64,000 nucleotides of DNA from an uncultured Acidobacteriota bacterium (lineage in GTDB: Bacteria > Acidobacteriota > Blastocatellia > Pyrinomonadales > Pyrinomonadaceae). Location: the NCBI GenBank assembly GCA_963790745.1, contig CAWBPY010000001.1, forward strand, positions 91,925-155,924. The letters run 5' to 3'. Position 1 is the first letter of the stretch; each line of letters opens with the position of its first letter. Under the pieces are notes generated by a model that was given only the letters and a program-made list of their open reading frames with translations, did no database searches and was not told the DNA's origin. A program made the position numbers and the translations under genes. This document shows, one piece after another, positions 1 to 64,000 of the stretch.

Positions 1-134
1 GCATCGTCGCAGAGTTTACTGGACCAGGGGAGCTACTGATTCAGACGAGAAACCTTGCAGCGCTCGCAGGCCTGCTAAAACCATTCTTCCCGACTCAAGG
101 TGGCGGCGGCGGAGGTTTTAACCTCGGCGGATAG
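1..134 (+). CDS. partial CDS (3' end only), AIM24/DUF124-like glycine-rich C-terminus
   Basis: Frame 3 is open from the window edge: ...EFTGPGELLIQTRNLAALAGLLKPFFPTQGGGGGGFNLGG, TAG at 132-134. Family assignment is by eye only. Confidence 0.3.
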   Translation, partial: IVAEFTGPGELLIQTRNLAALAGLLKPFFPTQGGGGGGFNLGG

Positions 135-136
135 CT

Positions 137-197
137 ATCTTGTTAATCTTGAAAATCTTGTAAATCCTGTCCCATGTTTAGACAGGATTAACAAGAT
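137..197. repeat. short palindromic repeat family A (GACAGGATTWACAAGAT arms)
   Basis: ATCTTGTAAATCCTGTC (155-171) pairs with GACAGGATTAACAAGAT (181-197). The same arms recur at 2289-2368 and 21489-21562, each just after a stop codon. Confidence 0.8.
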
Positions 198-205
198 GAA
201 TAAAT

Positions 206-1129
206 ATGCCTACAGAATCAAAAAAATCTCTCAGTATCCTCGGCGTGCCGCTGGGCTACGGCGCGAGCATGGCGGGAGTTGATATTGGTCCGGCTGCGTT
301 GCGTGTCGCACGTCTGAATCAACGTATCGCAAGACTCGGCTACTCAGTTCACGATCTGGGCGACATGCGTCTGGAACGACCACAGACGTTCCCGGAAGTT
401 GATGAAAAGCTCAAGTACGTTCGCGAGATCAGCAACGCCTGCGAACAGTTGGCGGCTGAAGTCGAAGCAATCCTTAACTCCGATCAACTGCCGCTGATCC
501 TCGGCGGCGACCATTCAATCGCAATCGGTTCATTTGCAGGTGTCGCCTCGTACTACAAGAAGAAACAACAGACACTCGGCCTCATCTGGTTTGACGCCCA
601 TGCCGACATGAACACGCCCGACAGTACTCCGTCCGGCAACATTCATGGAATGCCTCTCGCAACTCTGCTCGGATACGGAACCCCAGAACTCACGAATGTC
701 GCCGGCTTTGCACCAAAACTCGACCCGAAGTTGTGCGCTCATATTGGAGCGCGCGACATCGATCCCGGCGAACGGGATTTGATCAAGAAACTCGGAATGC
801 GTTTCTTCACGATGAGAGAAGTCGACGAACGCGGGATGAAAGCGTGCATGGACGACGCGATCGCAATCGCTTCCGGCGGCACTGCGGGTTATGCAGTTAC
901 ATTTGACGTCGATGTTCTCGATCCCGGCGATGCACCTGGATCGGGCACGCTCGTTCGCGGTGGATTGACTTATCGTGAAGCACACCTGGGAATGGAAAAG
1001 ATTGCCGAAGCAGGCGGCATGCGTTCACTCGAAATCGTCGAGATCAATACGGCGCTCGATGTGAACAACAAGACTGCTGAGCTGGGTGTGGAACTGATTC
1101 TGTCGGCGTTGGGTAAGACAATTCTGTAA
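206..1129 (+). CDS. rocF: arginase (Mn ureohydrolase family)
   Basis: 307 aa with GGDHSIAIGS, DAHADMNTP, SGNIHGMPLA and DVDVLDP ureohydrolase motifs. Confidence 0.85.
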   Translation: MPTESKKSLSILGVPLGYGASMAGVDIGPAALRVARLNQRIARLGYSVHDLGDMRLERPQTFPEVDEKLKYVREISNACEQLAAEVEAILNSDQLPLILGGDHSIAIGSFAGVASYYKKKQQTLGLIWFDAHADMNTPDSTPSGNIHGMPLATLLGYGTPELTNVAGFAPKLDPKLCAHIGARDIDPGERDLIKKLGMRFFTMREVDERGMKACMDDAIAIASGGTAGYAVTFDVDVLDPGDAPGSGTLVRGGLTYREAHLGMEKIAEAGGMRSLEIVEINTALDVNNKTAELGVELILSALGKTIL

Positions 1130-1148
1130 AGGCTGGTGACTTACGAGA

Positions 1149-2282
1149 GTGCCTAAAAAGCTTCGGGTCGGGGTGATTTTTGGCGGTCGATCAGGCGAGC
1201 ACGAAGTTTCAGTTCGATCGGCGCGAGCGATCGTTGAAGCAATCGATCGAAAAAAGTTTGACGTAGTGCCGATCGCGATCACGAAGGAAGGGAAGTGGCT
1301 CGCCCCTGCGCACTCCGCTCAACTTCTGCCGGCCGCTGTGCACTCATTGTTACCTTCGAAGACTCATGAAGCCACTGCCGACGTCGCGCTTTTAGGCGAT
1401 CCGTCTCGCAAGGGTCTGCTTACGCTCGAAGGCGACGCGCAGGCGCTGTCGAGCGATAAACTCGACGTGGTGTTTCCGGCATTGCATGGACCATTTGGTG
1501 AAGATGGGACACTTCAAGGATTACTTGAGATGGCTGACGTGCCTTATGTGGGTTGCGGCGTGCTCGCTTCATCGTGCGGCATGGATAAAGTGACGATGAA
1601 GTCACTCTTCGTTCAAGCGGGTCTGCCGATCTGCAAGCACATCTGGTTTCTCAGATCTCAGTGGCGCAAGGATCCGGCTAAAGTAATACGTAAGGTGACG
1701 AGTGAGATTGGTCTGCCGTGTTTTGTTAAGCCGGCGAATCTCGGATCGTCAGTCGGCGTGTCGCGTGCGAAGGATAAGAAGTCGTTGAGCGACGCGATCG
1801 ATCTCGCGGCTGAATATGATCGGAAGATCATTGTCGAGGAAGAGCTCATCGCACGTGAGATTGAGTGTGCGGTGCTCGGGAATGATGAACCGAAGGCGAG
1901 TTTGCCGGGTGAGTATGTAGTGTACGACGAGACGGCTAGATTTTTGGACTACACAGAAAAATATACAAACACTGGGCATGTCAGTTTTGTCGTTCCGGCG
2001 CCATTGTCGAAATCAATGACAACGAAGATTCAGCGGATGGCGATACGTGCTTTTCAGTCGATTGATGGTGCGGGGTTGGCGCGAGTTGATTTCTTTCTGC
2101 CGCGTAACGGTGGGGAACTAGTTATTAACGAATTGAATACGATGCCGGGACTGACTGAAGTGTCGGGTTATCCGAAGATGTGGGAAGCGTCAGGTCTTCC
2201 GTTTCAAAAACTGCTCGAGGTCCTCATCGAACTCGCATTCGAGCGCCATCAAGAAAAGTCGCTGACTAAAACTTCGAGGTAA
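1149..2282 (+). CDS. ddl: D-alanine--D-alanine ligase
   Basis: 377 aa, GTG start. ATP-grasp signature: RVGVIFGGRSGEHEVS, FPALHGPFGEDGTLQGLLE, VNELNTMPG. Confidence 0.9.
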   Translation: MPKKLRVGVIFGGRSGEHEVSVRSARAIVEAIDRKKFDVVPIAITKEGKWLAPAHSAQLLPAAVHSLLPSKTHEATADVALLGDPSRKGLLTLEGDAQALSSDKLDVVFPALHGPFGEDGTLQGLLEMADVPYVGCGVLASSCGMDKVTMKSLFVQAGLPICKHIWFLRSQWRKDPAKVIRKVTSEIGLPCFVKPANLGSSVGVSRAKDKKSLSDAIDLAAEYDRKIIVEEELIAREIECAVLGNDEPKASLPGEYVVYDETARFLDYTEKYTNTGHVSFVVPAPLSKSMTTKIQRMAIRAFQSIDGAGLARVDFFLPRNGGELVINELNTMPGLTEVSGYPKMWEASGLPFQKLLEVLIELAFERHQEKSLTKTSR

Positions 2283-2288
2283 AGTTTA

Positions 2289-2368
2289 GACAGAATTTAC
2301 AAGATTTGCATGATTCACAAGATAGGGCGCTGAATCTTGTAAATCATGCAAATCTTGTAAATCCTGTC
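2289..2368. repeat. repeat family A copy
   Basis: GACAGAATTTACAAGAT (2289-2305) and ATCTTGTAAATCCTGTC (2352-2368), with extra ACAAGAT/ATCTTGT half-sites between them. Confidence 0.8.
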
Positions 2369-2382
2369 CATCATCCGTTCAA

Positions 2383-3303
2383 TCACTTTGGCCCACGATA
2401 GCCTTTACGCGTCCTTACATCCATCTCTTCACGTTTAACTTTAACTTCAAGCGTTCGCCATTTCCCATCACGCTTCTTATTCAGTGGGTGATAGGAGATC
2501 GTGTACTGGTGCCCGAGCTCGTCAGCAATCCCTGTAAACGCGTCACGCAATGCTGGTCCACCTGGAGTCGCGATAAATCGTCCCCCGGTCTTCTCCGCAA
2601 ATCCTTTCAGAGACGTCGCGCTGGGCCTGTTTCCAGAACCTGCTACTTCCAGACTCGACATATCCACCGCGTAAATACTCGCTCCAACCGCGAGCGCACT
2701 CTCAACCGCTTTATCACTCGTCGCTTTACTGAACGTGTCCATCCCATCCGACAAAACGATAATCGCTTTGCGTACCTCAGGTCGTTCAGCCAGCTTCTTC
2801 GACGCCTCAACGATCGCATCGTTGAGTGTCGTCATTCCTTTCGCACGAATCGCATATGCAATCGGCGCGAGATCTCTGCCACCAGAAAACTCCTGCACCC
2901 GTTCTACTTTTGAATCGAACCGGTAGACTGCTGCGACATCTTCAGGCCGCAAGCCATCGAGAAACCGAATCGCAGCAGACCGCGCAAGCGAGAAGCGCGC
3001 TTCCATACTCCCGGAACTATCCAGCAGCACCACCGCAGCGTAAGGTGATTCCTGAACTGAAAAATTAGCCAGGCTTTCTGGCTTCACCTCAACACCGTCT
3101 TCATAGACTTTGAAGTCAGGCGCCTTCAATCCTTTTACATACTGGCCGGCTTTATCAGTGACGGTGACGTTGAGCACTACGAGATCGGTGTTAGTGCGAA
3201 TCACGTCGTCGTCCTGTGCAACGACAACGACGACGTTAGCGAGCAGAACCGCGACGAGGAAGAGAATTGTTCTGAGCATGCTATTACTGTGGCGGGCGAC
3301 CAA
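2383..3303 (-). CDS. secreted VWA domain protein (acidobacterial VWFA-related type)
   Basis: Signal peptide, MIDAS-like VVLLDSSGSM, later IIVLSDGMDT. Same architecture as 62348-63685. Confidence 0.75.
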   Translation of the reverse strand: MVARHSNSMLRTILFLVAVLLANVVVVVAQDDDVIRTNTDLVVLNVTVTDKAGQYVKGLKAPDFKVYEDGVEVKPESLANFSVQESPYAAVVLLDSSGSMEARFSLARSAAIRFLDGLRPEDVAAVYRFDSKVERVQEFSGGRDLAPIAYAIRAKGMTTLNDAIVEASKKLAERPEVRKAIIVLSDGMDTFSKATSDKAVESALAVGASIYAVDMSSLEVAGSGNRPSATSLKGFAEKTGGRFIATPGGPALRDAFTGIADELGHQYTISYHPLNKKRDGKWRTLEVKVKREEMDVRTRKGYRGPK

Positions 3304-3862
3304 ATGATCGAGCTAACTTTATTAGCTCAAGTAAAAGGTTAGCACTACTAATCACTGACGCAGAGATAACTTGTCTTGGTGTGCTTTGAACTTCTTTAGA
3401 TAACGATTCGGTCCTTTCGCCAATCTGGCAGGCAGCAGTCGGAAGATCAGTAGGTGGGTTGACTAGGGTCAATTCTTCAGACTCGCCACCAGCTTCGCCA
3501 CGCACTTTCTTCGTAAGCTTCTCGAGTCGCTCGATCTTCTTCAAACTGTCGCGATCGAGAGCAGACTTGCCTTGAAGACTTTCTTTAAGTTCTTTTCCTA
3601 TCTGCTGGATTTCCTTCGCGCGAGCAAGATTTTCCTGATGCTCCTTTTCGGCCATCTTGATCATGCGCTTGGCACGAATTTCTTCTTCGAAGGTTGTGAG
3701 CGGAGTCTGATCGTCGTCAGAATTCTTTCTCCCTCCTTCACCGGGAATGGTCTGAGGATTTGACCTCTTCGGAGAAACCGTTTGCCCAAATGCCACAGCG
3801 ACACCGACAAAGATCGTGATCACTGCTGCGAGAGCACAAGCGGTGTATGAAACGTTCTTCAT
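3284..3862 (-). CDS. hypothetical membrane-anchored coiled-coil protein
   Basis: ORF 3284-3895; likely start is MKNVSY at 3862, preceding a TM helix. Charged helical region follows (EEEIRAKRMIKMAEKEHQENLARAKE). Confidence 0.45.
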   Translation of the reverse strand: MKNVSYTACALAAVITIFVGVAVAFGQTVSPKRSNPQTIPGEGGRKNSDDDQTPLTTFEEEIRAKRMIKMAEKEHQENLARAKEIQQIGKELKESLQGKSALDRDSLKKIERLEKLTKKVRGEAGGESEELTLVNPPTDLPTAACQIGERTESLSKEVQSTPRQVISASVISSANLLLELIKLARSFGRPPQ

Positions 3863-3937
3863 TCGACTCTCAGAGTTCACCTTAACAATCGGCACGCCGA
3901 CCCCTAAACCAAAACTTCAAAGCGTATTGTTGGGAGA

Positions 3938-4552
3938 CTACGGAATGCGCCCCGGGTTGTCCGGCGAGTTGATAAACTCTCCCGGCTTACCGCTGCGCTT
4001 AACCACGATCGTTCTCGGCTCAATTCGTTCCGGTGTTCGCTTCTTCCCCTGTGCCGAAGTGTATGCGACTAAGGCCGCCTGCGGATCAGCTTTCAACCCT
4101 GCAAGACGAATCGAAGCGAATTCCTGAGCCGATACTTTTAGCGAATAAGAACCTTCCTGCTCAGGTTGCAGTGGAGTCGGTGTCACTGGCAATGTACTTT
4201 GTTCGAGGCCACCATCTTTTCGCCGGCGTAGTTCAAGAACTACTGAAAGACCGCTAAGTTCCTGCTTGGAGATATTGCGCACCACACCGCCGATAGTTGT
4301 CATTCCTTTTTCGAGCGTTGGCTCGTCGACAACTATGTGAGCCAGCGGTGGACCTTTCGGACCAGAATCGGCAACTGGTGGAGGTGTGTTCTCAGCGATG
4401 ACTTTTTCAGCGTGGTACTTGCGAATGTAGCCGTAACCAACGAGAAGCACCGCGGTGACACCGACGGCGCAAACCACAGCAAGCAGTTTTCGTTTACTAG
4501 ACTCGTTCTCTCGTGCGAGGGCTTCCTCGGCGTGCAATGGATCGTTAATCAT
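3938..4552 (-). CDS. hypothetical single-pass membrane protein
   Basis: 204-aa ORF with an N-terminal TM segment (LLAVVCAVGVTAVLLVGYGY). No recognisable domain. Confidence 0.45.
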   Translation of the reverse strand: MINDPLHAEEALARENESSKRKLLAVVCAVGVTAVLLVGYGYIRKYHAEKVIAENTPPPVADSGPKGPPLAHIVVDEPTLEKGMTTIGGVVRNISKQELSGLSVVLELRRRKDGGLEQSTLPVTPTPLQPEQEGSYSLKVSAQEFASIRLAGLKADPQAALVAYTSAQGKKRTPERIEPRTIVVKRSGKPGEFINSPDNPGRIP

Positions 4553-4583
4553 TAATCAATGAAACTTCAGTTAACACCTTAAC

Positions 4584-5249
4584 TCAGGGCTGCGGGTTTC
4601 GACCTGCAGGGGATGCACCCGTAACAGCCACTATCAAACCTTCAAGAAATTGATCTTCGGCAAGACCAGTACTGCGTAACGTGGTCCATTCAGCTCCAGT
4701 CGCCCCGTCAGTACGACCTTCAACCTTTGCATTAACTGCGATGTTCGCAGAGTTGCCGTCAATCGGTTGAACTTCAACCGTGATCGTATAGCGACCGCGT
4801 GTCCAGGCTCTCGCACTCTCCGCAGTCACATCCGCGTACCTGCTTAGATCAGCCTGCGCAACGACCGCGCCCTTCGTGAAAGTAAACGGCTGACTAACAA
4901 TGATCCCGTCGGCAAGTCTCGAAGCGGATTCATCGACGACGAGCTTCCGATCGCGCATGAGATCCTGAACGGCAGTGATTATCACGTCGCGACGACCCGT
5001 TAAGCGATACGGGTTCGGCAGTGGTGGCGCAACAGTTGACTTGCCGCTGCCGAAGTCCATACCGCGGCCACTGCCCATGTCTTGCTTGTTGCCATTGTTT
5101 CCGGGCGTTCGATCCGAACCAGTATCTCGGACGCGCTCGTTTTGCTTGTCGACACCTTTTGCAGCCTGTGCAAAGGCTGGAACTGAACAGGCAATTAACA
5201 CCAGTAGGCCAGTAATTATGCGCAACATAACAACACCTTTTGTTTTCAA
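4584..5249 (-). CDS. hypothetical secreted protein
   Basis: 221-aa ORF with signal peptide LRIITGLLVLIACSVPAFAQA. Alternative start at 5228. Confidence 0.45.
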   Translation of the reverse strand: MKTKGVVMLRIITGLLVLIACSVPAFAQAAKGVDKQNERVRDTGSDRTPGNNGNKQDMGSGRGMDFGSGKSTVAPPLPNPYRLTGRRDVIITAVQDLMRDRKLVVDESASRLADGIIVSQPFTFTKGAVVAQADLSRYADVTAESARAWTRGRYTITVEVQPIDGNSANIAVNAKVEGRTDGATGAEWTTLRSTGLAEDQFLEGLIVAVTGASPAGRNPQP

Positions 5250-5367
5250 AACACCTGAACTTCAATCGGGGACTTGAACCGAGAATAGATTAACGGTAAC
5301 ACAAAGACAAGCTACACTTTGAATGACAGAACTCACGATTCTGTTGCCTCGCCACGAAGTCTTTAAC

Positions 5368-5462
5368 CCACAAAAGGCACATAAAGCACAAAATGGATTA
5401 ATCGTTTTCTTTTGTGCTTTTTGTACCTCTTTGTGGCTCATCTTGTTTGTGCCTTTTTGCGG
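5368..5462. repeat. short palindromic repeat family B (GTGCCTTTTTGTGGC / GCCACAAAAGGCAC)
   Basis: CCACAAAAGGCACATAAAGCACAAAA (5368-5393) faces TTTTGTGCTTTTTGTACCTCTTTGTGGC (5410-5437). Other copies at 10276-10304 and 23930-24012. It supplies the last codons of mltG. Confidence 0.8.
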
Positions 5463-6511
5463 GCTTCTTCTGCGTCGCGTTCGCGTTCCCATTTGCGCAG
5501 TGCCTGAACACCCGTCTCAAACTCAGCGCCATTGCTGTAGAAGTTGTGTGCACCGTCGTCACGATCCGGGTTGCGAACATAGTAGAGATAATCTGACGTG
5601 GCTGGATTCAAAGCTGCTTTCAGCGAGCTTTCTCCGGGTGAGGCAACTGGCCCGGGGGGAAGTCCCGCATAAATCCTGGTGTTGTATGGAGAGCGCCTTT
5701 GTAGGTCACTCATATAGACCTTTCCGTCGTAACGCCATTTTCCTTCTAGCTTCGAGGCGTAGATGATGCTCGAATCCACTGCGAGGGGGATGTCTTTCTG
5801 AAGCCGGTTGTAAATAACCGACGCGACGAGCGGGCGCTCATCCGCAAGCTTTGCTTCCGTTTCGATAATTGAAGCGGTAGTTACGACCTCACGCGGCGTG
5901 AAGCTCAAGCTCCGGGCACGTTCGGTCCAATCCGGTTTCCAGACGTTGCGGAATCGCTTCACCATCATTTCGATCAGCTCTGCCGGAGTAGTTTCCGGCG
6001 CGAACTCATACGTATCGGGAAATAAATAACCCTCCAGATTTTTAGCAACCGGATCGAGGTCGCTAATCAGGCTCACGTTATTCATTAACTCTAATGCCTG
6101 AGCGTCGTTTTCGAGCTTGAATTCAGGAACCTGCGCCATTGCGCGCGCGATGTCCCAACGCGTCCAGCCTTCAATGATGGTTAGCCGATTGAGTCGTCGC
6201 TGACCTTGCTGGAGCTTTGCAATGACCGCGAGCGGAGAAATGGGAGACGGGAAGTCGTATTCACCGGCTTTTAATGAGGCGCCTTTGCCCGTTAGCTTCA
6301 AGTAAAGCTTTAAGGACCACTCGTTCTGAATTACTCCTTCAGTCGCGAGTTTTTTGATGATCGCGCCGGGGGACGTACCCTTTGGGATTTCGATGTACTG
6401 TCCGTTTTTTGAGTGGGTGATTGGTTTGTGGAGGTTGGAGTAGGTCCAGGCGCTCAGCCCCGCCACTGCCAGCACAACTACTACAATTATCAAAAGTATG
6501 AGCCGCTTCAT
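5438..6511 (-). CDS. mltG: endolytic murein transglycosylase MltG (YceG-like)
   Basis: ORF 5438-6586; probable start is MKRLILLIIVVV at 6511. Motifs GEYDFPSPISP, LEGYLFPDTYEF, ASIIETEA. Confidence 0.85.
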   Translation of the reverse strand: MKRLILLIIVVVVLAVAGLSAWTYSNLHKPITHSKNGQYIEIPKGTSPGAIIKKLATEGVIQNEWSLKLYLKLTGKGASLKAGEYDFPSPISPLAVIAKLQQGQRRLNRLTIIEGWTRWDIARAMAQVPEFKLENDAQALELMNNVSLISDLDPVAKNLEGYLFPDTYEFAPETTPAELIEMMVKRFRNVWKPDWTERARSLSFTPREVVTTASIIETEAKLADERPLVASVIYNRLQKDIPLAVDSSIIYASKLEGKWRYDGKVYMSDLQRRSPYNTRIYAGLPPGPVASPGESSLKAALNPATSDYLYYVRNPDRDDGAHNFYSNGAEFETGVQALRKWERERDAEEARKKAQTR

Positions 6512-6530
6512 TCGTTTCACGTGTCTTTTT

Positions 6531-6595
6531 GGAGTGCGCCAACTTGTTGGCGCTTTAGTATTTTTACCAAAGCGGTGACAAGTCACCGCACTCCA
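6531..6595. repeat. two-hairpin repeat family C (GGAGTGCG...CGCACTCC)
   Basis: GGAGTGCGCCAACTTGTTGGCGC...GCGGTGACAAGTCACCGCACTCC. A second copy with the inverted internal order lies at 17012-17076. Confidence 0.8.
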
Positions 6596-6604
6596 AGGAG
6601 GTTG

Positions 6605-7069
6605 TTAGGTGTCAATTCGGATTCTATTTTGCTCAGTCGACAAAAAGTCTCGAAGGATCAGTGCCGCTGCCTCACCATCAACGAGCGCCGGAATCTCGGC
6701 GTCCGTAACCCCTTCGGCCTTTAAATTCTCCGTCGCCGCGAAGGAAGTCAAGCGCTCGTCCTGCAGATAGACAGGCTGCTGGACCGATTTGGCCAGATTC
6801 AAAGCCAGACGCCGGACGTTTTTTGCAGCATCACCTTCAGTTCCGTCCATCCTTAACGGCAAACCAAGGACTATTGTTTGGGCGTCAAAGCGTTCCAGCA
6901 GGTCGCGCACGTCCTGAAGCAGCTTTTTCCAATTCGAGCGTTTGAGCGGTTGTAGCCGTTTGGTTGTGACCAGCCTTTCGTCCGATACAGCGACGCCGAC
7001 CAATTTCTCGCCGAGATCGAGTGCGAGAATTGGTCCGATGATTTGAGATTGATTCTCCGTTGTTTTCAC
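6605..7069 (-). CDS. ruvX: Holliday junction resolvase-like RuvX/YqgF
   Basis: 154 aa; ILALDLGEKLVGVAVSD and the downstream YqgF pattern. Confidence 0.85.
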   Translation of the reverse strand: MKTTENQSQIIGPILALDLGEKLVGVAVSDERLVTTKRLQPLKRSNWKKLLQDVRDLLERFDAQTIVLGLPLRMDGTEGDAAKNVRRLALNLAKSVQQPVYLQDERLTSFAATENLKAEGVTDAEIPALVDGEAAALILRDFLSTEQNRIRIDT

Positions 7070-7181
7070 TTGCGGATGTTTAGCTTGCGCCTCTTAAATA
7101 CCGCCTGTATCATACGTTTCGACCGCAAAATGTGCGATCTTTTGTTGATTCGGGCTTTAACGCAATCCACGAGGTAGGTAA

Positions 7182-8486
7182 ATGTCATTTCGTACTAAGT
7201 TCATCCTGACTCTGCTGTCTGCCACGCTAACTCTCTATACCGCTGTTGGTGGCTGGATTTCGACCCGCGCACAACAGCCGGCAGCAAACGATCCAAACGC
7301 ACAGTTGAGAATTTTTGAGAGTGTGTTGCAGCACATTCAGAACGATTACGTCGATGAACCAAACATGGAGAAGGTTCGCGCAGGCGCTTTGCGCGGTCTG
7401 GCTTATGGCCTCGACCCTTACTCCACCTACCTGACGCCCGAACAGGTAAAGGAATACAACGCCGGCAATAAAGACAATCTGGTCGGTATCGGCGCAGAGA
7501 TGTCACAAGTCGCGTCGTATCTTTATGTCATCGCTCCGATGAAGGGCTCGCCGGCGGATCAAGCGGGCATCAAAGCGGGCGATATCATTGAGTACATCGA
7601 CAACAAAGCCACTCGCGACATTTCGCTCTACGACGCAAAACAATTGCTGAACGGCGCTGCCGGCTCGGAAGTTAAACTCCGAGTTTTGAGAGCGAACTCG
7701 AGCCCGCTTACGGTGACTGTGAAACGTGGAAGCTCACGCGCTGCGGCAGCCGAAGCACGCATGGATGCAAATCGCGTCGGTATTCTCCGAATCAATAGTC
7801 TAAATGACGGGGAGTCGAACGAAGCCAAGGCAAAACTTCAGGATCTCCTCAAACAGGGCGCACAGAAGATCGTGATCGACCTGCGCGACACCGCCGGCGG
7901 TTCGCTGAATGAAGCGATAGCGGTCGCGAACTTCTTCATTAAAGACGGTGTGATTGCTCAAACTGTCGGCCGCGAAGGAAAAGCGCTGAAGACGTTCCCC
8001 GCGGATCCGAAAGCGAATCTATTTGCGGGACCGGTCGTTGCAATGATCGACACCGGTACAGCCGGCGCAGCGGAAGTTGTTGCCTCTGCCTTGATTGAAC
8101 GAAATCGTGCCCAGGTAGTCGGCGAGAAGAGTTTTGGCGCCGGCACCGAGCAGCAACTCTTTACACTCCGCGGTGGCGATGGACTCCTGCTCACAACCGT
8201 TAAGTGGGCAAGCTCGAATGGCAAGACCTTCCTCGGTGAAGATCGTGCTCATTCAGGTGTCGCGCCTTCTGTTGAAGTAAAAGGACAGGAAGTTTCCGAG
8301 TCGGTTGACCCTGACGAGTTGACGGGCAACGACGACGACTCCATCAAACAGCCAGAGCAGGGAAATGAGAAGCGCGACGTCGCACCGGCTCCGGCTGCGA
8401 AGCCAGCTCCCGCTGAGGATCTTCAACTGAAGAAAGCGCTCGAGCTGTTAAAGGACAAACCGGCACAGCGCGCTGCTGCTGCCTAA
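7182..8486 (+). CDS. S41 family C-terminal processing peptidase
   Basis: 434 aa; signal/TM segment, PDZ-like segment (GIGAEM...GSPADQAGIKAGDII), and an S41 core (VIDLRDTAGGSL, GEKSFGAGTEQ). Confidence 0.85.
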   Translation: MSFRTKFILTLLSATLTLYTAVGGWISTRAQQPAANDPNAQLRIFESVLQHIQNDYVDEPNMEKVRAGALRGLAYGLDPYSTYLTPEQVKEYNAGNKDNLVGIGAEMSQVASYLYVIAPMKGSPADQAGIKAGDIIEYIDNKATRDISLYDAKQLLNGAAGSEVKLRVLRANSSPLTVTVKRGSSRAAAAEARMDANRVGILRINSLNDGESNEAKAKLQDLLKQGAQKIVIDLRDTAGGSLNEAIAVANFFIKDGVIAQTVGREGKALKTFPADPKANLFAGPVVAMIDTGTAGAAEVVASALIERNRAQVVGEKSFGAGTEQQLFTLRGGDGLLLTTVKWASSNGKTFLGEDRAHSGVAPSVEVKGQEVSESVDPDELTGNDDDSIKQPEQGNEKRDVAPAPAAKPAPAEDLQLKKALELLKDKPAQRAAAA

Positions 8487-8504
8487 ACTTAGCCACAGAT
8501 TAAC

Positions 8505-8545
8505 GCGGATGATGACGGACTGATTCGTCCTCATCCGCGTTTTTT
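8505..8545 (+). terminator. rho-independent terminator after the S41 peptidase gene
   Basis: Stem GCGGATGA (8505-8512) / TCATCCGC (8531-8538), followed by a TTTTTT run. Confidence 0.65.
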
Positions 8546-8784
8546 CGTGCTCCGATATCGGATATGGTGACTCCATATCGGGTACACGCCGGATTCCTCA
8601 TCAAACTGAAACGTTGGAGTTAGTTTGTGAATTTCTTGCGATCGACATTTTTTCGGCGTTGATTGATAGAATTACAGCGTCTAACCCTTCTTCTTCAAAT
8701 CACCCGACATTGAAGGAATGGCTCTTGCAGCATACCCGACCGAGTTGGGAAGTACTGGATCTTTTTGCAAGGAGAAGCAGAGCG

Positions 8785-9330
8785 ATGATTTTCACAAACA
8801 AATTACTTCCAGTGGCGTTGATTGCGGCCCTTATTGGTGGTTCGGTCGGCGCATTGGTTATGCATAAGAGTCAGCCTGTAACGGCTGAGACGACCACAGC
8901 AGCACAAACAACAACACCTGCTGCCACTACTGCTGAACCGGTTGCAGGCAACGAGATGGTTCCAGCAGCGTTTAATACGGCTGGTGAGCAGACGGCTTAC
9001 AAAACCGGCTTTGCCGATGGATACGCGGCAGCTTCTGAGTCTCAACAGCGAACTGTGACGTCTACCAGACGTGCTCCGTCTCGCGTCGTTTATCGCAACT
9101 CGGGTAGCCGCGCGTCATCGAACCGCGTTTACTACAACTACGAGCCACGTAAGCGCAGTTTCTGGGATAAGCACCGCGATAAATTGACCGTGGCGATTGG
9201 TGCTGGCACTGGTGCAGCCGTCGGCGGCTTGGTCGGTGGCAAGAAGGGCGCTGCGATTGGTGCGCTTGCAGGTGGCGGCGGTTCGGCTTTGTGGACATAC
9301 AAGCTGCGCAAACGCGACCGGAACTACTAA
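8785..9330 (+). CDS. hypothetical membrane protein with glycine-zipper C-terminus
   Basis: ORF 8614-9330; ATG at 8785 is preceded by AAGGAGAAG. TM helix, Thr/Ala-rich linker, and GAGTGAAVGGLVGGKKGAAIGALAGGGG tail. Confidence 0.5.
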   Translation: MIFTNKLLPVALIAALIGGSVGALVMHKSQPVTAETTTAAQTTTPAATTAEPVAGNEMVPAAFNTAGEQTAYKTGFADGYAAASESQQRTVTSTRRAPSRVVYRNSGSRASSNRVYYNYEPRKRSFWDKHRDKLTVAIGAGTGAAVGGLVGGKKGAAIGALAGGGGSALWTYKLRKRDRNY

Positions 9331-10275
9331 TTGGTTACCTTGAGGTCCGGAGTAGTGAGCAAAGCTAAACTTGCTATCGCTCTAAGTGCTCTCAGTGTTG
9401 CAATAGTTGCATGGGCGGTTCCTATCAAGGGAATCGCCCATCAACGTGTTGAGCCGCTGAGAGCCGCCGATGTTGTCGCGCCGATTCGCTTGCGTGACGA
9501 ACGCGGGCGCGGTTTGGTGGCGCAGGGATGGATTAACGGCAGCGGGCCTTTCGTCTTTGTGATTGACACGGGCGCCGGTGTCTCGCTGATCAATCGTAAC
9601 GTTGTCGATCGTGCACGACTCTCAGTCGCCAAATCGCGGCGATCATTGGTCGGCGGATTCAGCACGTCGCCTATATCTTCAAATCAGGAATCTCGAGTTT
9701 CCAGTCTCGCACTCGGCAGGCCAGGGAATAATGTTCCCGGAAGCTTTACGGCAGCCGTCGTAACCAGTTTGCCGGGCGGGATTGATGGAGTGTTGGATCC
9801 TACCGATGTATTTCGTCCTTACGGGTATTCAGTTGATTTGCCGAACAATGAATTGCGCGTGTTTGACACGACTGCATATCGCCTGAGCGTGACGGATGTA
9901 CCGAAGGATGGTGCGGTTGTTCGGTGGGTGCGCGAGGCTGGCAGTGATAGACCGTTTGTCAAACTGAGCGACGGACGGCTGGCGTTAGTCGACACGGGTT
10001 CCACGTTAGGACTGGCGCTTAACCAGGGTGGCCGTGCAACAAGTTCTAATCACGGCATCAGTCACGACCTTGGCGGTGGAACATTTCAATCGCGAAGAAT
10101 CGAACCACAGACGGTGAGCATTGGCGCTCTCGTTCTCAACCGTGTGCCAACAGACTTGTTGACTGGAGTCGCGCCCGGAACACCCATCATCCTCGGCCGC
10201 GGCGCCCTCTTCCCATTCAAGATCACCTTCGATCCCGCTTCAAAACTGATCGCGTTCGAACCCACAGAACAGTAA
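9331..10275 (+). CDS. retropepsin-like aspartic protease domain protein (secreted)
   Basis: 314 aa; signal peptide and two D(T/S)G-type motifs (VFVIDTGAGVSLI, LVDTGSTLGLAL). Start is uncertain (TTG 9331 or GTG 9355). Confidence 0.5.
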   Translation: MVTLRSGVVSKAKLAIALSALSVAIVAWAVPIKGIAHQRVEPLRAADVVAPIRLRDERGRGLVAQGWINGSGPFVFVIDTGAGVSLINRNVVDRARLSVAKSRRSLVGGFSTSPISSNQESRVSSLALGRPGNNVPGSFTAAVVTSLPGGIDGVLDPTDVFRPYGYSVDLPNNELRVFDTTAYRLSVTDVPKDGAVVRWVREAGSDRPFVKLSDGRLALVDTGSTLGLALNQGGRATSSNHGISHDLGGGTFQSRRIEPQTVSIGALVLNRVPTDLLTGVAPGTPIILGRGALFPFKITFDPASKLIAFEPTEQ

Positions 10276-10304
10276 ATTTTGTGCTTCTTGTGCCTTTTTG
10301 TGGC
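10276..10304. repeat. repeat family B copy
   Basis: ATTTTGTGCTTCTTGTGCCTTTTTGTGGC lies between convergent genes. Confidence 0.7.
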
Positions 10305-11836
10305 TAAAGAGGAATGTTGCCGTGCTTACGTGGCGGATTGGTGTCGCGTTTGTTTTCGAGTAGTGAAAGGGCGCGGATGAGTTTTGGACGCGTGTGAGCA
10401 GGTTCAATTACTTCGTCGACAAAGCCGCGTTCGGCTGCGATGTAGGGGTTTGCAAACTTGTCTTGGAGTTCAGCGATTTTGGCCGTGCGCGCGGACTCTT
10501 TGTCCTGTGCTTCGTTAAGCTCGCGGCGATAGAGAATACCCACCGCTCCTTCTGCCCCCATCACCGCGATCTCTGCTGACGGCCACGCGAAGTTCACGTC
10601 GGTGCGAATGTGTTTTGAGGCCATCACGCAGTAGGCTCCACCGTAAGCTTTACGCGTGATCACAGTGACCTTCGGCACAGTCGCTTCGGCAAACGCGTAA
10701 AGCAGTTTCGCGCCGTGAGTGATGATCCCGCCGTGCTCCTGCGACACGCCCGGCAGAAAACCAGGCACGTCCTCGAAAGTAATCAAAGGAATATTGAAGC
10801 AGTCGCAGAAGCGAACAAACCGCGCGCCTTTCACCGACGCGGCGATATCCAGAACGCCCGCGAGAAATGCCGGCTGGTTTGCAACGATTCCGACTGATCT
10901 CCCACCAAGTCGGGCAAAGCCCACACAAATATTCGGCGCAAACATCTGCTGGACTTCAAAAAAGTAACCGTCGTCAACAACTGAGTTAATAACGTCTCGA
11001 ATATCGTATGGCTGATTCGAAGCTTCCGGAACAATCTCGTTGAGCTTTGGATCGACTCGATCGACCGGATCGCTCACTTCCAACCGGGGAGGATCCTCCA
11101 GATTGTTAGAAGGCAAAAAAGAGAACAGCTCACGCACGATTCGCAGCGCATGCTCGTCCGAGTCAGCCGCGAAATGCGCGACTCCCGAAACACTGTTGTG
11201 AGTGACAGCTCCACCCAACGCCTCTTTCGTAACTTCCTCGTGCGTCACAGTCTTGATCACGTCCGGTCCGGTAATGAACATGTACGACGTGTCCTTGACC
11301 ATGATGTTGAAATCAGTAATTGCGGGACTGTACACAGCGCCGCCCGCACACGGACCCATGATGCAACTGATCTGCGGCACCACTCCGCTCGCGAGTGTGT
11401 TGCGCAGAAAAATGTCTGCATAGCCGCCGAGACTAACAACGCCTTCCTGAATGCGCGCTCCGCCTGAGTCGTTCAGACCAATAATCGGAGCGCCGACCTT
11501 CATCGCCAGGTCCATCACCTTGCAAATCTTTTCCGCAAAAGTTTCGGAGAGGGAACCGCCAAAGACAGTAAAGTCCTGCGCAAAGACGAACACGTTCCGG
11601 CCGTCGATCAAACCATGGCCCGTGACAACGCCGTCTCCGGGATAGAGTTGTTTATCGAGCCCGAAGTCTTTCGAGCGATGGACCACGAGCTTGTCAAACT
11701 CTTCAAACGAGCCCTCATCGAGCAGAAATTCGATCCGCTCACGCGCAGTCATCTTTCCTGCTTCGTGTTGTTTCTCAACGCGAGCGGCGCCGCCACCCTG
11801 TTCGGCCTGAAGGCTTCGCTCGCGGAGTGTCTCCAA
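10304..11836 (-). CDS. acyl-CoA carboxylase carboxyltransferase (beta) subunit, PccB/MmdA type
   Basis: 510 aa; carboxyl-transferase domain pattern ([50 protein letters not shown]). Confidence 0.88.
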
Positions 11837-11877
11837 TTTGGACTACGGCTTGTTTCGGTTGCTGTTTTGAGGCCATA

Positions 11878-12396
11878 TTATTCGTTGAAGGGAAACGCTC
11901 GCGATTCGATTAATTCGATCACTTCCGTCAGAGCCTGGCGCGCATTTACCTGGACATCGTTTGGATAATCATACCGTGCAGCGTTTTCTTCAAAGTCTTC
12001 GACGTCCAGAATCTTGTAAGTGAGGTCGGGAGCAACTAACACATCAATGTCGAGATCGATGTAACTCAACACGCGCCCGTCGAACGACGGCGGCTGGTTG
12101 ATGTTGCAGTAAAAGTTCTTCAACTTGCCGTTTGGATCGCTGAAGCGGAAGACGTTGTACCAGCGATCCAGCCAGTAATACTCGGTGCTGATCGTTCCCA
12201 GTGAAATCGTGCCGAGTAGATCGTGTTCGATCTCTTCCTCAAAGACCGCATCCAGCACCAGGAGCGATCCTTCGATCTTTGCTATTCGAGCCGGCCAGCG
12301 ACGATGCTCAACGCCGTCGTACTTGTAAACGCTGACAACAATTCCCGCCGCGCTAACGTCTCCCACACTATTTTCTACCGCGCTATTTTCTACCAC
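11878..12396 (-). CDS. DUF402 family protein (nucleoside di/triphosphatase-like)
   Basis: 172 aa; [26 protein letters not shown]. Overlaps the upstream gene by 14 nt. Confidence 0.55.
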
Positions 12397-13033
12397 TCTT
12401 GGCCCAGTCAGCCAGAAATTGCGCCTGACCCTTGTCCGTCAGAGGATGATTGAATAGTTGATCGATCACCTTGAACGGCATGGTGGCGATGTCTGCGCCC
12501 ATGCGTGCGGCCTCGATCACGTGAATCGGGTGACGCAAACTCGCCGCGAGCACTTCTGTCTTCCAACTGTAGTTCTGATAAATCTCAATGATGTTCTGCA
12601 ACAGGATGAGCCCGTTTTCGCCAATGTCATCGAGGCGCCCGATGAATGGACTGATAAACGCTGCGCCCGCCTTCGCGGCAACAATCGCCTGCGCCGCCGA
12701 GAAACAGAGAGTGACGTTTACTTTGATTCCTTCGTCCGTCAATTGACGTGTTGCTTTAAGGCCATCGCGAGTCAGCGGGCACTTTATGACGACGTTCGGT
12801 GCAATCTTCGCATACTCGCGTCCTTCACGAAGCATGCCGTCTTTATCCTGGCTCGTCACTTCAGCCGAAACCGGCCCCTGAACAATTTCGCAGATCGCGG
12901 CGATGTGTTGTTTGAAGTCGACATCGCCTTCCTTTGAGATGAGCGTTGGGTTAGTTGTCACTCCATCAGCAAGTCCTAACGCTGCTCCTTCGCGAATCTC
13001 GTTGAGATTGGCGGTATCAAGAAAGAATTTCAT
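12383..13033 (-). CDS. tal: transaldolase type 3B / fructose-6-phosphate aldolase
   Basis: 216 aa; [41 protein letters not shown]. Confidence 0.85.
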
Positions 13034-13809
13034 AACAAGACTCCTATCCTATTTCGGAGAATCCCTATACCCGTCACTTCTACTTCCACCGTATCACCGG
13101 GCTTCATGCGAGAGACGCCCGCGGGCGTTCCGGTCGCAATCAGGTCGCCGGGATACAGTGTCATGATCTCAGAGATGTACCTTATAAGAAAGGCGACAGG
13201 AAATGCCATGTCAGCCGTGTTACCTTTTTGTTTTACTTCACCGTTTAGACGGGTTTGGACGGTAACGCTGCTGGGATCGATTTCAGTCTCGATCCACGGA
13301 CCTACAGGACAGAACGTGTCGAACGACTTACCACGTGTGAACTGGACGTCTTTGCGCTGCAAATCGCGTGCGGTCACGTCGTTCAGACACGTGTAGCCAA
13401 ACACATAGCTGAGCGGATCGTCATTCTCGGGAATCTTGTGCGCGAGGCGTCCGATTACGACACCGAGTTCGCCTTCATGTTCAACCTGCTGCGATGCGGC
13501 GGGCAGTTCGATCTCATCGCCCGAAGCGATCACGGCCGATGGTGCCTTGAGAAAGAGGAGCGGTTCATCCGGCATCTTGTTTCCGAGTTCTGCCGCATGC
13601 TCGCGATAGTTCCGGCCGACACAAACGATCTTTGAGGGCGCAACCGGCGCGAGCAGTTTCACTTCAGCCAGATCAAACGCCGCATCTTCGTCAAAACGCT
13701 CGATGTGCTCGAAGCTGTAGTCTGCGGGTAGCGGGTGAACTTTAGAATCCTTCAATACCGCATAACGCGCCTTTGGAAGACTGTCATGTGCAACGCGACA
13801 AAGTTTCAT
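13030..13809 (-). CDS. fumarylacetoacetate hydrolase (FAH) family protein
   Basis: 259 aa; [43 protein letters not shown]. Confidence 0.85.
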
Positions 13810-13834
13810 GGTTTAAGCCGCATTCAGCGAGGTT

Positions 13835-14965
13835 CTATGGTGCCTTCTCCGAGCCGACTTCAGAGGGGTGACTGACGTTTCCGGCTTTATCGACCGCAGT
13901 TATGTAGTAGTAATAAGTCTTACCCGGTTCAACTTTGTCGTCCTGATAAGTCGTGCGTGTCAGCAGTGTCTGATTCAGCTTCGTCCAATTCTGCTTTGGT
14001 AGATCCGGATCGGTCGAACGATAAATATTGTAGCCGGCGATATCCGTTTCCTTGTTTGCAGCAAAGAAGATCGCCAGCCGCGCCGATGAGGGCTCGGGCG
14101 CTGCAACACTGGGACGCTCCGGCGCTGCCGGTGGAAATGTATCTAAAGGTGAAACTGAAACGGCGTTCGAGTTGAGACTCTCAACCTGTGCGCCACCAGT
14201 TCCGAGTGAAACTGCACGAACAACGTACCGATAGTTATTGCCGAACTGAAAACTCTTGTCGGCATATTCGGTGGCAGAGATGGGCGCGGAATTGAGCGGC
14301 TGATTCGCCGGTTCAGTTTGCGACTCATCAGTGCGATAGACGTTGTAGCCAAGCAGATTCACCGGGGTTGAGTTATCGATGTTGGCGGCCGGTGGCTGCC
14401 AGGAAATCGTAATCGAATCCTCGAGCACTTTTGCGGGTGACACGAGCGTGGGCGCCTGTGCGATACGCGCAGCGGGCTCAATACTCAGGAAGTTTGAAAA
14501 AGCTGCACGTTGACCAGATGCATTGACGTACCGAATTGCATAACGCAGGCGGGTCGGCTGTCCTCCGAGTTCGAGGACGTCTCTGTACGTGAGGGTATCG
14601 CCAGCAGTTTGTATCTGCTCAAAAGTGACAGAACCAACAACCGTAGCTCGCGCTGAGAATTCGTCTTCTGTCAGAGCGAGCGGCGCACCGGGTTTTTCCG
14701 CCAGCCGGTAGACGTCGATACGTCTGATGCTCTGCACGCTACTGTCCGGCGCGTTTCGTTGCGGCGCAGGCCAACTGAGTATTACCTCGTTACCTTGTTG
14801 CGCGCCGGAAAGAAACTCTGTGCGTTGCTGGACGCGCTCAACCGGCGGCAGAGGAGGCCGTCGTTTTCCGCATCCACCCAGAAAGATCAAACAGAGAACT
14901 ATCCACAGATTACACAGAAGAGTAATCGGTGAAATCTGTGGATGGGTTGGTCCACGTTTTGTCAC
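13835..14965 (-). CDS. hypothetical lipoprotein with fibronectin-III-like repeats
   Basis: 376 aa, GTG start, lipobox-like IFLGGC, repeated YNVYR/YNIYR beta-sandwich-like units. The N-terminus is encoded by repeat family D. Confidence 0.45.
14901..14943. repeat. short palindromic repeat family D (ATCCACAGATTAC)
   Basis: ATCCACAGATTAC (14901-14913) faces GAAATCTGTGGAT (14931-14943). A second copy is at 30840-30889. Confidence 0.75.
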
Positions 14966-16389
14966 AGAATGTATCGACTGAGGTCCTGATCCTTGACTGT
15001 CTCCGCGAGCATTCCCGACACGTATGCAGCATCAATGCGCTGCTGCTTTGGTTCCAAATCAGGCCCTTCGAAACTGATCTCCTCGAGCAGCTTCTCCATA
15101 ATCGTCTGCAAACGCCGCGCGCCGATGTCTTCGGTTTGTTGATTCACCTGTGCCGCGTAGTTCGCAATCGAATCGATCGCATCAGAAGTGAATTCAATGC
15201 TGACACCCTCGGTCTCCATCATCGCCTGGTACTGTTTGATCAGCGCGTTACGAGGCTCAGTCAGAATGCGTTTGAAATCCTCGATCGTGAGCGACTCCAG
15301 CTCAACGCGGATCGGAAAACGACCTTGCAGCTCCGGAATCAAGTCGGAAGGCTTTGATACGTGAAATGCGCCCGCTGCAATGAAGAGAATATGATCCGTG
15401 CGCACCATCCCGTAACGAGAGTTCACGGTAGTTCCTTCGACGATCGGCAGGATATCGCGTTGCACACCCTCACGCGAGACGTCCGGACCATGTCCCGATT
15501 CCCGTCCGGCAATCTTATCGATCTCGTCAAGAAAGATGATTCCCGAATTCTCGACTCGCTCGATAGCTGCGCGTGCAACCTGGTCCATATCGATGAGGCG
15601 CTCTTCCTCTTCCTGCATCAAATACTCCATCGCCTCGTCGACACGCATCTTTCGTCGCTTGGTGCGGCCTTGAAACAGATTGCCCAACATGTCTTTCATG
15701 TTGATGCCCATCTCTTCAACGCCTTGTGGACCAGCCAGTTCGATCACTGGGAAGTTTTTCTCTCTGACTTCGAGCTCAACTAAACGATTGTCGAGTTTGC
15801 CACTGCGCAGTTGTGTGCGAAGCTTTTCGCGCGATCGTTGAAACTGCTCGTCGCGTGTCGAAGTTTCAAGTTCGGTAGATGGTTCTTCAGTTGTATCGGA
15901 ATCGAAGTCGTAAAAATTCGACGAGGAACGCGGCGGCGGAAGCAGTAAATCGAGAATGCGCTCCTCGACGTTCAGCTCCGCCTTTTCAGCGACCTCTTCG
16001 CTTTTGTCCTGGCGCGTCATCTCAACCGATATCTCAGTGAGATCACGAATCATGCTCTCGACGTCGCGACCGACATAACCGACTTCAGTAAACTTCGAAG
16101 CTTCAACCTTCAGAAACGGCGAATTGGACATACGAGCGAGGCGTCGCGCGATCTCAGTCTTACCGACACCTGTCGAGCCGATCATGATGATGTTCTTTGG
16201 CATCACGTCAACCGCCATTTCGGGCGGCAACTTCTGCCGTCGCACACGATTTCGCAAAGCAACTGCAACTGCTCGTTTCGCGTTGCGCTGGCCCACAACG
16301 TGTTTATCGAGTTCAGTCACAATTTGGCGAGGCGTCATCTCATCGAGTTGTGCCTCTTCGTCTACTTCACCAGCTAGATAAATAACCAT
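14962..16389 (-). CDS. hslU: ATP-dependent protease ATPase subunit HslU
   Basis: 475 aa; [16 protein letters not shown], Walker [16 protein letters not shown], Walker [11 protein letters not shown]. Confidence 0.92.
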
Positions 16390-16408
16390 TGCGTATTACA
16401 GCTTTCTC

Positions 16409-16954
16409 TTAGAGCTCCTCAACTATGATGTTTTGATTCGAATAAATGCAAATCTCTCCGGCTATGCGAAGTGATTCCACTGCGATGTCACGAGCAGAAA
16501 GATCCGTGTTCTTGATTAGCGCACGAGCAGCAGCCAATGCGTAAGATCCACCCGATCCAATCGCCAGCACGCCCTCATCAGGCGCGATCACGTCGCCATT
16601 ACCGGACAGTAGAAATGAAGACTTTTTATCAGCAACAACTAACAGCGCTTCGAGATGGCGCAAAATCTTGTCAGTACGCCACTCTTTGCTGAGCTCAATC
16701 GCGGCTCGCTCGAGATTGCCGTGATATTGTTCGAGCTTGCTTTCGAACCGCGTCAAAAGCGCGAACGCGTCTCCGGTCGCACCGGCAAAACCCGCGACAA
16801 TCTGGTCGTTATAAAGGCGCCGCACCTTCCGGGCGCTGGCTTTCATGACGGTTTCACCCATCGTTACCTGCCCGTCTCCGGCAAGCGCCACGTTGGCGTC
16901 TTTCCTGACGAGCAGCACTGTAGTGCTACGAACCCGATTTGTTTTTTTCTGCAT
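16409..16954 (-). CDS. hslV: ATP-dependent protease subunit HslV (with an N-terminal extension)
   Basis: ORF 16409-16999; first ATG at 16954 gives [10 protein letters not shown] before the catalytic [17 protein letters not shown] and [14 protein letters not shown] are present. Confidence 0.88.
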
Positions 16955-17011
16955 GTTTCTTTGAACGAGACTATAGGAACTCGTTTCGAGGTAAGTCAAG
17001 GACGCCTTTTT

Positions 17012-17076
17012 GGAGTGCGGTGCCTTGGCACCGCTTTGTTAAAAAATACTAAAGCGCCAACAAGTTGGCGCACTCC
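17012..17076. repeat. repeat family C copy
   Basis: GGAGTGCGGTGCCTTGGCACCGC...GCGCCAACAAGTTGGCGCACTCC. Confidence 0.8.
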
Positions 17077-17110
17077 AAGGAGGCGCCCATATGAGTTATG
17101 ATAGCGGGCG

Positions 17111-17869
17111 ATGATGCAAAGAAGACCACGCATCGGAATCACGATGCGCATTGAACACACCACTGACCGGTTCTACCTGGGACGTCATTATAGCGAGGCA
17201 GTCGAGGCCGCTGGCGGCGCGCCGGTGCACATCAGTTTGATTCCGAACGCTGATTATATTGACTCAGTTCTAGAGGGACTCGACGGCATCCTGCTGCCTG
17301 GTAGTGACTCTGACGTCGACCCGTTGCGTTATGGGCAACAGCCCCATCCGGCGCTGGGAACGGTGCAAACGATTAAGGATGAGACGGACCTACTCGTTAT
17401 CAAGGCCGCTGAGAGGAAGGGAATACCGCTGTTCGCGATCTGTTTCGGGATGCAGATACTGAATGTATCTCGTGGAGGATCGTTGATTCAGGATATTGGC
17501 TCGCAGGTCCCTGATGCCATCAAGCATGAACAGGGAGCACCTCGTGATCGTCCGTCGCATCGGATCAAGATGCTGGAAACGAGTAAGCTGTCGGAGATTG
17601 CCGGTTCGGTTGATGCTGTCGTCAACAGCCATCATCATCAGGCTATCGAAGCACTCGGCGCGGATCTGATCGCGACGGCATGGACCACCGATGGCATCAT
17701 CGAGGCCGTAGAAGATCCACGACCGGAGCGATTTATTTTGGCAGTGCAATGGCACCCAGAGCTTGGCTGGGAAAAGGATCTGCTGTCTCAACGCTTATTC
17801 CGAGTTTTTGTAGACGAAGCCGCCAACGTGCGGGAAGCAGATCTCGCTTCAGTCTCCACACCTGCATGA
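17111..17869 (+). CDS. peptidase C26 / gamma-glutamyl-gamma-aminobutyrate hydrolase family amidotransferase
   Basis: 252 aa; nucleophile elbow FAICFGMQILN, then HHQA and QWHPE. Confidence 0.8.
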   Translation: MMQRRPRIGITMRIEHTTDRFYLGRHYSEAVEAAGGAPVHISLIPNADYIDSVLEGLDGILLPGSDSDVDPLRYGQQPHPALGTVQTIKDETDLLVIKAAERKGIPLFAICFGMQILNVSRGGSLIQDIGSQVPDAIKHEQGAPRDRPSHRIKMLETSKLSEIAGSVDAVVNSHHHQAIEALGADLIATAWTTDGIIEAVEDPRPERFILAVQWHPELGWEKDLLSQRLFRVFVDEAANVREADLASVSTPA

Positions 17870-18645
17870 ATCCGTCGACGATAAGGAACCTCGGGCTCGC
17901 TGGTCGTGTCGCGATCGTGACTGGCGGCTCGCGTGGCATCGGAAAAGCCGTTGTCTCAATGCTCGCTTCTTACGGCACTCACGTCGTCGTCAATTACGTC
18001 AAAGATGAAGCTGCGGCATCAGCAGCCGTAAACCTGGCGCAAATCCACAACGTAAAAGCTGTTGGGATTCAGGCAGACGTTTCAAAGCTGAGCGACGCTG
18101 AACGGCTACTTCAAGAAACAGTTGAGCATTTCGGGCGCATCGACTTTTTGATTTGTAATGCGGGTATTTGGGAAGGCGCGCCGGTAGAGTTGATCTCAGA
18201 AGAGCTCTGGGACAAGACGCTAGACATTAATTTAAAGGGGACATGGTCGGTTTGTCGTGCCGCGGTTCCGATCATGAAGGAACAACGATTCGGTCGGATT
18301 GTCATCGTCAGTTCCACAGCAGGGCAGCGTGGCGAAGCTAATGTTTCGAACTACGCAGCATCTAAGGGCGGTCAGATCTCCTTTACAAAGTCGCTGGCGC
18401 CGGAGCTGGGACCGTTTGGTATTAACGTTAACTGTGTCGCGCCCGGGTGGGTTGAAACAGAAATGACGACGAACGCACTTGCAGACGCCGCTCAACACGA
18501 GTCGATTGTCAAAGGTATTCCGTTAGGTAAAGTCGGGACACCCGAAGACATTGCAGGAGCGATCGTCTTTTTGTGTAGCGACTGGGCGAGCCACATCACG
18601 GGCGAAGTGCTCAACGTTAATGGCGGATCGGTTTTGTGTGGTTAG
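17866..18645 (+). CDS. short-chain dehydrogenase/reductase (FabG-like)
   Basis: ATG at 17866 overlaps the upstream TGA (ATGA). TGGSRGIGKA, NAG and YAASKGG (YxxxK) are present. The longer ORF from 17680 is an upstream extension. Confidence 0.85.
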   Translation: MNPSTIRNLGLAGRVAIVTGGSRGIGKAVVSMLASYGTHVVVNYVKDEAAASAAVNLAQIHNVKAVGIQADVSKLSDAERLLQETVEHFGRIDFLICNAGIWEGAPVELISEELWDKTLDINLKGTWSVCRAAVPIMKEQRFGRIVIVSSTAGQRGEANVSNYAASKGGQISFTKSLAPELGPFGINVNCVAPGWVETEMTTNALADAAQHESIVKGIPLGKVGTPEDIAGAIVFLCSDWASHITGEVLNVNGGSVLCG

Positions 18646-18670
18646 GGTTGTGTTTAAGAAACACATCTTT

Positions 18671-18779
18671 ACTTGGATACAGTCAGTACCGTCCGCGGAT
18701 GGGTGCGCAGCCTTTGGATCCCGAGCGCGTCTACGACGTACCCATCCGCTACCGGGGACGGTACTGACTATATCCAAGT
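18671..18779. repeat. long hairpin repeat family E (CTTGGATACAGTCAGTACCGTCC)
   Basis: 18671-18704 and 18740-18779 are inverted copies forming a hairpin of about 110 nt. A partial copy lies at 34780-34823. Confidence 0.8.
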
Positions 18780-18799
18780 AGGAGCAGGAGAATTCAAGT

Positions 18800-20020
18800 A
18801 TGACTTTAACTCTGGAACGCGAAGCAACGTCGTCGAAGAAACAAGTCCAACACGTCGAGCTCGGACTTGAGAGATTACTTGAAGAAGGTCATCCAGCACT
18901 TCAAGGCGCACGTGTTGGACTGATCTGCAATCAGGCATCAGTCGATCATTCCTATCGTCACGCTGCGGATCTGATCCACGATCACCAGGACATCCAACTG
19001 CGTGCTTTGTTTGGTCCACAGCACGGAATTCGCGGCGACGTTCAGGACAACATGATCGAAACAGGTCATGGCGTCGATCGCAAAACCGGACTGCCGGTCC
19101 ATTCGCTCTACAGCGAAACTCGTGAGCCTACGGACGCAATGCTCCAGGACATCGATGTCCTCCTGTTTGACATGCAGGACGTTGGCTGCCGGATTTATAC
19201 GTTTGTTTACACGCTTGCCAACTGCATGCGAGCTGCGCGTCGACTCGGAAAGAAAGTCGTTGTTTGCGATCGGCCCAATCCAATTAACGGCGTGAGTATC
19301 GCGGGAAATATTCTCGAACCCGAGTACGCGTCGTTTGTAGGTCAGTTTCCATTGCCTACTCGTCACGGCATGACGGTCGCCGAACTCGCACGAATGTTCA
19401 ATGATCACTTTCAAATCGGCTGCGATCTAGAAGTGATTCCGATGCATGGCTGGAAGCGAGAGCATTGGCACGACGATACAGATGCGCCGTGGGTGCTGCC
19501 TTCTCCAAACATCCCAACACTCGACTCAGCGACAGTATTTCCGGGCACGGTCCACTTTGAAGGCACACAGGTTTCAGAAGGCAGAGGAACCACACGGCCA
19601 TTCGAACTGATTGGTGCGCCATACATCGATCCGGATGCTTATGCCGATCGACTGAACGCACTCGGAATGGCGGGCGTGTTTTTCAGAAGCTGTGCATTCC
19701 AACCGACATTTCAGAAGCATGGGGGCGTGACATGCGGTGGCGTTCAGATTCATGTTCTCGATCGGAATACTTTCGAGCCATGGTTTGCCGGAATTGCAAT
19801 GGCAAAGTTTGCGCATGACATGTACCCGAATGAGTTTCGCTGGAAAGTTCCGCCGTACGAATACGTCTACGACAAGAATCCGTTTGACGTGATCAGCGGA
19901 ACCGCAAAGATCAGAGAGGCGTTTGAGAAGGGAACCGAGCTCGACGCGATTCGAGAGTGGACCGAGAAACCACTTGAAGAGTTTAAAGAACTACGTGAAC
20001 CGTTCCTGCTCTATCGATAA
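18800..20020 (+). CDS. DUF1343 family protein (exo-beta-N-acetylmuramidase NamZ-like)
   Basis: 406 aa; pattern typical of DUF1343 (GLICNQASV, LFGPQHGIRGD, DMQDVGCRIYTF, CDRPNP). Confidence 0.7.
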   Translation: MTLTLEREATSSKKQVQHVELGLERLLEEGHPALQGARVGLICNQASVDHSYRHAADLIHDHQDIQLRALFGPQHGIRGDVQDNMIETGHGVDRKTGLPVHSLYSETREPTDAMLQDIDVLLFDMQDVGCRIYTFVYTLANCMRAARRLGKKVVVCDRPNPINGVSIAGNILEPEYASFVGQFPLPTRHGMTVAELARMFNDHFQIGCDLEVIPMHGWKREHWHDDTDAPWVLPSPNIPTLDSATVFPGTVHFEGTQVSEGRGTTRPFELIGAPYIDPDAYADRLNALGMAGVFFRSCAFQPTFQKHGGVTCGGVQIHVLDRNTFEPWFAGIAMAKFAHDMYPNEFRWKVPPYEYVYDKNPFDVISGTAKIREAFEKGTELDAIREWTEKPLEEFKELREPFLLYR

Positions 20021-20148
20021 CGAGTTAACGTGAGATGTTAAAGGTCGGCTGGCCGACCGCTAATGTGAACTGTTAAGACTGCCTTTGCGCAGGAATTCTT
20101 ATTGATGTAAAACCTTAATCATCTACTCGAGCAATTGGAGGGATTCAT

Positions 20149-20571
20149 TTGGTAAAAGCTGAACGCGTGCAGGTCGAAGAAGCACCCGGCACTGCATGGT
20201 TAACTGGATTGGCAGCCTGGTTTATTCCGGGCCTCGGTCACGTAATCCTCAAAAGATGGTTTCGCGCGCTCTTGATGGGCGGCGCAGTTTGGGTCTGTTT
20301 CTTTCTTGGCCTCGCGATGGGCGGCCACCTCTTCGATCTCACAAACGAAGGTTCATGGGTGCTCCTTCAAGTTCCGCCAATGATTGCGAACCTTGGCCAG
20401 GGCGCACTTTTTATCGTTTCGTGGATAATCGACTACGGCTTCGCGGATGATCCAGTTCGAGCTGCACGCGCCACCTACGAATACGGCAACACTTTTCTAC
20501 TGATAGGTGGTCTCCTCAACTATTTGAACATGCTCGACGCATTCGATATCGCCGCAGGGAGGAAGCCTTGA
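20149..20571 (+). CDS. hypothetical multi-pass membrane protein
   Basis: 140 aa, TTG start, several hydrophobic helices (WFIPGLGHVILKRW...). Confidence 0.45.
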   Translation: MVKAERVQVEEAPGTAWLTGLAAWFIPGLGHVILKRWFRALLMGGAVWVCFFLGLAMGGHLFDLTNEGSWVLLQVPPMIANLGQGALFIVSWIIDYGFADDPVRAARATYEYGNTFLLIGGLLNYLNMLDAFDIAAGRKP

Positions 20572-20735
20572 GACACTTCCTCGTAATGGCCTTGTTTGCG
20601 GCTCTTGCTTCAATCATTTTTGGGGCGATGGCGAAAGATGATACGCGTGAGCGGTTGATCTACGGACTTAAAGTCTTTGCTGAGTTCATGGTGATTGGAC
20701 TGGTGCTGAGCTGGGTCCTTTACTTCATCCCGTGA
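20568..20735 (+). CDS. possible small membrane protein (55 aa, below the ORF-track cutoff)
   Basis: TTG at 20568 overlaps the upstream TGA (TTGA). Reads LRHFLVMALFAALASIIFGAMAKDDTRERLIYGLKVFAEFMVIGLVLSWVLYFIP, TGA at 20733-20735. Confidence 0.3.
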   Translation: MRHFLVMALFAALASIIFGAMAKDDTRERLIYGLKVFAEFMVIGLVLSWVLYFIP

Positions 20736-20745
20736 CGCTACAGAG

Positions 20746-21486
20746 ATGGCTGTATTTGACACCGAGGCTCTGATCCTACGCAGTTACAATCTGGCAGAGG
20801 CTGACAAGATTGTTGTCTGTTTGAGTCGTTCCGCAGGATTGATAAGAGGAGTCGCCAAGGGTTGTAGAAAACTAAAGAATCGTTTTGGCGCCGCACTTGA
20901 GCCCTTCACACTCGTCAATCTCACATATTACGAAAAAGAGAATCGGGAACTCGTCTCCTTCCGGCAAGTCGAGATCGTAAAGTCGCGCTTTAACCTTTCG
21001 TCAAATGCAACGATGCTGACAGGTTTCTCATACATGGGTGACCTGCTTATCGATTTTTCACCACCACACCAGGCAAATGACAATTTGTTTCGAATGGCGA
21101 TCGCGTGTTTCGAAGCGGCGTCAGAAACACCGGGCGATCTGGATGCGGTGCTTCGCTACTTTGAAGTGTGGTTGCTGAAGCTCGAAGGTTTTCTGCCGGA
21201 TCTGCGCGCGTGTGCGAACTGTCACAAAGCTTTTCATGATGAAGGAGCAGTTTATCTCGGCTCGGATTTGTCGTTTCGATGTTCGGATTGCAGTGGTGGA
21301 AGAGGTGGAGCAGTTTCAAAACGTCTTCACACACAGTTGCGAACTATAGAAAAGCTTTCGCCGGCGAAGTTTGCTGAAGGTGCAAGGGAAGTATCGAAGG
21401 AAACGAAACGAGAGATGGCGGAGTTGACGTTTCAGATTATCGGGCGAGTGCTTGAACGCATGCCGCGTATTAGACCGGCAAGTTGA
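20746..21486 (+). CDS. recO: DNA repair protein RecO
   Basis: 246 aa; OB-fold N-terminus (EALILRSYNLAEADKIV) and a Cys cluster (CANCHK...CSDC). Confidence 0.85.
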   Translation: MAVFDTEALILRSYNLAEADKIVVCLSRSAGLIRGVAKGCRKLKNRFGAALEPFTLVNLTYYEKENRELVSFRQVEIVKSRFNLSSNATMLTGFSYMGDLLIDFSPPHQANDNLFRMAIACFEAASETPGDLDAVLRYFEVWLLKLEGFLPDLRACANCHKAFHDEGAVYLGSDLSFRCSDCSGGRGGAVSKRLHTQLRTIEKLSPAKFAEGAREVSKETKREMAELTFQIIGRVLERMPRIRPAS

Positions 21487-21488
21487 TG

Positions 21489-21562
21489 GACAGGATTAAC
21501 AACATGTTTCAGGATTTACAAGATTGATTCTGTTAATCCTGAGACATCTTGTTAATCCTGTC
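21489..21562. repeat. repeat family A copy
   Basis: GACAGGATTAACAACAT (21489-21505) and ATCTTGTTAATCCTGTC (21546-21562). Confidence 0.8.
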
Positions 21563-21589
21563 TAATGTCTTACTTGAAGAAAATCGGAT

Positions 21590-23929
21590 TTGCTGACAAA
21601 AATCTTTAACTTCAAGAACTTTCTCATCCCTCGATACATCGTCGGGGCGATGGCGCCTTACATTCTCATATCTTTACTGCTGCTGTCCGCAGTCCTGTTA
21701 GCGCAACAATCCGCGCGCCTCGCCGAGATCATAATTTACGCTGACCTCCCCGTCTCATTGCTCGGATCGATTGGAGCCGCGTTGTTGCCGGGCGTGCTCA
21801 TCTTCTCGATTCCGCTGGCGACGCTCGCCGGAATAATCATCGGCTTCTCACGCATGGGAAGTGACAGTGAAATTGTCGCGATGCGCGCCGCAGGTGTCGG
21901 TTCATGGACCATGATCTGGCCCGCACTGCTCATCGGACTCTTATGCACCGGCGCCACTACTTACCTCCATCTAAAAGAAGCGCCCGAAGCTGCCAGAGAC
22001 CTTGAACGCATTGCACTTGAAGGACTGCTAGCAAAACTCGACTCCCCGGTCGAGCCAAGAACCTTTAGCACCTTGCCGCGATACGTGATCTACGTTCGCG
22101 ACGGTAACAAAGAACAGGGCACATGGGGACGAGTTTTCATCTTCGGACAACGTGGCGATCACACGGAGGTCTACACCGCACGCTCCGGACGCATCGACTC
22201 AGCCGGCGATCGGTCCGAGCTCGTTCTAACTGACGTGCTTGCTACTGAGTTTCCCATTGCTGCTGCTGAAGGAGCCACTAAACAACCTGCAACAACAAAT
22301 ATCATTGGCGGCAATAACGGAGAGAAATCCTACGTCGTCAAGCGCCTAGATCAATTGCGATTCTCGATCAATACGGGGCGCGCTGACGTCGTGGCGCGCC
22401 TGAATCAGAGAGATACAAATGCCGATGCGATGGAGTGGAGCGACTTACGTGAAAGAGTTGAATCAGGATCGCCTGATGAACAGAGAGAAGCGTTAAGGAT
22501 TCTCAACCGCAGAGGTGCCTTGTCGTTGGCGCCTCTGGTTTTTTCACTCCTGGGCGCAACGCTTGGATTGCGCATACGACGGGGCGGGCGCAGCGTTGGA
22601 GTGTTATTAACGCTGATTATCGTAATCGTTTACTACCTCTTGTCGCTTCTTGGCGAATCGATGGCACGCGTGGGATCAGTGTCACCTTACCTTGGACCAT
22701 GGCTGGCCACGATCTTTGTCCTTGGTTTGACGGTTCTGTTTTTGTTTATCAAACGAGTGCCTTTCATATCTTCAATGTCGATCCTGTCGCGCCGCACAGC
22801 AGCAACCACCGCCACAGCCAAAACAAGTCAGGCAAAACATCGCGGCTTTTCGGTAATGGGTTTTCCCAGTTTGATGGACGCTACGCTCTTTCGTTCACTT
22901 GTCGTCAGCTTTGTTGTTTGTTTTGCGGCCCTCGCGACGATCTTCAACATATTCACATTGTTTGAACTTTGGCGCTTCAATGCCGGCACAGGTCTGATGG
23001 CAAGGTATCTGTTATTCCTCCTGCCGCTCGTTACTGTGGAGCTTTTTCCTGCGACGATGCTGATTACAGTGCTGGTCACTTACGCATTGCTCGCGAGGAG
23101 ACATGAAGCGATCGCGTGGTGGGCCTCGGGTCAGAGTGTATATCGATTGATGTTGCCGGGCTTTTGCTTTGCACTCGTGGTGGCATTTGGTTCGTGGCTG
23201 GTCCAGGAGTATGTAATGCCGGGCGCAAACCTCAGACAGGACGGGTTGCGCGCACGCATCCGCGGAGATAAAGCACGCGCGACGACGCCCACTGGTCGAC
23301 AGTGGCTTGCGTCTACTGAAACAGGCCGTTTCTATTCATATGAATTTAGTGAGGATGGACGGCTGATTGAACCAACCGTTTACGAGCTTGATGAAGACGC
23401 AGTTCATCTGGCGCAGATCGTGAGCGGGAAGAGTGGAGCCTGGACAGATCCGACTCATCTCAAGATTAATGAGACTGAAACACTTACGTTGAAAGAGATG
23501 GGTGTTGAACGTAAATCTGACGCGGAAATAACTTTCGCAGGCGTTGAGTCACCGGCAGTCTTTAAACCAACAACCGATCGACCTTCACAGCTTAGTTCGA
23601 AAGACTTGCGAGGCTATCTCGAAGCAGCGAAGCAGCGCGGCATCGACGTGTCGTCACTCGCAGTCGCACTGCAAAGAAAGTACGCAGGCCCGTTCGGTAT
23701 CATCATCATGGCCCTGATCGGAATGCCGCTGGCAGTTTCGTTTGGCAGGAAGGGAACCGTAATCGCTCTCTGCGCTGCTGTAGTAGTGGGAGTTGCCTAC
23801 TGGGCACTTGGCGGCGGCTTTCAGCAACTCGGAAATCACGGACTCCTTCGACCCACTGTCGCCGGCTGGTCCCCACTCGTGATCTTCACAGCCGCAGGCA
23901 CCTACTTCCTCTCACGTGTTCGCACTTAA
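21590..23929 (+). CDS. fused LptF/LptG-type (YjgP/YjgQ) permease
   Basis: 779 aa, TTG start. Two complete permease halves (about residues 1-400 and 430-779) in one frame with no intervening stop. Confidence 0.7.
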   Translation: MLTKIFNFKNFLIPRYIVGAMAPYILISLLLLSAVLLAQQSARLAEIIIYADLPVSLLGSIGAALLPGVLIFSIPLATLAGIIIGFSRMGSDSEIVAMRAAGVGSWTMIWPALLIGLLCTGATTYLHLKEAPEAARDLERIALEGLLAKLDSPVEPRTFSTLPRYVIYVRDGNKEQGTWGRVFIFGQRGDHTEVYTARSGRIDSAGDRSELVLTDVLATEFPIAAAEGATKQPATTNIIGGNNGEKSYVVKRLDQLRFSINTGRADVVARLNQRDTNADAMEWSDLRERVESGSPDEQREALRILNRRGALSLAPLVFSLLGATLGLRIRRGGRSVGVLLTLIIVIVYYLLSLLGESMARVGSVSPYLGPWLATIFVLGLTVLFLFIKRVPFISSMSILSRRTAATTATAKTSQAKHRGFSVMGFPSLMDATLFRSLVVSFVVCFAALATIFNIFTLFELWRFNAGTGLMARYLLFLLPLVTVELFPATMLITVLVTYALLARRHEAIAWWASGQSVYRLMLPGFCFALVVAFGSWLVQEYVMPGANLRQDGLRARIRGDKARATTPTGRQWLASTETGRFYSYEFSEDGRLIEPTVYELDEDAVHLAQIVSGKSGAWTDPTHLKINETETLTLKEMGVERKSDAEITFAGVESPAVFKPTTDRPSQLSSKDLRGYLEAAKQRGIDVSSLAVALQRKYAGPFGIIIMALIGMPLAVSFGRKGTVIALCAAVVVGVAYWALGGGFQQLGNHGLLRPTVAGWSPLVIFTAAGTYFLSRVRT

Positions 23930-24011
23930 GCCACAAAAGCAAAAGCACATAAAAGAAAATTTCTCTCTTATGTGCTTTATGTGCCTTTTTGTGGCTAACT
24001 AATTTTTGTGG

Positions 24012-24012
<1 letters not shown>
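23930..24012. repeat. repeat family B copy
   Basis: GCCACAAAAGCAAAAGCACATAAAAG faces CTTATGTGCTTTATGTGCCTTTTTGTGGC, plus a third TTTTTGTGGC. Lies between convergent genes. Confidence 0.8.
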
Positions 24013-25298
<1,286 letters not shown>

Positions 25299-25335
25299 TT
25301 AATCCTTTACTTGAATTATGAATGTCTCGTCACTC

Positions 25336-26487
25336 TTAAACTCCAGCGCCTGCTCGCAACGCTTCGGCTTTGTCGGTCTTTTCCCAGGTGAAGCCTTCTT
25401 CGTTGCGTCCGAAATGGCCGTAGGCAGCAGTGGCCTTATAAATCGGCCGGCGCAGGTTGAGTGATTCGATGATGCCGCGCGGAGTCAGTTCGAAATTACT
25501 CCGCACCAGCTTTGATATGGCAACGTCGCTGATCCGGCCCGTACCAAAGGAATCGATCGAAACGGAAACCGGTTCGGCGATTCCGATCGCGTACGCAAGT
25601 TGAACCTGACAACGATCGGCGAGTCCCGAAGCGACGATGTTCTTCGCAACATAACGCGCCATGTAAGCAGCGGAACGATCGACCTTCGTCGGATCTTTTC
25701 CGGAGAATGCGCCACCACCGTGAGGCGCGTAGCCTCCGTAAGTGTCAACGATGATCTTCCGGCCGGTGAGGCCGGCATCACCCTGCGGACCGCCCGTAAC
25801 AAAGCGTCCCGTGGGGTTGATGTGATACTTCGTATCTTTGTCGAGCAGTTCAGGCGAAACGGTGTGCTTGATTACTTTCTCTTCGATTTCCGCACGCAAT
25901 TGTTCGTTGGTGACATTCGGATCGTGCTGCGAAGAGATGACGACAGCTTCGAGCCGGAAAGGACGGCCGTCGCGGTATTCAACTGTTACCTGCGACTTGC
26001 CATCAGGACGCAAATACGGCAGCTCACCTGATTTGCGCACTTCGGAAAGACGGCGGGCGAGGATGTGGGCCAACTGAATCGGCAGCGGCATCAACTCCGG
26101 CGTTTCATTACAGGCAAATCCAAACATCAAGCCCTGATCACCGGCGCCACCGGTGTCTACACCCATCGCGATGTCAGGCGACTGTCTGTCGAGTGCCGAC
26201 AAGACGGCGCAGGTGTCGCAATCGAAGCCAAACTTGGCTCTGGTGTAACCGATCTCACGAATCGCTTCGCGCGCGACTCTGGAGTAGTCGATTACAGCGT
26301 TGGTCGTGATCTCACCGGCGACAACCACCAGTCCGGTGGTGACGAGAGTTTCACAAGCTACGCGTGCGGTTGGATCGACACTCAGTGCGGCGTCAAGTAC
26401 TGCATCAGAGATTTGATCGGAAATTTTGTCTGGATGGCCTTCAGTGACGGACTCAGAGGTGAACAGATAACCGGATTCGCTAATCAA
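25336..26487 (-). CDS. metK: methionine adenosyltransferase
   Basis: 383 aa, TTG start after [47 protein letters not shown]. Confidence 0.95.
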
Positions 26488-26541
26488 AACAGCTCCTTTA
26501 TGTGTACACAGACTCGAATTCAGTGCAGAAAAAGACCGCGT

Positions 26542-26571
26542 AGATTAGCAGTCTGCGTTTCCAAGTGTCAA
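26542..26571 (-). promoter_or_regulatory. possible sigma70-type promoter of metK
   Basis: On the minus strand: TTGACA (26566-26571), 18 nt, TAATCT (26542-26547). Confidence 0.35.
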
Positions 26572-26663
26572 GACGACCTGCTTCGTTGAACTTAAGAAAA
26601 ACCGTACAAATTTGCTTCCAGGAACTGGGAAAACAGTCGAATTATTGTCTTTTGGAACAGTCC

Positions 26664-26889
26664 TCAATCCCGCCCACGGCAGTGGGCGGATGATTCAAGT
26701 CCTTTCTAAATGAAGACTATGGTGTGAGTTTGAATCCCGCCAACGGAAGTTGGCGGATCGTTCAAGTCCTATCTTAGTGTGGACTTGAAAGTATCCGCCC
26801 ACTTCCGTGGGCGGGATTAGAAAGGTAGTTTCGGATTGGCTTGTAGAAAGGACCTGAACAATCCGCCAACTGCCGTTGGCGGGATTTGT
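26664..26889. repeat. cluster of four copies of hairpin repeat family F (AATCCCGCCNACGGNAGTNGGCGGAT...TTCAAGTCC)
   Basis: Copies at 26664-26706 (+), 26730-26772 (+), 26781-26821 (-) and 26850-26889 (-). The stem CCGCCNAC/GTNGGCGG shows paired C-G versus A-T changes between copies. Confidence 0.85.
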
Positions 26890-27093
26890 TCCTTATCTCG
26901 GTCAATAAAGTATCTCCGTCCAAAGAACAAAATTTTCTGTTACAAAGTAGCTTCCCCCAACATCTAAATCTGACAGTAAGTAGCGCCGCACACAGAGCGA
27001 ACCAAAGCCTCTCCCACAGGTTCGAGGGCACTCTGCAGACTCCAGAGGGTTTTCAATCGTTGAAATCTGTCTGGGCGGCGCCTAAGTTTTTAT

Positions 27094-28494
27094 ATGTCAC
27101 ACTCACACTCATCCCCTCTTGAAGTAACTCAAGCACTACTGAACTGTGCCAGAGCCAACGGTTTTCGTTTTGGAGACGATACGGCGTTAGTGGCTGTCCA
27201 GCACATGCTTAAACAAACAGTGGATCTCTTTCAAACCCTGGGCGCAATGGGACTCAATTTGGAAAACATCTTCGCGCTCGGGAAGGTTTATTCAAACAGT
27301 GCCGAGGTCATTGAGACACTGCGCGCGATGGGTGTCACTGTCGTCGAGTCGGTCATGCCGCCACCTGGCGAATTCCAGCGCTATTTTGCTTACGACACGA
27401 ACAGATTGTGGCAGGTCGCGGCTGAGCATCTTGACCGGCGTCGGATCAAGCGCGTGCTCGTGTTAGACGACGGCGGCGTTTGCATCACGAGCGTACCGCC
27501 CGAAGTCTTGCAGCGTTATTCGTTGTGCGGCGTCGAGCAGACTTCTCGCGGAATGTTCCTTTTCGAAGAGAAGCTGCCAGCGTTTGCTGTGATTTCATGG
27601 GCCAGAGCGGCAGTTAAATTGAAAATTGGTGGTCCAATCTTCTCACAATGCTTCATTGAAAAATTGAATACGGAATTCCTCAGGGATGGGCCCTTACAAG
27701 GAGAACAATTGGGCGTGATTGGAATGGGAAGCATTGGTAGGGCTGTCGCAAATCTGGCCGTGAGGCAAGGGAACGAAGTGTCTTACTGCGACCTTAATCC
27801 GGATCTGCATCTTCCTTTAGCTCTGAACGACCGTGTCACGAGGGTGGATTCAGTCGAAGATTTGATGGTTCGTTGTAACTACGTCGTGGGATGTTCCGGG
27901 CGCAATCCGTTCAAAGACAAATGGCCGCTTAGTCACAAGCCCAACATAAAATTTATCAGTGCTTCCAGTGGTGATCGGGAGTTTGGTCCAATCATTAAAG
28001 ATCTAAAACAGAAACCCAATTTCAAGGTAGCGCCCGGTACCTGGGATATCATTTCCCAGGATGGGCCAGCCGGGCCGATTAATGTTGCTTACCTGGGATA
28101 TCCATACACCTTCGTGACTCGAGGCATCGAAGCCGCTCCAACACAGATAGTACAATTCGACACTGGTGGCTTACTGGCAGCTCTGGTCCAGGCGCAGATC
28201 TTTCTCAAGCAGTGTGAAACAGGCCGCGAGCAGAATAACGGCATCCATCGTTTATCGCCTCAAGCGCAACGCTTTGTTTTGGAAAAATGGATCAGCGCGA
28301 TGAAAGATCGAATGATCGATGTCACGGAACTCCTGGGAAATGATCCCGGCATGCTAAGCGCCGCCCAGCATGGTGATTGGTTTATTGAAAACACCGAGCC
28401 TCATCCGGATAAAAATTACAGACCGGTAACGGCGATCGAGGAAATGATGGGCCAATTTGTTCGTCAGGGCTACGTTCTCAAGGCTCGAGGTTAA
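27094..28494 (+). CDS. NAD(P)-binding protein resembling a divergent adenosylhomocysteinase-like fold
   Basis: 466 aa; VAVQHMLKQTVDLFQTLGAMGL parallels [21 protein letters not shown] of the neighbouring AhcY. Rossmann motif GVIGMGSIGRAV. Comparison by eye only. Confidence 0.35.
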   Translation: MSHSHSSPLEVTQALLNCARANGFRFGDDTALVAVQHMLKQTVDLFQTLGAMGLNLENIFALGKVYSNSAEVIETLRAMGVTVVESVMPPPGEFQRYFAYDTNRLWQVAAEHLDRRRIKRVLVLDDGGVCITSVPPEVLQRYSLCGVEQTSRGMFLFEEKLPAFAVISWARAAVKLKIGGPIFSQCFIEKLNTEFLRDGPLQGEQLGVIGMGSIGRAVANLAVRQGNEVSYCDLNPDLHLPLALNDRVTRVDSVEDLMVRCNYVVGCSGRNPFKDKWPLSHKPNIKFISASSGDREFGPIIKDLKQKPNFKVAPGTWDIISQDGPAGPINVAYLGYPYTFVTRGIEAAPTQIVQFDTGGLLAALVQAQIFLKQCETGREQNNGIHRLSPQAQRFVLEKWISAMKDRMIDVTELLGNDPGMLSAAQHGDWFIENTEPHPDKNYRPVTAIEEMMGQFVRQGYVLKARG

Positions 28495-30124
28495 GCTTGA
28501 AGCGGATCTCAGTACCCTTGGAAATTGCCGAATCTATTTCCATCGTGCCGCCCGCGGCATGTGCTCGTTCCTGCATGCTGATTAGACCAAGAGTTGCCGC
28601 ACGCGGCGCCCGCCTCCGCAGGCTCTCCAAATCGAAGCCCACGCCGTCATCCTTTATCGACAACAGCAAAACATTTCCGTCTTTCACGAGCTGTAGCGAT
28701 ACCTGAGAGGGCTGCGCGTGGCGCACGACGTTGGTCAATGCTTCTTGTGCTATGCGGAAGCAGGCAGTTTCGACGTCGCGTGAAAAACGTTGATTCTGAT
28801 CGGGCATTTCGATAACCACATCCACTTCCAAACCGGTGCGCCTGGTATAACGATCGACATACCAGCATAGAGCCGTAACCAGTCCGAAATCGTCAAGCAC
28901 TGGTGGACGCAGATCAACAGACAGATCGCGCACCAGACGAAGTGCTTCATCAACGGCCTCGAGATTGTCTTTGACGTAGCAACCGATTTCCGAGACTTGT
29001 CGAACCTCCTGTACGGTATGAAGATTCATCTTAATCGCAGTCAGGATCTGACCTATCTGGTCGTGCAACTCGCGGGAGATGCGGCGTCGCTCGTCCTCCT
29101 GGGCTTCGATCAGTTGGCGCGAAAACATTTGCAGTGCGTCCTGCGCGAGTTTGCGTTCCGTGATATCGCGCGCGATGCCCTGAACCCCGACCATGACGCC
29201 GTTCTCATAGATCGCTCGGGTCCGAACCTCGACGGGCACACTGCGGCCGTCCTTTGCGATCACGTCGACTTCGAAAGCAGTTTCACCCTGTTCAGCGAGC
29301 TTTGCATAGAAAGTCTTCTGTCCAAAGGTGAGGTCTCCTGCTGCCACGAAGTCAACAAAGTTATGACCGACGATTTCTTCGCGTTTGTATCCTGATAACG
29401 TTTCCGCAGCGTGGTTTACCCTGATGTAATTTCCTTTAAGATCGTGAACGTAAATGGCATCCCTCGCGTTCTCAAACAGCTCACGATAACGCTCTTCGCT
29501 CTCGCGCAGAGCCACTTCTGCGCGCTTGCGTTCGGCAATGCGCTCCTCGAGTTCCGCCACGTAATGCTGGCTTTGCTCGAACAACTGCGCATTTTGTATC
29601 GCACTGGACGCACGTGCAGCCAGAGTCTCAGCAAGCCGAACGTGCTGTTCCTGAAAGAAGTTTGGCTCTGCTTTGTCTACCGAATAAAGACCAATGACCT
29701 TGCCTGATGCGACCAGCGGCACTCCAATCCAATTGCGAACATGGCCGGCACCGTTGACCCATTGCCATCCGGGCTCTCGGTGTGTGTCCGCCACGACAAC
29801 ACTCTGTTTAGTCAAGCAGATGCGCTGCAAAATGGTATTGGTACCAACGTCTAACGCAATGAATCGAGACGTCTCGACGTCCTGATATGCTTCATAGCGC
29901 CTAAGCGCGCTGACGACGAATTGCGAGTCGCTGTTCAGCAACATCACATTTGCACTGTCGTAAGGAACCAATTGGCTGAGAAAATCGAGCAGTGTTTCGA
30001 GAACTCTTTCGAGGCTGAGATCCTGGGTCAACGCGATATTGGCGTCGCGCAGGATCTCAGTCTCCCGGCGTATGGCCTGTTCCCGGGCCAATAGTCCGGC
30101 CAGTTCCGGTGTCTCTGCTTTCAT
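28478..30124 (-). CDS. cytoplasmic GAF-PAS sensor histidine kinase (HisKA_3 type)
   Basis: 548 aa; no TM segment, GAF-like N-terminal region, PAS (ARDAIYVHDLKGNYIRVN), H-box ISRELHDQIGQ, C-terminal HATPase (DDGVGF, GLISMQERA). Confidence 0.8.
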   Translation of the reverse strand: MKAETPELAGLLAREQAIRRETEILRDANIALTQDLSLERVLETLLDFLSQLVPYDSANVMLLNSDSQFVVSALRRYEAYQDVETSRFIALDVGTNTILQRICLTKQSVVVADTHREPGWQWVNGAGHVRNWIGVPLVASGKVIGLYSVDKAEPNFFQEQHVRLAETLAARASSAIQNAQLFEQSQHYVAELEERIAERKRAEVALRESEERYRELFENARDAIYVHDLKGNYIRVNHAAETLSGYKREEIVGHNFVDFVAAGDLTFGQKTFYAKLAEQGETAFEVDVIAKDGRSVPVEVRTRAIYENGVMVGVQGIARDITERKLAQDALQMFSRQLIEAQEDERRRISRELHDQIGQILTAIKMNLHTVQEVRQVSEIGCYVKDNLEAVDEALRLVRDLSVDLRPPVLDDFGLVTALCWYVDRYTRRTGLEVDVVIEMPDQNQRFSRDVETACFRIAQEALTNVVRHAQPSQVSLQLVKDGNVLLLSIKDDGVGFDLESLRRRAPRAATLGLISMQERAHAAGGTMEIDSAISKGTEIRFKLNLEP

Positions 30125-30259
30125 GAGTATGGTTGACTACGTGAGGCTTACTCGAGGTATGTCACACGTAATGACGAGCGCGATTTTACCACCAATCTGT
30201 GGATAAACGTGATAGATTCCTGTTGCCCCACACACCCATTCAAAACAACGGAGGAGCCT

Positions 30260-30826
30260 ATGACTAGTTTGACTCGTATGCCTGTGCTGGTTCTTGTTCT
30301 GTTTCTCTCAATTGCAAGTGCGATGGTTGTTGTAGCTAGCAATGCGCCTCAGGCAAGCCAAAAGAATCAAGGGAAATTTCTTCAGATCAATGGTCAGGTT
30401 TCAGTGAACGGAACCGCGGCCATTTCAGGTGCTACAGTTTTCTCCGATAGCACAATCACAACCGCAGCCAGATCGAGTGCTGTGGTAAGTCTGGGCAAAC
30501 TCGGACGTGTCGAGGTGCTACCCCAGTCAACGATGAAGTTGATCTTTGGTGACGATAACGTTTCTGTGGGTATGTTGGACGCAGGACGTGTGAGAATTTC
30601 CTCGTCATCAAACGTTACCGCAAAAGCTACGACGAGAGAGGGTGAAGTAATTTCAACCGGGAACCAGCGCAACGAGTTCATCGTCGATACAAGCTGCGAA
30701 AATACGTTCGTGTCAGTAAAGAAGGGAACTGTCGAACTGCGCGCCGGCAGCACTGTGAAACAAATCGCCGCAGGGAATCAGGACACAGCAGGCACTGCCA
30801 CACCGGGTTGCACACCCGCGCCTTAG
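30260..30826 (+). CDS. secreted FecR-like domain protein
   Basis: ATG at 30260 after GGAGGAG; signal peptide. GQVSVNG...ATVFSDSTITTAARSSAVVSLGKLGRVEVLPQSTMKL resembles FecR-type beta domains. Confidence 0.4.
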   Translation: MTSLTRMPVLVLVLFLSIASAMVVVASNAPQASQKNQGKFLQINGQVSVNGTAAISGATVFSDSTITTAARSSAVVSLGKLGRVEVLPQSTMKLIFGDDNVSVGMLDAGRVRISSSSNVTAKATTREGEVISTGNQRNEFIVDTSCENTFVSVKKGTVELRAGSTVKQIAAGNQDTAGTATPGCTPAP

Positions 30827-30839
30827 CTGAAAGATCTTC

Positions 30840-30889
30840 ATCCACAGATTACACAGATTCCATAATCATTTTCTGCGTAATCTGTGGAT
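30840..30889. repeat. repeat family D copy
   Basis: ATCCACAGATTAC (30840-30852) faces GTAATCTGTGGAT (30877-30889). Confidence 0.75.
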
Positions 30890-31022
30890 AACAGATTTCA
30901 TTGACAACGCCTGTTTCGAAGTGTATATGCTTGCCTCGCTCTAACAACTTCAGAATTCAAACTCCTCCCGTCTCACCCCCCTGATGACTGGAGTCGGCCC
31001 GGACAAGGAGGTTCTTGACCCA

Positions 31023-31622
31023 ATGAAACGCAGCAAAAATTTTCGAACCATGATTTGGGCGGCGGTGGCTGCAATCACGCTTTTTGGACTGACTGCAGGC
31101 GCCGGCGCCTTCCAGGGTGACAAGAAGATCAGGATGTACGATGACTGTGAGCCTACCAGTTTCAATGCCGTACTCGGCGATGGTACTTGCATTGGTAATG
31201 GACACACCACGTTTGATGAGTTCATCGCGGAACTTGCAGCAACACAGGATGTGCACACCTGGAGAAATCAGCCGAGCGCAATGCAGCTCAACGTTGGACG
31301 TCCGACACTCATTGAGAACCGTGGTGGTGAAGTACATACCTTCACGCCAGTGGCAAACTTTGGTGGGGGCTTTGTAAACGATCTCAACGGGATTTCCGGC
31401 AATCCAGTTCCGGCTCCCGAATGTCTAAACTTTGGAGCGATTGTTTTCATTCCTGCCGGCGGCACTGAAGAAGGACCTACGGCTGGAAGCTCTGATCTCC
31501 CCGTTGGCTCACACAGATTCCAGTGCTGCATTCATCCATGGATGCGCACTGTCATCGAAGTCGCCGCTCCTGGATCGAACGCGCCGGCAGCACCGTCTGC
31601 TGCGAAGCACGATCATCATTGA
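31023..31622 (+). CDS. secreted cupredoxin-like protein
   Basis: ATG at 31023, signal peptide, C-terminal HRFQCCIHPWM resembling the type-1 copper C-x2-H-x2-M loop. Confidence 0.45.
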   Translation: MKRSKNFRTMIWAAVAAITLFGLTAGAGAFQGDKKIRMYDDCEPTSFNAVLGDGTCIGNGHTTFDEFIAELAATQDVHTWRNQPSAMQLNVGRPTLIENRGGEVHTFTPVANFGGGFVNDLNGISGNPVPAPECLNFGAIVFIPAGGTEEGPTAGSSDLPVGSHRFQCCIHPWMRTVIEVAAPGSNAPAAPSAAKHDHH

Positions 31623-31832
31623 TCCCGCGACTCTGTTCCTTTCCTTTCGCGATAGGCGCGCAGTTAAAGTGCTGTGTGCCTGTCGCGAAAACGTGTTAAC
31701 TCTCATCCCGCATGACCTCGATCTCGGCCTCGCCAACACCGTAATTTCCCGCGCAAGTTTTCCGTTGCGCTGTGGCGACACTGCGTGAGAAAAATACCCC
31801 CAGCAGTTTCAATATGGAGGCTCATACTAAAA

Positions 31833-32312
31833 ATGTCCTTGATATCGATTAGTCGAATGCTCGTTGTTCTGGCAATTCTGGCCACAGTTCCAGGCGCACC
31901 GGTAGTGAATTCGCAAACTCCGGAACGCAGTTCCAGCACGCGAATGGCGGGTTCGCTCGTCGAAGAGTTTTCTTTCTTAATTAAAGATTTCCGGATGGAC
32001 CATCAGGGACAGGCCAACAATCTCAACCTTTCGATCTCATATCGGTATGCGGCTAACATCACGAAGGCTGATTACCCTGACTTTCGCTGGCTCGCTAAAG
32101 ATGTTGAGACGCTTCTGAGTGACTACCCGAATAAAGACGACTACTGGGAAATCGTGAACAAGCAAATCACAGCACTGCTCTTGAAGAAATATCCCGGCAT
32201 CGTGACGATCACCTGCGAAATGAAAGTAGATCCCACGAGCGTCGTTCCTTACACGCGCTCGAGCCGCGTCACTCGCGGGCGTCCATTCGCCAGATCTAAC
32301 CGGAAGAGTTAA
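31833..32312 (+). CDS. hypothetical secreted protein
   Basis: ATG at 31833 after GGAGG; signal peptide MSLISISRMLVVLAILATVPGAP. No recognisable domain. Confidence 0.4.
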   Translation: MSLISISRMLVVLAILATVPGAPVVNSQTPERSSSTRMAGSLVEEFSFLIKDFRMDHQGQANNLNLSISYRYAANITKADYPDFRWLAKDVETLLSDYPNKDDYWEIVNKQITALLLKKYPGIVTITCEMKVDPTSVVPYTRSSRVTRGRPFARSNRKS

Positions 32313-32363
32313 TGAGGCGGCATTATGACTGAAGAAGCAATCTGGGACGCCTGGGTTGTATGA

Positions 32364-33239
32364 TCAGTGCCGTTGCAACATCCCATCAACGATCGTACAC
32401 GATGCAGAGTTACCTAAACATGATGGATGGATACCGCCCAATGTTACGGTTGCAGTTATTGATTGCGACCGTGGGACATCCGACGCGTCAATCGTGATCT
32501 TCGACGTCCCCTGGCCACTGACAATCTTTCCGGCGGTTAATGACCAGGTGTACGTTGGCTTCAGGTCCACATCACCACCGGAAACAGTCGCCACAAAAGT
32601 TATGGCCTGTTTCGAGTCGACTGCGCTTGGGCAACTCACCGATAAAATCGGACAAGGCGACTCCACCCACACGCATTCAGAACAACGGGCAACTTTAACT
32701 GTTGTCGAAGTAGCCGCCGTGTGTTGGTTGCTATCGTTGACCTCAACTGTCGCGGTGTAAGTGCCCTCTGGAAGCCCACCCAAGTCCCAGGTCAGCATGC
32801 GACCATCACCGTCAAGGCGGCCTCCAGTAACCGCCCACGTAAATAACAACTTGTCGCTGTCAGGGGCTGTCGCGTCGGCAGCCAGCGTCACTTCTTGGCT
32901 GGAGGAACAACTCGCAGAAACAGAACGCATAGCTGGGGGACAGAATGTGATTAAAGAGCTCGACGAAGTTATGGAAACAGTTGGTGGCAGACGACAAACC
33001 ACCCGATCTGGCCTTCTAAACAGACCAGTGACTCCGTGAATGACCGAAGAGAAAAATCTTCGCACTGGATTCGGTCGACTCGGCTTGCTATTGGGTGTGG
33101 GCAATGGTGTCGGTGAAACTGTGGCTGAGGTAACGGGCAAAGGAAGTGTCTCAACCCGATTTGCCGTCACCACAATGAAGAGCACGCAGCCGATCGTTAT
33201 CAAACTCAATAAACGAGCAATCCCTTTGCTGAGTCGCAT
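32364..33239 (-). CDS. hypothetical secreted protein with Ig-like repeats
   Basis: 291 aa; signal peptide and two similar segments (TWAVTGGRLDG...TATVEVND / TWSLTAGKIVSG...TATVTLG). Confidence 0.45.
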   Translation of the reverse strand: MRLSKGIARLLSLITIGCVLFIVVTANRVETLPLPVTSATVSPTPLPTPNSKPSRPNPVRRFFSSVIHGVTGLFRRPDRVVCRLPPTVSITSSSSLITFCPPAMRSVSASCSSSQEVTLAADATAPDSDKLLFTWAVTGGRLDGDGRMLTWDLGGLPEGTYTATVEVNDSNQHTAATSTTVKVARCSECVWVESPCPILSVSCPSAVDSKQAITFVATVSGGDVDLKPTYTWSLTAGKIVSGQGTSKITIDASDVPRSQSITATVTLGGIHPSCLGNSASCTIVDGMLQRH

Positions 33240-33364
33240 TTTGATTTCTAATGGTCCGCAGTCTTTCGTCCTAAACTTTCAGAGTTTAACCTTGCCTCTC
33301 TTAATTATGAATGGTAGAAGGGTACAAATTACATATTCCTCTTTCCATTTAGTGAGTTCTCCCT

Positions 33365-34774
33365 ATGCCTGACATCCAAACTCACCCGCTGCTGGAACCA
33401 CAGTTTCAGGCCGAGACAGATCGCCTGACCGGAACAAATTTACGGGAAGGGAATTCAGTAACGTTCCTGCCGAGTGGTAGTCAGTCGTATGCGAAGCGTT
33501 GGGAGTTGATTGAGGGCGCGCGACACAGCCTCGATCTCGTGACGTTTTCCATTATCAACGACGGTACGAGTCAGCGCCTGCGCGACCTGCTCGCGAAAAA
33601 AGTGAAAGAGGGTGTGGTGGTGCGCCTCGTGGTGGATGATCTGGCGGTGTACAGCGCCATGAGCGCCGGACTCCTCGACGAGATGGCGAAAGCCGGTATC
33701 GCCGTGATCCGTTATCACAAAGTCTTTCGCGACTGGCTACCCGATCTGCGTAAAGGCAGTCCGTTTTCTCAACTGGTCCAGATCTTCAGGTACAAAATCA
33801 AGCGGCGCTATCATGAAAAGTTCACGCTCGTTGATGGAAGGGAACTCATACTCGGAGGTATCAACTGGGGCGATAAGTATGCGTTCGGTGGCATCAGGCC
33901 GGATGCCTGGCGCGATACGGACATGTATCTGTCTGGTCCAGCCGTTGCCGATGTTCAGCGCCAGTTCATCAGGAGCTTCTTTCTGTATGACGCGATGGAA
34001 AAGGAGTATGAAGCGCGACGACAACCGGGCTTTGATCGCGAGGCACATTATGAGAGTGCGCGAGTACAAGCGGAAAGTGTGATTGAGGCGAAACCGCCTG
34101 CCTACTTTCCAGTGTTGTCACCTACAGGAACTGAGCGCGTGCGATATGTGCCTCACAAACCTTATGACGAAGAACGTTTGCGCATGACTGAAGCGTGCTT
34201 GTTGATGTTTCAGAAGGCACAGAGATACATCTACTGGGGATGTCATGCGATTCGCCCACCGCGGATTATCGCGGAGTCGCTGGCCCAGGCTGCGCAACGC
34301 GGCGTTGAAATCCGGCTAATTACAAATTCGAAAGAGTCTTCGAGAGGTCTGCTGGCGCATGGCTTCTTTGGATTTTTGTACCGTGAATGCGCGAATCATT
34401 TTCGTTGGCTAATCGAGCACGGCATAAGAGTATTCGAGTGGCAAAAGCCTGGTGCATTTCATTCCAAGAACCTTGTCATCGATGACGTCGTCGCGGCAAT
34501 CGGGTCGTATAACGTCGCGAACGGCTCAACTTTCAGCCACACGGAAAGCACGCTCATCGTCTACGGCGGCGACATGCCGGCGGCCGTGCGACAACAATTC
34601 GAGATCGACTTCAAAGACTGTCGTGAAGTGCAACTCTCTGAAACCAGAATCCCGGCGCGGAAACATGATCCCTTCCTACGCCTCCTCGACCGCCGCAACC
34701 TGCTGATCGATCGTTCGCTGCTCACCGATGCCGTCCGACAGGACCTCGACGCCGGACGCATCAAACCTCGGTGA
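33365..34774 (+). CDS. phospholipase D family protein (cardiolipin synthase-like)
   Basis: 469 aa; two HKD motifs (YHEKFTLVDG and FHSKNLVIDD). Confidence 0.8.
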   Translation: MPDIQTHPLLEPQFQAETDRLTGTNLREGNSVTFLPSGSQSYAKRWELIEGARHSLDLVTFSIINDGTSQRLRDLLAKKVKEGVVVRLVVDDLAVYSAMSAGLLDEMAKAGIAVIRYHKVFRDWLPDLRKGSPFSQLVQIFRYKIKRRYHEKFTLVDGRELILGGINWGDKYAFGGIRPDAWRDTDMYLSGPAVADVQRQFIRSFFLYDAMEKEYEARRQPGFDREAHYESARVQAESVIEAKPPAYFPVLSPTGTERVRYVPHKPYDEERLRMTEACLLMFQKAQRYIYWGCHAIRPPRIIAESLAQAAQRGVEIRLITNSKESSRGLLAHGFFGFLYRECANHFRWLIEHGIRVFEWQKPGAFHSKNLVIDDVVAAIGSYNVANGSTFSHTESTLIVYGGDMPAAVRQQFEIDFKDCREVQLSETRIPARKHDPFLRLLDRRNLLIDRSLLTDAVRQDLDAGRIKPR

Positions 34775-34779
34775 CCTGA

Positions 34780-34823
34780 CTTGGATACAGTCAGTTACCA
34801 TCTCGTGGTAGCGGGATGACTAC
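34780..34823. repeat. partial copy of repeat family E
   Basis: CTTGGATACAGTCAGTTACCATCTCGTGGTAGCGGGATGACTAC. Confidence 0.6.
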
Positions 34824-34844
34824 GAAGTCCCATTTGGTTACGAA

Positions 34845-34876
34845 TAAAAAACCGGGAGACCTCACGGCTCCCGGTT
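34845..34876 (-). terminator. rho-independent terminator (minus strand)
   Basis: Stem ACCGGGAG (34851-34858) / CTCCCGGT (34868-34875). On the minus strand it is followed by TTTTTTAT. Lies 30 nt after the small ORF 34908-35021. Confidence 0.65.
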
Positions 34877-34907
34877 CGTCTAGTTCGATCATAAGTGCGA
34901 ATTGTCG

Positions 34908-35021
34908 TTAAGCTTGCTGCACGGTTTCAGGTTGGTTGGCAATGGGACACTCATCGAAGTTACCCGTTGGTCCTGATGCACCGAATGTAATCACGATCGA
35001 TAACAGTATCTCGAGAATCAT
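34908..35021 (-). CDS. possible small peptide gene (37 aa)
   Basis: GAAGGAGACGAAA then ATG. Reads MILEILLSIVITFGASGPTGNFDECPIANQPETVQQA, TAA, then a terminator. Below the ORF-track cutoff. Confidence 0.35.
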   Translation of the reverse strand: MILEILLSIVITFGASGPTGNFDECPIANQPETVQQA

Positions 35022-35239
35022 TTTCGTCTCCTTCTAATGGACGCCTGTTTATTTGAGTCGGCGCCCGTTTACACTCACTAGTAATAGCGAAAAATGAATT
35101 GAAAAAGGTGCATCCTGCTGCATAAAATTCTTCACGGTGATACCTAACTTGTATGAGCGACGGAGTGAATCGGTATTTATTTATGAGGCATAGCCGGAAC
35201 CGACTGTGATTTTGATCCGCAATTTGTAAAGGAGTGCAA

Positions 35240-35662
35240 ATGAACTATTCACGTCTCGGGCTAGCGGCGCTTGGTGGCATGGTCGCGTCTTTTGCCTTTG
35301 GTTTCTTAGTGTTGGGGCTGATGCCAGCTCTTATCAATGAAGCCCACAAGTACCCGGCCGTATTCCGACCTAAAGAAGAAATGATGACTGTTATGCCAAT
35401 TGGAATCGTCGCAACTTTCATAGCGATCCTGGTTGTCGCCATAATTTTCGCAAAGATACATCAGGGCGGATCAGGCCCAACGGCAGGTGCGCGCTTAGGT
35501 GTTCTCATTGGCATTTTCGCGGTTTGCAATGTGCTGCACAACTACATGAACCTGAACATCGGGCTGAAACTTGCCTTGGGACAGGCTATAGCTTACTTCG
35601 TCCAGTGGACTATCGTCGGAATAGTCATCGGTCTTATTTACAAACCCCTCGCTACACCATAA
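35240..35662 (+). CDS. hypothetical four-helix membrane protein (DUF1761-like)
   Basis: ATG at 35240 six nt after AAAGGAG; hydrophobic helices throughout. Confidence 0.45.
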   Translation: MNYSRLGLAALGGMVASFAFGFLVLGLMPALINEAHKYPAVFRPKEEMMTVMPIGIVATFIAILVVAIIFAKIHQGGSGPTAGARLGVLIGIFAVCNVLHNYMNLNIGLKLALGQAIAYFVQWTIVGIVIGLIYKPLATP

Positions 35663-35833
35663 CGACTCCCGTAGGATTAAGCCGGCTTCACGCAAATCTG
35701 AGATCCCAAAACTAATCGCCGAACCGGAGATGGTGTAGGTTAAGCGCCTGAGGTGAGTCGCCAACAATTGAGCGACAGTGTTACAAGTGTGCAAAACGAA
35801 CGTACTAGAACAACTCAGGAGGCCGCAAACAAG

Positions 35834-36118
35834 ATGAAGTGCACAGCATGTGGAAGTTCAGCGCTCGTCGAGGGCACAATTATGGGTTCCGGCGACGGAT
35901 CAACGTTTGGGTTTTACCCGAGCGACGTGCCAGCTCTTAAACGTATTTTTGGTATTGGGAGCAGAGCAGTTCAAGCGTATGGATGCGTCCGTTGTCGAAA
36001 CTTGCAATTTACCGTTGAGTTTAGTGAACGCGATTTAGAGCGCTATCAGAAGTTTGAAGGTGAGCAGCCAGATGTGTTGGAAAGAATAAACTCAGATCCG
36101 AAAAAGTTGGAAGGCTAG
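35834..36118 (+). CDS. small zinc-ribbon-type protein, tandem paralog 1
   Basis: ATG at 35834 after CAGGAGG. MKCTACGS...CVRCRN (two CxxC pairs). Paralog of 36575-36862. Confidence 0.55.
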   Translation: MKCTACGSSALVEGTIMGSGDGSTFGFYPSDVPALKRIFGIGSRAVQAYGCVRCRNLQFTVEFSERDLERYQKFEGEQPDVLERINSDPKKLEG

Positions 36119-36160
36119 GTCATTTTGATTTTTACTGCACGATCAATATAGGAGATTCCC

Positions 36161-36334
36161 ATGTTACAGCTTCTCACGATTGTTTTAGCGATTGTATTTT
36201 CCCTCTCTAATGAACCGCCTCAAACCGCTCTGGGCGACCTACAAACGTCAGCTGTGACAGCGCCCGGCGATCAACAGACACCGCCCGCGCCAGCGCCCGC
36301 ACCCGGCGATCAGGACACACCGGGCCGTCCTTGA
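36161..36334 (+). CDS. possible small secreted Pro-rich protein (57 aa)
   Basis: TAGGAGATTCCC then ATG. Reads MLQLLTIVLAIVFSL...PPAPAPAPGDQDTPGRP. Competes with the antisense ORF 36207-36413. Confidence 0.3.
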   Translation: MLQLLTIVLAIVFSLSNEPPQTALGDLQTSAVTAPGDQQTPPAPAPAPGDQDTPGRP

Positions 36335-36574
36335 TCCGCCAGGAAATACCAGCGGTAGCAACTAACGCTACAACGTGCCACTGGAACAAATCGTGGACGA
36401 TCAACTCGAACAAGATCTTCTAATCAGTCAAAATTATTCTTGAAGGCCTGCATTTCTGATTGAGTTTCAAGCCCTGCGCGATCACGTATCTTGAGAATGT
36501 ATTTGCTCATGGCGGCATCCTACGCCGCCTGAGAGTTTTATTTTTCGCAGACTACTCAGGAGGCCGCAAACAAG

Positions 36575-36862
36575 ATGAAGTGCACAGCATGTGGAAGCAC
36601 AGCCTTGATTGAAGGCACAATCAGGGATTCCAACACGTCAGTCATTCGGTTTTACCCGAGCGACGTGCAAACTCTTAAAACTATTTTAGGTTTTGCTGTT
36701 GGCGGCAGAGCAGTTCAAGCGTATGGATGCATGCACTGTCAAAACTTACAACTCGCTGTCGCCTTTAGCGAAAGCGATTTAGAACGTTACCAGCAGTTTG
36801 AAGGTGAGCAGCCAGATGTGTTGGAAAGAATAAACTCAAATCCGAAGAAGTTGGAAGGCTAG
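36575..36862 (+). CDS. small zinc-ribbon-type protein, tandem paralog 2
   Basis: The same 5' region (ACTCAGGAGGCCGCAAACAAGATGAAGTGCACAGCATGTGGAAG) and the same 3' end as 35834-36118. Confidence 0.55.
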   Translation: MKCTACGSTALIEGTIRDSNTSVIRFYPSDVQTLKTILGFAVGGRAVQAYGCMHCQNLQLAVAFSESDLERYQQFEGEQPDVLERINSNPKKLEG

Positions 36863-36917
36863 CGATTTCGGATCAATCAGCCGCACGCGCCCGCTTCCAC
36901 TTTAATCACCATTAAAA

Positions 36918-36936
36918 AGGCAAAGCCCTATTCAAC
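36918..36936 (+). repeat. half-copy of the island hairpin (left arm plus loop)
   Basis: AGGCAAAGCCCTATTCAAC compared with AGGCAAAGCCCGGTCCAAC at 62255-62273. Confidence 0.4.
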
Positions 36937-37127
36937 TGTTCTCACGGCAACTCGCTCAATAAAATCCATCCGGCCCTGAGTCAAACGAAAATTTCGCGCC
37001 GCAGTAATACGGGTGAAGAGTTCAGCAACTTCTTCCGACAGCAGTAATTTGCGGATCATCGCGGCCGTCGAATCCGATGGCGGGCGGTGCTCCCATCAGA
37101 TCAACGCAATATTTAAAGGAGTAGAGA

Positions 37128-37560
37128 ATGAGAAATCTAAGTTTTGTGAAAAGGATGACGGCGCTGGCAATGGCGCTCATGTTTTTGGTCGCTTCGAACG
37201 TCACGCGCGTTGAGGCGGCTCCAGCCAACAACCATACCCCGGAACAGATCGAAGCGATTGTTAGGGATATGTACGATAAATTCGCTGCGTTCGATGCTCA
37301 GGGGACCACAAACTGTTTTGCCCCTGATGGCACAATTGAAGACTCGGTCGGGACTACGCCGATACAGGGAACACAAGCCATCCTTGCTTATCAGCAATCG
37401 TTTCCCGCGCTCCTGGATGAACTCAGATTCCAGTCGGTTGAGATCACCGTCGGCGGTCAGGAAGCTGCCACCAAATGGAGGATACGTCTTAAGACCAAGA
37501 CCGGAAATGTCTTCCTGGAGGGCATCGGTATCTTGAAAGTCAACGAGAACGGAAAAATTC
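37128..37560 (+). pseudogene. secreted NTF2/SnoaL-like protein, 3' end replaced
   Basis: Signal peptide plus a SnoaL-like core up to ...GILKVNENGKIQ. From about 37560 the frame runs antisense through a SWIM transposase fragment. Confidence 0.5.
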
Positions 37561-37752
37561 AATGTGTTTGCATTTTGTGTTGCGAAACTCGAAGTCTCTG
37601 CAAGTGCATTCCGGCTTTTCGTCGCTCATGGCAACGGTGTACTTTTCTTCGCGTCCGGCCTGTGAGGGAACTAGCCAAAGGTTCGATTTACCTTTACGGA
37701 TCACCTTTGATTTAGCTGCGATTTCCAAGCCTTTAATCTCTCTCGGTTCCAT
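37540..37752 (-). pseudogene. divergent N-terminal SWIM-zinc-finger fragment of the island transposase family
   Basis: 70 aa; REIKGLEIAAKSKVIRKGKSNLWLVPSQAG...CTCRDFEFRNTKCKH aligns with the first ~65 residues of the 416-418 aa transposases, then stops. Confidence 0.6.
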
Positions 37753-37835
37753 CGGGATAACCTCGCTCAGTGGGGATAATTTCTTGAGCGCCTATATTAC
37801 TATAGAGTACATAGACCGTCCAGCAAAATGTGTAC

Positions 37836-37865
37836 TTGACAGTAATATATTTGAGTGCGTATATT
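37836..37865 (+). promoter_or_regulatory. promoter of the zinc-ribbon gene 37873-38025
   Basis: TTGACA (37836-37841), 18 nt, TATATT (37860-37865). Inverted boxes TATATTACT (37793-37801) and AGTAATATA (37841-37849). Confidence 0.5.
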
Positions 37866-37872
37866 TCCGCGC

Positions 37873-38025
37873 ATGGCTAAAGAAACGAGAAAAGTTACCG
37901 TCTATATTTGCGAGCGTTGCGAGCATGAATGGATACCCCGCGACGCAGAGAATGAACCGCGTGTCTGTCCGAAGTGCAAGAGTCCTTACTGGAACAAGCC
38001 GCGACGGAATGCGAAGGCGGCGTAG
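37873..38025 (+). CDS. small zinc-ribbon protein (50 aa), island ZnR family
   Basis: MAKETRKVTVYICERCEHEWIPRDAENEPRVCPKCKSPYWNKPRRNAKAA. Homologous to 48708-48875 and to the N-terminus of 40681-41028. Confidence 0.55.
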   Translation: MAKETRKVTVYICERCEHEWIPRDAENEPRVCPKCKSPYWNKPRRNAKAA

Positions 38026-38032
38026 CTAACAA

Positions 38033-38308
38033 GTGAAAGACGATCAGCTTGATTTGTTTCCCACCAGCGAACCAGAGATCAAGGGCCAGCTTGCGGCCTT
38101 TGCTATTGTGCTGCGCGGTCTAATCGAAACCCTTATAGCGAACGGTTCCTTAACCAAAGAACAGGCAAAGACACTCCTGCATCACTCTGATCTGAAAGCG
38201 GCTTTTGCGATCTGGGATGAACTGCAAGGCGAAATGCCTGATAGCGAACTGAAGCGAATGGAAGAACAGGCGACGCGGTTTCTCGAAAGTCTGAGGCGAG
38301 ATTTGTAA
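38033..38308 (+). CDS. hypothetical protein (91 aa)
   Basis: GTG-start ORF 7 nt after the ZnR gene. No recognisable domain and a weak RBS. Confidence 0.35.
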   Translation: MKDDQLDLFPTSEPEIKGQLAAFAIVLRGLIETLIANGSLTKEQAKTLLHHSDLKAAFAIWDELQGEMPDSELKRMEEQATRFLESLRRDL

Positions 38309-38335
38309 TGGTGTGCCACAAACTAACCATCCGGT

Positions 38336-38490
38336 TCGGTCAATATGCTTTTTGAGGCAAAAGCTGTTATTGAGGCAAAGCCCGGTCCAACGGTCCAACG
38401 GCTTTGCCTAATAAGTCGCGTTTGCCTAAAAATTCCTCCGTTTGCCCAAAAAATCATTTTGACCGCAAACGGCGAACCTTTAGGCAAGCG
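38336..38490. repeat. island hairpin-iteron module, copy 1
   Basis: TGAGGCAAA at 38353 and 38371. Hairpin AGGCAAAGCC-CGGTCCAACGGTCCAAC-GGCTTTGCCT (38373-38409). TTTGCCTAA at 38403 and 38421, TTTGCCCAA at 38441, TTAGGCAAG at 38480. Confidence 0.85.
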
Positions 38491-38497
38491 CCAGATA

Positions 38498-38836
38498 TTA
38501 GAACGTCTTAATGCCCAGCGCGTTTAGCATCTGTTCTTCCTCACGAGTTAGCTTGCCCTCAGTCAGTCGGATGAACAGGTTAAAGGATGCGTCGTGAAAT
38601 TCGGAATATCCGAATAGCACTTCCATCGCGAGATCAAGTGACTCCATTACTGCCGGAGGCTTGATTAGTTGACCTTCGAAGTAGTTCCGAAGCATCGCGA
38701 AATTAAATCCGAGCCTGAGCGCCGCGTAATGCTCTCCCTCGAACGGCTCAAAGGCTTGTTCCCATAGGTCGCGTTCTACGAGTGGGTTCGGGATCGGATC
38801 ATCTTCCGTGATGTCCGTGGTAACATTTATTTGCAT
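38498..38836 (-). CDS. island small protein family X (112 aa)
   Basis: ATG at 38836 after AGAAAGGAACTGACC. MQINVTTDITEDDPIPNPLVERDLWEQAFEPFEGEHYAALRLG...LTREEEQMLNALGIKTF. Paralogs at 57789, 61818 and 45117. Confidence 0.6.
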   Translation of the reverse strand: MQINVTTDITEDDPIPNPLVERDLWEQAFEPFEGEHYAALRLGFNFAMLRNYFEGQLIKPPAVMESLDLAMEVLFGYSEFHDASFNLFIRLTEGKLTREEEQMLNALGIKTF

Positions 38837-38933
38837 GGTCAGTTCCTTTCTCCTTAACGTGGTTAGGAATTGGCTGTGTAGGGCTGGTGAGTGTTTCGAG
38901 CACTTGCCAGCCCGCTTCATTTTGAGGCCAACC

Positions 38934-38962
38934 ACTATAGACACATTGTTTCATCTGTGCAA
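38934..38962 (-). promoter_or_regulatory. family X promoter (TTGCAC-N17-TATAGT)
   Basis: Minus strand: TTGCAC (38957-38962), 17 nt, TATAGT (38934-38939). Identical boxes precede all four family X genes. Confidence 0.65.
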
Positions 38963-39009
38963 GGTGTTTGTGGCCGTAGCGGGCTGATCGATCCGACAGA
39001 CTTACGTTG

Positions 39010-39294
39010 CTATGGCGGCGGTTGTTGTTCTTCTTCTTCCTCTGCTTCTCCTATATCCCTTCCGCCTCCAAAATAAAAACCAAGGGCTGAACCGATAAGC
39101 GTGGTAAGTGCGGGGAATACAGTTTGAATAAACGAATCAGGCTTCCTGTCGCACCATATCAAAACGAACGTACCAATGATGGTCATACCAAGTATGATGA
39201 GCAGCCCAATCATCACCTTTGTACGGGTTTTCTCCCGTTTCCGGTCAACATAATGCTTGATTGGCACACCGCTACTTGTCGTTGGCTGGCTCAT
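39010..39294 (-). CDS. small two-helix membrane protein with acidic tail
   Basis: 94 aa. The start overlaps the stop of the upstream gene (ATGA). TM helices VMIGLLIILGMTIIGTFVLIW and FPALTTLIGSALGFYF; EAEEEEEQQPPP tail. Confidence 0.5.
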   Translation of the reverse strand: MSQPTTSSGVPIKHYVDRKREKTRTKVMIGLLIILGMTIIGTFVLIWCDRKPDSFIQTVFPALTTLIGSALGFYFGGGRDIGEAEEEEEQQPPP

Positions 39295-40130
39295 GAAACT
39301 TCCTCGCTTGTATCTTCCGAGTATTCCTCAGGCGGCACAGAATCAAATAACGGCATAGGTTTATCTTTGGGCGGGTAAAACAGTCCGACTATGATCCAGA
39401 CGTTGGGATGCCCGTGCATTGTGCCAACAAAGAAATGGGTATCCCGCTCGATCATTTTTGTCTCATAGGTTTTCCGAAATTCAGCTTCCCAATCATTGCC
39501 ATATTCTTTAGACCACTTGCGCCATGATTGGCCCATCTCCCAGTCAGTGCAGATAATCTTGTGACCCGAACACTTACTTTCATCACAGGTAAACTCATAT
39601 TGAAAGTCAAAGGGGACTTTCTCTAGTTCCTGTTTTGGCCCAGCTTGAAACAGGTGGCCTTGCCGAAGGATGCTCTTTTGAGACTCCGTCCACTCTGCGG
39701 CAGCGGTTTTGATCACTAATCTGTTGATGGTTTTTGGCTTGAAAACTCCAAGTGTCGGAGAGCCTTTAGCGACTTGCTCTCTTTTCAGGCAACAAAGGCA
39801 GTGCGCTTTTAGTGGAAGGACAAACTTCTTTCTTGCTCGCCATCCATTTGCAGTAGACAAAATAGGCGAGACGATCTTGATCGTTGCACTATTTAATTTA
39901 TGGCTTTCGGGGCGAGGATCTTTCGAGGCTTTCGCCATACTGGCTTCGATCCATTGATACTTACTGAACCGTTGATCTTGCTCCAAGAATCGGTAGGGAA
40001 TTGGAAACAACCGAAGCCACTCGCCAGTCTCAGTGATCGCGGCAGTACATGACACCTCCACTCCCGATTTTGCGGGAACAGGATATGTCCGTACTACTAT
40101 GAGCGCCTTTTTCGTTTCCGAAGGCGGCAT
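39291..40130 (-). CDS. Cys-rich protein of unknown function (279 aa), DUF488 operon
   Basis: ALIVVRTYPVPAKSGVEVSCTAAITETGEWLRLFPIPYRF..., HCLCCLK, FTCDESKCSGHKIICTDWE. No domain recognised by eye. Confidence 0.55.
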   Translation of the reverse strand: MPPSETKKALIVVRTYPVPAKSGVEVSCTAAITETGEWLRLFPIPYRFLEQDQRFSKYQWIEASMAKASKDPRPESHKLNSATIKIVSPILSTANGWRARKKFVLPLKAHCLCCLKREQVAKGSPTLGVFKPKTINRLVIKTAAAEWTESQKSILRQGHLFQAGPKQELEKVPFDFQYEFTCDESKCSGHKIICTDWEMGQSWRKWSKEYGNDWEAEFRKTYETKMIERDTHFFVGTMHGHPNVWIIVGLFYPPKDKPMPLFDSVPPEEYSEDTSEEVS

Positions 40131-40144
40131 GAATCTCTCGTGGG

Positions 40145-40672
40145 TTAGAGATCGAAGCCCTTTAGGCCCATTCGCTCAAGGGCTAGGAAAAGTCGGTGTC
40201 TGTGACACTCTTGAGGATCAATTTCAACGCACATAAGCGCAACGGGATGCTCTACGGAATTGAGGAATCGGTGTAGATTGCGCCCGATGTATGAAGGAAC
40301 AATATTTTGATCGTACCACGTCCAAATAACGTCCCGAGTCCCTGCTTCAATCGCCTTTGCTCGAATATCTCTTGGCACGCCAAGCTCAGGAAAATGTACG
40401 TACAGCAATCCGCGATCTTCGACTGATCGTTTTAGATTGTTTTTGCTTACCTCGGGGCGATACATGCTTACCGGGAATTGCCGAATATCCACGAGAGTTC
40501 TCACACGGTTCGAAACCAACACTTCGAGAATCTCGTCCAGCTTTCTTCCGGTGTAACCAAGCGTAAAGAACTCCGCTACATCGAGACTCCTCGCCTCATT
40601 CCACAGAAGTTTATTTTCAGCCTGTTTCTTAGCTGAGGCGCTTGGCAATTTGAGTCGATTCGCTTGAGGCAC
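40145..40672 (-). CDS. DUF488 family protein
   Basis: 175 aa, GTG start. FTLGYTGRKLDEILEVLVSNRVRTLVDIRQFPVS and C-terminal ALMCVEIDPQECHRHRL match the DUF488 pattern. Confidence 0.75.
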   Translation of the reverse strand: MPQANRLKLPSASAKKQAENKLLWNEARSLDVAEFFTLGYTGRKLDEILEVLVSNRVRTLVDIRQFPVSMYRPEVSKNNLKRSVEDRGLLYVHFPELGVPRDIRAKAIEAGTRDVIWTWYDQNIVPSYIGRNLHRFLNSVEHPVALMCVEIDPQECHRHRLFLALERMGLKGFDL

Positions 40673-40680
40673 GCGGCATT

Positions 40681-41028
40681 TTAGCGCACTTGCCAGTGAA
40701 TTACACCATTTTTATCTTTCTTTCGGTCGAGACCTATGTCCTTTTCCATCCGGTGGACCCACTCGTTATTCGGAAACTTCTGCGGCAGTTTTGCGGCGGT
40801 CCGAATCTCCGTCCACGTCAGCGGCTTCCCGGCGTCCTTCAGAGTTTTCTTTATGGCCCCGCTGAAATCCTCATACGTCATCATCGACTTGGCCTTTCTC
40901 GGACTGTTCCAATAGGGGCTTTTACATTTCGGACACACCTTTGGCTCATTTTCCGTGTCACGAGGCATCCACTCGTGATCACACCGCTCGCAGCGGTAGC
41001 CCATTACAGTGATAGGTACTCTTGCCAT
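40681..41028 (-). CDS. zinc-ribbon plus winged-helix-like putative regulator (ZnR family, long form)
   Basis: 115 aa. N-terminus MARVPITVMGYRCERCDHEWMPRDTENEPKVCPKCKSPYWNSPRK; C-terminal 60 aa are helix-rich (LTWTEIRTAAKL...). Confidence 0.55.
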   Translation of the reverse strand: MARVPITVMGYRCERCDHEWMPRDTENEPKVCPKCKSPYWNSPRKAKSMMTYEDFSGAIKKTLKDAGKPLTWTEIRTAAKLPQKFPNNEWVHRMEKDIGLDRKKDKNGVIHWQVR

Positions 41029-41037
41029 ACTGGCTAG

Positions 41038-41066
41038 TATATACGCCTGAAATAAATTCCTGTCAA
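41038..41066 (-). promoter_or_regulatory. promoter of the ZnR-DUF488 operon
   Basis: Minus strand: TTGACA (41061-41066), 17 nt, TATATA (41038-41043). TATATTACT-type boxes lie nearby. Confidence 0.5.
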
Positions 41067-41139
41067 GTAGATTACTATTGACTATATACTTAACTAGTAA
41101 TATACTCTGTCAATCCTAAATCAAAGGCAAGAGGACACA

Positions 41140-41470
41140 ATGACAACCACTCCAGACCGTCAACTCTCAGAACGCGAAGTTAAAGCACTCCAGATCGCCG
41201 CAACTACCAAACTCACACGCAAGGGCAATGTGTGGATCGTCCCATCACAAGCGGGCCACGGTGAATACAAAGTGAATCCCGATCCGCAAGCGCCGAAATG
41301 CACATGCCCCGACTTCGAGTTTCGCAATGCTCGCTGCAAGCATGTGCTCGCGGTTGAGTACGTTCTAAGACGTGAGACTACCTCAGACGGTGCTACGGTT
41401 GTCACCGAGACGATAAAGGTCACACGCAAGACCTATAGCCAGAATTGGCCCGCGTACAACGCCGCTCAGA
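41140..41470 (+). pseudogene. truncated SWIM-DDE transposase (first ~110 codons only)
   Basis: MTTTPDRQLSEREVKALQIAATTKLTRKGNVWIVPSQAGHGEYKV...KTYSQNWPAYNAAQ. Similarity to the full copies ends at about 41470. Confidence 0.75.
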
Positions 41471-42590
41471 GCCCGCGTCCGCAAATAGTCTGTATTTCGG
41501 GGATAACCTTGAGATACTGAGAAACGAGATCAAGTCTGAAAGCGTTGACTTAATCTATCTCGATCCTCCGTTCAATTCCAAAGCTAATTACAATCTTCTT
41601 TTCAAGTCACCAAAGGGTCAAGACTCTCACGCTCAAATAACAGCCTTCGAGGATTCATGGCACTGGGGCCCGCAAGCTGAACTGGAGTTTAGCGAACTGA
41701 TCCATCAAGCGAACACTGACGTTTCAGAAATGATGCAGGCGCTACGCCGCTTCTTAGGTGAGAATGATGTCATGGCCTACCTCACGATGATGGCGAACCG
41801 TCTCTTAGCGCTTCATCGCGTTCTTAAACCTACCGGCTCACTCTATCTGCATTGCGATCCGACTGCATCGCATTATTTGAAACTCGTTCTCGATGGTGTC
41901 TTTGGAAAAGAAGGTTACTTAAACGAGATAATTTGGAAGCGACACAGTGCGCACAGCAGCGCCAACCGCTTCGGCCCCATTCATGACACAGTTTTCTTTT
42001 ATGGGAAGTCTCATACTGAACATCGATGGAATTCACAAAGGGTTGGCTATGAAGAGGAATATCTTGATAAGTATTACAAATACGACGATGGCGACGGTCG
42101 GCTCTACTGGAGGAATAGCGCCACCGCTGCTGGCATTCGACATGGAAGCTCGGGAAAACCGTGGCGGGGCTTTGACCCAACAAGTCGTGGTGTCCATTGG
42201 AAGTTCACCATTGAAAATCTCGAAGCACTCGACGCCAAAGGGGGAATCTATTGGCCACCGAACAACGGATGGCCCTATATCAAGCGTTACCGCGAAGAGT
42301 TGAAAGGGTTGGTTGTGTCTGACATCTGGGATGACATTGATAAGATAAACCCCTCGGGACATGAGCGCCTTGGCTACCCCACCCAAAAGCCATTGGCATT
42401 GTTAGACCGCATCATCAAAGCTAGTTCCAATGAAGGCGACGTTGTGCTCGATCCGTTTTGCGGTTGTGGAACAGCGGTGCACGCCGCAGAAAAACTAAAG
42501 CGCCGATGGATTGGAATTGATGTCACTCATCTTGCAATCGCGCTTGTCGAGAAGCCGTCGAATAGACTTTGTAGCAGGATGAAAAAATGA
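41445..42590 (+). CDS. beta-class N6-adenine DNA methyltransferase core; both termini are IS-derived (chimeric, probably truncated)
   Basis: LYFGDNLEILR, motif IV DLIYLDPPFNS, motif I DPFCGCGT, RRWIGIDV. The TTG start and first 8 codons lie in the left transposase stub; the last ~12 codons are antisense to the right stub. Confidence 0.7.
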   Translation: MARVQRRSEPASANSLYFGDNLEILRNEIKSESVDLIYLDPPFNSKANYNLLFKSPKGQDSHAQITAFEDSWHWGPQAELEFSELIHQANTDVSEMMQALRRFLGENDVMAYLTMMANRLLALHRVLKPTGSLYLHCDPTASHYLKLVLDGVFGKEGYLNEIIWKRHSAHSSANRFGPIHDTVFFYGKSHTEHRWNSQRVGYEEEYLDKYYKYDDGDGRLYWRNSATAAGIRHGSSGKPWRGFDPTSRGVHWKFTIENLEALDAKGGIYWPPNNGWPYIKRYREELKGLVVSDIWDDIDKINPSGHERLGYPTQKPLALLDRIIKASSNEGDVVLDPFCGCGTAVHAAEKLKRRWIGIDVTHLAIALVEKPSNRLCSRMKK

Positions 42591-43141
42591 TGTCCGACAA
42601 TGACAGGCGCGGTCTGCCTGTGCGCTGCTCAGGCTCAGGAAGGTTTCTGCACAATTCGTAGAGCAAGGCTTGCAGTTCTGACTTCTCTTTCGTTTGAGCC
42701 GCATTGTATGCGCCCCAATTCTGGCTGTAGGTCTTGCGTGTGACTTTGATCGTCTCAGTCACAACCGTTTGACCGTCTGCGGTAGTCTCGCGCTCTAAAA
42801 CGTACTCGACAGCGTAAATATGTTTGCAGCGTTGTTGCGTGTATTCGTGATCGGGGCATGTGCATCGCGGCGTTTCTGGATCGGGATTCACTTCGTACTC
42901 ACCGTGTCCCGCTTGTGATGGAACGGTCCACACGTTGCCCTTGCGAGTGAGTTTTGATTTCGCGGCGATCTGGAGTGCTTTGATTTCGCGTTCTGTGAGT
43001 TGACGGTCAGTGGTTGTCATTGTGTCCTCTTGTGTTGTTGAGGCGATTGGCTCACAATGACTTTTGCGGAGACAGATGCGAGCAATCGCGTTTGTTTTCA
43101 ATGGCCCTGTCGGTTGTTACAAGCAACTGGCAGGGCTTTTT
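42556..43141 (-). mobile_element. truncated SWIM-DDE IS copy (left end plus first ~155 codons)
   Basis: ORF 42523-43101; MTTTDRQLTEREIKALQ from 43020, and similarity stops at ...KVYST (about 42556). Terminal hairpin GCCCTGTCGGTTGTTACAAGCAACTGGCAGGGC at 43104-43136. Confidence 0.7.
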
Positions 43142-43192
43142 CGTTTCGGAGAGCATCATAGCAGAGAACCGCAGAATTGTACAGTTTTGCGG

Positions 43193-43221
43193 TTGACAGC
43201 AATCTGGCTAGGCGCTAGACT
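43193..43221 (+). promoter_or_regulatory. promoter and operator of the HTH-ImmA gene
   Basis: TTGACA (43193-43198), 17 nt, TAGACT (43216-43221). Inverted repeat AACCGCA...TGCGGTT overlaps the -35 box. Confidence 0.5.
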
Positions 43222-43257
43222 GTTTTTGCTTAATTTTTCCCATTTGGAGAGTGCGGC

Positions 43258-44394
43258 GTGGAAGACGATTTGAAGGAATCTACTCAGATATTCCCAGTCG
43301 TTAAACATCTCAAAGACGAATTAAAGGCCCGTGGATGGCTTCACAGGGACTTGGCATTCGTTGTCGGACGAAGCGTGGATCAGATTGACAATCTAATGGC
43401 GGGACGCACCGAGTTGTCACCGGAATTAGCGCAGGAACTTGGAATCGTTTTTGGACAAGGCGGGCAATATTGGCTTGCGCTCGACGCGGCTTATCGACTG
43501 TCACAGGCGCGGGTTGATCCGTTAATTGTCAGGCGTTCAAAGATATTTGGTTATCCAGTAAAGGAACTACAAAAGCGTAGATGGATCGCTGAGGCAGACA
43601 AGGCATCCGATTTGGAATACGAACTGAAGCGACTTCTTAAAACCGATGATCTTGACGAACCTCTTTCCCTCTACGGCGATGAAGACTTGCCCTTCGAAGC
43701 ATCATTCAAGCGTACAGTTAAATCCGTCCACTTAAACAAGCCGGAAAAGGCATGGCTCGCAAGAGCGATTGAATTGGCCCACTGCTACCCAACAGTCCAA
43801 TACAAAGAAGCAACGATTGAACGTCTTCAACAAGACCTTCGACGCTACGCTGCTAAGTCTCAAGCAATTCGTCGCGTGCCAGAGTTGCTGGCGCGCTATG
43901 GCATTAGGTTTGTGATAATTGAACCGTTGAAAAACGTAAGCATTGATGGTGCGTCCTTTTGGTTGGATCGGAATTCTCCGGTCATTGTGATGTCGCTTCG
44001 CTTTGACAATATCGGTTCTTTTTGGTTCGCCCTTTTGCATGAAGTCGAACACATAAAAAATAGGGATTCGCTTTCATTTGATGATCTTCAAAAAAAGCAG
44101 ACAGACGAAACCGAAAAGCTGGCAAATAAAAACGCGGCTGAACGGCTTGTACCTCAAGATGAGTTAGATCAATTCGTTAGAACTTACGGGCCACGTTATT
44201 CAGAGGCGCGAATTAACAACCTCGCCACTCGCTTACAAATTCATCCTGGCATTATCGTGGGCCAACTACAGCACCGAGGCGAAATTAGCTATGCCGCCTT
44301 TAAGTCAATGCTGACTAAGGTGCGACATTTGGCCGTTGATTTGGCGTTTACAGATGGCTGGGGTCGGCCTATCCCGATCCCCAGCATCAAGTAA
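43258..44394 (+). CDS. HigA-like HTH fused to an ImmA/IrrE metallopeptidase domain
   Basis: 378 aa, GTG after GGAGA. HigA-type HTH (RDLAFVVGRSVDQIDNLMAGRTELSPELAQELG...YWLALDAAYRL); HExxH in FALLHEVEHIKNRD. Confidence 0.7.
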   Translation: MEDDLKESTQIFPVVKHLKDELKARGWLHRDLAFVVGRSVDQIDNLMAGRTELSPELAQELGIVFGQGGQYWLALDAAYRLSQARVDPLIVRRSKIFGYPVKELQKRRWIAEADKASDLEYELKRLLKTDDLDEPLSLYGDEDLPFEASFKRTVKSVHLNKPEKAWLARAIELAHCYPTVQYKEATIERLQQDLRRYAAKSQAIRRVPELLARYGIRFVIIEPLKNVSIDGASFWLDRNSPVIVMSLRFDNIGSFWFALLHEVEHIKNRDSLSFDDLQKKQTDETEKLANKNAAERLVPQDELDQFVRTYGPRYSEARINNLATRLQIHPGIIVGQLQHRGEISYAAFKSMLTKVRHLAVDLAFTDGWGRPIPIPSIK

Positions 44395-44409
44395 GGAGAA
44401 TTACGACTT

Positions 44410-44931
44410 ATGCGCGGAGGATATTTAGCTTATCTACTTGGTCAGATTCTGGAGTGGGCAGAGAAAGAAGGAATTGAGAACATAGAAGCGGAGCCGTTTT
44501 TTGAATACGCAATTGCCCACAATATTCCCTTGCGACCCCCACAGACCTTAAAGCAGCAAACGATACGTGATGTTAGTCGGGCACTGCAAAAGGCTACTTA
44601 CATCGATCCGCAGGGGAACAAGGTACGGGCGCGACACGCGCTCAGGGTAGATCAATTAGAACTACCAAACATGCCGCCAAGGTTTGAGTACATCGATCCC
44701 AGAACAACTGAGCCTCCCACGATGGAAGTTTCGATGGATCAGAGTTACGAGAAAATCGTCAACCATGTTAGGCGTCATGCGATTGAACAACAGTCTTTCA
44801 ACCTAAACACTCCCTATGAGGGCAAAGTGAGAGACTATAACTATGATTTTAGCGCCGAGGCTGAAGACGCGAGAATGACAGGTAAGTACAACGACGATCT
44901 AGATGCAGAGGATTTGGACGACTTGGATTAA
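44410..44931 (+). CDS. hypothetical protein (173 aa) downstream of HTH-ImmA
   Basis: ATG after AAGGAGA; acidic tail DDLDAEDLDDLD. No recognisable domain. Confidence 0.5.
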   Translation: MRGGYLAYLLGQILEWAEKEGIENIEAEPFFEYAIAHNIPLRPPQTLKQQTIRDVSRALQKATYIDPQGNKVRARHALRVDQLELPNMPPRFEYIDPRTTEPPTMEVSMDQSYEKIVNHVRRHAIEQQSFNLNTPYEGKVRDYNYDFSAEAEDARMTGKYNDDLDAEDLDDLD

Positions 44932-44960
44932 AGCCAATTGCCCCCTCTTAGATAAACCAA

Positions 44961-44990
44961 AAGGCCGACACTCAGATCGGCCTTTGTCGT
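44961..44990 (+). terminator. probable terminator
   Basis: AAGGCCGA (44961-44968) / TCGGCCTT (44977-44984), then a T-rich run. Confidence 0.5.
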
Positions 44991-45000
44991 TATTAAGAAC

Positions 45001-45029
45001 TTGCACGGATGAAACAATGTATCTATAGT
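45001..45029 (+). promoter_or_regulatory. family X promoter
   Basis: TTGCAC (45001-45006), 17 nt, TATAGT (45024-45029). Confidence 0.65.
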
Positions 45030-45116
45030 GGCGCAACCCGCTAGGGCGGGACTGGCAAGTGTTATCAGCACTCGCCAGCCCCTTCACAGTCAAATCCTGT
45101 ATGAGAGGAATCGACC

Positions 45117-45431
45117 ATGCACGATAATCCTAACACTAACAATGAGAATCACCTTGACGCTGAAGACTGGCAAATAGCCTTTGGGCCATATGCGGGACAC
45201 CCCGATGCGGCTCTAAGTCTAGGGCGTCTTTTAATGATCCTCGGTCAGAGTCTCAAAGCTAAGACTCCAGACGTACCGGGAACACTTGCCGCGATAGATG
45301 AAGCGGCAGAGGTTCTTTATTCGCACAGCGACTTCCACAAAGGCGCATACGATCTGTACCGCGTTGCAATTGAAGGCCGCGCTACACGAGCGCAGGAAGC
45401 GTTGATCGAGACGTTGGGAGTACGACTCTAA
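45117..45431 (+). CDS. divergent member of small protein family X (104 aa)
   Basis: Shares DxW..AF.P(F/Y).G...AAL.LG, EVL(F/Y)..S(E/D)FH, EG(K/R).TR and LG(I/V) with the other three copies. Confidence 0.55.
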   Translation: MHDNPNTNNENHLDAEDWQIAFGPYAGHPDAALSLGRLLMILGQSLKAKTPDVPGTLAAIDEAAEVLYSHSDFHKGAYDLYRVAIEGRATRAQEALIETLGVRL

Positions 45432-45670
45432 TGGGCTACGCAAGACCACGCCCTGAGAGGCTCGCTGAGAAGCTACTCCAGATCCGTGTGACGCTTGGTC
45501 TGTCACAAAGTCAGATCGCCAAGCAAATCGGAATCACGGAGTACACAGTGATCTCGAAATTTGAGCTTAATAAAAACGAGCCTCCGCTTTCGGTTGTGCT
45601 CGCTTACTCGCGGCTCGCAGGAGTGCGCGTCGAGGATCTAATCGATGATGACATGAACTTAGAATTCTAA
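45431..45670 (+). CDS. XRE-family HTH protein (79 aa)
   Basis: The ATG shares one base with the upstream TAA (TAATG). LLQIRVTLGLSQSQIAKQIGITEYTVISKFE. Confidence 0.65.
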   Translation: MGYARPRPERLAEKLLQIRVTLGLSQSQIAKQIGITEYTVISKFELNKNEPPLSVVLAYSRLAGVRVEDLIDDDMNLEF

Positions 45671-45715
45671 TTCGACTTTGAATCGGCGTTTTGGCTGAGC
45701 AGTCATTCTGACTTT

Positions 45716-45850
45716 TGAGGCAAGCCGCTGAGTTTGAGGCAAATGATACTTCTAGGGCAAAGCCGTTGGACCGTTGGACCGGGCTTTGCCTAATTAATGG
45801 TCATTAAAATGGAAACTATCGTTTCTGCCTAAAAAATCATTCTGACTGAT
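45716..45850. repeat. island hairpin-iteron module, copy 2
   Basis: TGAGGCAAG at 45716, TGAGGCAAA at 45735, TAGGGCAAA at 45753. Hairpin 45755-45790 with loop GTTGGACCGTTGGACCG. TTTGCCTAA at 45785, TCTGCCTAA at 45824. The right arm is identical to copy 3. Confidence 0.85.
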
Positions 45851-46991
45851 TAGGCTTAGGCGGGGTCTCACTATCTTTTTGTTGATTCGAAGAGGTCTCA
45901 CTGCTTAAGACGGAACTGTCTTGGCCCCCCTCAAGGTATCCTCTAATATCTGTATCGAAATCACGGGCTATGCGTTCCATTTCTTCTTTCGTCAGCCCGG
46001 TTAGCACCTCTTCACCAAAACTCAGACGCGGTTGCTCAACACGCGGGACGTGTCGGGTCACTCTTTCGACTGTGTAGCTTTTGTTGAGGTACGTGCGGAT
46101 ATTCGGATCTAAGACTTGCTCGATGCGGAGTTCAACGTCTAAGCCATCCCCTTTAGCAAATCTCTCGCCGTGATCAATGCGTTCTAAAAATCCATCGTCG
46201 TTCATCGCGACATTGATCCGGTTTCCATTGAACACTACTTCCCACTTTAGCCCTCGTTCAAAACTTGGCTTTACGATGTGCAGATATACAGGCACCGCTA
46301 TCGATCTTGTCTCAGGCAACGGCACATCGCCCTTGAGTGCCATAGGAGAAAAATCCTCACGCTTGACATCGAATAGGGCCTGCTCTTTCTCGTCTAAGAT
46401 TTCAAAGCCCGTTACCTGCGGATCACTGTCCAGTGTTTTAAAGGTTCTGGACAGCGCCTCACTGACTTTCGGGTTCCCGAAGTACACTTCATACGTGCGT
46501 TGATCCACAACGAGGCGTGCATTGTCGCCTACTATCAAAACCCCGCCGTTGGCCGTCTGTTGAACTTCCTTTGGTGGCGTACCCTTCAGTAGCTTTCGGA
46601 TCTTGAAAATGCCTGCCACTGTAGTGATGATCACACCTATTGCCGCGCCTGCTGTCTTGAGGACATCGGGCGTTAGCAATTGCCCTATCTCTGTAGGTAG
46701 TAGCGCAAGGTGAACAACAAAACTGCCTTCACCGTGCGCCTTAACTTTGATTTCTACCGGCGCGCCAATCTTCAACCCGTCGTTCACTTCTTTGATGATT
46801 GACGTGATATTGACAAGCGAGTGCCCTAGCGTGGCGGCGTCTATAGAGTTAGGTTCGCCGTCGAATTTTATCTTGAATTCTTGTTCGTTTTTAGAGGCCA
46901 TAAACTCAGCTACTCTATAGCAGTTAGATGCGATAAGGACAACAACTAAGAGTAGGCCGAATCTGAATTGAAGGAAACGCGATGTAGCCAT
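45837..46991 (-). CDS. hypothetical protein (384 aa) with a central hydrophobic segment
   Basis: Long ORF with an alternative start at 46901 (MASKNEQEF). AGAAIGVIITTVAGIF segment. No recognisable domain. Confidence 0.5.
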   Translation of the reverse strand: MATSRFLQFRFGLLLVVVLIASNCYRVAEFMASKNEQEFKIKFDGEPNSIDAATLGHSLVNITSIIKEVNDGLKIGAPVEIKVKAHGEGSFVVHLALLPTEIGQLLTPDVLKTAGAAIGVIITTVAGIFKIRKLLKGTPPKEVQQTANGGVLIVGDNARLVVDQRTYEVYFGNPKVSEALSRTFKTLDSDPQVTGFEILDEKEQALFDVKREDFSPMALKGDVPLPETRSIAVPVYLHIVKPSFERGLKWEVVFNGNRINVAMNDDGFLERIDHGERFAKGDGLDVELRIEQVLDPNIRTYLNKSYTVERVTRHVPRVEQPRLSFGEEVLTGLTKEEMERIARDFDTDIRGYLEGGQDSSVLSSETSSNQQKDSETPPKPNQSE

Positions 46992-47208
46992 AAGACACTC
47001 CTATCCGTCGAATAGGAGTCCGATCCTGAAGTCGGTTTCTGTCTTTTGGCTCTGGCCTATGGTATGCGGCTTAATGTCGGTCTAGCGACTGCGCTGTCCT
47101 GTGGCTCTGGCACGGTGAGACTTTCACACTGATGACACTTGCCGGACTCAAAAAACTAAATTGTGACTGAATTCTACATCGATGTTTGCGCTAAGGGCAA
47201 ATGCAATT

Positions 47209-48616
47209 AAAGGGCTAACGCGTGCCCTATCATTGCGGTAGCGGTTCCCCGAAGTTAGTTTCAATTCCCAATTCATGAACGGATTGCAGCACAACACAGA
47301 GGTTGTGACAAAGCACCTTACACAACGCTTCGTTTACCTGTGCTGTGAGTGTCCGACTCCGCAAGCGTTGACCGAACTTGCTCTTGATCATGTGGAATGT
47401 AGTCTCGACATTGGATCGTTTGTGGTAGTGCTGTAGAAACTCCGCCCGATGCAGCGCGTAAAAGTGGTACATCCGAGTCCACAAGTCCGACTTCGCGCCG
47501 TAACTGCCGCGTGAGTCCGGCACTGAATTACTTTTGAATGGGATGTACGGGATCGCCCCGCGTTGCAACGTGGCGAGCATATTTGACGCTCCGAGATAGC
47601 CCTTGTCTGCCGATACCTCTTTCATCTTGAATCCGGCATCTGCTGTGCGATCCACTAAGCCTTTGTAGAACGGATAATCATGTGCATAACCGTCGCTGAC
47701 TTCTACGCTCGTGACGATGTTCGTTTTGACTCCGACCATCAAATGCAGTTTGAAGCCACTGGCGACGATCTTCCTTTGTGCCGTATTTGACATCTAGCCA
47801 GCGCATAAACTGTCCGGTGCTGAAACCCGAACTATCTACCGCAAAGTCCGATTCAATAGATTTGAGAGGCGCGGCGCTCAGTGAAATTAGTTCGTACAAG
47901 TAAGGCGTCAACGCTTCCGATTCAAGGTAGTTAAAGACGCTGTTGTAATGTGGCAAGTGCGAGAGATAGCCACGCTGTTTCGCTTCGCGGAGATCCGTTG
48001 CAAACCGTCGCCCTGAGACGGTTGAATAAATCTTATACGTTGACGAAAAGATCATGTCGCTCAGAGGTAGTTGTGGTCTGCCTCTGCCTTTGCGCTGCTC
48101 AGGCTCAGGAATGTTTTTGCAGAGTTCGTAGAGATACGCTTGCAGCTCTGATTTCTCGTGCGTCTGCGCGGCATTGTACGCGGGCCAATTCTGGCTATAG
48201 GTCTTGCGTGTGACCTTGATCGTCTCGGTGACAACCGTAGCACCGTCTGAGGTAGTCTCACGTCTCAAAACGTACTCAACCGCGAGCACATGCTTGCAGC
48301 GAGCATTTCTAAACTCGAAGTCGGGGCATGTGCATTTCGGCGCTTCGGGATCGGGATTGACTTTGTATTCACCGTGGCCCGCTTGCGATGGAACGATCCA
48401 TACATCGCCCTTGCGAGTGAGTTTAGAGGTAGCGGCGATCTGGAGTGCTTTAACTTCGCGTTCTGAGAGTTGACGATCTGTGGTTGTCATTGTGTCCTCT
48501 TGCCTTTTGGTTAGGCGATGGCTCACAATGAACGTGCTGGAGATTCAGCGTGAGCAATCGCGTTTGAGTTTTCAAAAGGGCCTTAGTGGTTAGCGCCGCT
48601 AGGGCCTTTGTTTTCT
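47209..48616 (-). mobile_element. SWIM-DDE IS copy C (frameshifted)
   Basis: From AAAGGGC (47209) to the terminal hairpin GGGCCTTAGTGGTTAGCGCCGCTAGGGCC and CCTTTG (48610). Borders are approximate. Confidence 0.65.
47230..48490 (-). pseudogene. SWIM-DDE transposase with a 1-nt insertion frameshift
   Basis: ORFs 47678-48526 and 47230-47793 together match copy A. An extra A in TTTGAAGCCACTGG (about 47753), versus TTTGAGCCACTGG in copy A, breaks the frame at ...RRQWL. Confidence 0.8.
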
Positions 48617-48671
48617 AACGTGCTGATATATTACTCTGAAATAACATATCACGTCAATGCAAATATACTAC

Positions 48672-48700
48672 TTGCGGATAATATATTCACGGTCTATACT
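48672..48700 (+). promoter_or_regulatory. promoter of the zinc-ribbon gene 48708-48875
   Basis: TTGCGG (48672-48677), 17 nt, TATACT (48695-48700). A TATATTACT box lies upstream. Confidence 0.45.
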
Positions 48701-48707
48701 GCCAGCC

Positions 48708-48875
48708 ATGCCGAAAGTGAAAATTACCGTTTGGGGCTTTAAGTGCGGACGCTGCGATCATGAGTGGGTTCCTCGTGATATCAAAGACGAACCGCGCTAT
48801 TGCCCGAAGTGCAAAAGCCCGTACTGGAATAAGCCTCGACAATACAAGCTAGCCAAAAGGGGAAGTAGCAGTTAG
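48708..48875 (+). CDS. small zinc-ribbon protein (55 aa), ZnR family
   Basis: MPKVKITVWGFKCGRCDHEWVPRDIKDEPRYCPKCKSPYWNKPRQYKLAKRGSSS. Confidence 0.55.
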   Translation: MPKVKITVWGFKCGRCDHEWVPRDIKDEPRYCPKCKSPYWNKPRQYKLAKRGSSS

Positions 48876-49112
48876 ACTACCGCTGCAACGCATCGCTTGC
48901 CACGGCCCACGCTTGATTCCCGTCAAAGTTTCCGAGCGTGGGCCTTCCCATGTTTAAGCCCTTCACGTCGGCAAGCCAGTGAACGTAAAAAGCTACTGCC
49001 CCTCCTCATCGTAGTGCCCTCCCAAAATCAAAAAGCGATGAGTTACTATTCTCATCGCTCCCCATTTTGAACTACCGATCAGTACTGCGATATGTCAGTT
49101 AGCGAAAATGTT

Positions 49113-49233
49113 TGTCCCATGACAACGGTATAACCCCTTGTGACCTATGACGAGCTGCGTAGATTACTGACCTATGACACTTTCTCCGAGTTTTTGTCAT
49201 AGGTCACTGTCAGCAATGCTTTGACCTATGACA
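49113..49233. repeat. array of five 12-mers (TGACCTATGACA) phased every 27 bp
   Basis: 49113 (TGTCCCATGACA, degenerate), 49141, 49168, 49195 (inverted, TGTCATAGGTCA) and 49222. The last copy overlaps the stop codon of the split gene. Confidence 0.8.
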
Positions 49234-49657
49234 GGTTTTTGCGATTCTTGCCGCCCCTTTCCTCGACGGTCGTATTCTTTTTGGACTGAGCGGCCAACCT
49301 GCGAGCCTTCCATCCTTCGGAAAACTGGTACCAAGTGATCGGCTCATTGGTTAGCCAGAACCTCTTAGATTGACCACGACGCAATTTCTCATCCTCGCTT
49401 GCCGTAAGTTCCCAGTTTCGGGCTAGCTCTAAGTCACGCTTCAAGCTCCTGTCACTAATCGTTGCGCTCTTGCCCGTTACCCCTTGCTTCTCCAACTGTT
49501 CTAGGTAGATGCGAATAGCTAAACTCTGCAAAGTCGTGTTCGGTTTCCAGTGTCGCTTGGCTAGATCCAAAAGATGAGTATCCGGTGGAACATCGCGCAA
49601 TCTGATAGGGTGACGTTCCAAGTGTGGTCTATTGTTCTTTAGTGGTTGAACCAAGTG
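49226..49657 (-). pseudogene. 3' half of a 283-codon gene split by IS21
   Basis: Reading continues in frame from 52449 across one copy of the CCAAGTG duplication: ...FHLSHL|VQPLKNNRPHLERHPIRL... Confidence 0.75.
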
Positions 49658-49768
49658 CCTCGGTGAACACCCAAAAGCGGCCATTCATGAACACCGCAAA
49701 ACCGGCCATAGAGAAGTAGTCGCGCAGGGACGTTGACGTCGCCCGCGAGGCAAGTAGCCTCCGGCGCC

Positions 49769-51412
49769 ATGAGCAACGTATTGAGCGACGATAAACGACA
49801 ACAAATAATCGCCTTAGGTCGGCTCGGCTGGTCCTTACGACGCATTGAGCAAGCCACCGGTGTGCGCCGGGAGACGGCCAGCGCCTATCTAAAGGCCGCC
49901 GGCATCAGTGTGCGACGTCCCGGTAAGCGGGGACGCGGGGCAAAACCGGCCATAGAGGTGTTCACCGACTCTGAGCTGGGAAAAGCGGTCAATCCTCCAG
50001 ATAATCAGTCTGAAGTTTCAAAACCGGCCATAGAGGTGTTCACCGACTCTGGTGGCGCTAAAGCGGCCACTACGCCCACCGCCAACACCAACAAAGCGCT
50101 GACCCTGAGCAGTTGCGAGCCCTATCGCGAGTTCATTCAGCAGTCATTAGCACGTGGCCGCAATGCCATGGCCATTTGGCAAGACCTGGTGACTGATTAT
50201 GGCTTTGCGCACAGCTATCAAAGCGTTAGACGATTCGTTAACAAACTCTACCCGCCCGAGTTGCAGCCCTCAGCGCGGGCCGTGATCGTTACCGCACCCG
50301 GTGAGGAAGCCCAGGTGGATTACGGTACTGGCCCCTGGGTGCGCGATCCAGAAAGCGGCAAGTATCGGCGTACCCGACTGTTTGTGATGACCCTGGGTTA
50401 CAGTCGCAAGTGCGTACGCCTGTTGGTGTTTCGTTCCAGCGCTCGGGTCTGGGCCGAACTCCATGAAAAAGCGTTTCGCCGCCTTGGTGGCAGTGTGCGC
50501 GTGGTGGTGCTCGACAATCTGAAAGAAGGCGTGCTGAAGCCGGATATTTACGATCCCACACTCAACCCACTCTATCGTGATGTGTTGGCCCATTATGGCG
50601 TAGTCGCCTTGCCGTGTCGCGTCAATGATCCGGATCGCAAAGGGAAAGTTGAAGCTGGAGTGGGCCACGCCAAGAAGACGCCACTCAAAGGGCAACGCTT
50701 CGAGAGTCTGGAAACGGCTCAGGCTTATCTCGATCACTGGGAAACACGTTGGGCTGACACGCGTATTCACGGTACTACCAAACGACAAGTGACGGTGATG
50801 TTTGCTGAAGAGCGACCGCACTTGTTGCCACTGCCACTCGAACCCTTCCGCTTTTATGAATATGGGCAACGCGTAGTGAACCTTGACGGCTGTGTGGAAG
50901 TAGCAGCTGCTTACTACAGTGCCCCGCCGGGCTGGATCGGCCGCCGCGTGCCGGTGCAATGGGACGGACTATATGTGCGCTTGCTGCATCCACAAACGGG
51001 CCAACTATTACGCGAACACCTGCGCCAGAAACGCGGTTGGCATCGCATTCAGGAAGAGGATCGCTCACCACGGACCCCACCTTCCACCTTGCAGTTACTC
51101 ACTCGCGCCAGCCACGCCGGCAGTAGCATCGGCAAGTTGTGTCAGGCGATTCATCAACGACAAGGCCAGGTTGGCGTGCGGCGCATCCTCGGGGTGCTGG
51201 CGTTAGCAAAGCGGTTTGGCCCAGCAGTGGTTGAAGAAGCTTGTGCGGCCGCACTCGAACTGGGCGTGCATGAGTATCACTTTGTGCGTCGTTATCTCGA
51301 GCGGCAGCCCGCGTTACCACTGACGCTACAGCAAGTCGATCCCCTGATTCGCGAACTGCAGCAGTATCGCGATGTCATTCAGCTAAGACTAAAGGAGTCG
51401 GAACCCACATGA
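49769..51412 (+). CDS. istA: IS21-family transposase IstA
   Basis: ORF 49733-51412; likely start MSNVLSDDKRQQIIALGRLGWSLRRIEQATGV (HTH), then a DDE core (VDYG..., VVLDNLK..., typical IstA length). Confidence 0.88.
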   Translation: MSNVLSDDKRQQIIALGRLGWSLRRIEQATGVRRETASAYLKAAGISVRRPGKRGRGAKPAIEVFTDSELGKAVNPPDNQSEVSKPAIEVFTDSGGAKAATTPTANTNKALTLSSCEPYREFIQQSLARGRNAMAIWQDLVTDYGFAHSYQSVRRFVNKLYPPELQPSARAVIVTAPGEEAQVDYGTGPWVRDPESGKYRRTRLFVMTLGYSRKCVRLLVFRSSARVWAELHEKAFRRLGGSVRVVVLDNLKEGVLKPDIYDPTLNPLYRDVLAHYGVVALPCRVNDPDRKGKVEAGVGHAKKTPLKGQRFESLETAQAYLDHWETRWADTRIHGTTKRQVTVMFAEERPHLLPLPLEPFRFYEYGQRVVNLDGCVEVAAAYYSAPPGWIGRRVPVQWDGLYVRLLHPQTGQLLREHLRQKRGWHRIQEEDRSPRTPPSTLQLLTRASHAGSSIGKLCQAIHQRQGQVGVRRILGVLALAKRFGPAVVEEACAAALELGVHEYHFVRRYLERQPALPLTLQQVDPLIRELQQYRDVIQLRLKESEPT

Positions 51413-52152
51413 ATCTGATCGAGTTGAACCAGGCTTTACGACAACTGCGGCTTGGTGGCATGGCCGCCGTGCTTGAAACTCGTTTGCATCAGGCCCAGGC
51501 TGAAGCCATGGCGCCTATTGATCTTCTCTCCTGTCTGGTGACGGATGAACTTACCCGGCGTGGTGATCGCTTACTGGAACGGCGGCGCAAACAGGCCGGC
51601 TTTCGTGAACCACTTAAGACACTCGACAACTTCGACTTCAACTTCAACAAAAAGATGAATCGCAGTCTGATCTTCGAACTCGCTACCGCCAACTTTATCG
51701 GACGCCGTGAAGATGCTCTGTTTCTAGGACCCGCTGGTTCAGGCAAGAGTCATATTGCGCAAGCCATCGGCCAGGCAGCCATTCAGCAAGGCTATCGCGT
51801 GCTCTATCGAGAGACGTATATGCTGTTGGATGAACTGGCTGAAGCAACCATTGACGGCACGCGCAAGGAGTTCATTGAATCAGTGGTCGCCTGGCCCCTT
51901 CTGATCATCGACGATCTCGGCATGCGTAAGTTGCCACTGACAGCGGCTGAGGATCTGTTGGAGATCATCATGCGTCGTTACGAGCGCGCCAGCACCCTGG
52001 TCACCTCCAATCGCCCAGTGGAGGATTGGGGCAAACTGTTGGGCGATGCGGCCGCAGTCGGTGCGATGCTCGATCGCCTGCTGCATCACGGGCATGTGCT
52101 CAAGTTTGGTCCACGCAGTTGGCGTACGAAGACAGAGCTCGCGCCGGCGTAG
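51409..52152 (+). CDS. istB: IS21-family helper ATPase IstB
   Basis: 247 aa; Walker A GPAGSGKSH, Walker B LLIIDDLG. Confidence 0.9.
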   Translation: MNLIELNQALRQLRLGGMAAVLETRLHQAQAEAMAPIDLLSCLVTDELTRRGDRLLERRRKQAGFREPLKTLDNFDFNFNKKMNRSLIFELATANFIGRREDALFLGPAGSGKSHIAQAIGQAAIQQGYRVLYRETYMLLDELAEATIDGTRKEFIESVVAWPLLIIDDLGMRKLPLTAAEDLLEIIMRRYERASTLVTSNRPVEDWGKLLGDAAAVGAMLDRLLHHGHVLKFGPRSWRTKTELAPA

Positions 52153-52441
52153 GTTGTGGAAACTGCCGCGCCGTGGAAACCGTGGAAAACGAACCGCATG
52201 TTTTCCACCGTTCCCACCGCGCTTGGAAAACTCGGCAAACTACGCCGAGTTTCCCACAGTTCCCACAACCTCTACGGCTGGATAGTTTGATTAGGCAGGA
52301 AAGACAAAAACAAAAACGCTGGCGGGCTGAAATCTTATGGACAAGCTGCTAACGAAAGCGTAAAAACCACTCGTCCCGGCCGACTCTCATGGCCGGTTTT
52401 GAAGTGTTCATGAATGGCCGGTTTTCAGGTGTTCACCGAGG

Positions 52442-52868
52442 CCAAGTGGGAAAGGTGAAACATAAGTCTTCTAAGCTCCCATGCTCGTGCTAACGGTGGA
52501 CTCGTCTCATAGCGATCTACGATATCCCTTACCTTGCTGGCTGGCAGATCGTATTTTGCTGGATGCACCAGTTTCTTAATGGCCTTGATTTGAATCTGGC
52601 TCTGTTCATCTCCGTGCCCTGCCAGCATGATCACCCATACTAAGCCAGAAACTATCTCGCTCGCTTCGTCATAGTAATCAGGCGCTATGTTTCCCTTCTC
52701 GATCATTGCATTAAGCATTATCAATTCGAAAACTCCAGGTGATCGGCTTACTATGCTGAGAAGTTTTTCGCCGTCAACGGTGCCGTCCGGATTCATGTAG
52801 AGATGATTTTCGTACAGGGACGGAGTGGCTGGTTTTTGCGAAACGAGACTGGTCTTTTTCTTGGGCAT
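52442..52868 (-). pseudogene. 5' half of the gene split by IS21
   Basis: ORF 52425-52868. The last 5 codons (ASVNT) and the stop come from the IS end. Confidence 0.75.
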
Positions 52869-52884
52869 CAGTCATTTTGATTTT

Positions 52885-53013
52885 TTAGGCAGGAATGAGG
52901 GTTTCCCATTTATTCACCATTTATTAGGCAAAGCCCGGTCCAACGGCTTTGCCTAATTAATGGGTATTAAAATGGAAACTATCGTTTCTGCCTAAAAAAT
53001 CATTCTGACTGAT
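52885..53013. repeat. island hairpin-iteron module, copy 3
   Basis: TTAGGCAGG at 52885, TTAGGCAAA at 52924, hairpin 52926-52954 (loop CGGTCCAAC), TTTGCCTAA at 52948, TCTGCCTAA at 52988. Confidence 0.85.
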
Positions 53014-53790
53014 TTAGATTTCCCTGAACAAGGCTATCGGCGTGACGGTAATCGCACCATCCGGAAACATCACCTGCTGTAATGCTGCCGCCGCGACCTG
53101 TCCAGCTCCGATCATTTTTTCCGCAGGCAGTTGAACTGAATACGACGGTTCCTCTTTGATCGCTATGAGGAACACTCCAGCCAGCCCCGCTGACCCGTGC
53201 TTGAAGTAGTAAGTTGAGATTGGTTCTTCCATCCCGCTCTCTTTCACGGTTCCCACGATGTCTAGCCCGTCAGGGGTACGCAAAAGAAAGCCCGAAGGTA
53301 AGGCTATCGTATTCAGAATAGGGATAAGCTGTTGCTGCCCCCGTGCTGTCGCTTTCTCTATGGTACCTTTAGCCGTTCTCATCGCTTCTTTTGCCTGGGC
53401 GTCGAACACGGCTATTGCGATTTCCAGCATGGTTTTGTCAATTAAGACGAGCGTCCCTGAGGTAAGTATCAGCGAACCGTGCGGAGCGGCCTCGACATCC
53501 TGGTTAAACCGATCACCAGAACGCAGTTGGCTCAAAACGTCTGTTGTTATCAGGTCGTGAGGATCGATAGCGCGGGTTTGGCTCTGTGTATTTTCTTTGC
53601 CCGACTTTAGATCGCCACCAACGAGACCAAAGTCCAGTTTACCGCTCTTATCCTTAGTGTCTCGTTCTGTTTCAGTGTTTTGAACAGAGGTAAGTTTGCC
53701 GCCAAAAATTTGCGCGTAGTATGAGGTTATGCGGGATGAGTCACGATAGAGGAAATCATACAATACGTCCGTTTGTGCGTCTTGCTCCAT
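53014..53790 (-). CDS. hypothetical protein (258 aa from the ATG at 53790)
   Basis: ORF 53014-53838. The ATG at 53790 is preceded by CAGGAGA. MEQDAQTDVLYDFLYRDSSRITSYYAQIFGG... No recognisable domain. Confidence 0.5.
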   Translation of the reverse strand: MEQDAQTDVLYDFLYRDSSRITSYYAQIFGGKLTSVQNTETERDTKDKSGKLDFGLVGGDLKSGKENTQSQTRAIDPHDLITTDVLSQLRSGDRFNQDVEAAPHGSLILTSGTLVLIDKTMLEIAIAVFDAQAKEAMRTAKGTIEKATARGQQQLIPILNTIALPSGFLLRTPDGLDIVGTVKESGMEEPISTYYFKHGSAGLAGVFLIAIKEEPSYSVQLPAEKMIGAGQVAAAALQQVMFPDGAITVTPIALFREI

Positions 53791-53971
53791 TAGCCATTCT
53801 CCTGCGCATTTCTCCCCTGTTTTTGTCGAATTCGGCAAAGTCCTCGCCTATCTGCTTAATGTGCTTGGTAAGAGTGCCAAACACATCTCGGATCGCGGTC
53901 TGAGCCTCTTCCTGCGCCTCTTTGGAGATGCTGAACGGGTTATTCTGATTTTCCTGGGCCTTCTTATCCAT
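53756..53971 (-). CDS. hypothetical small helical protein (71 aa)
   Basis: ORF overlapping the start of the downstream gene by 35 nt. Charged helical sequence. Confidence 0.35.
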   Translation of the reverse strand: MDKKAQENQNNPFSISKEAQEEAQTAIRDVFGTLTKHIKQIGEDFAEFDKNRGEMRRRMANGARRTNGRIV

Positions 53972-54041
53972 CGTCCCTCAAGGCGAATTATACGGCAAAT
54001 AGGGCGGTAAGTTTATTACAATTAGCCGAAAGAGCAAAGTA

Positions 54042-55432
54042 AAAGGGCGCTGCCGCTAAGACACCGCCGCCTCAAAATTAGTCTCAATTCCTAACTCATG
54101 AACTGATTGGATCACGCAGCAGAGGTTGTGGCACAGCACCTTACACAACGCTTCATTGATCTGTGCCGTGAGTGTGCGACTTCGCAAGCGTTGTCCAAAC
54201 TTCGCTTTGATCATGTGGAACGTTGTCTCAACGTTGGACCGTTTGTGATAGTGCTGGAGAAACTCTGCACGGTTGAGCGCGTAGAAGTGATACATCCGAC
54301 TCCACAGTTCAGACTTTGGACCATACGATCCGCGTGAGTCTGGAACCGAGTTTGATTTGAATGGAATGTAAGGGATCGCGCCGCGCTGCAAGGTCGCCAG
54401 CATGTTTGACGCTCCGAGATAGCCCTTGTCTGCGCTTACCTCTTTCATCTTGAATCCACTGTCAGCCGTGCGATCCACAAGTCCTTTGTAGAATGGATAA
54501 TCATGTGCATAACCGTCACTGACCTCTACGCTCGTGACAATGTTCGTTTTTACGCCCACCATTAAGTGTAGTTTGAGCCACTGGCGACGATCTTCTTTCG
54601 TGCCGTATTTGACATCCAGCCAGCGCATAAACTGTCCGGTGCTGAATCCTGAACTATCTACCGCAAAGTCTGATTCAATTGATTTGAGTGGCGCGGCGCT
54701 CAGTGTGATCAATTCGTTCAAGTATGGCGTCAACGCTTCCGATTCAAGGTAGTTAAAGACGCTGTTGTAGTGTGGCAAGTGCGATAGATAGCCACGTTGT
54801 TTTGCTTCGCGGAGATCCGTTGCAAAGCGGCGACCGGAAACGGTTGAATAAATCTTGTAGGTTGACGAAAAGATCATGTCGCTCAGAGGTAGTTGTGGTC
54901 TGCCTCTGCCTTTGCGCTTCTCAGGCTCAGGAATGTTTTTGCATAGTTCATAGAGCAAGGCTTGCAGTTCTGATTTCTCGTGAGTCTGAGCGGCATTGTA
55001 CGCGGGCCAGTTCTGGCTATAGGTCTTGCGTGTGACCTTGATCGTCTCGGTGACAACCGTAGCACCGTCTGAGGAAGTCTCACGTCTCAAAACGTATTCA
55101 ACCGCGAGCACATGCTTGCAGCGAGCGTTTCTAAACTCGAAGTCGGGGCATGTGCATTTCGGTGCTTGTGGATCGGGATTCACTTTGTATTCACCGTGGC
55201 CCGCTTGTGATGGAACGATCCAAGTGTTGCCCTTGCGTGTGAGCTTGGTTGTCGCGGCGATCTGGAGTGCTTTAACTTCGCGTTCTGAGAGTTGACGGTC
55301 AGTGGTTGTCATTGTGTCCTCTTGCCTTTTGGTTAGGCGATGGCTCACAATGCGCTTGTCTGGAGACGATGCGAGCAATCGCGGAGTTTTCAACTGGCCC
55401 TGTCGGTTGTTACAAGCAACTGGCAGGGCTTT
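54042..55432 (-). mobile_element. SWIM-DDE IS copy A (apparently intact)
   Basis: Ends AAAGGGCGCTGCC (54042-54054) and GGCAGGGCTTT (55422-55432) form an imperfect inverted repeat. Terminal hairpin GCCCTGTCGG...CAGGGC. Abuts the stop codon of 55433-56548. Confidence 0.7.
54056..55312 (-). CDS. DDE transposase (IS5/IS1182-like core) with an N-terminal SWIM zinc finger
   Basis: 418 aa from MTTTDRQL. SWIM CTCPDFEFRNARCKH; DDE candidates FAVDSSGF, EVSADKGYLG, YHKRSNVETTFHMIKAKFG. Confidence 0.8.
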   Translation of the reverse strand: MTTTDRQLSEREVKALQIAATTKLTRKGNTWIVPSQAGHGEYKVNPDPQAPKCTCPDFEFRNARCKHVLAVEYVLRRETSSDGATVVTETIKVTRKTYSQNWPAYNAAQTHEKSELQALLYELCKNIPEPEKRKGRGRPQLPLSDMIFSSTYKIYSTVSGRRFATDLREAKQRGYLSHLPHYNSVFNYLESEALTPYLNELITLSAAPLKSIESDFAVDSSGFSTGQFMRWLDVKYGTKEDRRQWLKLHLMVGVKTNIVTSVEVSDGYAHDYPFYKGLVDRTADSGFKMKEVSADKGYLGASNMLATLQRGAIPYIPFKSNSVPDSRGSYGPKSELWSRMYHFYALNRAEFLQHYHKRSNVETTFHMIKAKFGQRLRSRTLTAQINEALCKVLCHNLCCVIQSVHELGIETNFEAAVS

Positions 55433-56548
55433 CTATTTAACTGCTCTTAAATGCGACTTGTCTTTAGGGGTAGCTTGAGTTGGAACCCGTTCATTTTGGG
55501 TGCTTGGTACGGATGCCATGACTAAGCCGACAAGTAGCGAATCGACCTCTGCTGATGTCAGCGCGAGATCGCGGGCTATTGCGCTTCGCGTGAGTCCTTC
55601 GGATCGCAAGGCGTCAAACACCTTGGCGAATACTTGTGAATTGTCGCGTGGTATTTCATCCTCACGCTTTCTATACCCCGCCTGACTCAGTTGAACGCAA
55701 TACGAGCGGTATTGCCATTCCGTAAGTATTTGTAATTGCTTAAACCGATGGACTAGCGCAATAGCGGCAACACCCCATCGCTTTTTCAGGCGATGAATCG
55801 TGGCAACGGACATCGCGCTTCGCCGGGGAGCATGGGCCAGAACATCACCTTCTGGCATTAGGAAAGCTGACGCAAACGCATCCGCCTCTAGTTCCGCCTC
55901 ACGACTGCGCGGCGTACCGTGACTGTGCAGACTGAGATGGCCCAGCTCGTGCGCCGAATCAAAACGTCCACGTTCAGCCGATTTCTTAGGATTCAGAAAT
56001 ACATAAGGAACGGCGCGATGCCAAACAGAAAACGCGTCCACTGAGGCACTATCGACTGGCAACGAAAATACGCGAACCCCGTGCGCTTCTAATAGGTGGA
56101 CCACGTTCTTAATCGGACGTTCGCCAAGTCTCCATTCAGCACGCAGGGCACGGGCTGCGGCCTCAGGATAATCAAAGCCTCTAAGCGAAGGAACGGAGGG
56201 TTGCGGAAGTTCAAACCGTTCTTCAATCCACTTGCACAGCAAATTAACTGCGAACGATCCGGCGGCCAGCGCGGAATCGCGTTGAGACGCCGTCATAGTG
56301 CTAAGAGAACGGAAACTAGCCGCGTCAATCGCTATCTCTTCAATGTCAGGGCCAAAAAAGAATTCAACAGGTAGTTCTAAAGCGGATGCTAACACCTGTC
56401 CGTGTTCCTCCGATGGAACAACCTCTCCCGATTCATAGTAGCCAAGACTGCGGACGCTTATCTTCGATGCCGCCGCAAGCGCAGTTTTGGAGAGGCCCCG
56501 ACGCTTACGCGCCATCACAAGCCGCGATGGATTGAATTCTGTGAACAC
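55433..56548 (-). CDS. XRE HTH fused to an ImmA/IrrE metallopeptidase domain
   Basis: 371 aa; HTH RKRRGLSKTALAAASKISVRSLGYYESG; HExxH in SAHELGHLSLH; EADAFASAFLMPEGDV. Confidence 0.75.
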   Translation of the reverse strand: MFTEFNPSRLVMARKRRGLSKTALAAASKISVRSLGYYESGEVVPSEEHGQVLASALELPVEFFFGPDIEEIAIDAASFRSLSTMTASQRDSALAAGSFAVNLLCKWIEERFELPQPSVPSLRGFDYPEAAARALRAEWRLGERPIKNVVHLLEAHGVRVFSLPVDSASVDAFSVWHRAVPYVFLNPKKSAERGRFDSAHELGHLSLHSHGTPRSREAELEADAFASAFLMPEGDVLAHAPRRSAMSVATIHRLKKRWGVAAIALVHRFKQLQILTEWQYRSYCVQLSQAGYRKREDEIPRDNSQVFAKVFDALRSEGLTRSAIARDLALTSAEVDSLLVGLVMASVPSTQNERVPTQATPKDKSHLRAVK

Positions 56549-56576
56549 GTGTTCTGCCCCGAAATAAAATTAGTTG

Positions 56577-57230
56577 CTAACGCCGCTTAACAACCACTTC
56601 AATAGGTTCACCCTCTGCATCATCGTCAAGGATGGCTATTGGCTCAACGTCAATGGGATCAAGAATTATCCGCACCAGCCATGACTCGACAAATCCAGCT
56701 TTGTTAATTTTGTTTGGCAAGGACAGTTCAGCAAAGACTTGATCACCACTGCGACGCTTAAGAAGAATCCATGTGATCCGTTTGTCGGCGGCTTCTTGTT
56801 TTGCTGCTGCTTCATTAGCGGCCTTCTGTGCCTCTGGAAACAACAGCATTTGTTGATTCGCCTTAACCGCGCCCTGAATCATTGGACCTTTGGGATACTT
56901 GGTTGTTGGATTGCGATCCGCTAGTCCGGTTCCTAAATCACCTGTCAGAACTGCTATTTGGAACGACTCGTCGGGGCTTATTACCGTTGAGAAGTTACCT
57001 TCGTCCGTTTTGGTCCATTCATACGGTTTGGGGATCAAGATATCTCTAAGCGAGCGCACCGTACTGCCCCACGAATAAATCCCCGGCACGCAGGGAGGAT
57101 CGTTAGCGGTACAACTAGCACGAGCGATTTCGCCCTGCTCAATGGCCTCGCGCAGAATGTCGTGAGTCAGCCCCAGATCCGCGAGCGCGTTTGTCACCGG
57201 AATGACCCCCTTCTTGACGTTTGGTTGCAT
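56577..57230 (-). CDS. hypothetical protein (217 aa) upstream of HTH-ImmA
   Basis: ATG after AGGAGA; 28-nt gap to the next gene. No recognisable domain. Confidence 0.5.
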   Translation of the reverse strand: MQPNVKKGVIPVTNALADLGLTHDILREAIEQGEIARASCTANDPPCVPGIYSWGSTVRSLRDILIPKPYEWTKTDEGNFSTVISPDESFQIAVLTGDLGTGLADRNPTTKYPKGPMIQGAVKANQQMLLFPEAQKAANEAAAKQEAADKRITWILLKRRSGDQVFAELSLPNKINKAGFVESWLVRIILDPIDVEPIAILDDDAEGEPIEVVVKRR

Positions 57231-57374
57231 CTCATCTCCTAACGCACTAAAAGAATAGCCCCCTTGCTCTCGCCATTGCCGGAAAATTGTACATCAATGA
57301 TGTGGCAAAAACAAGCAACGGTGGAGATAAATCTAATTATTTCTCTACAAGCAAGGTTGACCTATAATACGCGG

Positions 57375-57641
57375 CGGGAATAGCGGCTAGACGGCTATTC
57401 GCCGAAGGGAGGATAACGGCATGGCCAAGATTACCTCTTGGTTAATGTAAGTCCTCCTACGCTTCACCAGTTCGGCATCCCTGACCGAGGGATACATTAG
57501 CGGTCTGTTGCGGGTAGAAATGCAACAGCTTCGCGCCGAGAAGGAATGCGGGCCAACCCGAAAAGGCAGTTGGCATCGCGGTGAGGTATGGCACGGTCGG
57601 TCACAAGAAGCTGCTCAGTTTGGGCGGCTTCTTTGTTTTTT
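57375..57641 (+). ncRNA. candidate structured noncoding transcript or leader
   Basis: TATAAT at 57363-57368. No ORF of 60 aa or more on either strand. Several 6-7 bp hairpins. SD AAGGGAGGA with a 9-codon ORF, and an anti-SD TCCTCC downstream. Terminator 57605-57641 (10-bp stem, TGTTTTTT). Confidence 0.35.
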
Positions 57642-57664
57642 GATCTTCACTTAACGATTATATC

Positions 57665-57693
57665 TTGCACAGATGAAACAATGTGTCTATAGT
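57665..57693 (+). promoter_or_regulatory. family X promoter
   Basis: TTGCAC (57665-57670), 17 nt, TATAGT (57688-57693). Confidence 0.65.
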
Positions 57694-57788
57694 GGGCAGC
57701 CTCAAATGAAGCGGGCTGGCAAGTGTTACTAGCACTCACCAGCCCTACACAATCAATTCCTAATCGGTTAAAGAGAAAGGAACTGACT

Positions 57789-58166
57789 ATGCAAATCAAT
57801 GTTACCACGGACATCACGGAAGATGATCCGATCCCCGGTCCACTTGTAGAACGCGACCTATGGGAACAAGCCTTTGAGCCGTTCGAGGGAGAGCATTACG
57901 CGGCGCTCAGGCTCGGATTTAATTTCGCGATGCTTCGGAACTACTTCGAAGGTCAACTAATCAAGCCTCCGGCAGTAATGGAGTCACTTGATCTGGCGAT
58001 GGAAGTGCTATTCGGATATTCCGAGTTTCACGACGCATCATTTAACCTGTTCATCCGACTGACTGAGGGCAAGCTAACTCGTGAGGAAGAACAGATGCTA
58101 AACGCGCTGGCATTAAGACGTTCTAATATCTGGCGCTTGCCTAAAGGTTCGCCGTTTGCAAAATGA
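57789..58166 (+). CDS. family X small protein with an altered C-terminus
   Basis: Almost identical to 38498-38836, except for a 1-nt deletion (CTGGCATT versus CTGGGCATT, about 58108) that replaces GIKTF with ALRRSNIWRLPKGSPFAK. Confidence 0.6.
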   Translation: MQINVTTDITEDDPIPGPLVERDLWEQAFEPFEGEHYAALRLGFNFAMLRNYFEGQLIKPPAVMESLDLAMEVLFGYSEFHDASFNLFIRLTEGKLTREEEQMLNALALRRSNIWRLPKGSPFAK

Positions 58167-58276
58167 TTTATTAGGCAAACGGAGGAATTTTTAGGCAAAC
58201 GCGATTTATTAGGCAAAGCCCGGTCCAACGGCTTTGCCTCAATAACAGCTTTTGCCTCAAAAAGCATATTGACCGA
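58136..58276. repeat. island hairpin-iteron module, copy 4 (inverted twin of copy 1)
   Basis: TTAGGCAAA at 58171, 58191 and 58209. Hairpin 58211-58239 (loop CGGTCCAAC). TTTGCCTCA at 58233 and 58251. CTTGCCTAA at 58136. Confidence 0.85.
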
Positions 58277-58317
58277 GTGGCGCTCGCTGCTCCCGACCTG
58301 TTTAAAGGGGGCGACTA

Positions 58318-59412
58318 ATGCCGCATAATCTGCGGCATGAGCCGCTATCGCGTAAACGATTCGGAAAGAGGCGTCGCGTGACCTTAATTGCTGCGTTCTG
58401 GTGCGACATAAACGGTTATCCCGGTGTCGTTGTGTGCGCCGATAGTCAAGAGGTTTACCAAGATCATCGGGTGACGGTGGATAAGATCGAACCGCGCAAC
58501 GCCGGAGCCTACGACTTAATTATCGGCGGATCGGGAAACTTCGGGCCGTTAATTGACAGGCTCGCCGAAGTTATCGAAAAAGAAGTGTCAACTTGGCCTG
58601 CGGGTTTAGACGAAGACTCATGTAAGGAGCGAGTGGAGTTAGTCTCATCTGCTTTTCATACGTCTCACGTTGATCCGTATCAGGCTAGTGACGAAGAAAA
58701 GGACATGAGTTTTTTAATTTGCGTCCGTGACAAGTCTTCATCTCAGATTCATTTATGGCGGCTAGACGAGGTATCAGCAAAGACTATTTCTACTTATGAT
58801 GTTATAGGCTGCGGTGAGTCTCTTTATAAATACGAAGCCAACAAGCTATATGGAGACGGTGTTAACGCATCGCAGGCCGCCATGATCGGACTTCACTTAC
58901 TTTCACTTGGCAAAGCAACAACTCATTACATTGATGCTCCGTTTCAAGTGCTCACCGCTCATAAGGACGGCATTCTTATTGAGAACCCGCAACGTATTGC
59001 CGCGCTGGAAGAAAAAGTCAGGGAAACCGATCAAGCACACGATAACCTTTTGAGGTCCGCCTATGACGTAGCCGCCTCACCAGACTCTATTGAGAGAGCG
59101 TTAATGCAGTTTGGGGATGAGGTCCGATCCCTCCGCGAGCAAGCACAATCCGTATTTGACTCAACCCTGATTCATGGGGCCAAGATGCTTACATCTGCAA
59201 GGCGGCAACTTCTTCTCAATGTAAATCAGAGCGCAAAGGGAATGCTTGCCGCAGTGACTATTAACAGTGCCTTATACGAGGAAGGGTTTTACGGAGAAAA
59301 GGGCAGCCCCGAAGCTATTCGCCTTCGGCAAAAGATCGCGTCGGCAATACATAGCGCAAATGAGCAGCTAATTGAAGTCATTACTATGACTGCAAACCTT
59401 CCGAAAGACTGA
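58318..59412 (+). CDS. proteasome-beta/HslV-like Ntn-hydrolase domain fused to a helical C-terminal domain
   Basis: 364 aa; RRRV-TLIAAFWCDINGYPGVVVCADSQEV..., LIIGGSGNFGPLIDRL, YDVIGCGESLYKYEANKLY, SQAAMIGLHLLSLGKATTHYIDAPFQVLTAHKDG align by eye with proteasome beta/HslV blocks. The last ~150 aa look coiled-coil-like. Confidence 0.5.
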   Translation: MPHNLRHEPLSRKRFGKRRRVTLIAAFWCDINGYPGVVVCADSQEVYQDHRVTVDKIEPRNAGAYDLIIGGSGNFGPLIDRLAEVIEKEVSTWPAGLDEDSCKERVELVSSAFHTSHVDPYQASDEEKDMSFLICVRDKSSSQIHLWRLDEVSAKTISTYDVIGCGESLYKYEANKLYGDGVNASQAAMIGLHLLSLGKATTHYIDAPFQVLTAHKDGILIENPQRIAALEEKVRETDQAHDNLLRSAYDVAASPDSIERALMQFGDEVRSLREQAQSVFDSTLIHGAKMLTSARRQLLLNVNQSAKGMLAAVTINSALYEEGFYGEKGSPEAIRLRQKIASAIHSANEQLIEVITMTANLPKD

Positions 59413-59420
59413 TGACTTCA

Positions 59421-59612
59421 CTAGGTGCTCTTTGGTTTCTTAGCGCGGGCTTGCTTCTCTCTATACCGTTCCCACCGAGCCGCTACAGCCTGTCTGGCGC
59501 TCTCACTGCGTTCCTCTGCTGTCATGTTCGCCGCCCGTGCTAGACCGCCCTTCCTAGCGCCTCTACGCCCCAAAGCGACCGCCGCCGCATTCTTTTTCTT
59601 TTGTCTTGGCAT
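59421..59612 (-). CDS. small basic protein (63 aa, KGG-like motif)
   Basis: MPRQKKKNAAAVALGRRGARKGGLARAANMTAEERSESARQAVAARWERYREKQARAKKPKST. The ATG lies 7 nt after a TATAAT box, so the mRNA may be leaderless. Confidence 0.5.
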   Translation of the reverse strand: MPRQKKKNAAAVALGRRGARKGGLARAANMTAEERSESARQAVAARWERYREKQARAKKPKST

Positions 59613-59619
59613 AGTTGCA

Positions 59620-59688
59620 ATTATACGTGCCCGCCTTCGTAGAAGTCAACCATTTGCCTTGACTTATACGTACCCGCGCACGTATAAT
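59620..59688. promoter_or_regulatory. back-to-back consensus promoters with shared TTATACGT operator-like boxes
   Basis: Leftward: TTGACT (59644-59649), 18 nt, TATAAT (59620-59625). Rightward: TTGACT (59659-59664), 18 nt, TATAAT (59683-59688). Palindrome TTATACGT-N8-ACGTATAA (59664-59687) plus TTATACGTG at 59621. Confidence 0.55.
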
Positions 59689-59700
59689 GTCGGTATAGAA

Positions 59701-61088
59701 CAAAGGCCCTAGCGGCGCTAACCACTAAGGCCCTTTTTGAAAATCAAACGCGATTGCTCACGAGTGACTTCCATCAACTTCATTGTGAGCCAGTCGCCAC
59801 AGGAAGGCAAGGACACAATGACAGACACAACCCAACAGCAACTCACAGAACGCGAAATCAAAGCGTTGCAGATCGCTGCCAAGTCAAAACTCACCCGCAA
59901 GGGCAATCTTTGGTTAGTTCCATCGCAAGCCGGACACGGCGAATACCAGGTTAATCCCGATCCTGATTCTCCAAACTGTACTTGCCCTGACCACGAATTC
60001 ACGCAGTTACGCTGCAAGCACATTTACGCTGTCGAGTACGTGTTAGAGCGTGAGACTACCGCAGACGGTCAGACGGTTGTCACCGAGACGGTGAAGGTCA
60101 CGCGCAAGACCTATAGCCAGAATTGGCCCGCGTACAATGCCGCTCAGACGCAAGAGAAATCGCAACTGCAAGCCTTGCTCTACGAACTGTGCAGAAACCT
60201 TCCCGAGCCTGAGCAGCATCGCGGCAGACCGCGCTTGTCGCTGGCTGACATCATTTTCGCCAGCACGTTCAAGATTTACTCCACCGTTTCAGGTCGCCGC
60301 TTTCAGAGTGATTTACAGGAAGCAAAACGACGCGGTTTTCTCTCAAAGATGCCATCCTATAATTCAGTGTTTCGCTACTTGGAAGCGGAGTCATTGACAC
60401 CTTACCTGTACGAGCTAATTAAACTGAGTGCGCAGCCGCTCAAATCGGTTGAGACAGATTTTGCGGTTGATAGTTCTGGGTTCAGCACTGGACAGTTTAT
60501 GCGCTGGCTGGATGTCAAATACGGCAAGCTAGAAGATCGGCGCATGTGGATCAAGGTACATTTGATGTGCGGGGTCAAGACAAACGTGGTTACGTCAGTT
60601 GAAATCAGCGACGGTTACGCAAACGATCACGGCTACTTCAAACCTTTGGTTGAGGCTGCCGCTGAAAACGGTTTCACGTTGAAAGAAGTATCAGCCGACA
60701 AAGCGTATTTGAGCGGAGAGAATCTATTAACGACTTTGCGGCACAAGGCCATCCCGTACATCCCGTTTAAGTCAAACTCCAAAGCACAGACCAACTATGG
60801 TCCTAAGTCAACGCTCTGGACTCGGATGCTCAGTTTCTACAATGACAACCGCGAAGAGTTTTTGACGCACTATCACAAGCGGTCCAACGTGGAAACCACT
60901 TTCCACATGATCAAAGCAAAGTTTGGGCAGCGACTTCGCAGCAAGACTCTGACCGCACAAGTAAACGAAGCACTTTGCAAGGTGCTCTGTCATAATTTGT
61001 GTGTGGTCATACAATCGGTTCACGAGCTGGGGATCGAAGCGGATTTCTCAAGTGAGGAAGCGGCCTAAGGTAAAGCGCCCGTACTTTG
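59701..61088 (+). mobile_element. SWIM-DDE IS copy B (apparently intact, more divergent)
   Basis: Starts at CAAAGGCCCTAGCGGCGCTAACCACTAAGGCC (terminal hairpin) and ends at ...GCGCCCGTACTTTG. Borders are approximate. Confidence 0.65.
59818..61068 (+). CDS. DDE transposase with an N-terminal SWIM zinc finger
   Basis: 416 aa from MTDTTQQQL; CTCPDHEFTQLRCKH, FAVDSSGF, EVSADKAYLS, YHKRSNVETTFHMIKAKFG. Confidence 0.8.
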   Translation: MTDTTQQQLTEREIKALQIAAKSKLTRKGNLWLVPSQAGHGEYQVNPDPDSPNCTCPDHEFTQLRCKHIYAVEYVLERETTADGQTVVTETVKVTRKTYSQNWPAYNAAQTQEKSQLQALLYELCRNLPEPEQHRGRPRLSLADIIFASTFKIYSTVSGRRFQSDLQEAKRRGFLSKMPSYNSVFRYLEAESLTPYLYELIKLSAQPLKSVETDFAVDSSGFSTGQFMRWLDVKYGKLEDRRMWIKVHLMCGVKTNVVTSVEISDGYANDHGYFKPLVEAAAENGFTLKEVSADKAYLSGENLLTTLRHKAIPYIPFKSNSKAQTNYGPKSTLWTRMLSFYNDNREEFLTHYHKRSNVETTFHMIKAKFGQRLRSKTLTAQVNEALCKVLCHNLCVVIQSVHELGIEADFSSEEAA

Positions 61089-61181
61089 AGGCATCGGTTA
61101 TAATCATCGCCGATGCCTTTTGATCTACGTCTCAGTCTAAGCGTATTCTCTCAGCATTTATCTTACGAAGGAGTGTTTACA

Positions 61182-61652
61182 ATGGCGTGGTATCACGATG
61201 AATGGAATAAACAAAACGAGCTTGAACAATCAGAGGCGCACAAGGAACGCGTCATTCAACAATCCAATTTTTGGGCCACTCTCCAGCGTCAAATTGATCA
61301 AGATGTAGCGGGCATCAATGATTCGCCGTGGAAAGAGAGATTAGCGGGGCACCCGCTTACCGCGCAATACTCAAAGGGTATCGGCGGCGATTATGTAATC
61401 CGCAAGCCGAGCCATCCACAAGCGGCCATCACGTTGCGCAATCAGGCAGACCATATTCAGCTTGAGCGCCACTTTGCAGACATCCGTGGTGTTGAACAGT
61501 ATCCGGCAAAGGAGCGACTCACCGTCGTAAGCGACGGCAAGCACGTCTACATCCAAACAGAGGGAAACAAACGACTGGGTGTACCGGAAGAGGCTGCGCA
61601 GTACATCCTAAAGCCGATGCTTCAATTGCTAAAAACCGCAACACTGGATTAG
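61182..61652 (+). CDS. hypothetical protein (156 aa)
   Basis: ATG at 61182 after GAAGGAG (ORF 61113-61652). No recognisable domain. Confidence 0.45.
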   Translation: MAWYHDEWNKQNELEQSEAHKERVIQQSNFWATLQRQIDQDVAGINDSPWKERLAGHPLTAQYSKGIGGDYVIRKPSHPQAAITLRNQADHIQLERHFADIRGVEQYPAKERLTVVSDGKHVYIQTEGNKRLGVPEEAAQYILKPMLQLLKTATLD

Positions 61653-61690
61653 ATTTTTTCTGGTAAACGTCACTTTTCGAGCAAAGCCCC

Positions 61691-61719
61691 TTGCACCGAT
61701 GAAACAATGTGTCTATAGT
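61691..61719 (+). promoter_or_regulatory. family X promoter
   Basis: TTGCAC (61691-61696), 17 nt, TATAGT (61714-61719). Confidence 0.65.
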
Positions 61720-61817
61720 GGTTGGCCTCAAAAAGAAGCGGGCTGGAAAGTGCTACTAACACTCACCAGCCCTTACACAGCCAATTCCTAACACGGTTAA
61801 GCAGAAAGGAACTGACC

Positions 61818-62156
61818 ATGCAAGTAAATGTTACCACGGAAATAACGGAAGAAGATCCGATCCCGAACCCGCTCGTAGAACGCGACCTTTGGGAACAAGC
61901 CTTTGAGCCGTTCGAGGGAGAGCATTACGCGGCCCTCAGGCTCGGATTTAATTTTGCGATGCTTCGGAAGTATTACGACACGCGGCTGATCAAGAGTGCT
62001 CCGGTGATCGAGTCACTTGAGATCGCGATGTACGTGCTGTTCAAGTATTCGGAATTTCACGACGCATCCTATGACCTGTTCATCCGACTAACTGAGGGTA
62101 AACTCACGCATGAGGAAGAACAGATGCTGAAGGGGCTGGGCATTACGAAGTTCTAA
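61818..62156 (+). CDS. family X small protein (112 aa)
   Basis: MQVNVTTEITEEDPIPNPLVERDLWEQAFEPFEGEHYAALRLG...LTHEEEQMLKGLGITKF. Confidence 0.6.
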   Translation: MQVNVTTEITEEDPIPNPLVERDLWEQAFEPFEGEHYAALRLGFNFAMLRKYYDTRLIKSAPVIESLEIAMYVLFKYSEFHDASYDLFIRLTEGKLTHEEEQMLKGLGITKF

Positions 62157-62223
62157 ATTCGGTCCTTTCCCTCAAATCAGGTTGGCCGCTAATCGCGGCG
62201 CGAAGATCGGTCAACTTGATTTT

Positions 62224-62273
62224 TGAGGCAAAAGACGGTGTTTAGACCTTTTTGAGGCAAAGCCCGGTCCAAC
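62224..62273. repeat. island hairpin-iteron module, copy 5 (truncated after the loop)
   Basis: TGAGGCAAA at 62224 and 62253. AGGCAAAGCCCGGTCCAAC (62255-62273) is followed by unrelated sequence instead of the right arm. Confidence 0.8.
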
Positions 62274-62347
62274 ATAATATGTATTATCAGACGCAATAAG
62301 TATGCGCTTAAGCGTGATGGTGTGAGCGTCATCTCTGCGGTAATTCC

Positions 62348-63685
62348 CTAAGGCTCAGGGGCGTAGTAGGACTTGCGACTGGTGATGACGTATTCCGGGT
62401 GGCCCTTTACTTCGATCTTTATGCGGCGTCGTTTGCCGTCGCGGTTCTTATTAGTGGGGTAGTAGCCGATGATGTAGCGCTGGTTGAGGTCGGCGATAAT
62501 GCGGTTGTAGATGTTTGCCGTTTGCGATTGGGTTTCCAGGAAGTCGGCCCAGCCGCCTGAGAGTTGGGCTAGGTCGACTAAGGCTTGCTGCACTTTAAGC
62601 TCCTGGTCCAGCCGCGCCTTAATCAATTCCGGAGTGAGTTTACGGCGACGTTCTTCCTGACGTTTCTGGAAAGCTTCTTTTCCTTTCGACGACGCCTCCG
62701 CCCAGGCGCCAATTGCTCGGTCGTCATCCTCATTTAATCGTTTAAGTTGTTCGCCCTGCGAAAGCTCGAGCAAACGCATGCGCGGAATGATGGAATAAAT
62801 CGTGACTTGCGATTTCTCTGCCCGACGATACACATCGTCGAGACTAAACTCCGTCATGCTGGTGCGCTGCAGCCGTCGTTTCTGCTCGATCTGTTCCTGC
62901 ACTTCTCGAACCAACTCGGGCGGCAAATCCGGCGGCACTTCATAAACGATGAGTGAGTTACGCAGGTATTCGAGTTCGTCCCCATCGGTTTGAAACACGA
63001 TGATGGGGTTTTGATCTTCTTCGTCGAACGCTTCATTCAGCGTGGCCATTAATGCACTGTATTGCGCGCTGCGACCGAATTTTGGCCGCTTCCCGCCCAC
63101 ACCAAGAAACCCGCCCTTGCCACGAGTTCTGTCCAGCAGTGACTCCAGTCCCTTTCGCAACTCTTGTTTGTTGTTGGTAAAGTCGACCAAAAGTTCGACA
63201 TCGTCAGTAACAATTGCCATCCGATCATATGGTCCAAGTTTATCGACGAACCCCTTCGCGGCTTCGATACTGTCAGCGATATATGGAAACTGACTGCGAC
63301 TGTAGTCGATGATCAAGACGATCGAACGTGGAAGACTCGTGTTGTTCCCGAGCACAAAGTGACCAACCTGCTGCGCCACACCATCCTCGCTAACTTCGAA
63401 GTCAGTTGCAGAGAGATTCCGGATCGGGCGTCCCTGACGATCAGTCACCAACACGTCCGAGGTTACGAGCGAGGTTTCGATGCGAATGACATCGTCATCT
63501 GTAGCATCACGACTTCCCTGCTCGTTGATCACTGCCTGCTTTTTCTCAGGATCCCATTTGAGTTTCTTCAGGCTGGAACCGAAGTCTTTGAGTGCCGGTT
63601 TTTCTCGCGACTGAGATTGCGCAAATGCATTGGTGGATACACCAATGACGGTTGAGACGATGAGAGATAGAAGAAGGACTCGCAT
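62348..63685 (-). CDS. secreted VWA domain protein (acidobacterial VWFA-related type)
   Basis: ORF 62348-63841; likely start MRVLLLSLIVSTVIG at 63685. MIDAS-like VLIIDYSRSQ and VFQTDGDE; C-terminal YIIGYYPTN...GKRRRIKIEVK as in 2383-3303. Confidence 0.75.
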   Translation of the reverse strand: MRVLLLSLIVSTVIGVSTNAFAQSQSREKPALKDFGSSLKKLKWDPEKKQAVINEQGSRDATDDDVIRIETSLVTSDVLVTDRQGRPIRNLSATDFEVSEDGVAQQVGHFVLGNNTSLPRSIVLIIDYSRSQFPYIADSIEAAKGFVDKLGPYDRMAIVTDDVELLVDFTNNKQELRKGLESLLDRTRGKGGFLGVGGKRPKFGRSAQYSALMATLNEAFDEEDQNPIIVFQTDGDELEYLRNSLIVYEVPPDLPPELVREVQEQIEQKRRLQRTSMTEFSLDDVYRRAEKSQVTIYSIIPRMRLLELSQGEQLKRLNEDDDRAIGAWAEASSKGKEAFQKRQEERRRKLTPELIKARLDQELKVQQALVDLAQLSGGWADFLETQSQTANIYNRIIADLNQRYIIGYYPTNKNRDGKRRRIKIEVKGHPEYVITSRKSYYAPEP

Positions 63686-63713
63686 TGCGTCGCTAAGAGA
63701 ACTGAGTGCTCGA

Positions 63714-64000
63714 TCACATACCAGCTTCAGCGTGGTTGCGCAAGACGTCGAGAAAAGCTGCGGCGGCGGGAGAAAAGTTTGCGCCGCGACGGTGGGCAGC
63801 CCAGAGTGTGCGGTTGTGAGTAAGACCTCGGACCGGCACACTCACCAAAACTCCTCGCTCCAACTCTTCCTTCACACACATACGTGGTACAAACGCCAAC
63901 CCCACTCGCTTCTGCACGAACCGCTTAATAGTCTCGATCGTCGCAAGCTCGATAGTAATGTTTAGCGGTGTGTGTTGTCTGGCAAACGCTTCGATGACTT
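63714..64000 (-). CDS. LysR-family regulator, C-terminal part (gene continues beyond the window)
   Basis: The frame is open to the window edge: ...PLNITIELATIETIKRFVQKRVGLAFVPRMCVKEELERGVLVSVPV... Confidence 0.6.
   Translation of the reverse strand, partial: VIEAFARQHTPLNITIELATIETIKRFVQKRVGLAFVPRMCVKEELERGVLVSVPVRGLTHNRTLWAAHRRGANFSPAAAAFLDVLRNHAEAGM

Follow-up and report, generated by a model that had tools for sequence, protein, structure and literature searches.

What is the module that recurs five times along the gene island in this acidobacterial DNA, always at the borders between unrelated gene blocks? In the preliminary description of the window, by which we mean the whole stretch of 64,000 nucleotides that was analysed, the five modules (38336-38490 to 62224-62273) were taken to be quasi-palindromic arrays of a 9-mer, TKAGGCARR, around a conserved hairpin. 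All five are present at these coordinates and their position at block borders was seen correctly. The 9-mer is well above expectation: 3.88 +/- 2.24 matches would be expected in the window and 24 are present, a number that none of 100 shuffles reached. Twenty-two of the 24 lie inside the island, between 38353 and 62261; that the core sequence has none was almost right, since a single match was found there at 27761. Modules 1 to 4 share an exact central dyad, GGCAAAGCC...GGCTTTGCC. It encloses a 9-nt loop, CGGTCCAAC, in modules 3 and 4 and a 17-nt loop, CGGTCCAACGGTCCAAC, in module 1; module 2 has the latter loop as its exact reverse complement. Module 5 is the left half alone and continues directly into unrelated DNA.

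Each module is the right end of one transposon, a spacer of 9 or 17 nt, and the left end of the next transposon. The stem of the supposed hairpin is made of the terminal inverted-repeat tips, GGCAAAGCC and GGCTTTGCC, of two transposons, and the 9-nt loop CGGTCCAAC is host DNA, namely, a 9-bp target-site duplication. In sequence type each half-module goes with the opposite end of the block to which it belongs (repeat pairs I16, I17, I21, I22, and D19), giving transposons with inverted tips GGCTTTGCC...GGCAAAGCC that are flanked by a 9-bp duplication. Other genomes contain at least 25 independent elements, 1.8-13 kb in length, with these same tips between perfect direct repeats of 9 bp. The sequence of the repeats varies among the elements, and the loops differ in every other genome (GTCGCTTCG, CACGCTGAC, CGAGGCGTC, etc.). 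A duplication of 8 bp with a longer tip was considered and ruled out because the two flanks agree at all nine positions, also where the ninth is not G. Abutted ends of this kind are common, being found at about 20 loci, and end-only short derivatives also occur, namely, a 36-bp tip-to-tip remnant (L103) and remnants of about 100 bp (L040) and about 340 bp (L022). Thus, what had been described as one element with a conserved central hairpin is instead two independent transposon ends that happen to lie side by side around a variable loop. Quasi-palindromic remains a fair word for the tips but not for the remainder, because the two halves of a module are not always of the same end type.

The 9-mers belong to these ends. 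Within about 50-90 bp each end repeats the tip motif (TTTGCCTMA-AAA) one to three more times, in direct or inverted orientation, and an inner box, AAAAnCAnnnTGACYGA, terminates several end types. The phasing of 18-20 bp described earlier holds in modules 1, 2, and 4, but modules 3 and 5 have spacings of 29-39 nt, and a gap of 39 nt is present in module 2 as well (45785 to 45824); phasing at two helical turns is limited to some end types. The repeats are found at both ends in every subfamily and co-vary with the tip motif, for example, as TGCCCATAAA in Eremiobacterota and as TGACCACAAAT in a Chloroflexota copy, and they are kept in a 1.8-kb element (L044) that has room for little beyond the transposase. 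The most likely explanation, judging from this pattern of conservation, is that the phased 9-mers are terminal and subterminal binding sites for the transposase, which would bind them to assemble the transposition complex. The earlier view of a protein-binding repeat array rather than a terminator was therefore right, and among the options it listed, transposase arm sites is the one that matches transposon ends. The coordinates of all these features are given in the table.

Features of the island and of the adjoining dif-like site (positions in the window)
Feature	Position	Strand	Description
Older degenerate ends	about 35184-35196 and 36919-36927		left of block 0
Block 0	37565..38382		remnant, oldest recognisable element; identified by tblastn of the transposase and repeat D11
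Module 1 9-mers, block 0 right end	38353, 38371	forward
Module 1 spacer	38383..38399	+	CGGTCCAACGGTCCAAC; 17 nt, two target-duplication copies minus 1 nt
Block A	38400..45764		7365 bp; rearranged transposon, both ends of the three-repeat type
Module 1 9-mers, block A left end	38403, 38421, 38441; 38480	reverse; inverted copy	38441 is TTTGCCCAA
Module 2 end repeats	45716, 45735, 45753; 45785, 45824		block A right end; block B left end
Module 2 spacer	45765..45781	-	GTTGGACCGTTGGACCG; 17 nt, exact reverse complement of the module 1 spacer
Block B	45782..52935		7154 bp; transposon, inverted-repeat pair I16
Module 3 end repeats	52885, 52924; 52948, 52987		block B right end; block C left end
Module 3 loop	52936..52944	+	CGGTCCAAC, copy of the 9-bp target duplication
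Block C	52945..58220		5276 bp; intact transposon, direct CGGTCCAAC on both flanks
Module 4 repeats, block C right end	58136, 58171, 58191, 58209		58136 inverted
Module 4 loop	58221..58229	+	CGGTCCAAC, copy of the 9-bp target duplication
Block D	58230..62264		4035 bp; intact transposon adjoining dif, direct CGGTCCAAC on both flanks
Module 4 repeats, block D left end	58233, 58251
Module 5	62207..62264	+	block D right end only; repeats at 62224 and 62253
Duplication copy closest to dif	62265..62273	+	CGGTCCAAC; 62267-62273 is the outer 7 nt of the XerD arm
Dif-like site	62267..62294	-	GCGTCTGATAA TACATA TTATGTTGGAC (XerC arm, 6-bp centre, XerD arm); once in the window

The island, 25 kb of anti-phage genes, was very probably built by successive transposon insertions. 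It does not start at 38336, as had been thought, but extends further left through the truncated block 0 and older degenerate ends. Block 0 is cut on its left inside an N-terminal transposase fragment (aa 35-95, minus strand) and keeps its right end, 38336-38382, with two TGAGGCAAA repeats. Block A has two N-terminal transposase fragments, at 41116-41472 on the plus strand and 42550-43008 on the minus strand, a gene of the family called X at each end, and a cargo of PDC-M19A/B, a type II methyltransferase, and a PD-Lambda-2_B-like M78 peptidase. Block B carries PDC-S42 and a frameshifted transposase gene (47230-48526, minus strand) and is interrupted by an IS21-family element (istA/istB, 49733-52152). 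In block C the transposase gene lies at 54056-55312 on the minus strand and encodes SWIM and DDE_Tnp_1 domains, and it is accompanied by a DUF6414 gene, RmrA/RmrT (55433-57230), and an X gene (57789-58166). Block D has a transposase ORF (59737-61068) and an X gene (61818-62156), both on the plus strand, and two TTTGCCTCA repeats with an inner box, AAAAnCAnnTTGACCGA, at each end. A tRNA-linked island was ruled out by a tRNA scan in which none was found. Rfam at the gathering threshold gave no match for 34-64 kb, and the island's right end had no megablast match in E. coli genomes.

The transposons are, as judged from their tips and transposases, cargo-carrying distant relatives of IS903, a member of the IS5 family. 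ORFs with SWIM and DDE_Tnp_1 domains are found in blocks B, C, and D, and fragments of such transposases in blocks A and 0. The protein of about 418 aa matches DDE_Tnp_1 (PF01609) with E = 2.2e-21 and is extended at its N terminus by about 110 aa that include a SWIM zinc finger. The transposases form 1136 clusters at 50% identity. Its closest annotated relative is the IS903B transposase, with 25% identity over aa 112-423 (tblastn, E 1e-7 to 4e-11), a match that covers almost the whole IS903B protein, and the two share the DDE_Tnp_1 catalytic core; the best NCBIfam IS5 equivalog model, NF033579, scored 123.9 bits, which is below its cut-off of 140. The inverted repeats start GGCTTTG...AATAAATC as in the IS903 group, and the tips, GGCTTTGCCTMATAAATC here and GGCTTTGTTGAATAAATC in an IS903B copy read from a plasmid (L194), are nearly identical (GGCTTTG..(A/C)ATAAATC). 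The target duplication of IS903 is 9 bp, as it is in the at least 25 elements found here. Unlike IS903, these elements have the N-terminal SWIM extension, ends of 50-90 bp with two to four repeated sites instead of a single 18-bp inverted repeat, passenger genes amounting to 1-11 kb, and a fixed insertion into dif. They also differ from simple insertion sequences, which are about 1 kb with one ORF and short single inverted repeats, in their length of 1.8-13 kb and their multi-repeat ends. A sequence search of the transposase against the PDB gave no match, and its AlphaFold model, made with 28 close homologues, had a pLDDT of 45.7 and was unusable.

The X proteins encoded next to the modules had been named, with others, for DNA-binding tests. 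X is unlikely to be a general binder of the 9-mers and was rejected as such, because it occurs in only some of the related elements and is absent from many that adjoin dif. X has no Pfam or NCBIfam match. Its structure model was confident (pLDDT 78.9, five helices) and, when searched against the PDB, gave a best match of E = 1.6 and no recognisable DNA-binding fold.

Module 5 looks truncated because the next sequence is not a further element but a dif-like site. This site is 28 bp long with an 11-6-11 arrangement and an inner ATAA-N6-TTAT dyad. It was compared with the dif of Acinetobacter and with the dif sequences that Kono 2011 predicted for three Acidobacteria (ACGTCTGATAATGAATATTCTGCATTTC and others), and it matches the acidobacterial prediction. 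The stretch GATAATAnAnATTAT has a single copy in the window and a single copy in each of 20 other loci, and in all of them 9 nt (10 in one case) separate it from the element tip that follows. From the sequence match and its single occurrence, the site is the predicted chromosomal dif of this bacterium. A switch of GC skew, as expected at a replication terminus, was looked for and could not be shown: the difference between the flanks is small and not significant (mean of +0.014 on the XerC side, 29 of 53 positive), skew being weak in Acidobacteria and one flank being foreign DNA. Dif lies directly after module 5, and the outer part of its XerD arm is formed by the loop sequence of the modules. 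The earlier remark that the 9-mer is not dif-like holds, but it missed this relation of the loop to dif. Empty versions of the site in metagenomes end in a canonical XerD arm, TTATGTAAACT, whereas at occupied sites the outer arm departs from the canonical GTAAACT.

In the lineage of the window the insertion target is fixed at 4 nt into the XerD arm (TTAT|GTnnnnnnn). Among 127 distinct dif sites in public metagenome data, about half were occupied, and the distance from TTAT to the tip was 9 nt in 51, 17 nt in 6, 25 nt in one, and 33 nt in one; thus, the spacing is exactly 9 nt in 51 of 71 occupied sites and follows a 9+8k series in 59. Since the duplication restores the XerD arm on the dif side, dif is rebuilt unchanged, and since the arm is rebuilt the next element would insert at the same place. 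It would enter between dif and the element before it, again at these 9 bp, and repetition would give a tandem array in which each junction reads end, CGGTCCAAC, end, with the youngest element adjoining dif and older ones decaying with distance from it. Tandem arrays anchored at dif were found at four other loci (L004, L025, L063, and L070), and three more dif-anchored loci (L066, L017, and L022) have a further tip or fragments beyond the proximal element. Beyond the second element from dif no transposase is intact, and closely related populations, with XerC-side flanks at least 90% identical, have different elements at the same position. Some dif-proximal copies are frameshifted (L063, L066, and L070), and the age gradient is for this reason a tendency with exceptions. 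Recognition of dif could be by the transposase reading the DNA of the site or by its contact with bound XerD or XerC.

Many dif sites also carry 8-nt tandem scars. Element-free sites have two to four tandem 8-mers (L087, L125, and L188), and arrays of up to nine or more copies were found at L126, L123, and L181, which could have grown in part by replication slippage. The 17-nt spacer of module 1 has the same 9+8 pattern, and both 17-nt loops in the window are, going by this likeness, scars of the same kind. Such a scar would be left by an element that inserted and was later excised, with the two copies of the duplication joined and 1 nt lost, a loss consistent with a 5' overhang of 1 nt on both donor flanks. 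In module 2 the reversed loop fits an inversion, because inverted repeats of 93% identity (I7, 41146-41470 and 48163-48487) flank it; the recombination would have been between two oppositely oriented transposase fragments.

Taken together, it is very probable that the modules are junctions of stacked IS903-related cargo transposons inserted at dif. The stacking could instead arise if an incoming transposon were drawn to the end of a resident copy and re-used its 9 bp, with dif being the first landing spot only. IS30 targets its own inverted repeats, and the frequency of abutted-end junctions fits such attraction. Moreover, arrays sharing one duplication were found away from any recognisable dif in distant subfamilies, with two elements around AGCGGATTC at L032 and three around CGCGCGTGA at L040, and therefore attraction to a resident end may contribute; a dif-like motif was looked for beside the distant non-acidobacterial copies (L031, L033, L040, and L032) and none was recognised. 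As the main explanation it is unlikely, because many single elements stand at dif without a second element, the tip is at a fixed offset from TTAT in 21 of 21 sites, most of the occupied metagenome sites have the exact 9-nt spacing, and scars are present at element-free dif sites too. In addition, solitary insertions away from dif (L007, L042, L044, L052, L071, and L073) show that a resident end is not required for insertion. Targeting of dif and attraction to a resident end are not mutually exclusive.

It is very improbable that the blocks are integrative elements that exploit Xer (IMEX, such as CTX-phi or TLC), with the modules being attP-like and the 9-mers accessory arm sites. IMEX stack in tandem at dif and the array is located at dif, but its junctions lack the dif core, ATAA-N6-TTAT being found once only, at the outer edge, and have just 9 nt in common. 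Every block encodes or retains a DDE transposase, and at other locations these elements are flanked by perfect 9-bp duplications whose sequence is arbitrary, which is the signature of transposition and not of site-specific recombination. Still harder to credit is that the module is a stand-alone unit, whether REP/MITE-like, an iteron, a centromere, or a regulatory palindrome, which borders the blocks incidentally. The dyad could extrude as a hairpin and end-only derivatives do exist, but half-modules match the opposite ends of their blocks in type, the loop consists of host DNA and varies, and a half-module, module 5, stands exactly at the end of the array. The iteron and centromere-like readings offered earlier are without support, there being no Rep, ParA, or ParB domains in the block ORFs and no Rfam family. 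A scattered REP/MITE, the case that the preliminary description held against itself, does not fit a motif that within the window is confined to the island and whose halves pair within blocks.

With the modules read as stacked transposon ends, a puzzling repeat is replaced by something simpler. We favour, on balance, the broader proposal that a large and so far undescribed group related to IS903 homes into the XerD arm of dif, rebuilds the site, and delivers defence and toxin-antitoxin cargo, which would make the terminus of many soil Acidobacteriota a self-renewing defence island. If this is the case, new arrivals are to be found next to dif and the tandem 8-nt scars are a record of insertion and excision cycles. 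Targeting could then use contact with XerD or FtsK at the closing septum, which would tie transposition to chromosome segregation. The proposal gives a concrete mechanism by which a defence island may grow at one chromosomal address with an essential site undamaged, and, provided that nothing but the transposase selects dif, it points to a natural single-protein system for site-specific insertion. The signature of tip, 9 nt, and TTAT would locate dif and terminus islands in metagenome-assembled Acidobacteriota. To our knowledge, little is known so far of the excision chemistry of IS5-family enzymes, and the regular 9+8 scars constrain it.

The insertion sequences so far known to hunt dif belong only to the unrelated IS1202 family, that is, the ISAjo2-type dif site hunters (Harmer, Pong & Hall 2023, PMC10132070; Siguier et al. 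preprint 10.1101/2022.12.17.520857). A search of the literature for a dif hunter of the IS5/IS903 type or with a SWIM transposase returned only this family. The elements described here would be a second, unrelated DDE lineage hunting dif, acting on the XerD side and inside the arm, with anti-phage cargo and stacking. Both lineages are DDE insertion sequences at a fixed distance from chromosomal dif or dif-like sites, both lack a dedicated target-selector protein, and both have an extra internal transposase-binding site near each end, the sites here being predicted. IS1202, however, has an unrelated TnsB-like transposase and TGT/ACA tips, whereas our elements have DDE_Tnp_1 and GGC...GCC tips. 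It inserts 5 bp outside the XerC arm and not inside the XerD arm, duplicates 3-5 bp (5 bp in the ISAjo2 type) instead of 9 bp, and has a fixed orientation, unlike the elements here. IS1202 elements are 1.5 kb without cargo, tandem stacking or scars have not been reported for them whereas both are seen here, and they occur in Acinetobacter and a few other hosts, not in Acidobacteriota.

Tn7 is similar in having several transposase-binding repeats per end (predicted here), in using one safe chromosomal site, attTn7, with the recognised host function left intact, and in carrying cargo and building islands. It differs in that homologues of TnsA, TnsB, TnsC, and TnsD are absent from the block ORFs, in its duplication of 5 bp, and in its target immunity, which blocks stacking whereas the elements here stack. 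Tandem accretion of foreign blocks at dif is shared with the IMEX (CTX-phi, TLC-phi, and the gonococcal genetic island) and with the dif modules of Acinetobacter. Those depend on XerCD site-specific recombination and have dif-like boundaries, but the blocks here are bounded by transposon ends with a 9-bp duplication and encode DDE transposases. The Tn5053/Tn402 res hunters are likewise DDE transposons with repeated end sites, and they home in on the site at which a site-specific recombinase acts, but their transposase is of a different family (TniA/B/Q) and their targets are the res sites of plasmids or transposons and not chromosomal dif.

All five repeat sites, modules 1 to 5, were found where the preliminary description had placed them, and its 9-mer T(T/G)AGGCA(A/G)(A/G) is enriched: chance would give 3.9 ± 2.2 copies, the window has 24, and none of the shuffled sequences has as many. 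No copy had been noticed in the core; 22 copies do lie between 38.35 and 62.26 kb, and one core copy exists at 27761. Modules 1 to 4 share the dyad GGCAAAGCC / GGCTTTGCC without a mismatch. Modules 3 and 4 have CGGTCCAAC as its loop; module 1 has the 17-mer CGGTCCAACGGTCCAAC there, and module 2 has this 17-mer exactly reverse-complemented; module 5 consists of the left arm and the 9-mer alone, followed by unrelated DNA. The DNA between modules is referred to, from left to right, as block 0 (the left remnant) and blocks A, B, C and D. Repeat analysis (I16, I17, I21, I22, D15, D19) showed that half-modules pair with the far end of their own block and not across the hairpin, and blocks C and D read as elements that start with GGCTTTGCC, finish with GGCAAAGCC and have direct copies of CGGTCCAAC on both flanks. 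Junctions of the form GGCAAAGCC-N9-GGCTTTGCC were found in about 20 loci, each with a different 9-mer. Therefore, in what had been described as a conserved hairpin, the stem is two abutted inverted-repeat transposon tips and the loop is the target-site duplication.

Each end carries the tip copy and one to three more copies of TTTGCCTMA-AAA, direct or inverted, and several end types finish with an inner box, AAAAnCAnnnTGACYGA. The end type next to the X gene, a small gene present in some blocks, has three direct copies spaced 18-20 nt, and other end types have two copies about 21, 32 or 42 nt apart. This multi-repeat architecture was found in every subfamily, the repeat co-varying with the tip (TGCCCATAAA in Eremiobacterota copies, TGACCACAAAT in a Chloroflexota copy), and also in L044, a 1.8-kb element with essentially the transposase alone. 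Several transposase-binding sites would give such a pattern, as in Tn7, Mu and the IS1202 family, and the repeats are probably sites of this kind. A tip-to-tip remnant of 36 bp flanked by the duplication GTTGGTTCA follows dif in L103, a single 9-nt tip lies between two 8-mers in L075, and MITE-like units made of ends only occur in L040 (about 100 bp, 3300-3399) and L022 (about 340 bp, 12709-13049).

Every block contains a gene, whole or in fragments, for a protein that has a SWIM zinc finger at its N terminus and a catalytic domain of the DDE_Tnp_1 type. What else the blocks carry is unrelated cargo that in large part matches PADLOC models; by PADLOC and Pfam, most of it belongs to anti-phage or toxin-antitoxin systems, either known or candidate ones. 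Block B also contains an IS21-family element, unrelated to the stacked transposons, with istA (rve and Mu-transposase C-terminal domains) and istB. Directly upstream of transposase genes a hairpin is conserved, CCCTGTCGGTTGTTACAAGCAACTGGCAGGG, which could control their translation or transcription. Left of module 1 there are older degenerate ends, a duplicated zinc-ribbon gene pair and, just past these, a PLD/DrmC-like gene, and because of them the accreted island probably starts at or before 35 kb.

Coordinates of features in the window
Feature	Position	Strand	Remarks
Module 1	38336-38490
Module 2	45716-45850
Module 3	52885-53013
Module 4	58136-58276
Module 5	62224-62273
Block 0 transposase	37561-37752	-	fragment (remnant)
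Block A transposase	41116-41472, 42550-43008	+, -	N-terminal fragments
Block B transposase	47230-48526	-	frameshifted
Block C transposase	54056-55312	-	intact
Block D transposase	59737-61068	+	intact
PDC-M19A/B (with DUF488)	39291-40672		PADLOC/Pfam
Type II N6/N4 methyltransferase	41445-42590		PADLOC/Pfam
PD-Lambda-2_B-like M78 peptidase	43258-44394		PADLOC/Pfam
PDC-S42	45837-46991		PADLOC/Pfam
DUF6414	53014-53838		PADLOC/Pfam
RmrT/RmrA	55433-57230		PADLOC/Pfam; complete pair
IS21-family element	49733-52152		inside block B
Inverted repeats	41146-41470, 48163-48487		93% complementary
Hairpin upstream of transposase genes	43075-43139, 55368-55432
X-gene leader (box and hairpin)	57664-57746, 61690-61773, 45000-45082, 38872-38963		last one reverse complement
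Older degenerate ends	35184-35196, 36919-36927		GGCATAGCC then GGAACCGAC; GGCAAAGCC then CTATTCAAC
Zinc-ribbon ORFs	35835-36118, 36575-36862
PLD/DrmC-like ORF	33365-34774

Module 5 is followed by ATAATATGTATTATCAGACGC. This 21-mer stands after the outermost duplication both in the window and in 20 further loci, occurs a single time in each, and is always 9 nt from the element tip (10 nt in one case). Read on the opposite strand with the duplication included, it gives GCGTCTGATAA-TACATA-TTATGTTGGAC, which has the 11-6-11 form of dif and is closely similar to the Acidobacteria dif sites ACGTCTGATAATGAATATTCTGCATTTC, ATGTCCGATAACAGATATTATGTTAACT and ACTTCCGATAACGAATATTATGTCAACT predicted by Kono et al. 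(2011). From this form and likeness the site appears to be dif. In GC skew the two flanks differed little and not significantly (XerC-side mean +0.014, 29 of 53 positive). If the arms are ordered C-spacer-D as in the dif sites of Acinetobacter and E. coli, insertion would fall within the XerD arm at 4 nt from the centre; the 9-nt duplication restores the arm on the core side. Scanning metagenomes for the conserved part of the site gave 120 further loci. Among 127 distinct dif sites, the distance from TTAT to the tip was 9 nt in 51, 17 nt in six, 25 nt in one, 33 nt in one and 8 or 10 nt in five, and 56 had no tip inside 100 nt. L146, L160 and L137 have the canonical XerD arm TTATGTAAACT and are element-free for kilobases; the dif site therefore exists independently of the transposons. 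Different elements occupy the identical position in populations whose XerC-side flanks are at least 90% identical (L091/L135, L093/L109/L130/L189, L108/L176, L118/L157 and L120/L152), which is direct comparative evidence of repeated, independent insertion there. Arrays anchored at dif were found in L004, L025, L063 and L070; L066, L017 and L022 are anchored there too, with a further element tip or fragments past the proximal element. No intact transposase lies further from dif than the second element. In the window, going outward from dif, two intact blocks (D, C) are followed by B, which has a frameshift and the IS21-family insertion, then by the rearranged A and by block 0, a stump.

In many genomes the arm is repeated next to dif as tandem 8-nt copies, with two to four copies at the element-free sites L087, L125 and L188 and up to at least nine elsewhere (L126, L123, L181). 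In the long arrays of this XerD-arm-derived unit next to the dif core (six to at least nine copies; the last three loci, L081 and L085) the distal copies have drifted, and such arrays look as if events at dif had been recorded in them one after another; slippage may also enlarge them. The 17-nt loops follow the rule T(1-8) + [T9 or T1] + T(2-9), T1 to T9 being the bases of the duplication; it also holds in L121, where T1 and T9 are not the same base, and in inverted form in L070. An element would first insert on the dif side of the resident copy and afterwards excise, and the two duplication copies would then join with one base lost, a loss that would match a 1-nt 5' overhang on each donor flank. 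We infer that the 17-nt loops are scars of insertion followed by excision. Modules 1 and 2 bear such scars, the reversed one of module 2 being explained by an inversion between the two inverted repeats. When this inversion is undone, blocks A and B each get one three-repeat end and one 'TTAATGG'-type end, as in block C, a full transposase gene is reconstituted and the spacer reads CGGTCCAACGGTCCAAC again. The outer XerD arm of occupied or scarred sites (duplication positions 4-8) is highly variable and far from canonical, and naive sites, mostly with the centre TATATA, retain the canonical GTAAACT. This variability may be the result of repeated insertion and excision, transposition thus eroding the arm, or that stretch may be of little importance to Xer recombination.

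Close relatives of the transposase number thousands in Acidobacteriota metagenomes, and the family (1136 clusters at 50% identity, E <= 1e-30) ranges over Acidobacteriota, Chloroflexota, Eremiobacterota, Planctomycetota and several archaeal groups. Loci taken from 73 genomes contained at least 25 independent elements of 1.8-13 kb with the same tips and perfect 9-bp direct repeats differing by site. Transposases from archaeal MAGs (L043, L044, L045, L049, L051, L053 and L065; DPANN and others) are 46-49% identical, and the minimal element L044 has GGCTTTGCC tips and a 9-bp duplication; therefore, the family crosses domains. Members also occur on contigs classed as viral (L195-L199 and L202, an IMG/VR contig); L202 has a complete 3.7-kb element (4513-8240) with the duplication AAGGAAATA at a non-dif site, and phages or prophages could be vehicles of spread. 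The left flanks of L031 and L033 (Eremiobacterota) share GACTTTACA(A/G)(A/T)TGTCAAG, 7 nt from different duplications, perhaps a further preferred target or else just host DNA that is orthologous in the two. Distant members occupy other sites, dif targeting being seen for the acidobacterial clade only. Two of the distant non-dif members also form arrays, so some attraction to resident ends is conceivable.

The best annotated relative is the IS903B transposase, 25% identical over nearly the whole IS903B protein. The ends of IS903B, read from a plasmid, are GGCTTTGTTGAATAAATC as compared to GGCTTTGCCT(A/C)ATAAATC here, and IS903 generates a 9-bp duplication. The catalytic domain, the tips and the duplication agree with the IS903 group, whereas the NCBIfam equivalog score and the description 'simple 1-kb IS' do not. 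On these comparisons the elements are best placed as a divergent offshoot from the IS903 group, one with a SWIM finger and with cargo. IMEX were ruled out because the junctions are without a dif core, and Tn7-like elements because the elements here have no Tns proteins and no target immunity. Dif-hunting IS have been described solely for the ISAjo2 group of the IS1202 family, with TnsB-like transposases, insertion 5 bp outside the XerC arm, 5-bp duplications and no cargo (PMC10132070; preprint 10.1101/2022.12.17.520857). The elements here likewise behave as dif hunters yet fall outside that family, and in a limited literature search no IS5/IS903-type or SWIM-type transposon targeting dif was found to be reported. 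Taken together, the system is best read as an IS903-like cargo transposon that homes into the XerD arm of dif and builds a defence island there. Of the preliminary interpretation, transposase arm sites at block borders stand, and the module itself arises from stacking and is no device of its own. The system should interest those who study mobile DNA and the biology of chromosomes.

The X gene lies close inside one end, oriented outward, and is present in a mere subset of related elements; its product is dispensable in cis. The homologues are all unnamed, the predicted structure is a five-helix bundle, and a fold search with it gave no structural match. Ahead of every X-family gene there is a sigma-70-like promoter box (TTGCAC-N17-TATAGT) and then a GGGCTGG...CCAGCCC hairpin, an arrangement that may be a regulated leader.
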